A stretch of DNA of 64,000 nucleotides. Source: Carcharhinus longimanus. Lineage: Eukaryota. Positions 1 through 64,000 of this stretch are shown in pieces. The notes beneath the pieces are model-generated. The model searched no databases. It saw only the letters and a list, made by a program, of their open reading frames with translations, and was not told the origin of the DNA. The first letter of the stretch is position 1. Each line of letters begins with the position of its first letter. The DNA lies in contig JASCQW010000119.1 of the NCBI GenBank assembly GCA_030264375.1, positions 10,585,346-10,649,345 on the forward strand, given 5' to 3'. Made by a program: the position numbers and the translations under genes.

Positions 1-399
1 TATCACAGGAAATAGACGGCAGTGTTTGATCAGTTATTCAAATATATGCAAATTTTATGTATTTATTTATTTGAACTCGCATTAGGTATTTAGCAAAAAG
101 TAGAAATATTTTGTCTTGTCCAAGTATTTAGGCCTGCAACATTCTGCACTGCCTCCTCACTTATCCTGTTATGAATACTTCTCTCTTTTTTGTACTTTCC
201 ACTAAGCCAATTGGTATTGATATCTGACTCTATCTTATCGTGTTTGCGAAATGGTCAGCTAATACATTCACCAAAGCTCGTGAATCTGTTAGATTACGTT
301 TCATGGAATAAATTGATCTTTCAAAGAGTCGGTGCAAACTCAATATGCGGAAAGGCATCTTTCTGCACTGTGCAGTTCTATTTTCTGTGGGACTCGTGT

Positions 400-1000
400 T
401 TTTTATTTCTATAACTCATTCAAATCTCCTCCTAGATGTTTTTACTTCTAATAAAACAACCCAACTTCTCCAAGCTGCCGAATAAATAAAATGTGTCATC
501 TGCAAAAACATTTCTAAACCGTAAGCAATACAGACTCTTTATCTCCATATTACCAATGTTCATAGTTATATTAAAAAAAAGTCATGCTCAGGTCCTGTTG
601 CAGTCCTGTGCATGATCAGCCTTTCTTCCATCCTCCTTTATTCTATGTCACTATAAATAAAGCCCAGAATATTGTAAGTATTCCTACCTTATGTTGTCAA
701 CCGTCATGCTAATTTCAACGAAAGTTGCAGACAAACAAAAGTTTCATCTGCTCCATTGTTTATTATTTGCTACTTATTTTTAGACTCTTATTGCGTTTTT
801 TTCGACCTACAGTCAACACTCAGCACCTCCCCTCCTTGACTTTAAATTACCATCTATCTATCGAATACATCAAATTCTCCATGTTCATTTGAATTTCGAA
901 ATTGTCCCTTCATATTTAAAATGTTTCCAAGTCGTGTGCTATTCTCAAACTTTGAAGTTATTTGCTGGACACCAAGGACCATATAGTGAATATATTTTGT
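400..1000 (-). mobile_element. Old, highly decayed CR1-like LINE fragment
   Basis: Degenerate reverse-strand CR1 RT-region phrases (e.g. ggacaccaaggacc near 967, cctccttgactttaaattaccatc) resembling better preserved CR1 copies in the window; boundaries approximate. Confidence 0.35.
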
Positions 1001-1003
1001 AAT

Positions 1004-1623
1004 NNNNNNNNNNNNNNNNNNNNNNNNNNNNNNNNNNNNNNNNNNNNNNNNNNNNNNNNNNNNNNNNNNNNNNNNNNNNNNNNNNNNNNNNNNNNNNNNN
1101 NNNNNNNNNNNNNNNNNNNNNNNNNNNNNNNNNNNNNNNNNNNNNNNNNNNNNNNNNNNNNNNNNNNNNNNNNNNNNNNNNNNNNNNNNNNNNNNNNNNN
1201 NNNNNNNNNNNNNNNNNNNNNNNNNNNNNNNNNNNNNNNNNNNNNNNNNNNNNNNNNNNNNNNNNNNNNNNNNNNNNNNNNNNNNNNNNNNNNNNNNNNN
1301 NNNNNNNNNNNNNNNNNNNNNNNNNNNNNNNNNNNNNNNNNNNNNNNNNNNNNNNNNNNNNNNNNNNNNNNNNNNNNNNNNNNNNNNNNNNNNNNNNNNN
1401 NNNNNNNNNNNNNNNNNNNNNNNNNNNNNNNNNNNNNNNNNNNNNNNNNNNNNNNNNNNNNNNNNNNNNNNNNNNNNNNNNNNNNNNNNNNNNNNNNNNN
1501 NNNNNNNNNNNNNNNNNNNNNNNNNNNNNNNNNNNNNNNNNNNNNNNNNNNNNNNNNNNNNNNNNNNNNNNNNNNNNNNNNNNNNNNNNNNNNNNNNNNN
1601 NNNNNNNNNNNNNNNNNNNNNNN
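1004..1623. other. Assembly gap (N run)
   Basis: Run of N. Other gaps: 10822-11760, 21124-21133, 23351-23360, 29333-29432, 36933-37032. Confidence 1.
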
Positions 1624-1895
1624 NTATCTACCTGTGACTTAAACACATTCAGCGAGGTAGCCTCCACCACTTCAATGGACAGAGAATTCCAGAGGCTCAC
1701 CACTTTTTGAGTGAAGAAGTTCCTCCACAACTCCGATCTAAACTGCTTCCCCCACCCACCCCCACCTCCCTTATTTTGAGGTTGTGCCCTCTAGTTCTGC
1801 TATCCTTTCTAAGCAGGAAGAATCTCTCTCCCTCTACTATGTCTTTCCCCTTCATTATCTTATATGTCTCTACAAGATCCCCCCTCAGCCTTCTA
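1624..1895 (-). mobile_element. CR1 LINE ORF2 C-terminal fragment
   Basis: Minus-strand peptides RRLRGDLVETYKIMKG...RTRGHNLKI and RNFFTQKVVSLWNSL...VVEATSLNVFK match the well-known CR1 ORF2 C-terminus. Confidence 0.9.
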
Positions 1896-1962
1896 AACAC
1901 TGTCATTGCTTAAGGATCCGTGTAACGTCACACTTCGCATTTGTTACTCTGCATTTATCTAG

Positions 1963-1989
1963 AACTGATGCTAAGCAACGCAAAAAAAG
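1963..1989 (+). CDS. 27-nt phase 1-1 micro-exon, (E)LMLSNAKK, coiled-coil array
   Basis: ttactctgcatttatctag|AACTGATGCTAAGCAACGCAAAAAAAG|gtaagc; strong donor, open in phase 1, splices in frame and in heptad register to 3884. Confidence 0.6.
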
Positions 1990-3883
1990 GTAAGCTTTCG
2001 AGTTGTATTCATTTATTTTGTTCATTTTAGCATATCTCCATTTTAAGGACTTGATTGTTGCCCAAGTGTCAGAATTAATATTTTTGTTTTTAAATTCGCG
2101 TAATATTTTATGAATTCTGAGTACTAACAATCTTACCTTTACAAGCCTTCAGTGAAGCTGGACATGAAATCGGGTAACCTAACGGGCTGCTTTTGCCGAA
2201 TATGAATCAAACATGTACATGCACCTTACACTGGAAGCGATCAGAAGGAGTTTTCAACATTTCCCATACGAGCAATACGAAGGCAATTGATCAGATCAAT
2301 GCCTAACACAAGTATGAAACTCGCGCGGGTAGACTTAGGTGAAATTTATAAGAATTTATTCATCAAGCTTTTTGCTTTTGTACACTGTGCTCACATTTCC
2401 AATGCCGGGTATTTAGATGGCCATTGCAATGGCGTTTTCCATTCACGACGCCAGCATGAAATATTTCTGTGCACGTTTTTATTCAAGAGTCTGTCTCAAT
2501 TAACTTTGAAATATTTTACAAAACTGTCCCTCGGCCTTTCTGTTGGAAGCAGTTGAACGGATTAACAAAGATGTAAAACAAAAAGAAAATCCTCATCTCC
2601 ACCTTTAAAGGAAATACTCCTCTATTGTTGAAAAAAAATGTGTTGTCCATTTGCAGATCCTTCCACAAATGTGTCTCATCACCTCAGAATCACTGTGAGC
2701 ACACTGGAAAAAAAAAACAAACGTGTTACGAAGAAATCCTGTGAAATCTCTGTCTCTGTCTCTGTCTCAGGGGATTCACTGACTGTCCGTCTGGAACCCG
2801 CACGTTCGGTACTCTGTTTTATTCTGATGCATGCTCTGTTACTTTTACGAGAATATTTCAGGGAAGAGACACTGCAGTTAGGTGGCTGCATTGTTTCTAC
2901 TCCAGAATGTTCCCTCGTATATTATGCGTCCAAATTGGCTCAATTCTAATGCATCTCATCTCAGAAGAATCCAGGCTCATTGTGTCCAATTTAGGTGCAT
3001 GGGCACAAGAGTACAGCATCCAGCCTTCCCAGTACTTTTTTTCTGTCATTGAAATATATGAATTCTGATCAGCATAATGAATGTCACTTTTCCGCACAAT
3101 CCTTATATGCCTTGAGATCATCGATTCTTAGAAAAGTATTGATTACTGCCTTCAGCAAGCTCCCATGACCGACTGGGGTGCTCTATTCCAATGTCAATGT
3201 AACTGAAACATCATATATTTAATGCTGTATGGAAATTCCTTCATGATGAAATCGAACATATCATTTGAGTTCTTAATTTCTTGCTGGTTTGCAGTGACTC
3301 GTAGACAAGAATGCTAAGGTTCCACACCCCAAACTCTAGTAATTTAAGAAATGTTTTTGCTTTTTTTTGGCTATGAGATTAATTGCATGATAACGTGCAG
3401 GACCATTGATATTTCTCTATTTCTCAATATTGTCGCCTATGCTAAACTCTTCACTTCTGAAAAGAAGAACCAAACGTGGGAAATTGTTACTGATAAGAAA
3501 ATTCCTACATAAACTGGATCAATCAAGAGAAAATAATTTTAAAAAATCTCATTGCTGCTTTCAATTTCATTTCATAATTCGCTTGAGACTGGGGCAATAC
3601 ATTTTGAATATTACAGGCCCGCTTTAGTTGATGTCTTCGACATATTTAGCAAGACATCCCTATTATTTTCACTCAATTACCAATAAAATAAACGTATTAT
3701 AACCTCGCATACAAAGTGCCTTCAATCTTACCTGCTGAATTTGATTTTTTTTCATATTAGAAACACTGTAAATGTTCAGAATTGATTTGAGTTAGTGGGT
3801 CCACACCCCATCGGATCCTATCGTTGCCAATACTTCATTTTTATTTTTCGTACATCAATGCTTACATTGGTTTCTTGTTTCAG

Positions 3884-3919
3884 AAATTGAATCGCTGAAA
3901 AAGGAGTTACAAGATTTGG
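3884..3919 (+). CDS. 36-nt phase 1-1 micro-exon, (E)IESLKKELQDL
   Basis: tttcttgtttcag|AAATTGAATCGCTGAAAAAGGAGTTACAAGATTTGG|gtgaga; clear paralog of the 43124 exon (EIATLKKRLQDA). Confidence 0.75.
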
Positions 3920-4511
3920 GTGAGAAAATATTTGTGGATTGTATTACCTGCATACATGTTAGAACATATAAATGGAATTTTGTAATAATCGGGTTGTTTT
4001 AACTGTTTTCAACTCGTAATGTGGTAATTTGAACGGTTAACGAATATCTGACTTAAAATAAAACAATGCCATAAATTAAGTAATTATTTCCAAAACACCG
4101 GAACCCTCCAACATGCAGTCTATCTTCAGCTATTACACCTACAGAATTAGCAGTGGGACGGCCAAACAACAAGAATTTTATCACAATGAATAAAATGAAA
4201 CTTTACAGACAATTTAGAAGGATTTTATGGGAAGGTGTCCCCTCCGTTGCTCTAAAGTAATTGCTGGGAGATTTTTTTTTACTTCTACCGGAGTGTGCAA
4301 AGAAAGTGACTGAATTGGTAACATTAAATCCATAGCGTGCAGAATGAGACACGAACCCCATTCAACCCACACGTATTCTCCAGAAGTGGACGTTCGCAAT
4401 ACCCCCTCCATATTCCTGTGAACCGCAACATTCGCCATGGCCAATTCGTCTAACATAAACGGTTTTTAAAAATAATGGATGATTTCGCATTGCAATTCAC
4501 CGAAATTGCAG

Positions 4512-4662
4512 ATCTTTGGAATGTGGGAGCAAAGGGGAATACCCGAAAAGAAATCCACATTGGAAATGGGAGAATGTGCAGCTGCACATAAAAAGCCGTT
4601 CAGTGTTTTATGAACTCGAATCCCTGGTGTTGCAGCTGCATTACTAAATCAATGCATCAACA
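4512..4662 (-). mobile_element. Decayed tRNA-derived SINE
   Basis: Reverse-complement similarity to the 41130 SINE (tgtgggag...gggagaatgtgca...gaactcgaatccctgg). Confidence 0.6.
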
Positions 4663-6224
4663 CTGTGGCTTCCCCAGTGTGCTGTTTTTAATTCTGCATC
4701 TTTGAACAGTCAAGGGAAAGGCAGGGTGAAATAAAATGGTAAACAGTAAATAAATAGTCAGCAATGAAGAATACCGATTCACAAAGGCCTCTGGAAATGT
4801 GGACAATGACGATTGGATACATGAATTTAATGAAGATCAGGGCAAATCCGAAAATGTTCAATACTTAATGACGCTAGGCTGCATGAAACAACATTTAGCG
4901 AGCAACATACGAAACCTTGAATGAAATGATCGAAATACTATAAATAAACTAGTCCGCAGGGCACTTTACATAAATTAATTTTGAGGTTCATTTAAGCAAG
5001 AAGGAATAAAAAAAAATCACAAACAACAATCTGAATTTCAGAAATGATTAAGCAATCGCGCTTCTGTTGTACTTAAACATGGGGTGCATTATTCTATCAC
5101 TTTTGTGAAACTTTGGCCTCCAAAAATGTTTGCAATAAAATAAGTAGCTGCAATTACAGAGGATGTTCTAAACTAAGAAAGATTGCATCCCATCTGATAT
5201 ACATCATGGAGCAAAAATATCAAGGTGATCATTGGTTGACAATCAGCAATGGAAAGTAATAGGAAAACTTCCCTTACTCTGATTTGAAGTAATATCATGA
5301 CCATTTTCTTCCACCTCGTAATCCGATGGGAAATGCTTTAACATCATGAATGACAGACATGAAAACGACCTGTCCCACACCAAATTAAAAAAAAACACAT
5401 TCCTAATTTATTGGAACACTACAAATCTAGCCAGGAAAACGAAAAAAAAAACAAAACGTCTCAAAGAAAAGTAAGACTTGATCTGGATGATTGCAAACAC
5501 AATCCAATGATTCGATGGTCAAGAAAGTAGACGTGCCAAGTGGCATCTTCGATAATTCCGCAAGGAAACAGTGATAACACAAGCGATAAACATCAGACCA
5601 TTAACTGGCATAATTGAGGTTGAACATGTTGACTGAATTATAAACCAATAGGACACACGTGATTAACGGGCAGTATAATGACATCCTTACTAAATTAAAA
5701 CAATTGCAACATCAATCTGAGTTTAGGCCGAACAATGTACAGAATTCCGGATTTCAGAAGGGAAAGTTTTGACTGACAAACCGCATTTAATTATTCAATG
5801 GAACATTAGAGAAAATAACGATGAGATATAGTCAGTGAATATACCTGCATTGACAGCAGCTACATTAAAATGTTTTGTATTCTGCGATAGTTGAACAGAT
5901 AATATGAGAGCTTGAGAAGAAAGTATGGAGCGGAAACATTGCTCTATGAAAAAATAAATCCAGTAAATCAGACGTATGTTGAATTCCTTCAGAGTGATGT
6001 AAGCGTGGTTACTTGAGGACACACGGAGAGAGGCAAGAATTGTTTCTAATTTATTTCATCACTTTACAACTTGGCATCTATTATCAGGCTTTCAATTTAG
6101 ATAGCTGTCCAGGTACTATGATAACATAAACAAAAGGACAGCAACCAATTCGAATTCATTGACGAAATTTAATTTGCAGAACACTTTGGGCACCAAATTC
6201 AGGTTCACACAGTTGAAACAGTTT

Positions 6225-6350
6225 GGGAGGAATTTTCCCATTCAGCCCACCCTGTGAATCGCAGCAACGGGTACATGGATAACACATAGGTCTGTTGGCT
6301 TCGGAAGGGGTTTTACGGGCATGGGGCGAGCGCTGACGGAAAGTCCCGTT
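6225..6350. mobile_element. Possible short non-autonomous DNA transposon (Harbinger-type MITE)
   Basis: GC-richer island bounded by imperfect inverted ends gggaggaattttcc ... ggaaagtcccgtt. Confidence 0.35.
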
Positions 6351-7074
6351 CTTTAACTCTTTCAATTCAAACTTCAACTTCAACTGTTTACCTGAAATTT
6401 TAAAACTTCAGTTACTGCAATGAAAATGGATACGAGCAGTTTTTTGGGCAAACTAACCAGGTCCATTCCTGATTAATCCTTTCTGAATGTCTTATGTTAG
6501 GACAGACTTATAATGGTGTGGGTCGAGTTACCGCCAAAGTCAAATGGCTGCAACACACCTTACATTCCTAAACTTCCCAAGTAGTCCAGAATATTCTCAC
6601 CTTGACGAAATTATCGCCAGAAATGATCACAATGTTTGATCACGGCCAATGACGTTACCATAAACAACTCCGAAATGTTTATACCAAGCAAAAATTGCAC
6701 ATGCAAAACCCCAGTGGATGGAGTTTATGTCACTGGAGAAAGCCGTTACCAACTCTCACTGCTTTAAACATATGATTGCCGTGCTTAACCTCGAAGTTGG
6801 GGGAATAATTTGCCTTGATAAGCGGGAGAACAACACAAGGGAAGACACTGGAGAGAGGGTGAGAATCGGAGATCATTAAAAAAAATAGTTTTACATGTTT
6901 GAAGCAATGTCATGGAGGCAGACCTAAAAGAGACTGCCAAAGAAAAAGACATTGACAAAGAGAGAAAAAAAGTGTGGATTGATCTGAAGAAATGTAACTC
7001 TAAATATGCCCAAAATCTTCAGTCAAGCAAACCTGATTGTTGGTGAAAGTTGTTTCTTTTTTCACTGGAGTCTT

Positions 7075-8025
7075 AGATAGAAGCATGAAGCTCTACAGCA
7101 TGGAAACAGGAGATTCACCCCAAATTTTCCATGCCGCCCCATTTTTAACGCTAAGCTATTTCCAATTGTCCACGTTTGGCCCATTTTCCTCTATAACCAT
7201 CTTACTGATGAAACTGTCTAAACGTTTCTTTTAAGGCAAAATTGTACTCGCCTCAACCACTATTTCTGAATGTTTGTTCCAGACGCTCACCACCCGCTGT
7301 GTAAAATGAAAATGCCCCTTTGGACCGTTTGTATCGTTTGTCTTTCACCTAAAACATGTATCCTCTAGTTTCATACTCCCCTACCTTTGGGGAAATATAT
7401 TGACTGTCTTGCTGATCAATTCCCCTCATTATTATGTAGACCTCCATAAGTTCAACCCTCAGCACCTACGCTCCAGAGAAAAAAAGTTCCAGTCCATCCA
7501 ACCCCTCCCTATAACGTAAAACATCACGCTCTGATAGCATAGTAGTAAATCTTTTCATTTTGGCAATCTTGCTAGTTTAATATTATCCCTTCTATGGTAG
7601 GTGAGCAGAACTGTAAATAGTATTCGAAGTGTGGCCTCATCAATGTCTTGTACAATTTGAACAGGACGTGCAACTCATGTATTCAATGTTCTGATCAATG
7701 AAACCAATCATGCCGAATGCCATTTTCTACATCTGCCCACAAATGACAACACTTTCAAGGAGAGGTGAACCTGTACCTTTGCATTTCTTTGTTTTGTAAC
7801 TCTCCCCAGCGCCCGTTTTATTAACTGAATAAGCTCTGCCTTGCTTTGAGGTGCCAAAATACATCACCTTGCATTTATCTCTGTTAAATTCCATCTGTCA
7901 TTCATCAGTGTGCTGGCCCAATTGATCAAGGTCCCTTTGCAATCCTAGAGAACTTACTTTACCGTCCAGTATGCCACCAATCTTAGTGTCGTCTGCAATC
8001 TTACTAACTGTGCCTCTTAAATTCG
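7075..8025 (-). mobile_element. CR1 LINE 3' portion (RT C-half and tail)
   Basis: Contains gtgtcgtctgca (reverse of the ADDT catalytic motif), catcaccttgcatttatc and the tail tagaagcatgaag; frameshifted. Confidence 0.85.
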
Positions 8026-8292
8026 CTATTCATCACTATTCTGGGAAGTTTTTGTGCCCAAGTGGGCCTGGAACTTATCAAAAGGCAACAGGTGTCTGAT
8101 ATCACAATTTCGCAGGGAAGATTTATTTATATACTTTTGGAGCCAGTGTTCCTTATCTGGGCATTGGAATGTAAATAATTGCTGTTTAAAGTGAAAAAAA
8201 AGTCATTACTTTGACTCTACTTGATAGACCTAATCAAATTATGCATTCATTGGCTTGTTATCAATTAATTTTTGTGTTTTTTTTATATATAG

Positions 8293-8399
8293 AAGGACAG
8301 TATGAAGAACTGGGGTCAAGCTCTGATAGAGAGATAACATCTGGAAAGGAAGAGGCAAAAAGGCTAATTACAAGTGTTCACAATCCTGCCAGTTTTTAA
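8293..8399 (+). CDS. Candidate last coding exon (E)GQYEELGSSSDREITSGKEEAKRLITSVHNPASF*
   Basis: T-rich acceptor tttttgtgttttttttatatatag, phase-1 start, TAA at 8397-8399; Y and L continue the heptad register of 1963+3884; contains YxxL. Confidence 0.6.
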
Positions 8400-8599
8400 T
8401 TGCAAATGGAAATCAACTTGACGTTGAGTAATGTAACATATAGTGAGAATTGACTTCATGCATTGCAACTATTTACTGTTTTTTTTAAGTAGTTGTAGCA
8501 TAAATGAAATTGTGTTTAAATCTTTGCAGTTGACGTTCTGTCATTATACGCTGCAGAGTTTAAAACACATAGGATTGGATAACGGAATAACACTCCGGA

Positions 8600-9900
8600 T
8601 AAGACACAATGAGAAGTAATCGTAAATTTGTTCTGGGCAGGAGTCCTCAAAAATTCAAAAGGTTTTGAACAAATCTGACGCTTATTCTCAGCGAATAAAC
8701 GCAGTATAGAAGATCCTAGCCGTAACAGGGGCAGTGGTAACGCAATTCCGGCCGTGAGAGAGGATTAAAAGATTCTGTTTTGGTAGTACTAATTCACTTT
8801 CCTGTTACTCTCGACGTGTTGGTCGTAGTAACTATTGTTCAGTGTTTTAGGCGCGTCTGGGCTCTGTTGCCTGACTTCGTCCCTAGTTAAATCTAGACGT
8901 AACGGGGAAAATGAAAGGCTGTTCGAAGTCTGAAGGAACGCGAGGAAATTACGTCCGTTAAAAATGGCCACATTGAGCCGAATCCTGTATCATTCGTGAA
9001 GATGATGAAGGATCCATATGTTAAAAAAAAAATTGGAACGAGGGCCTTCGAGACAAATGGTAGTGGACAGATAAAAGTAGTAAAGTTTTGTAAATCGCAA
9101 TTTGTTTGGGGCAGTTGCGTTGAAAAGAAAGGAATATTATGCATTCAGGTGCTGCGCTAGAAAGCTCGAGGTTAAAACAGACCAACTACGAATAACAATG
9201 AAGGCGAGAGAGCATGACTTACACCGTGCAGTAAATGGAGAAGCACTGAAAGTGCAAGAGGATTCTAAATTTTAAATGGGTTCTGTGGAGAAAGAAATAG
9301 AGCAAGGAAGGCTGTGTGCATTTAGGCAGTTTAGGCGTAGGATAAAACAATTGTAGTAGATTGGGGCGTTTTCCAGGTCACAAAAGAAAATACTTAGAAC
9401 ATAATTAAAATTGGGGACCTCCACCTCCCATTTCTGTGGGGCGGGACTCATCAGCAAATGCAGAGCGACCTTCTGTTCCAATGTACCCGATAACGATTGA
9501 ACGTAACCGGGTGGCTGAGCCTGAGAGTTATATATTCAACTTCGTTTACAGTAGCACTGTTAGCTGAGATAGTTAAGGAAATTATTGCTTTTGAGACAAT
9601 TGGAGATCCATTTGCTTTCCTTGAAAGTATTCGAAACAATTTCACTGGTTGGATCAGCCAGAACAGTAAAATAACTTGCAATGTCTAACTTTGGCTGTGC
9701 AAACTGCATTAACTGATCCACAAAACGTTGGGGAGGGATCCTTAAAAGAAATAACACAAGCGATTTTAACTTCGGCAGGTAAGAAAAAGGAGAATCCAAA
9801 ACGATTCTACAGAAGGGCAAAAGAGTAATCAGGAAACAGGGGTTCTTAAGTACCAACAAGGTCACCTGTGTGCGGATTCGTAAGAGATGAGATCTAAAGT
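8600..9900 (-). mobile_element. Decayed hAT-family (ZMYM1/Tip100-like) transposase remnant
   Basis: Colinear minus-strand peptides SYFTVLADPTSEI (cf. YFSILADETTDIS), NAPIYYNCFILRLN (cf. AxYVHCxAHxLN) and FSTQLPQTNCDL (cf. LSxxLQxxxxDL); frameshifted; by-eye match only. Confidence 0.5.
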
Positions 9901-9959
9901 TAATATTTCTCATCAGTATTCACTGTTGATCAAATCATAGATATTAGGGAACTTCGGAA

Positions 9960-10670
9960 ATACATCATAATGTCTTAAGGAGTGCACATATAATAGAGAA
10001 GGAAGTGCTGGAAGTCTTAAAGCACGTCAAAGTAGAGAAATTCCCGGGACCTGATGTGGAAGCTAGGGAGGGAATTGCGGGTCCCCTTGTGGAGATATTT
10101 GAATCAACGACAGTTACAGGTGAGGTTCCTGAAAATTGGAGGGTGGCAAATATTGTATCTTTGTTTAAAAAGGGCTGCAGGCAAAGTCTGGGAATTCCAA
10201 GCTGGTGAGCCTCATGTCTGTAGTGGGTAAGTTTTTAGAAGGTATTCTGAGACACGTGATCTACAGGCATTTGGAGAGGCAAGGACCGATTCGGGTCTGT
10301 CAGTGTGGCTTTGTGAGAGGAAAAAAGTATGTCTAACAAATATGCTTGAGTGTTTTGAAGGCGTAACCAAGAAGGTGGATGAGGGCAGTACAGGTGATGA
10401 TGTCTACATGGACTTTTGCACGGCCTTTCAAAATGCACCGTATGGTAGGTTGTTGCAGGCGATTAAATATCACGGGATCTAGGGTGACATAGCCAAACGG
10501 ATACAAAATTGGCTTGATGACAGAAGAGAGAGGATGGCTGCAGAAAGTTGTTTTTCAAACTGGAGGCCTGTGACCAGCGGTATGCCTCAAGGATTTGTGT
10601 TGGGTCCACTGTTATTTATCATTTACATTATTGATTTGGAAGAGAATATAGGAGGGATGGTTAGTAAATG
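9960..10670 (+). mobile_element. CR1 LINE ORF2 RT N-half fragment
   Basis: KFPGPD...IAGPLVEIFEST..TGEVPENWRVANIVSLFKKG, then YMDF..AF and VTSGMPQG.VLGPLLF.IYI motifs. Confidence 0.92.
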
Positions 10671-11895
10671 GGTTCCCGGACACGCGTACTTTGTTTGAAT
10701 AGAGGAGAGTACGGTAGGATGAGAGAAGAATTGGCGAATGTTGTCTGGGGGAGCGCGTTGGAGGGAGGGTCTGCTGAGGAGCAGTGGAGGATCTTTAAGG
10801 AGATCTTTCTTGGTGCTCAGCNNNNNNNNNNNNNNNNNNNNNNNNNNNNNNNNNNNNNNNNNNNNNNNNNNNNNNNNNNNNNNNNNNNNNNNNNNNNNNN
10901 NNNNNNNNNNNNNNNNNNNNNNNNNNNNNNNNNNNNNNNNNNNNNNNNNNNNNNNNNNNNNNNNNNNNNNNNNNNNNNNNNNNNNNNNNNNNNNNNNNNN
11001 NNNNNNNNNNNNNNNNNNNNNNNNNNNNNNNNNNNNNNNNNNNNNNNNNNNNNNNNNNNNNNNNNNNNNNNNNNNNNNNNNNNNNNNNNNNNNNNNNNNN
11101 NNNNNNNNNNNNNNNNNNNNNNNNNNNNNNNNNNNNNNNNNNNNNNNNNNNNNNNNNNNNNNNNNNNNNNNNNNNNNNNNNNNNNNNNNNNNNNNNNNNN
11201 NNNNNNNNNNNNNNNNNNNNNNNNNNNNNNNNNNNNNNNNNNNNNNNNNNNNNNNNNNNNNNNNNNNNNNNNNNNNNNNNNNNNNNNNNNNNNNNNNNNN
11301 NNNNNNNNNNNNNNNNNNNNNNNNNNNNNNNNNNNNNNNNNNNNNNNNNNNNNNNNNNNNNNNNNNNNNNNNNNNNNNNNNNNNNNNNNNNNNNNNNNNN
11401 NNNNNNNNNNNNNNNNNNNNNNNNNNNNNNNNNNNNNNNNNNNNNNNNNNNNNNNNNNNNNNNNNNNNNNNNNNNNNNNNNNNNNNNNNNNNNNNNNNNN
11501 NNNNNNNNNNNNNNNNNNNNNNNNNNNNNNNNNNNNNNNNNNNNNNNNNNNNNNNNNNNNNNNNNNNNNNNNNNNNNNNNNNNNNNNNNNNNNNNNNNNN
11601 NNNNNNNNNNNNNNNNNNNNNNNNNNNNNNNNNNNNNNNNNNNNNNNNNNNNNNNNNNNNNNNNNNNNNNNNNNNNNNNNNNNNNNNNNNNNNNNNNNNN
11701 NNNNNNNNNNNNNNNNNNNNNNNNNNNNNNNNNNNNNNNNNNNNNNNNNNNNNNNNNNNNGACGGGTTCATGGATGAGAGGGGTGTGGAGGGATATGGTC
11801 CAAGTGCAGGTCAGTGGGACTCGGCAAAAAATGGTTCAGCACAGACAAGAAGGGCCAAAAGGCCTGTTTCTGAGCTGTAATTTTCTATGGTTTCT
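10670..11895 (+). mobile_element. Second CR1 fragment(s) flanking a gap (EN-RT linker left, 3' tail right)
   Basis: LNRGEYGRMREELANVVW...EEQWRIFKEI before the gap; ggatatggtccaagtgcagg...ggcctgtttctgagctgtaattttctatggtttcta CR1 tail after it. Confidence 0.75.
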
Positions 11896-12029
11896 AAAAC
11901 GGATGAAAATTTACCTCAATGCATATGTCCATTAAAAGAAAAACAAAATGACTCAACAGTTTCATACTTCTATGAATAAATCAAATAAGAAAATATGTTA
12001 ATAGGTTGGAATTACCATTGCATTTGTTC

Positions 12030-12770
12030 ACTTGCATGATTTAAACTGGGTGCCCACAATTTGTCTAGTAAGGGTAACCTTCCTTCTGAGGGAGACATAA
12101 GCAAAATTTAGGGGCCCATTCGCGCCAAAAGTGATATGTTGGCAACGGTCAGTCAATAAGCTGTAGTAGAGAGATTCGAAATATTCAACAAAATCGGGTT
12201 AAGTTTAGCACTATTGTGTGAAAGGGATTCACAAAGTGAATTCAAAGGAATTTTTTGTGCCTGGAAGAAACATCCGTGGTGGATAAAAGGTTAATGGTAG
12301 ATGCAATGCATTTTGCTTTCATGAAAACATTTAATGAAAGTTCTTCATAAAATGAGCATTGTTGTGCATTGTCTAGCGAAGGAGATGGAGTGGATACATA
12401 AATATCAATAAAGTGACGAGTGGTATGCCATCTCAACTATGTACATTCGTCAAAATGATCTCCATGAAGGGGCCGTATAGCTGCTTTGAAAAGTTTCTAA
12501 AGGAATGAAGGCAGTTTGAAGTGCAACCTCTGAAAAGGTTTTTTGATAGCAATATAATGATTCTTTATAGCTGTGACGCAGTGCAGGGCACTGTGCTGCA
12601 AAACGGAAGGTTGCCTTTGTACGTGAATCTCAATTCAAAAGTGAATTGACTTTTACTTCATCCCTCGAACTCAGGGGCTTGTAAATCTTTGGAAATTCTT
12701 TGCCAAACAGGAAGTTAAATCCGAAGGTTGTAATAATTTTAAGAGAACGTCGATACTTTATTTGTGCATA
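12030..12770 (+). mobile_element. Old decayed CR1-like fragments
   Basis: Degenerate RT motifs (gtagatgcaatgcattttgctttcatgaaaacattt, cf. VD.VY.DF.KAF) and 3' motif gtaaatctttggaaattct. Confidence 0.45.
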
Positions 12771-13626
12771 AGGAAACAGGTATTAGACTACGATGAGGTT
12801 ATATTAAACGAAGAAAAATAAATCAAAAATGTTGCGATTGAGCTGTGAAAAAGAATGAGCATTGGCATTTTAACAAACTTTTTTTTGTCTCTAACTATGG
12901 CGTCACGGGGAACATCACAATGGAGACCTAAATGAAATGTGGAAGAATAAACAGAAAAAAAAGAGACAAATCTAGGGGAAAAAAACAAAAAAGAGAAAGA
13001 CAAATCCAATCTCATAGAGAAAAAAAAAACAATAAGGGCAATTGTTATATTTGAAATTTGTTGAACTAAATATCGAATCGAGATACCTTGTCAACAGAAT
13101 ATACAGATAAATGAGTTTGCCCTCTTCTTTACTGGATGGCTTGAACTAACGATGGGAGAATGCACAACCAGGTATCAAAGAGAGGGATTAACCTGGAACA
13201 GGCCAAAATAGAATCGTGTGTGAAGCCACCATCGAAAACATCTTCATCTTCCCTTCTGCTCCATTTTCTGCAAGGGCACTTCTCTCTGTGAAGCATTAGT
13301 ACATTCCTCCATCAACGTTTGCTGCACCTATTTTTTTTCAGATATTACCACGTTCCATAAGAAAAGGAGATCAAAATCCATCCTTGCACAATTCTGTTTC
13401 CTCTCGCTTCCAAACATTCTTCTTATATGCATGAATATTTTGTTTCTACCCATTTCAATTTAGAATATTTCATTTGAAAGCATTTTGACTCATTGGTTCT
13501 CGTTGAAATATCTCGACTAAAGGCACTTTCTCCGAGTCCCAGTTTAGCGGTTGATGAATTTCGATGATGCTTTCATAATGTGACCAGACTTAGTTTTTAT
13601 TAGAGTGTTGTTTATGTCTATATTAC

Positions 13627-13870
13627 GCGGCGGCATTGGAGCACAGTGGTTACTGCTGCTGCTTCAGAACACCAGGGACCTGGGTTTGATTACTGGCTTG
13701 GGTCACTGCCTGTGTGGAGTTTGCACGTATTCCCCGTGTCTGCGTGGGCCTCCTCCGGGTGCTCCGTTTTCCTTCCATATCCTGACAGACGTGCAGGTTA
13801 GGTGCATTCACCCGAACAGAGGCCAGAGTGTGGTGACTGGGGAAATTTCACAGTAACTTCATTGCAAAGT
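13627..13870 (+). mobile_element. tRNA-derived SINE
   Basis: A-box-like ggagcacagtggttact, B-box-like gggtttgattact, core tgtgtggagtttgcacgtattccccgtgtctgcgtggg. Confidence 0.85.
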
Positions 13871-14317
13871 TCTCTTAATGAGTTTAAATTACTGTAAATT
13901 TCATTCTATGCCTCCAATACGTCGTCCACTTGCTGTGGGAGACTGAAGTTAGAGTGCTACATAATGTTATGCAGGGAATTCGTTCACTTCACAAGCATAG
14001 CAGGTATTTCTGACCTTAATGCTTTGAGATTGCTGTTTGCGTTACATTTCCTGCCTCTTTTGGCCACAAGCTATGACATTGCTTTCTTACTCCACACCTA
14101 CTTACATCGTGACGTCTTGTATTAAATAATGTTGTAACATTCAACACGATCATTGAGCTGACTTTTCGCCTTCTCATCACGCTTCTCTCAATTCATTTAG
14201 AATGCAATCCATGTTTCATCTGGGAAGAATTGTTTAGTCTGACAGATTTAATCTTCCATTTTTGGCAAGACGCTTAGAAGACCTGATTAGATTTCGTTTG
14301 TTCTGATTTGTGCACAG

Positions 14318-14347
14318 CTGAAGAAAAAGCACATGACAAAAATGAAG
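14318..14347 (+). CDS. 30-nt phase 1-1 micro-exon, (A)EEKAHDKNE (variant of the 27-nt class)
   Basis: ttctgatttgtgcacag|CTGAAGAAAAAGCACATGACAAAAATGAAG|gtaggc; similar to EKEIKDKTK and EKRLKDKVK. Confidence 0.55.
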
Positions 14348-15227
14348 GTAGGCGAACATTTAATTGAGTATTCAACACGTGAGTATCAATTGGCACGAAC
14401 ACTGCTTCATCGTCTTTTCTCGAAAGAAAAAAAGCAGTTGTGCTATCCACATCCTCAATGATGGATATTGGGTCATTCTGCAAATCCCACCGTAAGGTGC
14501 AGCGCAGGGATTGTCGACGATCTTTGAACTTCCAACGATCAAACGTCTTCCTCCTCGATGCTCCACAAACGCTTGGGCTCTGAGCTGCATTGCAACAATG
14601 TGAACACCTGTGCTTGTTCTCTATGTGGGTTCCCTGGAAATGCAACAGGGGAAAAAAAACGCATTTTAACTCCTGGTTGACAATACAGTTGAATTATCGC
14701 TCCACTTCCTCCTAACTCAACTCCACCTCCCCGCCCTCCTCCCCCCATCCCCTCCACCATGGCCTTTGAAGCGCCTGAATTGTGGCCCACACAATTCCCC
14801 TCTTGGAATGTATGTCTGCAAACATCCCCAATTCCAAAAATCGATGAGCAGTCGAGACAATCTCTCAACACAAGAATGTATGCTCCAGTGACCCAGGATA
14901 ACATGCCTCAGAACTGGGAACCGCAAGTGGGCAAATGAAACGATCACAAAACCATGGGCTTCAGATCGACCTAGACAACTTATCTGTCACGTAACTTCTC
15001 ACCTGACTAATTTTCCCACAAGTAGTCACTCTGCAACATTCCCAATTGTGCGTTCCTCCATTCATCCTTTCATTATCTCCATCAATTTAGCTATTTAATC
15101 GCATTGACAATGGATATTAAGAATACAAATAAACAGCGCAATGAATAATGTACATTTTACGGTTGAAACTGCCAGGCACTACGTCCATCCTTAGTGTCAT
15201 CTTTTTGCCCCAGTGAACAGCTACATG

Positions 15228-15272
<45 letters not shown>

Positions 15273-15273
15273 A
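15228..15273. repeat. (CT)n(CA)n compound microsatellite
   Basis: Directly visible. Confidence 0.95.
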
Positions 15274-15933
15274 CTCCTGAAGCTACCTTGGTAGGTCTGA
15301 GCTCATGTATGCCACCTGTAATTGATATTTCCGAATGCGCAGCTGCGCAGACAATTGGGGGGAATTCCAAAAACGGACCGCATATTTCAAAGTTGTTTAG
15401 GGAGATTTCCATTTATATTCCTATTGGCAAGTCGATGAGGAACGCCATCTAAAAATGATAATTGAAATTGAGTGAACCGTCGTATTGCTAAGCCTGTAGT
15501 GTTAATAGCATTGGCTCGCAGACATGAGATATCAAGACTTTTCATTGGCAAGTAGTCAACGGGTATTGATTCCGCAGCGAACTGAATTAAAAAAGAATGA
15601 AGATTCATAACGATTATTAGTCGCTGCCTCTGCAGAACATTCGAACACAAAAGGTGTGCTAATTGAAAGAATGGAACAAAAAAATGAGATTATTCAGCTT
15701 GGTTGACAATTCTTTGGAAACAATTGATCATACACTTACTTGGGGGGGGGGGGCGGGTGCGGGTGGGGAGAGCGGGGGGAACACTCTCTTCAGTAGGACC
15801 TAGTTTCCTGTTCTTCTTCAGAGCGTATTATCAACGAAATGCACAGCAGCAAGAGATCAAGTTTCTTTCATTAGTGACTTACAGTCTTATGATCATTACC
15901 TTCTTCAATAGAAGGGGCACACGATGGATATCA

Positions 15934-15943
15934 GTGTGTGTGC

Positions 15944-15974
<31 letters not shown>

Positions 15975-15985
15975 CGCGCGCGTGT
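15934..15985. repeat. (TG)n(CG)n alternating purine-pyrimidine microsatellite
   Basis: Directly visible. Confidence 0.95.
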
Positions 15986-16554
15986 GATTGTTTGTGTGGC
16001 TAAAATACAAAATGACAAATACAGAACGAAGTAAGGGCACTCAGTGTCTATATCCTGTCCCCATAAGAATGTAGCTGTTTTTATTTTAAACCACGATGGT
16101 GGATTATCAGAAATCGATGCACGTCTGTCCCACAACGTTGCGAGTATAATTCCAACATATTTAACTGAACAGTTGGAACTCTGTGGAAAAAAAAATCTTT
16201 TCAAGGCGTCAGCTGACCTGTCAATCATCCTGACTCAAACTCCGCTCAATGTCCAAAGGACTATACAACTCCAAGACATTGAATAAATCAGGTTGGAAAA
16301 AAAATTGAATTGTTGTTGTGTCAATAACAATGCAGAACAATGGGTGCAGATAAAACAATGTCAGTAAAATGCTAGAAGCTATTAAAAAAACTTCAAAGAA
16401 GCAAGATTAAAATGCACTTTATAAAGGCGCAATATAGCCCTAAATGACAATATTGAATCAAGAATCTCCAATACGTACCTCATGACCCATCAGAAAAGCG
16501 CGTCAGAAACTACAGTAGCAACACTGGTGCTTAAAGAAAGGTGTTATCGGTCAA

Positions 16555-17145
16555 GTGAGTAGATTTCCTGATGCAGGAAATTACTGTAATGCCTCGGTCG
16601 ATGAAGGCAAGCATGCTATACGCATTCTTGACTTCCTTCTCTTCCTGCTTTGCCACTTTCACTAACCTGTATACCTGTAAACCTGTGCAACCAATATTGT
16701 TAATGGTTCTACCTTTTACCATGTATTTCCATCTGCATTACACCATCCAAGATACAATACTTCGCATTTGCTGGATAAAACTCCAACTGTCATCTCTCCA
16801 CTTACGTTTCCATTTGACTTATATCATGCTGTATTCTCCAACAGTTCTCATCGCTATCGGCCAGCAAACGTTTTGTCATTCGCAAACTTACCAATCGAAC
16901 CAGATACATTTTCCTCCAAAGCTCGGATATATTTTAGAAACTGCAAAGGACCCAGCACTGATTCCTAAGGAGCACCAATAATACCACCTGCTTTCAGAAG
17001 CACACCGTTGCATTGCGACCCTCTGCCTTCAATGACTGAGCCAGTTCAGTATCAATCTTGGCAGCTCACCTCTGAAGTTAAACGTTACGTTCTGTACCAG
17101 CCTGCTATGACGGATACGGTCAAAGGCCTTATTGAAGTCCATATG
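16555..17145 (-). mobile_element. CR1 LINE RT fragment
   Basis: Minus strand reads VKNAYSMLAFIDRGI; aaggccttattgaagtccatat is the reverse of YMDFNKAF. Confidence 0.85.
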
Positions 17146-17169
17146 GTAGTTCGTGGTCTATAAAATGTA

Positions 17170-17390
17170 AGGAGTTTCACAACGCTCGGTTCAAGCCCGA
17201 CTGGTTCATTTGGAACCATGAGCTTTAGAAGTGTTCCTCCTTCATCACGTGAGTCACCTGATGATCACTCACTGATGAAGGAGCAGCGCCCCGAAAGCTC
17301 TTGATTTAATAACTCTGTTGGACTTTAGCCTGGTGTTGGGAGACGTCTACTGTGTTCACCACAGTCCAACGCCCGCATCTCAACATCATC
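17170..17390. mobile_element. Penelope-type inverted (fold-back) repeat with hammerhead-like core
   Basis: Arms 17176-17247 and 17272-17345 are imperfect reverse complements; the right arm has CTGATGA-AGGAGCAGCGCCCC-GAAA at 17272-17296. Confidence 0.6.
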
Positions 17391-18383
17391 AACAATATAT
17401 ATTTTGTCAGTTGATTTTCTGCTCACGTGCCCGTGTGTAATAATGAGCTAACTGAATGAAGCTGCTTTGTTGAACTGCATTCGGATCCTTAACAAGATAA
17501 TTTACAGATTGCCGTATTTGTTCTCGCTGACATGCCCCTGGGAAAACATTGAGTACTTGATTGCATGTTGTGCACCTATTGTTCATCCAAGATTCATTAA
17601 AACTGCACGACTTAATTATCAAATAGTTCTCCGGCATCGGATTATTCGTATCTGAGATTGAATGAAAGTTAAAACAAATATGCCACGAGACAGAATGATT
17701 GGACATTCTCCAATCGTTGCAGAATACAACTCCAACAACCACCAAGGTGTTCTGCAACACCTAAGACAGTACCTCGCTTGATGAGGACACAATCCAAAAT
17801 GCTCAGGTACAATTCTACACGAGTATGCTCTCGTAACTGGCGATTTAATTTATTGGAAAAATTGATTGAAAAATGTGCCTGGTATGTTAGCGACAGTGAT
17901 CGTGCAGTGGAAATATATATTGTTTCTGGCATCGCAAAGGGAGAGTTAATAACATTTGCTGCAGACATGACAATAAACAAAAATAAATATGTAATTACAT
18001 AAAAATGTAGTCACTTACAGTCAGAGTGGGACAAATGTAAAGAGTGGTTCTGTAAAGCAAATTAATTTACGTACTATTATTTAAACAATTAGACAAAATT
18101 AAGTTCAATATTTCCGTTTATTTAGCGATTGTTACGTACCACTAGCCTTGTCGAATTATTTTTAAGACAGTTCTTTTTTGCAATTGTTTTTTTTAATAGG
18201 AAATACAGTAGCCAATGTTCTCCAAACAAAGATAATCAATATTATGGCGACATGGTAATCACAGTTTTTGAGATGCTGGTTAATAGAGGAATGTAGTCCA
18301 AGCTTGCACAATTCCGTTGATCATCTCCCCCCAAATATAACTCAACTATAAACGACAGAATACTTACTCATTTTTTTTTGCAG

Positions 18384-18425
18384 TTATTCACTCAGACGAT
18401 TTGAAAAATAAACTACAAGAGGCAG
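18384..18425 (+). CDS. 42-nt phase 1-1 micro-exon, (V)IHSDDLKNKLQEA
   Basis: tttttttttgcag|TTATTCAC...GAGGCAG|gttagt; aligns to EIES--LKKELQDL and EIAT--LKKRLQDA; splice sites kept in the duplicate. Confidence 0.7.
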
Positions 18426-19736
18426 GTTAGTGATAACACAACTTGGTTATGTTAAATTGGGACTAAATTGGTCCCGACTACGTGTATTGTAACACAGACA
18501 AAGAAGGTGTGCTACAATGTTGTCTGCATTACAAGGTACAAGTTATTAACACAGCTAAGAGTTATCTAAGGAAGCTACAAATGTCCGGATAAAAAATGCT
18601 GAAAGTGATGTCTATAGTTTATATTTTCATGCAAATAGCAGCAGTACCAACATAATAGGGAATTTGATATTTCAATAAAATTATATCATAACATAAAGCA
18701 GAATATTATAATACATGCACACTAATGAGTATACCATCAATGATGGGAAGCATTTTTTAGACTATTCGAGGACATAACTAATCGTAACTTGGATTGTTTT
18801 TAGTTAGGAGATCGTGTGGAATGCAAGTCGGCCAAATTACGTTAATCATTGTCTGTTTACGAGGTTGTGAAAAACGCTGAGTGCATGGATAGCCAGATCA
18901 CGCAGGAGCCCACGGGACAATCAGAGTACATTTGAAGTCCGTGGAATATAAAAAGAGACAGCGGCGAGTGTGCGACTTTGATTCTTTGACAGGTTAGATT
19001 TGCAACCGTGAACAGGGGCAATGGTGAAAAGGCGGCATGTTCAACATTGCAGATGACAGACTGAAGAATTGTGAATTTCCGGACGACCGTTATGAAATAG
19101 AACAGAGGAACTGACCTGTTAGCTTCTTAACACAACTGAAGTTAAATGGACTAAGCGATAACAAATGTTTTATGAAATAAGTCTAATGGCGAGGTAATGT
19201 GTCATCAATAAAAAAAGCATTATTCTCAATTTCGTGAGGCGCACAAACCTTTCCAGGTGACGTAACTTTCCATTGAATTATTTAAATAAAAATGATTGTT
19301 CAGGATTGTTTTGATTAGATCTGCAACGTGCAATGGTAATGCAAACGTGTTGAGGCTTTTTTTTTGAAAATATTGATTCTTGATACGAATTGCCTGATAT
19401 CCTGCATCCCACCAAATAATGGTTATTCAGTCAGCAGCTGAAAATTGGCGTTTGGTAATTCAGAACTTGACAATTGCCGAAATATGAAACATATTGAAGT
19501 TTTCGTCCAAAGACTTAATGGATGATGGAGAAAGTTTGCAGGGCATATTCTAAGCATGATGGGTGGATTCATTATTTTATATAAAGTGAAGTGTGTTTTA
19601 CTGAATTGTCCAGACACAAGGGAGTACAACTTAATTTCCATTTAGTCAAAAGAGGGTAGTAATAATAATAAAAAAAAGATTGTGTCGCCACATGTATGTA
19701 ATTTTCTATGGTCTGCCTCATTAATGTTTTTCACAG

Positions 19737-19763
19737 AAAGAAAACTAAAGCTGACAGAACAAG
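19737..19763 (+). CDS. 27-nt phase 1-1 micro-exon, (E)RKLKLTEQ
   Basis: tgtttttcacag|AAAGAAAACTAAAGCTGACAGAACAAG|gttagc; identical in the duplicate at 35011. Confidence 0.65.
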
Positions 19764-21629
19764 GTTAGCGCCGCAAAACAAATGCTGCCCCTTGATATGT
19801 GAGCGTCATTTTCACATCAAGCAACCAAACACGTGTTTGAGTGGTACATTCATTGTGTATTTGCAGCGCAAAATATGTCTTGATATTGAAAAAAAAGATT
19901 CAAATCTTAGTATAATATTTCAACAGTCTCCATATACTTTTGGCAAACAACCGGTGGTGTAATGCGCACGTTTGTGGTCGACCTACACAGTCGTGAGGAT
20001 CCAAGTCGAATGCTGGGCACATTTCTGGTATTCTCATGCCTTGTTTAATCAACATGTACACGAATGTCTGAATTTTCGTTGCTTTATTACGGCAAGGGCT
20101 AAATACGACACGAGTGATGCAGGAATATTTACAAGATCGGGGCTATACATAGGCACGCAGTCTATAGAAATGTAGACGCGGCTATGTGTCTGTTCTGCTG
20201 TCACTAAACGGCCAATTGCTGGCTAAATTATAAAAAACATGACACAGTACCATATTTTAGGCTATGAAACTTTTTTTTTCATATTCCTGGTACTGTAGGG
20301 CTAAAAATGCAGGATCACAGAATCTTCCAAATTACGTTAACTATTCTTTCGCCTCCACAAGGATTTCACTCCGCAAAATTAACTGCGTAATGTATTTCAC
20401 GGACAGATGTGCAGAATGCATTTTGAGAGAGTTCATGATGTCAAATTGTGTCCCTTTTCAGTTAGCTTGTCTGCTTTGCAGCAAACGTTTGTGTGGAAAA
20501 TGGATGTTGACAATTTCATACTTCTTTAAATATATATTTTCTTGTTTCAGTGCATGTCAAATGCTTGCCAAACACCCTCCCTGCCAAAATGTCCTATCAT
20601 TTGCAAACGAACATGTTTTTCTTCTTTTTATTTCTTGTTGCAATACAAATTGCAACGCCTTGACAATTTATACAAGAGATAGATCCCTACTAACTCATCT
20701 AACGACCTGGCATGTCTCTCTTTTGAACCAGCTCCAAACAGTTGATTCAGGTTTATGTCATTATTCAGATTACTCAGAGGCAAATCAACTTTCCAGTCAA
20801 AGCCAAAGTAAAAATATTTGAACATTATTGCATCAAGCCGTTCCATTTGGTACCAATTCACATTTCGTTGCAAATCTTATAAGTTCCTAAGCTTCCAAAA
20901 TGTCGCAGACATTTTGGTATGTCAAATTCAAGCTGTCGTTAATGCACACACACATTTCCTCTTCTTTACTGCACAATGGAGAAACTGGATATACTTTGGT
21001 ACACCTTCGTGTTTTATATCACAAACTTGCAATCCTTGTACAGATTAACCTATTATGTGCAAGTTTCTGGCAATTCAGCGTTCTGTGTCGGCCCTTCTGA
21101 ACTTTGCTTTGTCATTTCATCATNNNNNNNNNNGTTATACTTCACACACAACTTATTTTGTTCATTTGATTTTTTCCCCGTTTTCTCAGTACGAATACTC
21201 TTGATATTAAGACAGCCAATGTGCCCATACGGAGGTTTGCATATCTGCCAATTTCAGGAAAAAAATGTATAATTTATAATTGCTGACTTTATGCCTTTTT
21301 TTCATTCTGTGTCAATTTTGTACTTGGTGATACTCTCTGATTTTTTCCTATCCCAGAGAGTTGCCGTTTAATCGCCTATGTCACTCCAAGTCTTAAATAC
21401 ATATTTCCATTGGAATACTTGTTCCTTGTCTTATCATCACTCATTGTACATTCTTGAAATGGATCTTTCTGCAGTAGATAACAGAAAGCAGCTTCAAAAA
21501 ATAACTAATGCAATTGTCTTATCGGTAAGGAAATAAATCACTGGAATCAAGATGTTAGAAATAATGTTTATATGGCATATTATATATTTATATTTCTTCA
21601 AAAAAAGGAGTAGCTAATACATTGCAAAA

Positions 21630-23300
21630 TGGCCTCCCTCTGAATCTGAAAGTAAATCCCTTGGATCAGGATTCAACGCGTCCGGTCAACCGCAGGTGAT
21701 TTCATAATGTTAAATGTGACACCCCGTTCTTCTCATCAGAATTGATTGGCAGCAAACGCGTTGCCATCTTCAAAAGTGAATACGTTCTTTGGTTGACGCA
21801 TTAGAATAAATGGCTGCGGACTTCCCGTTAATTCCCAACTGAGGCACTCACTGTCCCACGTCCGTAAAATCTCGTTTCAGGTCAACAGACCTTTCCATGA
21901 AACTTTCCTCGCGCTTTTCGATACCTGTCGTGGGGGGAGGTAAAATCCCAACCAGTATTTTGACTGTGTAGGATATTGTCCCTGTCCCCTTGTGGTTTAT
22001 CTTGTGTTGGCAATATTGCTTACCTCGAAGTGATTGAATGTCTCCCCATGATGTCCTGATAATGTCCATGTATTCTGAAGGTTAATCTATTTTGGAATGC
22101 AATTTTTCCATCTTGTTTTGATGATATGCCTTCTCTGTAAGCACCTCAAATACTGCAGTCCCTGAAACAAAAGCTGATGCAATGCTCAGTTTCAAGGCAA
22201 ACTGTCTCACCCATGATGGGGGAGCCAAATGTTCTGGCATACAGACTATCAATAGATGTGTTGGTGGAAACTTCAGTCATGGAAGCACACAGTTCGCCAT
22301 TATGCTACCATTCCCGTAACATGACATGCTACTATATGGTTGGACTGCCACCGCATGGTTCTTCCATTCCCGTCCGTCATGCAACTCCTTCACGATCACG
22401 TCCAATTCACAAGTGTCATACAGGAACACTTGTTTCATGTCGGTAGAATGAAGTATATCATTGCCGTTCTTGAAATGCCAAAGCCATGAGATTATGCCAT
22501 GGAATCATACACTGCAGCAGGAGGCCATTCGGCCTACCGGGTCTGAGACGACACATCTAACCGAGGCACGAAATCATAACCGCATGGACTTACCCTAGCA
22601 GTCCCCCGGCACAAATGGAATAATTGTCATGGACAGCCTATCATCTCGCACCGTGGGAGGTAACCGGACCATCCGAGGAAACCCAAGCAATCACAGGGAG
22701 AACGTGCAAACCCCACGCATTAATCCAAGCCGGGAATTTAATTCCGGTAACTGGCGCTATGAAGCAGCAGTGCTAACGACTATGGCACAATGTCACTCTA
22801 GCAAAACTGATGCTGTCCTTGTTATCCAATCTCCACCGAAGTAAAAATGGTGAGACGAAATGGTTGCCCCGCCCCATTTTTGCACTGGAACGCATCTCAC
22901 CTTGTTTCACAATTTCGAAGTGCAACTACGGGATTAATTTTTGAGCCACGTGATTAACCGTTTTGATGTACCAAAAATATTCATCATCGCCAATATTAAT
23001 GTCTCCTGCAGATACAGTTAATGAATCAACGCATTCAGGGGACGTCAGTCTCTATCAGTAACCACGACGTGACTTCAGGGTTCCTTTCTGTCCATCTCTA
23101 TTGACTTAGTTTTCACACCAATAGCTACGAACACTTAATTGGATGTCCACTGGAAAATACGATTGAGAAATGGGTCTCCGTGCAGTGTCCAACAAGGACA
23201 TTTCAATCTTCTCGCAAAATTGCTGTAAACTCTTCACTAACCACCATTAATATTCTTATCACTGACACCGACTGACATCGTATCAAGCGTATTGTATTGT
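21630..23300 (-). pseudogene. Tentative highly decayed HSP70-like relic
   Basis: Minus-strand peptides in HSP70 order: MDRKEP*SHVVVTD, LTSPECVDSLTVSAGDINIGDDEYFWYIKTVNH, SIDSLY, AVFEVL, TFEDGNAFAANQF**EERGVT. Many stops and shifts; alternative alignments exist, so chance is not excluded. Confidence 0.3.
22502..22795 (-). mobile_element. tRNA-derived SINE with CR1-like tail
   Basis: ggaggccattcggcc tail, cacagggagaacgtgcaaac core, gcagcagtgctaac head, all reversed. Confidence 0.85.
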
Positions 23301-24199
23301 TCACGTTTTATTTGAGCCAAGCTACTATATGTTGCAAAGGATAGGTCCAANNNNNNNNNNGAAACACCACATCATTATGTCGGTATCTCTAGACACAAAT
23401 ATTTTTTAAAAAGTGTTTTATTTTTGAGTTCCAATTTGAAAGCGCAATACCTACATGTTTCCAGTTAAACATACCCGTGGCTCATCATCGCATTGTGCGT
23501 CATTTATAGATTTCTTTATTCCTAGAAAACAAAAAGCTCAGTGTAGTTTTTGTATCTATCAGTGGAATTTGTTCTTCGATTTCATGCGTCACACAATTTC
23601 CAAGATTATTTTTCCACGTCCAACTTCTACATCTTCAATTTCCCCTTCCGTTTAATATGCATTGGCAGCCAATGATGGAATTGTTTTTATTATGTACAGC
23701 TTTCTCTTCCTTCTTCTATTTGTTAATTGTTACCATTTCATGAAAAATCTGGCGATCTTTATTTACATTTTTACTTGCACCACTGTGTCATTTGTGTTGT
23801 ATTCTTGTTATTTGCCTCAAAACACGATGTGGCATGTAGGTGTTACTTGATGCAGCTTTGTTTCCTTGTCCTTCTTGCGCATCTGTTCTCCCTTGGAGCG
23901 CCTTATATATACTTAGCTGAAAAATGCTATGGAACCTGATGGGCATTAGTTGAATTCTAAAACAAGAAAAGCAAGTCTATGCCACAGGAAGCTAAACTTT
24001 CAAATCGTTCTCCAAATATTACAACTAAGGCACTGTTGGATGATGAACATCACGTTGCACTGATTTTTCTCATAGCACAATGACCACACTCAAACCGTTC
24101 TTCCCTACAGAAGAACAGGCAGAGTGAAGTGTAACAAGGACAGCACATCCAAGACAAGACTCACTGCAATCGTAATAAGAACAGAAATGCGTGTTGTCG

Positions 24200-24900
24200 C
24201 ATTCAGGGTGCTGCGTGCGTCTCACAGTGCATTATAATGGAGAAGGCCATTAAATGGTCATTCGAAAATCCAAGGGAACAGGGGGCTGGATGTGGTCATT
24301 TAGCTATTCAGATCCGTGCCGCAATTCACTAACATTCACGGATCTGATAGTAAGCACACATCTGAACTCATCTTGTGCCCGATATGGCGTCACACCTTTG
24401 CTTACCAAGAACCTGTCAAACCCAGGCTGGTTTACAAGGAATTGGCTGGCATAAACATTTCAGAAACATATTTGCAAAGACAAACGACGTCTGAGTGAAA
24501 AACACTTTCACTTAAATGGGCAAGGCAGACTTTCATATCATAACACATAGACCTAGGAGCGATGGGTTTATACACTGGAAAGCTGGAAACAGAGAAGGAG
24601 CCAGCGCGAATTAGGCCATTTGTATGCGTTTCTACCATGACTGAACAGCGAGCCAGTTTTAATTTTTGCTTATTCAGTACTGTACCTAGGCGAGAAAAGC
24701 ACTGCATTTTCATAGCAAAACACCAGTTGACAATGAAATTCCTTCCAGAAGGACTAACACAAAGTTTGATTGTTTCTGTATCTGAAGTAGAAGAGGCTGA
24801 AGAATGATGGGATGAAGGAAATTTACTAGTAGACAGCAACATCTCTGAAAGTGATGATAACGCAGAAGAAGAGGCAGGAATTCTTGATGGGACCTTTTCT
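24200..24900 (+). mobile_element. Possible decayed DNA-transposase C-terminus (hAT-like) with acidic tail
   Basis: Interrupted frame KEPARIRPFVCVSTMTEQRASFNF...SEVEEAEE*WDEGNLLVDSNISESDDNAEEE loosely resembles a hAT dimerisation region; weak. Confidence 0.22.
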
Positions 24901-26152
24901 TTAAAAAAGGACTGCTTTAAAACTTCGTTTTAACTGAAATGCTGTGGAAAGTTGTGGTTGAACATCAGATGGGCATTTTTTGAGTTGCCAAATTGATTGC
25001 TGTAAATTTATTAAGGTTAATATTTTGTAAAATATACATATTTATAAATTAGCTCTTTGATATGCAACAATTGTTCTTGCATATGAAATAATTTGGTAAT
25101 TTCTGATACCCGCTTTAATATTTTGAAGCTGTCCGTTGACTTAATGTCTACAACATTTGACTTAACTATTCTCTTACATATAAATTAATTTTTAAACATG
25201 ACACCAAAGACCAAAGCTTTTGCGAAAAAAAACATTATTTTTTGCGAAATCACGGAGTACAAGGCAATAATAATTATTTCATCTCTGTGACTTCTATCTG
25301 CCTTCAGACAATTGTGATATAATGTATACAACTGACACTTCTCAGGCAGTTTCACAATAGCTCGAGATATGTGCACACACAAGATCTTTTTTTTGCGACA
25401 GGAACTCCGTTTCGTCGAACTCACTTTATTTGCAATGGCTCACATAGAAACGGAATCACGTCGCTTCCATTACATATCGAAGTAATTTATTGTGAACTTC
25501 AATCATATTTGGTAAACAGAATTTGTCTTCAAGAACGCATTGTTGGCTTAATGCATATCAAATACACACATGCGAGTCACCGATATCTTCGTTCAGACAT
25601 TTATTTGGTAAATGACGGTCTATCGTTATTTCAGAGACAATGATACACCTGCGGCGTTTAATTATTCATAACACACTACCTTCACCGACAGGCTTGCGTA
25701 TATAATTCAGAGTCACAGGGCTAACAACAGCACCTAATCATGATTGAAGACTGAACCCACCACCACGCCAATTATATCACATTTTGTTTATTATTGTTTT
25801 CTCTCGGGAGGAAGACGAATTTGAAAACCGCCGAGTTCACGTTACCGCACCGCCGCCCACTCCACCCCAGCTGCCTATGCTCACACAGAGAAACACAAAG
25901 ACATCCTCTTCCGTTTGGAAGTTTTTTTTTGTTTAGTTCCCTCAAAATTTAGCAATGATTTCCAATTGTCCAGTTTGTGATTTGACAGATCATCTCGTTT
26001 GCTGTTTTATCATAGCAGTGAGACGAATGGACCCTCAATCAGTTACCTTAAGTGCGCGTTCAAACGTCCTTGACCACATGTGAATACAGGTACAAACGAA
26101 TGACAGCAACACAAGCAAAGTGAGATCAAAAATGATTTCTCATTCATTTCAG

Positions 26153-26188
26153 AGGCCGAAAACCAGTTGCAAATGTTCAATGAATTAG
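26153..26188 (+). CDS. 36-nt phase 1-1 micro-exon, (E)AENQLQMFNEL
   Basis: tttctcattcatttcag|AGGCCGAAAACCAGTTGCAAATGTTCAATGAATTAG|gtaaga; strong sites, expected length and position in the 27/36 alternation. Confidence 0.65.
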   Translation, partial: RPKTSCKCSMN

Positions 26189-26377
26189 GTAAGATGCATA
26201 TAAAATGATCTAGTTCATGAATTGATATTGCTAATTGAATACTCGCGTGATTAATGGAATATCACAACAATCTTAAGGTGTGCATTTGGCTCAGTGCTGG
26301 CATTTCAAACTGCATCCTGATCAGTCGAAACTAAATTATTTTATCGATGTGAGTCCGCCACCGTGGCAAAATGAGGT

Positions 26378-26680
26378 GGGCAGCGCAGTGCTTTGCACTG
26401 CTGCCTCACAGTGCCAAGCACACGCTTCAGTTCCTGCCTTGGGTGACTCTCTGTGTGGTGGTTGCACATTCTTCCTGTGTCACTGCGGGTTTCTACCGAA
26501 TGCTCCGATTTCCTCCCAAACTCCAACAATGCGAGAGTTAGGTTGATTGGCCATGCAAATTTGATACATAATGTCAGGAGATTAGCAGGGAAAATACGTG
26601 GAACAGGGCCTGGGTGGAATTGTGGTCGGTGCAGGCTAGATGGGTCGAAGGATGCCTTGCACTGAACGCGATGTTATCAA
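26378..26680 (+). mobile_element. tRNA-derived SINE
   Basis: gcagcgcagtgctttgcactgctgcctcacagtgcc head, ttgcacattcttcctgtgtc core, CR1-like tail. Confidence 0.8.
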
Positions 26681-26999
26681 GAATATTATATGAATGTTGC
26701 TATGGTAGCATTTTGGAAGAGTTGTCATTGTTCCTGCATAGTTCATGGGGTCAATTCATTCCTGGGGTGCCTGTCCAAGAATACCTGTTTGCTTAGGTTT
26801 CATTAGTAGTTTCCGATGCCAATTATAGGCCAAATAATTTCATACTAAGTGGATTGGTCATTCCTAATTATCAATTTGTGTACTAAGCTACTTCATTTAG
26901 GGTGATTCGTTAGATAAATGTGTAGAGGTGGTACGGGCCAATGTAAAAATGCTCTGCCAGCAAATTGGTAATCATGATCCATTTCTGCATAGCCATCAC

Positions 27000-28600
27000 A
27001 GATGTCGAGATATTAAATCGTTTACTCAATTTGTTTGTGTTATTTTAACAAATTTCTCAAAAATGGTTAAAGGATAATTGAAGTGGATGGCACATTTTGA
27101 CTTTCATGCAGCTTTTCCTTAAGAGCCCCGACCAGGAGTTTAAGTCACGAAATTAAAATAACTCGTGTATCGTCAATGACGTGGCGCTGAAATGCATTTT
27201 GGATTGGCGAACAAGAACAATTCAACGAGAACGTTAAAATGGATAATATTCGTGATGGAAGACTAAGGCTTGCGGAATAGAGCAAATTTAGGAACTTAGC
27301 CTTAGTGTTCACAATATCCGTCAATAATTTTGATCCGGCGACCAAATTGAACACTTATGAGCTTTAATACGTATTAATGTCTATTTCATTAGATATGTAA
27401 TGCAAGACAGATACATTTCAGTGATCAAGTAATAATCTAGGCGAAGGGTGCAGCACGCGTGGATAACTAAGGAACGTCATGCAGTATCAGTTGGGAAAAA
27501 TGTGCATTATTCCATACAAACGAAAGCAGAACAGAAAATAACATTTTAAAAAGGGCGAAAATGACAGCAGAGAAACAATGAGAGTGGTGAATCAATGATT
27601 GAAAAAAGGGGCCGGCAGATGGTATAAATCGGCACTTTGGTTCTGTCTGCAATCTAAATGCAACTCTCCACATAGAACTCTGTATCAGAATGTGAAAGGG
27701 AACGAAAAAAAAAACATTTAAAATCGCCTGGCTGATGTGACTCAAAAGATTATCTGAAAAGAAAAAGTTGTGACAATTGCACACTCTCTGCTGGATTCTA
27801 TCTTCCAGTCTCTAAGCATATACTCATTGAGGTAGTGATACTTTTTTAAAATGTTCCAAAAAGAACGGAATAATCACACAAAATTGCAATACTGTGGACA
27901 TGAAATCTCCGCAGCAAAGAAAAAAAAGAGCCAGAGATTTTGAAATTACATGACAGTTAACTTTTCACCTATCACTGTGAAATATTTGGATTATGTTATT
28001 GATCTGTTCAGAGCAGAATACTAACAGAATTAAAAAAAAACAGTCAGAGGCAATATGATTCAGTGAGATGTTAAATATGTTCTATCATTTTTGGGGGGCT
28101 TTAAATGAATTAATGAACAATTTTGAAAAATGAAGTCAATGAATCATATTGAAATAGATTAACATAAATCGTTAGCAAGATCCTGATCTTAAATAGAAGT
28201 GCAAAATAATATATCGCAGTGCAAGGGTAACATGCTTGAAATGGAGAAGTATTGTTCAGCTAACAGGAAAGAGTGATCAAGCAGAAACTGGTAATGCCTG
28301 TTTTCACATGATGACTTCAGGGGTCTATTGCAGGAATCTATGCTGAGCCTTGAAAGATGCACAATTTATTTGAATGATTTCATGAAGGGGTACAAAGTGT
28401 GTTGTTACATTCACGGACGAAAAAGCGACAGAGGGGAACCTAGTTTCGAAGAACTCGCATGTCTTCTTGAAAGGGACAAAAATGTTGAAATTGTTTGGCG
28501 AAGAAGAGAGATGGCATATACTTTGTGCAAATTTGCACTTGTCAACCTGTCAACAACAATATTTAGAGAACGGGCAGCTTCATTAAATGAAGAACTTTTC
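27000..28600 (+). mobile_element. Very old CR1-like fragments
   Basis: Scattered degenerate RT phrases (ttttgactttcatgcagcttttc, gcatttggattggcgaacaagaaca, tttatttgaatgattt). Confidence 0.35.
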
Positions 28601-28838
28601 TAAGATTCAGACTGCTATCAGTCAACAAATTTTATAAAATTGGACACACAATATGGAAGCAGACTAAAGTTACAGAGCCTCTCCACTAAAAATCACAAAG
28701 TAACAGACACCAATAAGCAGGCAAGACCATGCTTTTGGAATCCAAGTGAGGGCTAGCACAAAAGGGAAGCTGGACGGGATGGCACCTGCAGGAACTAAAT
28801 CCCCACCCCATCACAATCAGCATTTCTAAAACAGTCAA

Positions 28839-29269
28839 ACAACCCATGGAGACACCTAAAATTAGCATAGCTAAGGAAACGTTCCGGGCCCCTCAAACCT
28901 CTATTGAGATCAATGGCACATCTATGGTTCAAACCCCAGAGATTCGAGACCATTAATGACCAATCAGACAAAACGATTAACACACACTGAAAACAATTTC
29001 CTCAACACTTGCAAACACCGAGACAGGATGGCTAAGTTCGAATATTGTAAATAAAGTATTCGCATTTCAATCGCATACTGCACCGAAGTTCAGGTATAAT
29101 TATAGTCCGCTGCGATGGACCGTTCGAGCGCTTTCGGGACAATGTGATTGTATGTCCTGACTGTGCTTCTCCGTCGACGTAAAAGAAAATAAAGCTGTGC
29201 TGTTATTGAATTTCACCCTGAGTCCGTAGTGGTCGTTTCGCCCACTGGCGCTGATAAGACCTATGATAG
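28839..29269 (+). repeat. Segmental duplication block B, copy 1 (paralog 37033-37464)
   Basis: acaacccatggagacacctaaaattagcatagc ... gacctatgatag shared by both copies. Confidence 0.97.
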
Positions 29270-29271
29270 AA

Positions 29272-29544
29272 CGTAAGAACATAAGAAAAAGGAGCAGGAG
29301 TAGGCCATCTAGCCCTTCGAGCCTGCCCCGCCNNNNNNNNNNNNNNNNNNNNNNNNNNNNNNNNNNNNNNNNNNNNNNNNNNNNNNNNNNNNNNNNNNNN
29401 NNNNNNNNNNNNNNNNNNNNNNNNNNNNNNNNGAATGTGGAACTGAGCCACGACAGATCAGCCATGATCTTATTGAATGGCGGGGCAGGCTCGAAGGGCT
29501 AGTTGGCCTGCTCCTGCTCCTATTTCTTATGTTCTGATGTTCTT
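29272..29544. mobile_element. Two CR1 3' tails in inverted orientation around a 100-N gap
   Basis: taagaacataagaaaaaggagcaggagtaggcc...gcctgccccgcc on the left; ggcggggcaggctcgaagggct...cctatttcttatgttct on the right. Confidence 0.85.
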
Positions 29545-29829
29545 AAACGTTTCTTGGACTGGGGCCTCAATCGCAGATTGAATGTGAAACCGTTTGTGAT
29601 CGAGTTCACTGAAGGTTCATCAAAACACAACTGTGGAAGTTGGAGAACAACGAGAGTTAGTTGCAATACTCGAGTGGCGTTGGCTGGACTCCATCAATTC
29701 CTGATCATTTCTGGTTACATTTTTAATAATTTTGCCTCGAGAGGTTATACGTTGATAAAGTGCATTTTCTCTGGGAGCATTTCCCGTCGATTATATGTGA
29801 ACAATTTGTTTTGTTTGTTTTATCATCAG

Positions 29830-29865
29830 AACTGGATTCAATATCAGAAGAGCTGAGCAAGAAAG
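29830..29865 (+). CDS. 36-nt phase 1-1 micro-exon, (E)LDSISEELSKK
   Basis: ttttgtttgttttatcatcag|AACTGGATTC...AAGAAAG|gtgcga; same class as EIESLKKELQDL; retained in the duplicate. Confidence 0.65.
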
Positions 29866-31526
29866 GTGCGATGGAAGTACCAAAGGAAATGCTTTAAATG
29901 AAGACCCCGACTATATTCGCGAATGGGAAAGTGGACATAACATATTTCGATTGAAACTTTAATCACTACTTGAATCATGGAAACCTAAATCTACATATAT
30001 CGTTATACCAGAGTGACGGAGGATACCGATTAGCCTCGAGCAAAATTCTCACATGCAGGAATATGACAAATCACGACATTGTCTAATTAATATGTCGATA
30101 CTCTCGGTAAAAATGGATTACTTTCCCGCTGGTGGCTTGGAATAAAGACTAGCTATTAAATCCATATTCCAGATGTATTCTGAGTTATCATATTTTATTA
30201 TTTTGTTCAAGTACTGGCTTACCAAATACACAGCTTTTCCACTGAAATAATTGCCTTGCAGAAAAAGCTCGACGACCACTTTCACTTCTGAACTGCAACC
30301 TTCTTCATTTCTCATCCTGAAACTCCGAGTGCTGCTTTACTACAGCTGGTCTGCCAGTGGTGCTTTCCCATTCTCAGACTGTCCTGATTTTCTAGCCCTC
30401 ACTCAAAGTCAGTTTCTCGAATCCCTGCTGAGTCATGATGAACAGCGATCTGTGTGCGCGTCATGCGTAGAATGAGGATGACGTCTGACCGTCGAAACAA
30501 TACAAATGCTATATTTCCCATGTGGTAAATATATTCAAAATTGTGCGGACACCGCTGAGATTTTGGAAACATTGATCATTTGCCAATGCGAGTTTTCAGA
30601 ACAGTTGAGCGGTAGCAACATTAACGTGCATTCGGAATGACATGCAGGTAAATTCGACGAAGCTTGACATACTTTATCTCCTGATCACGCGTTTCACTAT
30701 ACGTTTGGAGTTCTGTATTTTGTAAAACCGATAGCGCATTCCCTTTTTTCTGTATTATTATCAATTAAACTTGAACATCCCCAGCTCCTGTCGAGAGATG
30801 CAATGTTCGCTGTATCATTAGCCCAACGATAGTCAAGTGAAATTACTACTTTCTACGAAGTCACGAAAAAAAACATCATATTTAAGTTGTTTGTTTTATG
30901 TTTGAACGAAACAAATTCAGCAGAATATCAGTCAATTTGCATGTGTTAACATGCGGCTACTCAAAACTCCTTCACTGTGGGATTGCATATGAGCAAATCC
31001 ATTGCTTAAGAATGGTTTCATTCCTCGTTAAACATTCAACACATAGCGAAGGAGTAGTCGGTATGAAGTTAAAATTGTAACAGAAACGGAAATCATACCA
31101 CGATTACACTGATGTGTGGGACTTGTACTAACTCACAGAAAGCGGCTGCAGACTCGATGATGTCCTCTCCTTTTCTAAAAGTGCTGTGAAGTATTGTATT
31201 TCAGAGTATTGCAATTGTAACTATTAAACATATATATTACTTGCTCCTTGGGTACATTGTTCATCTAGTTAAATAGGAATTACGCAAATAATGATGCATC
31301 CCTTATTTTAAATGGATTCACGTCTAATATCCCAATTCGCAATTTCCAAAACTGCTTATTACGTAAACATGAATTTCAACGATGTCTGAAACAGTGGCAA
31401 CAAATAATCAAGATCGACCAATTGATGACGTACATGGTATTAGAACGGTAATATACAATTTGAATAGTAAGATTTCCCGTTTTCTTTGTTTCAAATGTAC
31501 GCTACAGCATATTGCATTTTCAACAG

Positions 31527-31553
31527 ATAAACAGTTACGAGCAAGAAGTATTG
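31527..31553 (+). CDS. 27-nt phase 1-1 micro-exon, (D)KQLRARSI
   Basis: ttgcattttcaacag|ATAAACAGTTACGAGCAAGAAGTATTG|gtaaga. Confidence 0.7.
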
Positions 31554-32074
31554 GTAAGAGCCTACGATCGTTGATTGACTTGCAGGCTTATCTGCCAATG
31601 GATACTACAGTCAAGCGAAAACAATATACTTCCTTATTGGACAAGCAGACTGACTTTTAGGGGCACTGTTCAGTAAGAAATAATGCAAGCATAGCAAGGT
31701 ATCAGAAATATTTGTGAACAAACAGGCAACAAACAAACGAATAAAAACTCTCTTCTGCGTGGAATTGACGTCATTTTGCTGTAAATTTCGATTATTCGTA
31801 AAACATGAATTCTCCAATGCAAAAACAATCTCCTGTGATGTGAGATGAGATCAGAAAACTGAGCGAATTTTGTAATTAAACGTTTGCAGTTGTTTATGCA
31901 ATGTTAGAGTAGCCAAGCATTTGAAGCTGGCAATGCCTGCCGTGCCGTTGTGCATGTGATGGTTTGCTGGGGGAAATGCATCCTGCGCTATTAGGAAACA
32001 ACTGAGAAGATCTGTTATGAAACACGCAACACCACTACTGCAGTTCAGTCCAGTTGGACAGTTGGGCGACAAAG

Positions 32075-32415
32075 CAGCACATTATCAGCACTGCTTCCTC
32101 ACGTGCCAGAAATCAGTGTTCAATTCGGACACTGAGGTGACAATCTGGACTTTGCCTATTCTTCCTTTGTCTGTATGTGTTTTATCTGGATGCCCCGTTT
32201 TCGTCAAACAATCCAAACATTGGAGGATTAGGTGGAATACCCATGCAAAAATGCCCGCTACCGTCCATGGAACTGTGGGTTTGATGTATTAGCGAGGCGC
32301 ATGCGTGGAGTTCATAGGCAGGCTGGGCTTGCGCCTGGGTGAGATGATCTGTGGGAGAGAGGGTGCAGGCCTGATGAGGTAAATGCCTCTTTCAGCGCTG
32401 TAGCTGTTGTATGAT
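32075..32415 (+). mobile_element. Decayed SINE (5'-deleted paralog at about 51318-51600)
   Basis: agcacattatcagcactgcttcctcac head, ctttgcctattcttcctttgtctgtatg core, CR1-like tail. Confidence 0.6.
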
Positions 32416-33646
32416 GGTTTTACCATGTTATATCAAAGAAACGCAAGCCCTGATACCAAAAATATGTCAAGTGCTACAAAGATTAAGCCCTCTGGCCACA
32501 CTAACCAAATTGATTGAAATTTGAAACTTTTTTTCCATTCCATGTTCTTATATCATCATATTAGGTGTGTATTCTAAAGGACAACATTTCCTGCCAATAT
32601 CGAAATCAAGGATGACGATATTGTGAGAAGAGCTACGTGGGGAGACCAGACTGAAGTGGAGGATCATGCAGGTTGGCTCTCGATTTAGAAAAGGGCGAGA
32701 GAGAGATAGATTTGGGCCTACAATTGGTGTCAATGACCAGGCATAAACATGCAATGTTTCAAGAGAGAGTGCGGTACATGACACGGCAGGGGAAATTTGT
32801 ATGATAGGAATTACAGAGGATGAATAAACATGGAAACCGCGGTTGCTTGGGCTGGCCCACAATCATAATGCACCTAAAATCTGGAGCAAAAATGGAAAAT
32901 GCTGGGACACCCCAGCAGTTCTGGCAGCATCCGTGGAGAGAAAACAGAGTTAAAGGCTCGAGTCTGGAAGATCCTTTGACAACATTGCTTACTTTCCTTT
33001 TTCCTGAAATATATTAAAATGTACATATATATCTAAGACAAACAAGATATTCAGAAAAGGGATTTCTAATACTATCGGAGTCGAATGAATGCTGTGTAAA
33101 TTCAGAACGTTTTCAACAGCAATTACTGATACGTTTTGTTCCGTCGATACCGATTGAAATCGATTCATATGCATTTTTTCACAAATTCAGCTTTGTTTTA
33201 TCAATTCTCACGGCTGCAGCCGTGAGAATAAACAAAAATAAATATGTAATTACATAAGAATGTAGGCATTTACAGTCAGAGTGGGACGAAAGTAAAGAGT
33301 GGATTTGCGAACGTAAAACAAATTAACTTACGTGCTATTATTTAAACAATTAGACAAAATTAAGAATGCAATATTTAGATTTATTCAGCGATTGTTCCGT
33401 ACCACTAGCATTGTGGAATTATTTTTTAGACAGTATTTATCTTTTGATTTTTTTAAAATAAGAAATTCAGTAGCCAATGTTCTCCAAACAAAGATAATCA
33501 ATATTATGGCGAAATGGTAATCACAGTTTTTGAGATGCTGGTCAATAGAGGAATGTCGTCCTGGCTTGCACAATTCCGTTGATCATCCTCCCCCCAAATA
33601 TAACGCAAGTATAAACGGCAGAATAATTAATCATTTTTCTTTGCAG

Positions 33647-33688
33647 CTATTCAATCAGACGATTTGATAAATAAACTACAAGAGGCAG
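33647..33688 (+). CDS. 42-nt phase 1-1 micro-exon, (A)IQSDDLINKLQEA
   Basis: tttttctttgcag|CTATTCAA...GAGGCAG|gttagt; duplicate of 18384. Confidence 0.7.
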
Positions 33689-35010
33689 GTTAGTGGTAAC
33701 ACAACTTGGTTATGTTAAATTGGCACTAAATTGTTCCCGACTACATGTATTGTAACACAGATAAAGGAGGTGTGCTACAATGTTGTCTGCATTACAAGGT
33801 ACAAGTTATTAACACAGCTGAGAGTTATCTAACGAAGTTATAAATGTCCGGGTAAAAATGCTGGAAGTGACGTCCATAGTTTATGTTTTCATACAAATAG
33901 CAGCAGTACCAACATAATAGGGAATTTGATATTTCAATAAAATTATATCATAATTTAAAGCAGAATATTATAATACATGCATACTAATGAGCATAACATC
34001 CTTGATGGGAAGCATTTTTTAGACTATTCGAGGACATAACTAATCGTAACTTGGATTGTTTTTTGTTAGGAGATTGTGTGGAATGCAAATCGGCCAAATT
34101 ACGTTAATCATTATCTGTTTATGAGGTTGTGAAAAACGCTGAGTGCATGGACGGCCAGATCACGCAGGAGCCCACGGGACAATCAGAGTACATTTGAAGT
34201 CCAGGGAATATGAAAAGAGACAGCGGCGTGTGTGCGTCTTTGATTCTTTGACAGGTTAGATTTGCAACCGTGAACAGGGGCACTGGTGAAAAGGCGGCAT
34301 GTTCAACATTGCAGATGACAGACTGAAGAATTGTGAACTTTCAGACGACCGTTATTAAATAAGACAAAGGAACTGACCTGTAAAATTCTTAACGCAGCTG
34401 AAGTTAAATGGACTAAGCGATAACAAATGTTTTATGAAATAAGTCAACTGGCGAAGTAATGTGCCATCAATAAAAAAAAACATAATTCTCAATTTCGTGA
34501 GGCGTACAAACCTTTCCAGGTGACGTAGCGTTCCAATGAATTATTTAAATAAAAATGGTTGTTCAGGATTGTTTTGATTAGATCTTCAACGTACAATGGC
34601 AATGCAGACGTGTTGAGGCTTTTATTTTTGAAAATATTGATTCTTGATACGAATCATAGTGCATTGCCTGATATCCTGCATCCCACCAAATAATGATTAT
34701 TCAGACAACAGCTGAAAATTGGCGTTTGGTAATTCAGAACTTGACAATTGCCGAAATATGAAACATATTGAAGTTTTCGTCTAAAGACTTAATGGATGAT
34801 AGAGAAAGTTTGCAGAGCATATTCTAAACATGATGAGTGGATTCATTATTTTATATAAAGTGAAGTGTGTTTTACTTAATTGCCCAGACACAAGGGACTA
34901 CAACTTAATTTCCATTTAGCCAAAAGAGGGTAGTAATAATAATAAATAAATTATTGTGCCGCCACATGTATGTAATTTTCTATGGTCTGCCTCATTAATG
35001 TTTTTCACAG

Positions 35011-35037
35011 AAAGAAAACTAAAGCTGACAGAACAAG
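35011..35037 (+). CDS. 27-nt phase 1-1 micro-exon, (E)RKLKLTEQ
   Basis: Exact duplicate of 19737-19763 with both splice sites. Confidence 0.65.
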
Positions 35038-37032
35038 GTTAGCGCCGCAAAACAAATGCTACCCCTGGATATGTGAGCGTCATTTTCACATCAAGCAACC
35101 AAACACTTGTTTGAGTGGCACATTCATTCTGTACTTGTAGCACAAAATATGTCTTGATATTGAAAAGAAGATTCAAATCTTAGTATAATATTTAAACACT
35201 CTGCATTTACTTTTGGCAAACAACCGGACGTGTAATGCGCACGTATGTGGTCGACCTACACAGGCGTTAGGATCCAAATCGAATGCTGGGCACATTTCTG
35301 GTATTCTCATGCCCTGTTTAATGAAAATATACACGAATGTCTGAGTTTTCTTTGCTTTATTACGGCAAGGGCTAAATACGACACGAGTGATGCAGGAATA
35401 TTTACAATTTCGGGGCTATACATCGGCACGCAGTCTGTAGAAAGGTAGAAGAGGCTATGCTTCTGTTCTGCAGTCACTAAACAGCCAATTGTTGGCTAAA
35501 ATATCAAAAACATTATGACACTGTACGATATTTTCGGCTATGAAACAGTTGTTCATATTCCAGCAACAGCAGCGCTAGAAGCGCAGGATCATAGCCTCTT
35601 CCAAATTACGTTAACTGTTCTTTGTCCGCCAAAAGGATTTCACTCCGCAAAATTAACTGCGTAATATATTGCACGGACAGATGTTCAGAATGCATTTTGA
35701 GAGAGTTCATGATGTCAAATTATGTCCCTTTTTAGTTAGTTTGTCTGCGTTGCAGCAAACGTTTGTGTGGAAAATGGATATTGACAATTCATACTTCTTT
35801 AAATATATTTTTCTTGTTTTCAATGCATGTCAAATGCTTGCCAAACACCCTCCCTGCCAAAATGTCCTATCATTTGCGAACGACCATTTTTTTCTTCTTT
35901 TTATTTCTTGTTGCAATACAAATAGCAACGCCTTGACAATTTATACAAGAGATAGATCCTTACTAACACTTCTAAAGACCTGGCATTTCGTTCTTTTGAA
36001 GCAGTTCCAAAGACTTGATTTAGATTTATGCCAATATTCAGATTACTCAGGCAAATCAACTTTCCAGTCAAAGCCAAAGTAAAAATATTTGAACATTATT
36101 GCATCAAGCCGTTCCATTTGCTACCAATTCACATTTCGTTGCAAATCACATAAGTCCCTAAGCGTCCAAAATGTCGCAAACATTTTGGTGTATCAAATTC
36201 AATCTGTCGTTAATGCACGCACGCATTCCCTCTTCTTTACTGCACAATGGAGAAATTCCATATACGTTGGTACACCTTCGTGTTTTATGTCACAAACTTG
36301 CTATCCTTGTACAGATTAACGTATTATGTGCAAGTGTCTGGCAATTCAGCCTTCTGTTTCCCGCCCTTCTGAACTTTGCTTTGTCATTCCATCATTTACG
36401 ACGGTGTCAGGTTATACTTCACACACAACTTATTTTGTTCATTTGATTTTTTCTCCCATTTTCTCAGTACGAATACTCTTGATATGACGACAGCCAATGT
36501 TCCGACACGGAGGTTTGCACATCTGCCAATTTCACAAAAAAATGTATAACTTATAATTGCTGATTTTATGCCTTTTTTTCATTCTATGTCAATTTTGTAC
36601 TTTGTGATACTCTCTCAGTTTTTTTCCTATCCCAGAGAGTTGCCGTTTAATCGCCTATGTTACTCCAAGTCATAAATACATATCTCCATTGGAATACTTG
36701 TTCCTTGTCTTATCGTCACTAATTGTATATTCTTGAAATGGATCTTTCTGCAACAGAACAGTCTGGTGCAGCGTTTCACAATAAAGCAAAAGCAGCTTCA
36801 AAAAAAAAACTAATGCAATTGTCTTATCGGAAAGGAAATAAATCACTGGAATCAAGATGTTAGAAATAATGTTCATATGGTATATTATATGTATATATTT
36901 CTTTAAAAAACGAGTAGCTAACTCATTGCAATNNNNNNNNNNNNNNNNNNNNNNNNNNNNNNNNNNNNNNNNNNNNNNNNNNNNNNNNNNNNNNNNNNNN
37001 NNNNNNNNNNNNNNNNNNNNNNNNNNNNNNNN

Positions 37033-37464
37033 ACAACCCATGGAGACACCTAAAATTAGCATAGCTAAGGAAACGTTCCTGGCCCCTCAAACCTCTTTTG
37101 AGATCAATGGCACATCTATGGTTCAAACCCCAGAGATTCTAGACCAATTAATAACCAATCAGACGAAACAATTAACAAACACTTAAAACAATTTCCTCAA
37201 CACTTGAAAACATCGAGACAGGACGGCTAAGGTCGAATACTGTAATCGAAGAATCAACATTTGAATCGCATACTGTACCGAAGTTCAGGTATTACTATAG
37301 CCCGCTGCGAGGGACCGTCAGAGCGAATTCGGGACAGTGTGATTGTATGTCCTGACTGTGCTTCTCGGTCGACGTAAAAGAAAATAAAGCGGTGCCGTTA
37401 TTGAACTTCACCCTGAGTCCGTAATGGTCGTTTCGCCCACTGGCGCTGACAAGACCTATGATAG
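37033..37464 (+). repeat. Segmental duplication block B, copy 2
   Basis: Paralog of 28839-29269. Confidence 0.97.
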
Positions 37465-37700
37465 GTTTGGAGCCTTGGTCCATGAACCAGAAATATATAA
37501 ATATATATGTATGTTTTGCAGAAACACAAAGCGATTCGGAGGGCAGTTGCAACAATGTTATTTCCTGGGAATTGTCATGCTCATCAAATATACTGTACAT
37601 TTTACCCGTATTTGCACAGTGCATTTGGGTGAATACATCTGGAGTGCAGAACCTTGGGCACTTGACCGAAGAAAACCTTCAATCATGTGATGCAGTTCAT
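37295..37700 (-). mobile_element. Possible Crypton/DUF3504 tyrosine-recombinase remnant (partial duplicate at 29100-29269)
   Basis: DHYGLRVKFNNGTALFSFTSTEKHSQDIQSHCPEFAL resembles NHSLRAT..TxLF....EK.IQ...GH.S..AL; frame open in both duplicated copies. Confidence 0.35.
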
Positions 37701-38373
37701 ACAAGGCTATTGGACGGATAGTTAAACCGGTTTTGTCATCTTACCTATAAACATTGACCAAACAGGATGGGATACTTTGCAAATATAAAGGATGAAAAGT
37801 AAACATACTGAAAAATGTATGACTCTCAGGTAAATTAAGTGGGTGGATGATTCAAGCTCCTCCTGTCGGAGCAACGTAAATAAGTAGTTAAAATAAAAAA
37901 AAGCCCGCCATTATTGAGAAATTAAAAGTTTTCTTTGTTGCTGTCCATAAGTTAAGTCTGCAACATTAAACATATAGGCTGCAGCATAAAGTCATATGAT
38001 CAGTAAATCAAATTATTTAAGGTGCATGCGGGTTGTGGTGTTGCGATCACAGTCTGATCAATCACGGAAATGTTGCATTTGCGGAACAGCCTGGACAGAT
38101 CGAAAGCTCTACTTTTACCTCGTATTCATGTGGTCGTAATCATAAATCACATAGTTAGTGTCGCTAAACACCTTGCCCAGCAACAGGCAGCTATTTGCAA
38201 CAATAGAATTAATTGTTACCACAAAGAATTTTGGCACGCATGGGAATTCAACCACTGGATCTTGGCTGCGTTTTGAATTGACTTGAATGTCATAAGAACG
38301 AACTGAAAAATAAACTGCGACGAATGGTTTCAGATTCCATTAAAATAATTAATTGAATTGTTGTTGTTCCCAG

Positions 38374-38400
38374 AAAAAAGGTTAAAAGATAAAGTGAAAG
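38374..38400 (+). CDS. 27-nt phase 1-1 micro-exon, (E)KRLKDKVK
   Basis: ttgttgttgttcccag|AAAAAAGGTTAAAAGATAAAGTGAAAG|gtctgt; paralog of the 48710 exon. Confidence 0.65.
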
Positions 38401-41129
38401 GTCTGTAATCTGTCTTTAATGACGAGCATTCTATGTTGATTTTCATCATATGCAATTGTATAAAGCTTTGAAAATCACGGTCATGATCAAATACCACTAC
38501 GTCTATGTTTTAGCGCTGGAAAGTAAACTCCCTGTTGATGGTGAGTAGTTGATAACATTAAATATTACAGAAAATGATCATAACAACAGTATTGCACATT
38601 GTTTGACAAAGAAACGTGCATTTTTGATAGTTTAGTTTTAATCACTCACAGATTCCACTCTGTATCACATTACCTTTTATAGACAATAATACGACAGTAC
38701 AGAACATTGTTGAACGTTGAAAATTATGCACTCACTGCAAAGGTATCCGAACTAGGCGGAAAATGAAACTCAACCATTCGATAGGTGGAGGCACGGGCAT
38801 CAGCTGTGCATAATGTTAAAGTATTGAGCGTATTGCAAGGTTTTACATAACCTATGGTTGTTGAAATGTGAACATGTTTTTCCAAATAGTTTTTATTTTG
38901 GTTTTGGTTACGTGACAGACCGTGAGCTCCGTGAAAGCGATGCAGGTGAGCAATGAAACCGGTGCCTGTTTGCTTTGTCTGGTATGTGCAAATTTATGAA
39001 AATTGTCTTGTGGACTCCAGCCAGTTGATTTGACACATCCCGTCATGCAACCAGTCGTAGAGCTAAACAGAAATTGTTTAGCATTCATCGCTTTCAATAA
39101 AAACAATTTCTATAATGCGCTGGAAAGAAACAATGTCTGAAAACTGTGAAAATGTCGTAAGCAGGCAGAATAATGCAAATGGATAAAACCTGGTAGAATC
39201 TTTACTATTTAATCTGCCCATTGATTGCCGTTTCGGAGGTCGAGATGGTAAATGATTCAAGCCGTGAATAGCCGTCAGCTGAAAGTGGACAGCATGACTT
39301 TGATATTCTAGAGACCAGTATGAAAGGAATGCCAAGGCTTCGCCGGCCTTTGCCACCAGATAAATTATGACATGACTTCTTAAATTAACACATTACAGCA
39401 CAGCCAGCCTCGTACGTTTATATTTGCAATTTTGCATCAGGAACATAAGAAAATCAACACGATTCGTTGCCAGTAGACCAGTAAAGCGGCCCTGTTTGCG
39501 TTACTATTCTAACAAAAAAAAACATTCAAAGACATAATGATTAGAAGGCAAACTGGAACCCAAGGATAAATTGCGAGGGCAGAATAACAACAGTTCATAA
39601 TCCCGGGAAATTAAAATTGCGTCCGTCTTCAAGATTTGAAAGTTATATTTAAAAAAGTTCATTTGGAAACAAAAAAAGAAACCGCCACTGTCAGTTACAA
39701 GTCCCTGACACAAGAGGCCTCATCCACAATTTACATCTGGTCTTTCAGGGCTGAGAATGGGAAGCCATTTTTCTTCCTTATGTCTATAACAGGTTTGCAA
39801 TTTGTTGGTTAAATGTTAAAGCTTGCGGAAGGAGTTGCCCAACTCTCACTGTTGCACGCTGTAGTATTGGCCCTGCCAAATTTGTATAAGATGTGGTGAA
39901 GAAGAAAAAAGGGTGCTGTGTATGTGCAGGTTCATGCGTTGGGAGCTTAACATTCGTAAAAAAAAACCAAAATGACGATCCAGCTGTTTAACTGTTGCCA
40001 ATCTTGCTTCGGCATGGTATACGTCATATTTTCCCTCCGTATCTCTGATGTCGTGCATGTTTGCTATGCCTCATTGGTATGGAATGGTGCAAAAATTCAT
40101 CGGAGTTCTGTGGTAGATTGAATTTGATTGGGTTAAAAATGGATGGAATATATCTGATTCAGTTCCTAATGTGCATTTATGAAAAGCAAGAATAAGGTAT
40201 GAACAGCAATTGTTTTGTGTATTCGACGCTGAATATTTTGAACATGTGCCCTTAAGAATTACTTAATTACAATTTTGCAGAAGCAACATTGGTGCTCCGA
40301 AAATATATGTGCCCTGGGACTTCACCCAGCCTGGAGCGACTGCACGTTCGTAGTTCCGATTGGTCACAGATGTCATGGCTCCTTGTTTTACGGCCTTGCC
40401 CCCACTGAAACAATGATCACAAATACAATCACACGTTGATGTCAAAACAACAAAGAAAGAAGGGATGGGTACACTTGAAATTGCAGCTTCAATTAGTCCA
40501 TGCAATTCATCCGGTGAATCACCAAGAAGGCCTCTGCTTAACAATTAGAGGGTCAGATAGATTTAAGGGAGTAACATGCAGATCGTGGTTTATCATGAAT
40601 GTGGGATAAAACAATTTTGAAAGCAGTTTTTCGAAACCATCGAGTTACCTGGCTTCAGGGTAGGCACAGTGCATGCAATGCAATTTTCTGACTCAGTATT
40701 TCAGCTCGCGTTAATATCATTATATCGGTCTACTTATAGTCGTCAGGATTGCAATCAAATTCATCTTGCTTACCCCACTTCCAATATATTCGCAGACTCT
40801 CACTCTGTTTACTCAGCTACCCGGACAACATATCTCTCTACCCAAACTAAAGGACAGCTCAGCCGTTGGAACGAATGCCTAATGCTCCGCCATTGCATTT
40901 ATGTTGATCTGTCACTTAGCACTGTCATCGTTTTAGCCCGTCAAAGTTTGATAACTGCTTCAGAGAAATGCTAAGCATACGGCTGTTGGATTGCAATTTC
41001 AGAATCTCAGAGTCTGGTTTATGCACGGTGACTTCTCGATTTGCAGTCATATAGCGTGAATGTGGTAATCGCGGATCATTGTTCTATATGAATATATATT
41101 GTATACAATAATATATGTTATATATATTC

Positions 41130-41458
41130 GGGGCGGCACGGTAGCACAGTGGTTAGCACAGTTGCTTCACAGCTCCAGGGATCTGGGTTTCATTCCCAGC
41201 TCGGGTCACTGTCTGTGCAGAGTCTGCACATTCTCCCCATGTCTGCATGGGTTTTCTCCAGGTGCTCCGGTTTCCTCCCACAGTCCAAAGATCCGCGGGT
41301 TAGGTGGATTGGCCAGGCTGAATTGCCCCCTAGTGTCCCGGGATGCGTAGTTCAGAGGGAGTAATGGGTAAAATGCGGAGATTGGGCGTGGGTGGGATTG
41401 TTGGCGATGCAGATTCGATGGGCCGAATGGCCTCTTTCAGCAGTGTAGGGTTTCTATG
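41130..41458 (+). mobile_element. Near full-length tRNA-derived SINE with CR1-type tail (HE1-like elasmobranch SINE architecture)
   Basis: ggggcggcacggtagcacagtggttagca (A box), gggtttcattccc (B box), tgcacattctccccatgtctgc core, gatgggccgaatggcct...ttctatg tail. Confidence 0.92.
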
Positions 41459-41899
41459 GATAATTCCTATGGTTTATATGGATATGAGATCTCCGCTGGT
41501 ACAGTTGCAATGCATCATATGCTCTCTTAGATTATTCTCTTGTATTTACGTAAATAGGCTCAAATTCATAGATATCGTTTAATTGTTGCATATAGCAGCA
41601 TCAAGCAATACAATTATACCGGTGATAAATGTAGTTTAAAATGTACGTGCACGGAATATCCGGCAGCTCCAAATAAAAGTTACAAAGACAGCACGTGAAA
41701 TTCCACCAAGCAACAGCCTATCAAATGGACCAACTTGTATCTGAATACACTGATTTGACCGAATTGAATGTTTGTAATTCATGGGCGACAGGTCGAAAAA
41801 TATTTCGATGACTAAGAAAAATGTTTACCTGCTTACCAATGACGGTTCTATAAAACCAACATATTATGCTGCTCCACAACATGATTATCTCTCTGTGAC

Positions 41900-42920
41900 A
41901 TCCAGTATTGCATATCGGAATGGAAGCTTATGGCTACTGGCGTTTCTCATGGATCACTGCTGGGATCACTGCTGTTTGTAATACAAATGTATAACTGATT
42001 TGGTGGAAATAAAACTGGTTTGATTAATACGTTTGTGGACAATACACAGGTTGCTGGAATTGCGATTCGCAATGAGGATAGTCATAAGATACGGCATGAT
42101 ATCGATAGATTGGAGACTTGGGTGTAGAGATGGCAGACCGAGTTTAATCTGGACAAATGTGAGGTAATGCGTTTTGGAATGTCTAATACAGGTGGGAAAT
42201 ATCTAGTAAATGTTAGAACACTTAAGTGTATTTGTAAGCAAATGGGTCTGGGTGACAAATACAAAGATCACTGGAATAGCAGCGAAGGTGGAGAATGTAG
42301 TCAAGAAGGCATAACCTACGCTTGCCTTCATTGGCTGGGGTATTGAGTTAAAAAATCGGCAAATCATATTGCAGTTTTATAGCACCCTAGTTCGGCCAAA
42401 CATAGAAAATTGTGTTCAATTTTGGTCGCCACAATACATGAAGGATGCGGAGGCTTTGGAGAAGTTACAGAAAATATTTTCCAAGATGTCGCCTGGTATG
42501 GAGGGCAATAGCTCTGAGGAGAGGTTGAAAAAAAAACTGATGTGTTCTGACCAGAAAGATGGAGGTTGATGGGCGAACTGACATTCGTCCATCAGGATTA
42601 TGAGGGACATGGACAGTACGGATATTAAAACGATATTTTTTTCCCCAGAGTAATAATCTTAAGGGTGAAGGGGCAAAGCTAAAAGGAGATGCAGGTGTAA
42701 GTTTGATTTTACACAGAGGGTTGTGAGTGACTGGAATTCGTGCCAGGCGTGAATTTGGAGCAGATACGACAATGATTGTTAAGGAGCGCCAGGACAAATA
42801 CATGACCAGGATGCGAGTGAAGTTACATTGCTTCCGGAAGGGTAGAGGTTTTAGTTCACACCGGTAACATGCTTGGAGGCCCGAAATGCCTGTTCCTGCG
42901 CTATAATTGTATTTGTTCTT
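41900..42920 (+). mobile_element. CR1 LINE 3' portion
   Basis: WQTEFNLDKCEVMRFG and LVRPNIENCVQFWSPQYMKDAEALEKLQK motifs, plus tail ggcccgaaatgcctgttcctgcgctataattgtatttgttct. Confidence 0.92.
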
Positions 42921-43123
42921 TGTTTTTTTTATCCTTAAATGCTGCACGTGGGATAACGCTGGTGAAGTCAATTTCCATAGACTAAAAATTAAATAGAGTA
43001 TACTCCTGAAACGGAAAGAAATTGAAACAACTGACAAAAGATCAGGGCAGCAACGATAGGCTGAATATTATTGTCATTTCAGAGGATTAGTTAACAGCTT
43101 CGTTTCATCCGTCTTCTCCCCAG

Positions 43124-43159
43124 AAATTGCGACTCTGAAGAAACGTCTGCAAGATGCAG
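43124..43159 (+). CDS. 36-nt phase 1-1 micro-exon, (E)IATLKKRLQDA
   Basis: ccgtcttctccccag|AAATTGCGACTCTGAAGAAACGTCTGCAAGATGCAG|gtcgga; 8 of 12 residues identical to the 3884 exon; donor is weak. Confidence 0.7.
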
Positions 43160-43649
43160 GTCGGACAAGAACAATAAAACATTTTTTTTTCTAAGATCCA
43201 ACTTTCCCTCATTTTTCTAAGCGGAACAGAACGGAGTACTTGGAGCTGGTTAGTTCAAGGACTGGCTTGTAACAATAACCGTGTTCCATACTTTGTTTAG
43301 TATATCAGTCACTCAGTGATAACGTAGTGTTGATTCGCCAACATGACTCGTCCCATTCCATGCAGTGCATTTTCAAATCGGTTTTCGTTAGATTGAACAT
43401 TTTTACGCTATGCAGAGAAGGAATGGGGGAAAATTGCCAAGTCAGAATGCAACGGTATTTAGGGCGCCATGTAGGGATCTTGATTTTCCAATGCGCTTAT
43501 TGCAAGATCAGGGCTTCAGAATGCTTTGTGAAATGCATTACCTGACGGTCAAGTTTGGGAGAAGTGGGCACATGAAATCATGAGTGAAGTGCTAGTCAAG
43601 CGGTCTGCCATTTTCATGAATGAGTAAACGTCTGTGTAGAATTTTTTCG

Positions 43650-44095
43650 TAGAACATAGAAACATCGACAACACAAACAGGCCGTTCGGCCCACAAGTTG
43701 CGCCGACGATATCCCGATCTACCAGGTTTACCTATAACCCTCATTTATATTAAGTCCAATGTACTCGTACAGAAGTCTCTTAAGAAAAAAAACTTATCGA
43801 ATTTGCCTCCACCACCACCGACGGCAGCGTATTCCACTTCCGCACTAACCTCTGAGTGAAAAACATACCCCTTATATGTCCTCTGGACCTACTCCCCAGC
43901 ATTTAAACCTGTGTCCTCTCGTAGCAACCAGTGCAGCCCTGGGGAAAAAAAAGCCTCTGAGAATCCGCCCAATCTATGCCTCTCAACATCTTATCCAATT
44001 CTATCAGGTCACCTCTCATCCTTCGTATCTCTAAGGAGAAAAAAACCAAGCTCCCTCAAAATATCCACATAAGGCATGACACCCGATCCATATGA
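43650..44095 (-). mobile_element. CR1 LINE 3' end
   Basis: tagaacatagaaacat tail, caggccgttcggcccac, ctctcaacatcttat...aggtcacctctc (reverse of RGDL.E..KM). Confidence 0.88.
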
Positions 44096-44775
44096 CCGAA
44101 AGCAAGTTTGACGACCAAATTCCCAAATGGAGGTGACACCTTTGTTACAATAGGCGGACACAGTTTTTGGGACCCAGCAGAAATGTTGCAAAACAAGAAG
44201 CAGAATGCAAACATTCTGAAAGCCTCTTCCTCTCCCCTAGATGCATTTCTTTTTATGTTCCGCCCAGCGAGATTGCTTGCACAAGCAAGTACACAAGCGA
44301 CTGACACTTGTGTACTGAAGTATCAAGGGGAACGTGATGTTGTTGCGCTCTCTCTCTCTTTATATTTCTTTCTTATTCCTTGCTCCCCTCCCTCCCCTCT
44401 CCTCCTGTCGTTCGATATGTTTATTCTTCACAATGTGTTTTCTGATGCCCAAAGAAACAACAATATTACAGTTAATTGGTGCATTTCAATTATCCATTGA
44501 CTATGAGCTGTTCGTGCAAGTTGTTGTTTAATACTGGATCTCTTAGTTTGTTCGATACTTCGCTTTGTATCGGTGTACACAATTGCTTACTGACATACGC
44601 ATAGATAACACGTAACATCTGTAAACCACGAATATGTAAGTTCGTACATGTCAATCGGCAGACATATCCATCTCTGTCTTTGGTTTAAATAAACAAGTCC
44701 TTCCTAGCGATCTGAAATGTCAACAGCTTCGAGAGATTTCAATATTGGGCAATATGTTTCTTCTATTGTAAACAG

Positions 44776-44808
44776 TAACAAAAGCAAAGCTCTCTGGATC
44801 AAAGCGTG
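44776..44808 (+). CDS. Possible 33-nt phase 1-1 micro-exon with GC donor, (V)TKAKLSGSKR
   Basis: tttcttctattgtaaacag|TAACAAAAG...AAGCGTG|gcaagt; fits phase and consensus GC donor but not the 27/36 rule. Confidence 0.3.
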
Positions 44809-47654
44809 GCAAGTACCCATTTAAATAACGGACGAGGCATTTGCGGACACTTGGCTTGCCCAGGGTTGGTTATCCGACTTTATTGCAACCGAAAAAAAGA
44901 TGTAATTCTAGGTGTGGGGCTGACTGTGGTTTGCCAAGATAATTTAAACATAATTCATGAAAAGACTGATTATGGGTTGCATTCTGCAACACTCACTTAA
45001 GTGTTGTATCAATTCCAAATATTCATCTTGAAAAATATAATTGTAGATCGATTAGATGTCGTGGTTGCAGTTTTAGGTTATACTTCCCTAAAGGACCGAG
45101 TCATCATCACGAGTAGACATATGTTTAATTCTGGGAGCGGCTTTCAGTATGTTGTAGGGTTGTTCTTTCTTTCAGAGTACCCGGTCCCAAAGTATAAATG
45201 CCCACTCTCCTCGAGTAGGAATACCTTTTGAAGAGGAGGTGGGACCACGACCCTTTTCTCTGTTGAGCGACTGAAATATATCGGCTGCTACTTTCATGGA
45301 AAGGTTGAACTAGGATGCACAATTCTACCAATGCAACAGCGCACAAGACAAGTTTCAATGTTATCTTAGAAAAGGATTTCATTTTAGTGTGTAATGTTTT
45401 TGATAAAGCCAGCATTCTTCTCCACATATGAATGCAGGTGCGCTAAATGGTGTTTTCTGTTTTGTTAATGTGACACCTTCCCCTGGCTGGGTGATAGGTA
45501 AAGAAAATCTTGTTGACGTTCTCCAGTTCAGCTAGAATCACATCGATGTAATAACGAATGTGGTTCAACAGACTGGCAGGGAGTGCATATGGCCCAAACG
45601 GAAATAACGCACCTCAAGGGTATATTAGTTGAATTACGTCGGAACATTTTGGCAATTGGTATACGTGTGGTGCATTACTTAATGTTGAAGCGTGTAATGT
45701 GATAAAACTCTGTATTAATTCACTGGACTTTGGCAATATTTTTGGTCAAATCCGCAGCTCTCCCATTAAGAGAGACGCTGCATTAATTGGTTTGCTGTGT
45801 GTGACAATGGACATTAATTTATCAGTGCTGTTGATCAAATTTGAAATTAAAACCTTGTGACAAAGTTCTCAAGAAGTGAGGATCGCACAACAATTTTAGT
45901 TCTGACAGTCAATTTCGCAGTAGGTAAAGTAGAAATTATCAGATATCCCGCCAAATCATGACTACACCGTTTGATGAATCAGACATGAAGGGCAGTATAG
46001 TTAACTATACTGCATCTTTTTTTTGTTTTGTTAATGTTATATGCACAGATCTGGAACCTGCTGATGAGTTTGTATCACGCAATTGAAAAAAAAAAGCTAG
46101 TCATAGATACATGAAGACAAATGACACAAAATATTCATCGCGCTTATTGGGGATGTGAAGTGGAACAACGGTTAAGTTTTCGCATGACATCTCTGTCCCT
46201 ATAAATTTGTTGTGTGCATTGTTCCAACAAAAATGCATTTTGGAAGACGACTAACATATGTTCATTGAATTGCCTTCGCCTCCGAAATTAATTTATTTAT
46301 CTGCAAAGCACCCATCTCGACAAACACACATCAACATGCAATACAGTTGTATTATCACATATCGCCCTAGCGCATGCGTCGATGACCAAACAATTGAAAT
46401 ACCACTACACCAGCATCACACTACTAGGCAATTGGGGAATCAGTAAAATAAGCCTGTTCCAATGAATTCTTATTCTGCATTCCATTTACGGAGCAGGTTA
46501 GAAATGCATATCTGATATAGTACATTTAATTAATCGTTAATATCTGTCGTCTCTGCTAAAATTGTTTGATGCTTTATGTTTTGGTTCATTAAAATCATAA
46601 CTTATTAATGTCAGCATAAATTCCACTTAGAAACACTCTCCTCAAACGATGTTATTTAATAAGTGCATTAAACTTGCCCTTCGACATTACTGACAATCCT
46701 GTCGATGGACAAGAAATTGTCTGACTTTATTTATGAATAAAATCATGCCGACTTTTTATCAGAATCCAACTTTTTTTTATTTTTCGAATGCCAAAATGTT
46801 AATTATGCTTGCAATTTCTATTAAAATGGAAATACTTAGCTGTGACAATGTTCTCAGTTGGAGCAAAGTTTATCGTGACATTAACTGGAGTGAAGACATG
46901 AAATTACGTTGGAAGCAATGTCACTTATCGTGATAAGCAGGGAATTGTTTGCAGACTCTAAAGGGGAGATGGGCATTGAAATAAAGGAAGTCTTCAGATT
47001 GAGCAACATTCAGTTGGACCAACATTTCCAGAGCTACAGTGCTAACATTTCTGTGACTGGTTAATTGCCTTTCGCTATGGTTGTGTAAAATACATACATG
47101 AAAATCATAAAGAATGGACGTCTTATTTCAGAGAATGAAGAAAAGCTGAATACACTGAAGGAATTAGGTGAGGAAGCAATCCTCGAGTGGCTTATTGAAA
47201 TATCTGTGCAGACCATTGTTGCACCGAATGTTTGGCACAATGAAACTAAATTTATCTTCAAATGATGTTCTCTTATATGCAAATTCGATGTAAAATTGTC
47301 ATTATCGGTGGAAACAGGGATAGCACCTATACCTGAATATATCCACACAGCATGGTTTTAGTCAGCATTGTAATGCCAACATCATAAAGACATGTTCTAC
47401 GTAATTGCAACGTCAATATCTATCTATCTCATATGCAGGCTGATCAAATTGTTTTTCAGACATCTGTTCTTGTATGGGAAGAAATGTCGTCCAGTAGATC
47501 TTCGAATGATTTTGGACAAAAGCAATCATGAGTAACTGACTACATTCCAACCCTACAACTTTTGGAAGTCCAATCATTTCAAGGCAACATTGGCAAAATT
47601 GTATTATTCTTAGTGGCAAGATGAGGCATCAATAATAAATTTGTTCTGGCATCA

Positions 47655-47968
47655 ATCAAAGAATCGCTACAGCACAGAAGAGGACGTTCGGCCCGTCGTG
47701 TCTGCATCCCCACAATCCACCCAATTCCTATCCCCGTGACCCTGATTGGCCCTGCTAATCCCTTGACACTTGTGTCAATCCAGCATTATCAGTCAATCTA
47801 ACCCGCATATTTTTGGACTGCGGGAGGAAACCGGAGCACCTGGTGGAAACCCATGCACATACGGGGAGAATTTGTAAAATCCAGGCAGGCTCTGACCCGA
47901 GGCTGGAGTAGAACCCGTGTCCCTGGCACTGTGAGGCAGCACTGATAAACGCCGTGCTACCGTGCCGC
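47655..47968 (-). mobile_element. tRNA-derived SINE
   Basis: gggaggaaaccggagcacc, acggggagaa, tccctggcactgtgaggcagcact...ccgtgctaccgtgccgcc (reverse head). Confidence 0.9.
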
Positions 47969-48709
47969 CTTTAAATAGTGACTCAGTAGGAGGAGTCAGC
48001 CACCAAAGTCATACCGCTAATTTCCATGCTTATGACTTTGGCCATATTCTGAGATACTGGGCTGCTGAGACTCTCATATATGCCAACTGTGGAGTTAACT
48101 AGAACAACCACTATCATGCTTGTGACGCAGTCGGTATTTTGAAAGATTGCTAGTCTCACGCCTTCACCACTTTTTCTGTCTTCAATAGTAAAACTGTCAC
48201 CTGGTCCATCAACACCTATGAATTTAGATGTTTTCTTTTTCTTCCCAAAGCCTTCATCTCTGCATACCTCTGACTTTTTTCTGCTTCACAATACATTGAA
48301 TTGTGAGCATGTTTGAAATTCTGGTATTTTCATAATTTCGCCTTTTAAAAGTTGCAAAAGTCTTGGTTTTGCCTTCAGCAGCCAAAAGCTGAAGATCATC
48401 TAGACCCTCTCAAGCATCTTTTTTATCGAAAAAAGCATCATATTTTCATCTAAGATGTTTCAAATCGACTCCCTCAGGAACGAACATGTATTCATTGGTT
48501 CAAATATTATCATTCTGCACTCGATCTCATTTTGTTTTTGGCAGACAGACGTGTGAAATGTCATTTGGATGCCGTTACGCATATAAAGTTTCGTTGATGC
48601 TATTTCATATTCAATGCATATTTCACCACAATCAAAAACCCGAGGGATGTTAGGTGTAATCGCCACACACATTTCATATTAATTTCTGTAACCTACTCTA
48701 AATGAACAG

Positions 48710-48736
48710 AAAAGGAAATTAAAGACAAAACGAAAG
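48710..48736 (+). CDS. 27-nt phase 1-1 micro-exon, (E)KEIKDKTK
   Basis: aatgaacag|AAAAGGAAATTAAAGACAAAACGAAAG|gtaact; 6 of 9 residues identical to the 38374 exon. Confidence 0.7.
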
Positions 48737-49538
48737 GTAACTATATTCTTAAGCGCTGTTTTCGGTTCTATTTTTTAAACTTGACTACAGTGTTTATAGT
48801 GAAGATTTGCTGTTGTTGTATAAAGCGTGCGTTTGGAAGGGTTCAGTTTATTTAATTTGCTTCATCCTAAATGTGAAACATAAATTCACAATGAAGCCTG
48901 ATGTCTCTGAAAAAAAAGACGTAGGACCCGTTTGCTGTAACTAATAAGAAATGTTGAAAACGAACTATCATTCTGGTTGGAACGAAATTCTGGTTAATCA
49001 GATTCAAAGCTTTCGTTCAAATTTTGCAACTTTTTCGATGATTGAATAGAATTAGTTCAAATTCCGCCACATAAAGATGACAAATGTAGGTATTTAACGT
49101 AGAAGATTTGCTCAAGATATGGATAGATTAATTCCAATGATGAAACACTTCCGAACACGAGAAACAAAGGCGGGCAAAACTCATTCAGACATGGCGCCAT
49201 CAATGATACTGAACATGTAAAATGCCGTGGACTTCCCGAAATCGCATCATCAAACGTTTCTTGGACTGGGGCCTCAATCGCAGATTGAATGTGAAACTGT
49301 TTGTGATCGAATTCACTGAAGGTTCATCAAAACACAACTGTGGAATTTGGAGCGCAACAAAAGTTAGTTGCAAGTCTCCAGTGGCATCGCCTGGACTCCA
49401 TCAATTCCTGACATTTTTCTGGTTGCATTTTTAATAATTTTGCTTTTAGAGCTTATATGTTGATAAAGTGCATTTTTTTCTGCGAGCATTTCCCGTTGAT
49501 TGTATGTCAACAATTGGTTTTGTTTGTTTTATCATCAG

Positions 49539-49574
49539 AACTGGATTCAATATCAGAAGAGCTGCACAAGAAAG
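49539..49574 (+). CDS. 36-nt phase 1-1 micro-exon, (E)LDSISEELHKK
   Basis: Duplicate of 29830 with both splice sites. Confidence 0.65.
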
Positions 49575-51220
49575 GTGCGATGGAAGTACCAAAGGAAATG
49601 CTTCAAATGAAGACCCCGACTATATTCGCGAACGGGAACGTGGAGATAACATATTTCGATTGAAACTTTGATCAGTACTTGAATCATGGAATCTACATCT
49701 ACATATATCGTTATACCCGAGTGACAGAGGATGCCGATTAGCCTCGACCAAAATCCTCACATGCAGGAATGTGACAAATCACGACATTGTATAATTAATA
49801 CATCGCTACTCTCGGTAACAATGGATTACTATAGTTTGGAATAAAGACTAGCTATTAAATCCATATTTCAGATGTATTCTGAGTTATCATATTTTATTAT
49901 TTTGTTCAAGTAATGGGTTACCAAATACATAGCTTTCCCACTGAAATAACGGTCTTGCTGAAAAAGATCGACGAGCACTTCCTCTTCTGAACTATAAACT
50001 TCTTCATTTCTCATCCTGAACTTCCGAGTGCTGCTTTACTACAGCTGGCCTGCCAGTGGTGCTTTCCCATTCTCAGGCTGTCCTGATTTTCTAGCCCTCA
50101 CTCAAAGTCAGTTTATCGAACCCCTGCTGAGTCATGACCTGTGTGCGCATCATGCGTAGAATGAGGATGACGTCTGACCTGCGAAACATTACAAATGCTA
50201 TATTTCCCATCTGGTAAATATATTCAAATTTGTGCGGACACCGCTGAGATTTTGGAAACATTGGTCATTTGTAAATGCGAGCTTCCATAACAGTTAAGCG
50301 GTAGGAACATTAACGTGCAATTTGGAGTGACATGCAGGTAAAATCGACGAAGGTTGACACATTTTATTTCCTGATCACCCGTTTCACTATACGTTTGGAG
50401 TTTTATATTTTGTAAAACCGATAGCACATTCCCGTTTTTTTTTCATTATTATCAATTAAACTTGAACATCCCCAGCTCCTATCGAGAGATGCAATGTTCG
50501 CGTATCATTAGCCCAACGATAGTCAAGTGAAATTACTACTTTCTACGAATTCACAAAAAAGACATTCGTTGATCACATTGAAGTTGTTTGTTTTATATTT
50601 GAACGAAACAAATTCAGCAGAATATGAGTCAATTTGCATGTGCTAACATGCTATTCAAATCTCCTTCACTGTGGGATTGCATATGAGTAAATCCATTGCT
50701 TAAGAATGGTCCCATTCCTCGTTAAACAAACAACACATAACAAAGGAGTAGTCGGTATTAAATTAGAATTGTAACAGAAAAGAAAATCTTGTCACGATTA
50801 TACTGATGCGTGGGACTTGTACTAATTTTCTGAAAGCGGCTGCAGACTCCATGATGTTCTCTCCTTTTCTGAAAGTGCTGTCAAACATTGTATTTCGGAA
50901 TATTGCAACTGTAAATATTAAAAATATACATTACTTGCTCCTTTGTTACATTGTTAATCTAGTTAAATAGGAATTACGCCAAGAATGATGCATCCCATAT
51001 TTTAAATGGATTCACGTCAAATATCCCAATTCGCAATTTCCAAAACTGTTCATTACGTAAACATGAACTTCAACGATTTCTGAAACAGTGGCAACAAATA
51101 ATCAAGATCGACCAATTGATGGCATACAGGGAATTGGAACGGTAATATAGAATTTGAGGAGTAAGATTTCCCGTTTTCTTTGTTTCAAATGTACGCTAAA
51201 ACATATTGCATTTTCAACAG

Positions 51221-51247
51221 ATAAACAGCTACGAGCAAAACGTTTTG
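51221..51247 (+). CDS. 27-nt phase 1-1 micro-exon, (D)KQLRAKRF
   Basis: ttttcaacag|ATAAACAGCTACGAGCAAAACGTTTTG|gtaaga; duplicate of 31527. Confidence 0.7.
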
Positions 51248-52426
51248 GTAAGAGCCTACGATCGTTGATTGACTAGCAGGCTTATCTGCCAATGGATACT
51301 ACAGTCAAGCGAAAGCTTGACAATCTGGACTTTGCTTACTCTTCCTTTGTCTGTGTATGTTTTATCTGGATGCTCCGTTTTCGTCAAGCAATCCAAACAT
51401 TGGAAGATTAGGCGGAATACCCATGCAAAAATGCCCGCTCACGTCCGCGGAACTGTGGATTTGATGTATTAACGCGGCGCACGCGTGGAGTTCACGGGTA
51501 GGCTGGGCTTGCGCCTGGGAAAGATGATCTGTGGGAGAAAGGGTGCAGACCTGATGAGGAAATTGACTCTTTTAGCGCTTTAGCTGTTGTATGACAGTTT
51601 TACCATATTATATCAAAGAAACGCAAACCCTGACACCAGAAATATATCAAGTGCTACAAAAATTAAGTCCTTTGACCACACTAACCAAATAGATTGAAAA
51701 TTGAAACTTTTATTTCATTCCATCTTCTTATATCATCATATTAAGTGTATATTCAAAAGGACAACATTCCCTGCAAATACCGAAACCAAGGATGAAGTGA
51801 TTCTTATAAGAAGGGCTACGTGGGGAGACCAGAGTGGAGTGGAGAATCATGCAGGTTGCCTCTCGACGTAGAAGAGGGCGCGAGAGATATAGATTTGTCC
51901 CTGAAATTGGTGTAGATGACCAGGCATAAACATGCAATGGTTCAACGAGAGAGAGTGCCGTAAATGACACGGCAGGGGAGATTTGTATGATAGGAATTAC
52001 AGAGGATGAATAAACATGGAAAGCGCGGTTGCTTGGGCTGGTCGACAATCATAATGCACCTAAAATCTGGAGCAAAAATGGAAAATGCTGGGATTCCAGA
52101 GCAGTTCCGGCAGCATCCGTGGAGAGGAAACAACGTTAACGCCTCGAGTCTGGAAGATCTTTTGTCAACATTGCTTACTTTCCTTTTTTCCAGATATATA
52201 TTAGAATGTATATATGTATATATATATATATGAGAAACGATATTTTCACAAATGGGATTTCTAATACTATCGGAGTCAAATGAATGTTGTGTAAATTCAG
52301 AACGTTTTCAACAGCAATTACTGATACGTTTTGTTCCGTCGATACCGATTGATATAGATTGATATGGATTTTTTTTCACAAATTCAGCGTTGTTTTATCA
52401 ATTCGTTCGATGCACCGTGTCTCCAG

Positions 52427-52542
52427 AACTTCAAGAACTCAAAGAAAATGGCATAGAATATGCAGAATTGACGATATTTGACTTGAGACAACATAGACAA
52501 TACGAGCAAAACCAGATTAAACTGCATTACGAGTTTTTGTGA
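52427..52542 (+). CDS. Last coding exon with ITIM-consensus motifs: (E)LQELKENGIEYAELTIFDLRQHRQYEQNQIKLHYEFL*
   Basis: gtgtctccag acceptor, phase-1 start continuing the heptad (ELQELK), IEYAEL and LHYEFL fit (I/V/L/S)xYxx(L/V), TGA at 52540-52542. Confidence 0.75.
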
Positions 52543-52642
52543 GCGATAGATTTGAGGAATATAAAACTTCTGGAGGTCCTTCTTTCTCGCACTCCCAGGA
52601 TGTGCATGGACAACAGCAGTCCAACTATATCGGGAACTCCAA

Positions 52643-52648
52643 AATAAA
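52643..52648 (+). promoter_or_regulatory. Candidate polyadenylation signal AATAAA
   Basis: 100 nt after the stop of the ITIM exon and followed by T/G-rich gttttgtattg; the hexamer is common in AT-rich DNA. Confidence 0.4.
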
Positions 52649-52859
52649 CTAGTTTTGTATTGCATAACAGGTAACGGTCCAAGATGTGATTCATGTCGAG
52701 GAAATTTCATGTTTGCAGGCAAACATTTTGATTCTCGTCGGCAGTTGCCCGAAATTAAACAAAGTCAAGCCATATTCAAATAATCGGCAAGTGGATTTGA
52801 AAAACGATTCACACAAAATGTGAATGATATTCGGTGAGAAGGCAAATCCCCTTCAAAAG

Positions 52860-54425
52860 GGCCTTGAATGAGTTGTAGGTCCTGTACCCACTTGCCTCGG
52901 CACCCTCCGCTTTCTGCACACTCTCTCTGGAGCCTGCTCTCCCACCTCCTGGCCCTCAGCGGCATCCTTCTGCCCTCCTTCCTGAGGGTCTGGTGGTGGC
53001 TCCTCGTGTGGTGTTCGTTCCACGTCCGCCACCCTCTGAGCCACAGCCGCCTCCTCCTTTTCCTTCTCCACCACCCCTGCCATCAACATGGTCTGCTCCA
53101 GGTCAAGCAAACTGGGATCCATCTGCACAGTAAGGTTTGGAAAACGCCTAGAATGACGGATTATGACCACTGACTGCACAGATCCAGCACCAGCCCAATC
53201 CCGCACTTGAGCCAGCATTCCCACTTGATGGAGCTGGCAACCCCCCTCACAGTCTATGGTGCCACGCGTTGCTCGATTATGGTTTGTAAAATACCGATCA
53301 TGACAATTGCTTGCGCGGATCATGCAGGTCAGTGTGTAGAAATTGGGAATGCCTACCCTTGAGCCATTGCCATGTATGCAACTGCAGCATCTGTTACATG
53401 CATGTGTTGCTGGTCAGCGTCACAGGGCAGGGAGACAATGCATAGAAGAACCCGATGCTTGTGCAGTGACGGCAGATTCCATGAAGTCCATGTCTGAACC
53501 TTTGCAACACGGCCTGGAGCAGCAGCTGCTTCACCCGGTTAGGCCTTAATCAGCACATGGTGTACTCCTTCCCCACCCCGGAACACCAGCACTTGTTAGA
53601 GTCCGGGATCACACTCAGTGGAAACACAATGCCACTGCAATGTGCTTACAGGGTGGGGGAGGGGAGCAGGTGCCCTCGAGGCTGCTGCGAACAGTCAGCC
53701 ACAGCCTTGTATGGAGAAGTAATGGAGGGGGAAGGGAGAGCGGGAGCCCTCGAGGCTGCTTCCCATAATCAACCTCAGCGTTGCTTGGAGAGGGGCTGGA
53801 GGGTGGCGTGGAGCGGGAGCCTTCAAGGCTGCTTCCCACAGTCAGCCTCAGCGCTGCTTGGAGGGGGGAAGGGCATGCGACGAACTTCACCAGGGAGGTG
53901 TGAGGAAATGGAAGCCTCGCCGATGCCAATCCCCCCAACATTCCCCCCCCCCCCCCCTCCCCGCCCCACTCCCACACCGAGATGTCACAAATCAATAGGC
54001 CAAAACCTGAAAGAAGCAGGAGGAAGGCTACCGGGCATATCCAGGGCCTGCAGCAACCACCCCCGTGCTCTGCGGGCAGTACTTACTTCCTCAAGTCTGT
54101 TCAAAGCTGACAGGTCAGGTTGCCACGTTTCAATACCTGTTCTGGTTCGCGCCAAAATTATAGCCATCGAAGAGTCGGGAGACGCTGACGTTGGCGGAGA
54201 TTGCAGTGTGTAATTCACTAATGACATGCAAAAGCATGTAAATTTGTGTTAAACACCGGCGCGCCGTTTTTCAGCCACTGCTCGATGACGACGTTTTTTT
54301 CTCCGGCTGAAAGATGCTCACGGACAAAAAAAAACTGGCGGGGGACCCGCGAAATGGTCAGCACGGGCATCTCCCTGCCGGATCGGACAGAAAAGTGGAG
54401 GGCGCAGACGGGAGAATCGGAGCCC
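52860..54425 (-). mobile_element. GC-rich PIF/Harbinger-like DNA transposon remnant
   Basis: Abrupt GC island; TIR-like end gggagaatcggagccc at about 54410-54425; minus-strand acidic then basic peptide (EEPPPDPQE...ERVCRKRRVPR) resembles Harbinger transposase N-termini; no intact DDE domain seen. Confidence 0.5.
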
Positions 54426-54479
54426 TCATTTCTATCCCTTACCCGCTGTAGCACTTGCTAAACGCCTGCCCACATTTCA

Positions 54480-55950
54480 TCCACTTAACTATGCAATGTT
54501 CGCCATTTCCTGATTGAGACGTCATTTGCAAGGTTAATGATACTACTGTATACAAGCAGAATATTTTCCGTGTCTGTTTTCTAATGAAGTATGTTTTAAT
54601 CTTGGGATCTTTCTTGTGCAGCTCTACTAATATTCCAGAAATAAAAATGACAGTTCAATTCATCCCCTGTTTATTATAGTTCTTTTGCAACTTTACGGTC
54701 AAAATTCTTTTCTGATAATTCAAATTTAACTTCTTTATCTTCACTATTTGATTCCTCCTTTTGTTTTAACACATGGCTTTGTGATCTTGTTACCACATAA
54801 TCGGGAAAATCCCATGATATGCACCCATTAAAAACAAAGTCCTTTCACTTTCCACTGTCTTTCCAATCGCAGGGAGCATAGCTGCCACCTGTTACCCAAT
54901 TACATTGTTACCAAATACAAACTGTATAATTAGATAACAATTTCTCCATTACTCCTACAGCCGCTTCAATATTTTTCAGTGGCCTTTCTGACCTCATCTT
55001 ATATAGTGGAACATTGCGCGGCCCATGCTGAATTTCACATATTAACACCTTTCCTGCAATATTCTTCTAAATTGCATCATTCCTCATCTCACACTATCAA
55101 AGGTTGACTTCCCCCGTATCTCTTACAAATAAACTTATTTACGTACTCCTGTGGGACGTATGAGTTAACTTTACCGAATCAGGTGAAGTGATTCAAGAGA
55201 TCTGTCACTTTCTTATCAACAAACCCCTGTCGAAGCTAACACACTTTTCATTTCTTTAACTTCAAATCGAGTTTAATATCCCGCATTGATAATCCACATT
55301 GGCTTATCCAGCTTTATGACCTCTGCCTTCCCAGTGATTTCCTTAACCCACCAATATTGCCAATTTGTTTGTCCTAATTTACTGCAGTGAAAACATCTCA
55401 CTTTAAAAAAAAATACTTACTCTTCAAGTCTCCCGTGTTTCCTTTGTTACCTGTGATGTTCATCTTCAATGTCTCCAAGAGATCGCCGTGTACTTTACCA
55501 CCTACAAATTTCACGTTTTCCCAGCTGATGCCCCAAGCATGCTGATACTGAATCTGAAATCCAATCTTTTATTTAAAAAGTAATACAACATCATCTGTAA
55601 TGTCTGCTGTTAACCTTGCAGTTTCAACGCTCTGCTCTTCCACGCGAGTCCTCACGAAGTCAAAAAGTGACTCTTTAAACTTCTCCAAAAAAAGTATTTC
55701 ACGAAAAACATATGGTCCATTTTCAATGTCCTTTCCCAACTATTTATAAACTTGTTTGATCCATTCAAATTATGTGTACATTTGACCACTTTGTTTGCTT
55801 AGATTTCTGAAGAGCGTGTCTGTGGGCTTCTGGCACTAGTTCATGTGCACATAAAACATTTTTCACCTCCTGCTAATCGACAGGTAAATCCGCTGACCGT
55901 GTTGGAAATGCATCGCTCGCTCTCCCTTCCAACTTCGTTTAAATCAATAA
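54480..55950 (-). mobile_element. Old decayed CR1-like ORF2 fragments
   Basis: aaggttgacttcccc (reverse of GxFNL), atattgccaatttg (cf. WxxANI), catcatctgtaa; heavily decayed. Confidence 0.45.
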
Positions 55951-56572
55951 TAAGCAGTGGGCTTTACCACTTCATGTGCTTAGCTACATTCGCTAACGAA
56001 ATAAAAAGAAAACTTCTACACCCTTCTCATAAAAGCTTGGCAACACTTGGAATTTAATAGATCCTCACCAGGTTTTTGATTGTGACACTGTTCCTCTTCC
56101 TCACATTCCGAATCACGTCTCCTATATTGTACTTTAACCTTAAGCTCCGTAATTTTAAATTAATGTTCACTTTTCATTGCCAGTCTGCAGAATTCAAAGC
56201 ATCTCTTTTGTTTCCAGCACCTGAAGTTCGAGCATTTTCTTTCTTTTTTTGCATTTTGTTTCTCTTTCTCTCTCTCTCTCTATGGTTTTTTTTTCTGCTA
56301 CACATGCCAACTCTTCTCTTTCTTTTGCTGATCTCTATCATTTGCTTCGAATTCAATCTGCTTGACTTTTTTTTCACATGCAAGCAGTTTTATTTTTAAT
56401 TGAACTCTAGATGTTTCCTATCATCTCGACTGTGCTTCTGGCTATGTTGACTGCTGATCAATTGCTATAATTATCTCCGTCTTCCAGCGTGCTTGTCACT
56501 TCAAAAATTGTTTTTCATTCAGTAAAGCGAGCCAGAGAGAAAGGGAGAACGAGAGAGAGAGGGATTGTGTAC

Positions 56573-56573
<1 letters not shown>

Positions 56574-56623
<50 letters not shown>

Positions 56624-56632
56624 CCATAGATA
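56574..56632. repeat. (GATA)n tetranucleotide microsatellite
   Basis: Directly visible. Confidence 0.97.
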
Positions 56633-57774
56633 GGTAGAGACAGAGAGAGAATGCTTTCTTCCACCTAAACCAACTTTTTTTGTGGAAGAGAATATTGTTT
56701 CCAGGCAGCACCTGACCTGTCAGTCATGCACTATCAAGCATTTCCAAATGAATTATAACCTTCCAGGGTTCTGTCCTAGCCCAGTTTAAAAAAACCCATA
56801 TTCATCGTTATTCTTCTGTAATAATTATAGGACCCTGGCTACTCATCTAACGGTGGCAGAATAAAACGGTAGACGCAGTTCGAAAAAATAAATAAATAAA
56901 TGTAATCATTTTTTCTTAAAAGCATAGTATCACCACACAATACTTTACAACAGTCTTCCACGAATTGGAAATTGTTAAAAGTAATTTGAAAGCTTTGCAG
57001 CAAATTTATTGTGAATTTGTGGAAATGGCGCAGATAGAGATTTAGAATACAAATCAGAAAGCTATAGATGGATGACAGAGCTGCAAGCATTATTATTTCC
57101 ACATCGTCCGAGTCAACACCTGCCAGCAAGAACAACGCTGTCCATATGTTGAGTGCAGTTCCCAAGTTTGGGAACTAGTACTGACTGACGTCTGCTTTTA
57201 ATATTGGAATTGGCAGTCACATTAGAAATTTCACTGTTCTGCTGAAGCGTTTATATATGTTATATCGGGCAAAGAGTGCCGATCCACATGACTGAATTCT
57301 GTAATTCGGTAAGAAATTTAATGCTCAACTCTGCATGGAAGTAAACATGAAAGATCAATTCCCTGAAGTTTGACTGATAAACAGCGTATCCTCATTTAGA
57401 ATAGAGTAAGTGATTAAATTCAAATAAAACACCAGCTATCTAAGAGGCCAACTAAACTGTTGACGATAGAGCATATTGCGATACCAATGCGGTTTAAGAT
57501 CAGTCAGGTGCATTCAATCTCTCTCATATTCGAGAATATCGTTTCCTGGTTCATGCGATGAGATAATTCATTTATATGGAGAATCCAGTATCGATAATAA
57601 CTCATATTTTCCAGATCATTTGAATTGGAAACGTGACCCCTGCTCTATGTCATCCAATGGCAGGCCAGACAGATTAAAACAAAGAATGTGACACCGTCAC
57701 TGTCTTCATTTCAATTAAACAAGATCTCCCGTCACTTAGAACGGCGTTTTGTACCTACACCAATGAACGTAAGC

Positions 57775-59400
57775 ACACACGAAGAACATCGATTGGGAGC
57801 AGCAATAGGCCACCAGACCCCTGGAAATTACTTTGCCACTTATTAAGATTTGTTCTTTCTTCATCGGTTCTATTCAAGAAAAAACAAACCATTTCTTCGA
57901 AAGGGAAAGTGGATTGGAATAACATTTACCACCGAATTATCTATACCGTTTCGTCTTGTACAGAGTTGCTCATGGGCCCTTCCACTGTTTGTCCTCTTTC
58001 AGTTCTATAGTATTACATTTGCAATGATATGGACTTAAAGGCTTAGAAAATCTCTTTATTTGAAAGTACATTGCAAGTTTGTAACACACCATGATGAGCT
58101 GCCAAATAGAAATACGCCTTGCTGCTGTTTTGATGTTGATAATCTCAGAGGTTCGCTTCCTGCGGAGACATTTGTTCATGCGTGTTTTGTACGGCCAGGT
58201 CGGTCCATTTCATACGTTGTTAATGAGTAGTTTCAGTTGTCCCTCCGTTCTCGTGTTCAAGTTCCAGAAGTTCATCTGAAGCAGGTCCCCAGATAATGAC
58301 TCCAGCCTCTCCACTTCCACTCCCCTATTTGTCCCTCGAATTCCACATATGCGTCGAGTCCAAATAACTTGCGATTTCCCGGCCGAGCAACAGCGCATCC
58401 ACATGTACCTTGAAAGAACAACCAATAATCTCAATCGCAGCGTTATCTGAGAGATGGAGAGTCACCACCTTGAGAAACAAACAAGTTTACCTTTGTTTAA
58501 AAACGCAACCCCTAATTTTACTTCATTGTTCCCTAGTAAAGGGACAAATACACATGATGGAATATCATTTTTCACGGCTGCTTTGGCGATCACTTTCAGG
58601 AAGTCATGCACTTCAATCTAGATGTTCTCTATCCAACTTATCTACAGGGGAAACAAGACGAGTCCGATCATTCTTTTCAGATTTCAACAAACTGCCCTTT
58701 ACAGCTATCAATTTAATATTTCTCATCTGGACCGTCTCCAGCACAGTTACATTGATCTGAATATAAAGAGGGAAACACTGCACACTTTAGTTCAGATGTG
58801 GTCTGGTCATTGCCCTCTTATAAGTGAAGCATACCTATTCCGCTCTGCGACGTCTTTTGTCTGTTCCAGAACTTAATTTCCGACTAATCTTTACTTAATT
58901 TGTAAAGTGTGCTGTGGTGCCTTCGCTTCCTTAATTTAAACCATCCATATAGTTTCGAAAATGCAGAGGGTCCAGCGCACAATCTTTTGCACCCTTATTG
59001 GCTACTTCCTGCCAATTGAAAGAAAAAGTCAATTTTTGCTTGCTCGTTTCTTTCATTTCAGCCCACAAATAACAAAAGCATGCTAAGCTATTAAACCCGC
59101 GTAATGACTTGTAATTCGTGGAATTATATTTTGATGCAATTTGACGTATGTTTTCATGAAGCTAAGCCATAGTATACAACAGTCTCTACTCCACCCCCAC
59201 GCAAGTTGTTCCTTTCTACTAAAGTAACAAATTATTCAAACGCGATTTATTTCGCAACTAAAAAACGATTCTTACAGATCATCCAAAGATGTCCGAAGTG
59301 GCCAGCAATAACTTGGTTAGAGACACCTTCCCCAAGACAGGCGATTTACAAACTCTCATTGACTTCCTTTCGTTAAGCTCCCTCTTATTTTTAGTATGAA
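57775..59400 (-). mobile_element. Decayed CR1 3' region(s)
   Basis: gaagaacat...ggagcagcaataggcca tail, aaacactgcacac...tggtc (reverse of PxLxxCVQ) and related motifs. Confidence 0.6.
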
Positions 59401-60959
59401 TGGAACATTATATCTAATTTCGATTCTAAATGAAATTTTCAGGAATACAGATAAATTAACATTAATATCCTGACGGTTTCATTTTATTCACATTTCGAGA
59501 CTTTACGGTGAATCCCGTGTTGGCCAGCATAATTGACAACTCTCAGCTCCATACGTTGGCTCAATATCGTCCATGCGATCACTGCAATTTCAGAAAGCGT
59601 CTCCGATACTTCTACCTCATGATTTCCACCGCAAAATGGTAGATTTTTTTGCATACTCTAATTTGAAGCCATAAGGAAACATGTTATGTTCGCTTTACGT
59701 CTGATGGTCTTGTTTACCCGCCATTCTATCTCTCCATCTTGAAAGAAAGTCATGAAATCCGCTTGCTCGCATCCATTCCAAATATGTAGAGGCACACTTG
59801 TTGCATTTTTTTTTATTTTCCAAACTTGCTTCCTCTCGCACAGCAATTAATGTAATTTTAATATGGCAGGTACGTCTCCGGAATGGGTGTCAGATCGCAA
59901 TTAAATACACCAATGCATCCAACTGGCATTTTCGTGACAAACTGTTCTTTATGCTTGAGCAAAATGCAAATGGTATACTGGAGGGGGAAAACCAAAATCC
60001 AGCTTGACCAAATTCGGGAAGTTGAGCTTCTTGCAATATACCAAACTGAATATATTGCCGGCTATAACCTCCTGGACAGCCACTGTTGGGCATGGGGTCC
60101 ACGCCATCAATTAATCACGGACAAATACAGGTTAAAGAATATTATTTGATTCCAAAATTATATACCGAAAATAAGGTAATTTGACCCGGCCTGTCTTCAA
60201 TGGCAACGCAGACATATGTGTTCAACATATTTACAACTGGTACATGAGAGAAGCATAGCAATGATTCATTACTTGAAAAAAATGGTCTAGATTATTAACT
60301 GCTATTTTATTTTCATGTCTAACGGTTGTTAATGCATAATCAGTGGACACTCAATGCACACGAGAGAAATCTTGATGAATTAAGTTGAACGACGGAATAC
60401 CATCTAATCAGGAGATATTTCATGCCGCTAGCAGGGAGAATATAATTCAATAATTCAATCTAACCATTTGTGTCATTTTGTACAAAGTGGCTCGCAAATA
60501 ATTCGCCTGATTCATTCGCACTTGTTCTCCAGGAGATGAAAATTGCACCTCCACGATATAGTGAATAATTTTAGTGCACCAAATGTTTGTATTTGGAAAT
60601 TACGATTTTTCCAAGAACGACTTCCCCGAGAGGCAACTAAATTAAAGTGTTCACATTTACTCAATAAAACCTGTTACCTGTGAACAGTTATTTTAATCTT
60701 GTGCCGTCCATTACGTAATCGTGTTTACTTTCAACTTCTGTTGTACATCCGTTTAATATGCAGTTTCGAATGTTTCATCAACAATGAATCTCAGACCAGT
60801 GTTTTACTGAAGAGACAACGAGGTTTTGCATTCTGGGCATAATACTGTTCTTACGATATTTTATGCTCAGCTCTGGAATTGCCACTAACGAAAGTGAGAG
60901 GGGATTGTCGTTTGCCCGACTGCAGCTGCACTGCTTTGGGGATCCTACTTCTGATTTGT

Positions 60960-61245
60960 ACCAGCTATCAATCTAATAGTTCTCACCCGGAACGTCTCCA
61001 GCATATTTGCGTTTATCTAAATTTAAGGAGGCAAACACTACACATTTTTATCCTGATGTGCTCTGATCATTGCCCTCCGATAGGTGATGCATGCTTATAC
61101 CGCTCTGCAAGGTCCTTTATCCGTTCCAGAACTTAATTTCCGATTAATCTTTACTTAAACTGTAAAGTTTGTTGTGGTGCCCTCGCTTCCACAATTTATA
61201 TCATCCATATAATTTCGAAAATGCAGAGAGCCCAGCACACAATTA
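60960..61245 (-). repeat. CR1-derived fragment closely similar to 58700-58985
   Basis: Shared cagctatcaat...cgtctccagca...gttccagaacttaatttccga...tttcgaaaatgcagag. Confidence 0.8.
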
Positions 61246-61583
61246 CAGTGCAAAAAACACAATTCCATTATTCCAGGTCATGAAGCTCGTAATACAAGTC
61301 GTTTTTTGTTAATAGCGATGCTGATGCAACAAGCAGTCCTGCCGCCTTCCAATTGCATTGTTTAATCCGTTGTCCATTCAGCTGGGCCCAATCGATCCCT
61401 CGACACAAAATAAAAGATGAACATAGGTTTCTTCCGCCAAGCGGCGATAATGTAATTGCGCAATTCAACGAAGCCGAAATTGATTTTATGCTTCTTAATT
61501 CCTGTTTGAGTTATTTGATTTCCTGGTCTGCAAATTGGAATTTTGTTTTAACTTTACAGTAGAAAAATACAACTCATTTTTAG

Positions 61584-61623
61584 ATAAAGTACTTTGAAAA
61601 TCTGAAGCCTGAAGACAACAGAA
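61584..61623 (+). pseudogene. Frameshifted pseudo-exon related to the 62256 exon
   Basis: tttttag|ATAAAGTACTT(T)GAAAATCTGAAGCCTGAAGACAACAGAA|gtgaaa; 40 nt; removing one T gives DKVLENLKPEDNR vs DEVLPEDNK. Confidence 0.35.
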
Positions 61624-62255
61624 GTGAAAAAGGCATTATAGGAATTTTTCATGTCATTTTCAATGTTTTATCATATCACTAAGTGTCTTTTTTTATCAAG
61701 CCAGGGAGTGTAAGATTGGGACAATTGTAACTGGAAAGAACAACAACAGCTTCCTGCTTGCAGCCATGTCAAAGCAACATGGTAACACTCAATAGGATAT
61801 TTTGTTGATGTTGCTTCAGGGATATATTTTGGCTGAAAACAGCCTGTTGCAATATCTTAAATCAGTGTCACTAAAAGTAATGCTTTAAATTTGGTGATAT
61901 ATGTGAGCCATGGATGTAATGCTTATGCATGACTATGTCACATCGGATGATGCGTAAAATCCTTATTTTCTCGACAGCTCTTTAAACCTAGTTGTTATTT
62001 TCAGTTCACTGCTTTAGGAATTAAAACTGAAATGTTCACACTCGGAGGCAAATGTTTCCTATCTCAGCTCAGCTGACAATGAAGTCCGATGTATGCATCA
62101 CACTTCCCCGTTACATTGATTCTGCAATGGGACCTCCAGAATCAAAACAAAAACAAAGCAAATTGGACATGGAGTGCGAAACGGTGTTTCAGGGAAAACG
62201 TAGCTTGTTCTCCTTCCTGCTATCAATCATTGTAATCTCGTTTTGTGCTCAACAG

Positions 62256-62282
62256 ATGAAGTGCTGCCTGAAGATAACAAAG
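62256..62282 (+). CDS. 27-nt phase 1-1 micro-exon, (D)EVLPEDNK
   Basis: ttttgtgctcaacag|ATGAAGTGCTGCCTGAAGATAACAAAG|gtgggt; Leu at position 4 as in the rest of the 27-nt class. Confidence 0.5.
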
Positions 62283-64000
62283 GTGGGTAATACATTTAGT
62301 GTATATTTAAAATATTGATTATAAAACTATAATAAGAAAACGCTAAATAAATGCATTTAAGAATTAAATAATAGCAAGAGGCGTTGAAGAAAATTAAACC
62401 CTGTACTCCAGTGAAAAAAATAATCGTCGAAATTGGCCCAGACAAGGCATGGTAGTCATCGTTGTTCTTCCTATCGAAGGAAGGATGCAATTTCATTAGA
62501 AAAGAAAATGCAAGTTATGAGCAGATTTTTCGAAGAAGAACTGGACTTTTTATTCTTCAGCAAGCAGAAACATGAGCCAGAATTTAACTGAAACAGATGC
62601 AGGAGTAAACGTGAAACGTTCGTGATTGGGCTGATGAATGATTAGTAAAACAATTGGCAGACAAAACTCAACTTCAAAAATAGAGAATGCAAACTTCTAC
62701 CTTTCACATTTCATGGCATTACCATCGTCAAAATAAAAAAAAGTCCACATTTCTTCTTTGGATGTGGCAGTCTCTGATTGGGTGAATAACTTCAATTTAT
62801 CTTGAAGTGAGAATATTTTATCAGTCAACTACTCTGCTGCGGAGCGGTAGTCATAGACCTTTCTGATTTATATGGAGGTCAAAACAGGTAAGGGAGGCAT
62901 ATTTCGTTCCCCAATAGGCGTTAGTGAATGCAAGTCTTATGGACGAGAATCAACCAAGATTTCTTCGTCAAATTCCAGATTTATTTTACGCTCAAATGTC
63001 AAGCATCCCTATTGTTCTGTAGGCCAGCGATGATATCACTATGCCACCAAATTCAGTTACAATCAATTAGAAATGTAACTACACCCGGGTCTTCACCAAC
63101 AGCAAGAAATTTGGTGTGATCTAGCACAACACAATAAAATCACTATGCATCAGAACCTTGGCTTCAAATCAGTCGTAATTAAACTTTCAGCCAGATCCAT
63201 CACATTTTGTTCTTCCAAATCAAAGGTGCGCTGAGCAAATTTCTAACAATTCTTGTGGCTGTCACTCGGTTCATCACCCATGCTCTTTGTTGACAATTTT
63301 ACAATTGCAAAATGCCCCACCAAAACTTACAAATCTTATTTTACCTTATCTGCCAGCAATCAAATTGTACCGAGCAGGAAGGCCAATGTAGCTAGCAGAT
63401 TGGTCAACTAAACGCGTGATTTTTAGAAGAGAAGCCAAAAGCACTCCTGATTTATATGCACCGCGCCTCCCTTTAATTCACCTGTCCAGAAACCTGGCAC
63501 GTCTTTCAGAAGTTATTGTAAATTCACAGTCCTGAAGTTAATAGAGAAATTGGCTGCCTACGCACTGTCAAGGACACTGATGAATTTCGCCAAATAAAAT
63601 ATTGTGTCTGTTGAATCCAGAGCATATTCCGCAAAATCTTCAGATATATCGGCCAATACAAACTGAAATGAAGAGACATGTTTTTACTGAGATAATGCCG
63701 AAGCATAGATCGATTGTTGAGTTCCGAAATTTATCAGCCGTCATCACCTCCTGGTGTGTTGGGTTGAATATGAAATAATGGGCATGATACAGAAGCTGAT
63801 TTGATGGAATTCTGTGGAATAGTGCCCGAAGTACGATATTGAATAGAATAGCAAGGAATTCACGATTCCCAGATGGTCTTCTCATCATCCTGACACCTTC
63901 GATTTCTATTTTTTTCGATGTGGTCAAGGTTGGAGGGGGGAGGGGAGTCGATCTCTTGGTGGATCTTAGCGGTTGTTTAAACCACGGGGGTAGTCGTTGT

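Follow-up and report, generated by a model that had tools for sequence, protein, structure and literature searches.

Paired ITIM-consensus motifs behind a donor-less mini-exon in a predicted coiled-coil–B30.2 gene of Carcharhinus longimanus

Introduction

Among the described genes closest to the locus considered here are the chicken BG genes. They lack a B30.2 domain and combine an IgV and a transmembrane exon with 13–36 exons that measure 21 or 24 nt; the claim of an inhibitory function for the BG1 ITIM reportedly goes back to Goto 2009. One study describes BG tails of 13–36 mini-exons, a BG1 ITIM that lies in a fixed read-through (formerly unspliced) intron among the heptad mini-exons, and six other BG genes with intronic ITIMs followed almost at once by a stop (PMC4046983). 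Frequent truncation of BG transcripts by read-through is reported in a second study (PMC5938342). The ITIM consensus used here, S/I/V/LxYxxI/V/L, follows a third, according to which SHP1 favours a medium nonpolar residue at pY+1 and disfavours glutamate at that position (PMC8631942).

Butyrophilins and BTNL proteins follow an Ig–Ig–TM–heptads–B30.2 plan. BTLA, the Siglecs, CD300LF, SIRP-alpha and PECAM1 carry two consensus motifs near the C-terminus; dual-ITIM receptors of this kind have Ig ectodomains, a transmembrane helix and short membrane-near tails. In cartilaginous fish, the Callorhinchus milii protein XP_042192744.1 ('nuclear-pore anchor-like', 1,697 aa) has a short hydrophobic N-terminus, a giant coiled coil and a SPRY domain with no Ig domain, and shorter shark, skate and ray models labelled 'TRIM39/58/69-like' or 'A33-like' combine a coiled coil with SPRY and lack Ig, RING and B-box (five of five scanned). 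The database entries for these relatives are for the most part short models with TRIM names that mislead, and among the papers listed by a literature search, which most subscription papers lay beyond, none described the shark family.

The locus analysed here resembles the BG genes in its long coiled coil, spread over many tiny exons of variable number, and in a mini-exon whose intron would be read through into ITIMs and then a stop, as in the six BG genes, or which is a fixed ITIM exon, as in BG1. It differs from them in having more than 150 predicted exons, mainly of 27 or 36 nt, over about 1 Mb, a B30.2 end, and neither an Ig nor a transmembrane exon where sequence is available. If expressed, the feature would work like that of BG1, while the gene itself is not a BG. 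A preliminary description had been unable to match the architecture to a described gene; the BG genes, as PMC4046983 presents them, do match it in kind. The butyrophilin-like affinity noted there has held up, with heptad mini-exons preceding a terminal B30.2 exon and, as in butyrophilins, 21-nt exons grouped together towards the array's 5' end. The rod is nevertheless far longer than in butyrophilins, no Ig or transmembrane exon was found, the B30.2 domain falls in a separate clade and the BTN-type IgC exons of this genome lie mainly on other contigs. With BTLA, the Siglecs, CD300LF, SIRP-alpha and PECAM1 the putative tail shares two consensus motifs near its C-terminus and, presumably, a similar tyrosine spacing; their Ig ectodomain, transmembrane helix and short tail were not found for the shark candidate.

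The window is a stretch of 64,000 nt of C. longimanus DNA; coordinates outside 1–64000 extend its numbering along the contig (G000:C119), negative values lying upstream. We think it probable, if with some hesitation, that the stretch at 52427 is a decayed, skipped mini-exon of a predicted coiled-coil–B30.2 gene of about 1 Mb, and that its ITIM-like motifs are likely to be a chance product of read-through. The weights given to this and three other readings were assigned by judgement.

The tyrosine-motif stretch

After the CAG at 52424–52426, the phase-1 frame reads ELQELKENG-IEYAEL-TIFDLRQH-RQYEQN-QIK-LHYEFL-stop, which makes a donor-less mini-exon of the 36-nt class that runs on to TGA (52427..52542, plus strand; 38 codons including the split first codon). 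Re-reading of the sequence placed every reported element where it had been said to lie, all on the plus strand: IEYAEL (52453..52470), with alanine at pY+1; RQYEQN (52495..52512), whose middle tyrosine is outside the ITIM consensus; LHYEFL (52522..52539), which has glutamate at pY+1 and abuts the stop; TGA (52540–52542); and AATAAA (52643..52648), a candidate intronic polyadenylation signal. IEYAEL and LHYEFL do both fit the consensus, as had been proposed. The tyrosine codons start at 52459, 52501 and 52528, with 23 codons from first to last. The intron upstream of 52427 contains a third consensus match, LFYQFV, again in this frame.

No N gap occurs between 37032 and 66315. Sequencing run X1 matches 52323–52790 without any differing letter and without useful splice joints; since it also covers introns and repeats it behaves as DNA, and it may be the sample behind the assembly itself. 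Its depth over the 52427 exon, 5.8, is lower, yet inside the scatter of neighbouring contigs.

The host gene

About 18 AG/GT-bounded phase 1-1 exons of 27–42 nt, encoding K/E/L-rich peptides, are predicted in the window. The 27-nt exon before the stretch (KQLRAKRF, 51221..51247, plus strand) has a duplicate at 31527 in which AG and GT are retained. Other predicted exons of 27, 30, 36 or 42 nt on the same strand start at 1963, 3884, 14318, 18384, 19737, 26153, 29830, 31527, 33647, 35011, 38374, 38514, 38919, 43124, 47132, 48710 and 49539, the series extending to 49574. Positions 1–52400 hold 16–18 sense mini-exon candidates versus 0–1 antisense, and the coiled-coil mini-exon context earlier ascribed to 52427 is confirmed by the array around it.

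The array does not stop at 52427. The next mini-exon, EVLPEDNK (62256..62282, plus strand; 27 nt), has strong splice sites, further ones lie from 0.7 to 20.7 kb beyond the window end, and the interval between 52650 and 95700 contains 12–15 sense candidates versus none in the antisense control. An intact phase-1 B30.2 (PRY-SPRY) exon stands at 95733–96253 (L011:1733-2253; plus strand), 31.7–32.3 kb beyond the window end and about 43 kb downstream of the tyrosine motifs; it matches Pfam SPRY with an E value of 4.3e-17, PRY falling below the cut-off, and has an AATAAA 230 nt behind it. The stretch had been labelled a last exon, which is probably wrong: the array continues and most likely ends in B30.2, so the 52427 tail would be at best an alternative exit. 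This continuation into a B30.2 exon supports the reading as a dead exon.

The mini-exons, all of phase 1-1, run from about −900 kb to +85 kb (about 1 Mb, more than 150 predicted exons). Over the whole locus 153–190 candidates were found in sense versus 1–12 in antisense orientation, a contrast to be read with the training of the exon model on sense-strand seeds in mind; it too favours a skipped exon within a longer array. Among the 151 exons kept, 65 are of 27 nt, 68 of 36 nt and five of 21 nt, and the 27- and 36-nt classes often alternate. When 150 predicted exons are joined, they give 1,559 residues without a stop, with a hydrophobic periodicity of 3.5–3.6 (power 27–29 versus 8–11 in one shuffle), from which a rod of at least 1,500 aa is predicted. 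We infer that the whole array is one transcription unit.

A recent tandem duplication on the plus strand comprises units at about 17958–33212 and 33213–52404 with 8–10% substitutions, and its similarity stops about 20 nt before the 52427 acceptor, so that the 52427 exon was not copied. Assembly gaps lie inside this duplication (17958–52404) at 29333 and 36933; X1 contigs contain a second, diverged copy of parts of 45.9–50.4 kb, which suggests that a gap conceals part of every unit and that the exon count is underestimated. In an older duplication 38514–51247 corresponds to 70278–79960, and four of nine exons have their colinear partner as the best of 996 sites.

B30.2 relatives

At least six similar B30.2 genes, the host among them, are clustered within 5 Mb. 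On the same contig, within 6.3–11.3 Mb, lie the five B30.2 paralogues closest to it, and the three whose flanks were examined all carry similar arrays. The B30.2 domain of a neighbouring paralogue is 76% identical to a catshark protein, and the named matches of the subfamily all come from sharks, rays or a chimaera. In a tree of 29 rows, chosen from matches to the family profile, the host-type B30.2 domains and their chondrichthyan relatives, among them XP_042192744.1, group together with 100/100 support, separate from the TRIM and butyrophilin domains that the tree contains. The gene belongs to a cartilaginous-fish coiled-coil–B30.2 clade, marked by the 27/36-nt phase 1-1 array and the clade-specific B30.2 domain. 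XP_042192744.1 and similar models are counted as relatives rather than orthologues because their B30.2 identity is only 34%.

RING and B-box are absent from all five relatives scanned and the RING pattern had no match in the scanned region from −1,100 to −475 kb, so the features of a TRIM E3 ligase were not found. The B30.2 exon alone gave no match at 1e-25 in a protein search, and Atlas look-ups with two relatives returned generic SPRY or helix matches only. Some SynGAP-like shark and ray models (P0030-P0033, P0042-P0046) have a C-terminal PRY-SPRY in three species, either a real fusion or a recurrent annotation join.

A mini-exon without a donor

How a dead exon could persist here follows from the design of the array, which would grow by tandem duplication. 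Since every exon is phase 1-1 and has a length divisible by three, an exon whose splice site is lost can drop out of the transcript with the reading frame intact, and dead exons would therefore accumulate; 16 donor-less exon-like sites were found in sense versus three in antisense orientation, the 52427 site being one of the 16, and this excess supports the reading. The spliceosome would join 51247 to 62256, bypassing 52427; translation would then yield a helical rod of 1,500 aa or more, capped by B30.2, the rod likely acting as a dimeric spacer that presents a ligand-binding head, and the tyrosine tail would be produced seldom if at all. Should this be correct, the lasting result is the host gene itself, about 1 Mb long and with more than 150 frame-preserving mini-exons.

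That 52427 began as an array exon is suggested by its first 12 residues, whose score against the 36-nt-class profile is equalled by a fraction of 2.2e-4 of 13,412 null AG sites, and by its position after a 27-nt exon, the usual slot for a 36-nt one. Residues 1–7 all score positively against the profile, residues 8–12 mostly negatively, and no GT is present at +27, +36 or +39. The end of the profile match after residue 7 argues for decay, as does the acceptor, which by the array matrix scores −2.7 (the members' 5th percentile is −0.5) and has an intronic part below that of all 151 members; this comparison is biased, the 151 members having been picked with the same matrix. By a generic acceptor model the site is ordinary, with 47 of the 151 members ranking below it, which weakens the case.

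Two GT donors lie farther downstream. The first, CAG|GTAACG (52671..52676, plus strand), scores 2.1, against a 5th percentile of 1.6 and a first quartile of 3.5 among the members, and paired with the 52427 acceptor it would give a stop-containing cassette exon of 244 nt; the second, at 52834, scores 4.8, within the members' range, and is inside a high-copy repeat. A GC donor at 52451, which would give a 24-nt exon, scores only 0.7 and was rejected. The exon-free stretch downstream of 52427 is among the longest gap-free intervals of the locus; it is also compatible with a gene boundary and to that extent counts against a skipped exon, as does the fact that all the exons are predictions.

Homologues of the tail

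At both DNA and protein level the tail is single-copy in the 2.68-Gb genome among the first-look candidates that were scored. A 50-aa query made of the tail and 13 upstream intronic codons found no protein match at E 10, with three candidates, which is weak evidence, and in the final 100 kb of two paralogues no rod-like start carries two ITIMs (0/19 and 0/29). The relatives end in SPRY in five of five cases scanned, and the dual-ITIM tail stands at the end of none of those checked. A candidate paralogous slot at 81706 reads ELKDIRSKWSM-stop (11 codons, weak sites, no tyrosine). Its match of 17/27 nt is tied best of 818 sites and falls outside the top four of 996 when flanks are included, so that its homology with 52427 is suggestive only. 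These observations agree with a dead exon, although the weakness of the 81706 match tempers the argument.

tBLASTn look-alikes at −679, −779, −852 and −1,099 kb were judged on inspection to be chance. The idea, formed by eye, that the tail is a remnant of a repeat, which we take to be CR1-type, was dropped when a profile of six local copies found no match at 52400–52700; the same profile scores the copy at 81.7 kb at 59 bits.

Chance

A single ITIM consensus calls for caution, being common in A/T-rich introns: 797 of the 19,124 ORF-terminal 29-aa windows of the locus (4%) have one. Only 18 have two or more, the 52427 stretch included, and its tail is the most protein-like of these. Among 60,000 random read-throughs, 47 showed at least two ITIMs, 14 of them at a spacing of 18–32 and two also with AATAAA within 150 nt; AATAAA alone occurs in 9.5% of 110-nt background windows. 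Scaled by the 16 donor-less sites, the chance for one gene comes to roughly 1% to 0.05%, according to how many criteria are imposed after the fact, and the lower figure rests on two simulated events. In six frames of 1.26 Mb there are four ITIM pairs, this one included, that end at most 10 aa from a stop and have AATAAA behind. Read-through of the 151 intact mini-exons gave three cases with one ITIM and none with two, and among the 16 donor-less sites 52427 alone carries any.

The combination of motif pair, spacing and AATAAA is uncommon, though not unique, and chance is not a comfortable explanation. The low joint figure, the position of 52427 as the sole ITIM carrier among the 16 orphans and the most protein-like of the 18 windows, and the favoured alanine at pY+1 of IEYAEL all weaken the interpretation as a dead exon. 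Against this, the composition of the tail is only within the top 14% of ORF ends and the intronic LFYQFV stands in the same frame, both of which support it, and a scan across many such genes will also yield some rare coincidences.

Alternative readings and topology

The strongest alternative, possible though doubtful, is that selection maintains 52427 as a genuine terminal exon, either alternative or gene-ending, its donor lost, the intron captured and the transcript polyadenylated at 52643. The rod would then exchange B30.2 for two ITIMs and, once phosphorylated, recruit SHP-1/SHP-2, as is reported for BG1, a part of the proposal that we hold just as tentatively. It draws on the low joint chance of motif pair, spacing and AATAAA, on a good first motif in IEYAEL and an exon start in the expected slot, and on the direct precedent of chicken BG1 (PMC4046983 and PMC5938342). 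Short family members of 230–460 aa exist, so that the downstream exons and B30.2 could form a separate gene; the candidate start exon of such a gene, at 59844, was rejected as not above background (10 sense versus nine antisense full-Kozak candidates), and no hydrophobic start exon was seen in 52650–62300.

The topology of the product speaks against the terminal-exon reading. The sequenced part of 1.26 Mb yielded neither an Ig nor a transmembrane exon; about 10% of the locus is gap, with 98.7 kb of N in 158 gaps. A butyrophilin profile run over 30,875 ORFs matched the B30.2 exon alone, none of 140 head-region ORFs matches an Ig family, and none of 24 PF22705 matches falls in the cluster at 6–12 Mb of C119. 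A V-set family search, in which 150 of 928 candidates were scored, is not decisive. The 150 joined exons contain no transmembrane segment (maximum 19-residue hydropathy 0.66). About 1,440 rod residues would precede the motifs; with a coiled-coil rise of 0.15 nm per residue this corresponds to roughly 200 nm and, unless the rod folds back, would put the motifs far from membrane-bound Src kinases. The weak acceptor, the glutamate at pY+1 of the second motif and the want of a tail homologue or paralogous copy also stand against it. Here the claim of an inhibitory receptor goes unsupported: the motifs are real in the DNA and the architecture has a precedent, while a receptor function of the putative tail is unproven.

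Were the exit real, signalling motifs would arise repeatedly by intron capture in heptad mini-exon tails, in chicken BG1 and, independently, in sharks, and a head-swapping switch would be open to test. A convergent, BG1-style device at a far larger scale, in which one megabase gene tips its rod with either B30.2 or a dual ITIM, is conceivable by this analogy, though we would not expect it. It would have a rod of about 1,500 residues switch between ligand binding and SHP-1/2 recruitment, possibly without an Ig ectodomain.

The N-termini of the relatives hint at several topologies. Two of the six checked begin with 13 hydrophobic residues and four do not. In the chimaera XP_042192744.1 RAKRRKK comes after these residues, an arrangement that would suit an N-terminal anchor and a rod in the cytosol and so favours a signalling tail. 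The skate relative XP_055510696.1 starts with a signal-peptide-like segment, and at the 5' end of the array, at −890.6 kb, a candidate signal-peptide exon combines ATG, a hydrophobic 20-mer and a strong phase-1 donor. Cytosolic, anchored and secreted products may all be considered. The skate N-terminus and the candidate signal-peptide exon would suit a second alternative, in which the exon is used as terminal, truncating the rod and removing B30.2, and the tyrosines are idle because the protein is secreted or beyond the reach of kinases. We regard it as unlikely. Truncation by intron read-through is indeed common in BG transcripts, according to PMC5938342, but the signal-exon candidate is ambiguous, its hydrophobic codons doubling as the polypyrimidine tract before one of the two strong AG|GT sites of the locus, and four of the six relatives have no hydrophobic N-terminus.

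Very improbable, finally, is a poison cassette from the 52427 acceptor to the donor at 52671 (or 52834), which would send the transcript to nonsense-mediated decay, the stop at 52540 lying more than 100 nt before the junction: both donors score within the members' range and the nearer follows AATAAA at 22 nt, a position from which bound U1 could suppress cleavage, but the acceptor and that donor are weak and 52834 is in a high-copy repeat.

Other features of the locus

At −788 to −761 kb (G000:C119 about 9.797–9.824 Mb), near the 5' end of the otherwise 27/36-nt array, five or six phase 1-1 exons of 21 nt form a block just 3' of gaps of 6.5 and 2.5 kb that could hide a transmembrane or Ig exon; butyrophilins would place their transmembrane exon just upstream of such a block.

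A high-copy repeat at 52800–54300, with a depth of up to 755-fold, starts about 150 nt past the AATAAA; it includes a 74-nt tandem repeat at 53655–53863, and four of its ORFs have no Pfam match. Broken coding-like frames on the minus strand at 55270–56390 are perhaps a decayed retroelement ORF or a pseudogene.

Only two strong back-to-back AG|GT sites occur in the megabase, at −890489 (L112) and −180179. Both are candidate recursive splice sites, and that at −890489 could alternatively be the end of the signal-peptide exon.

CpG observed/expected is 0.65–0.77 in every 100-kb bin from −1,100 kb to +164 kb, at 39–41% GC, whereas nine loci of 3.5 kb elsewhere gave 0.26–0.83. The region may be a large domain of weak methylation.

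The sense array, which starts at about −900 kb, stands head to head with a minus-strand array running from −915 kb towards a B30.2 exon at 9.086 Mb. The intervening stretch of about 15 kb includes short gaps and shows no Ig or transmembrane exon. Together the two arrays span about 9.09–10.68 Mb of G000:C119 (−1,500 kb to +96 kb in window numbering).
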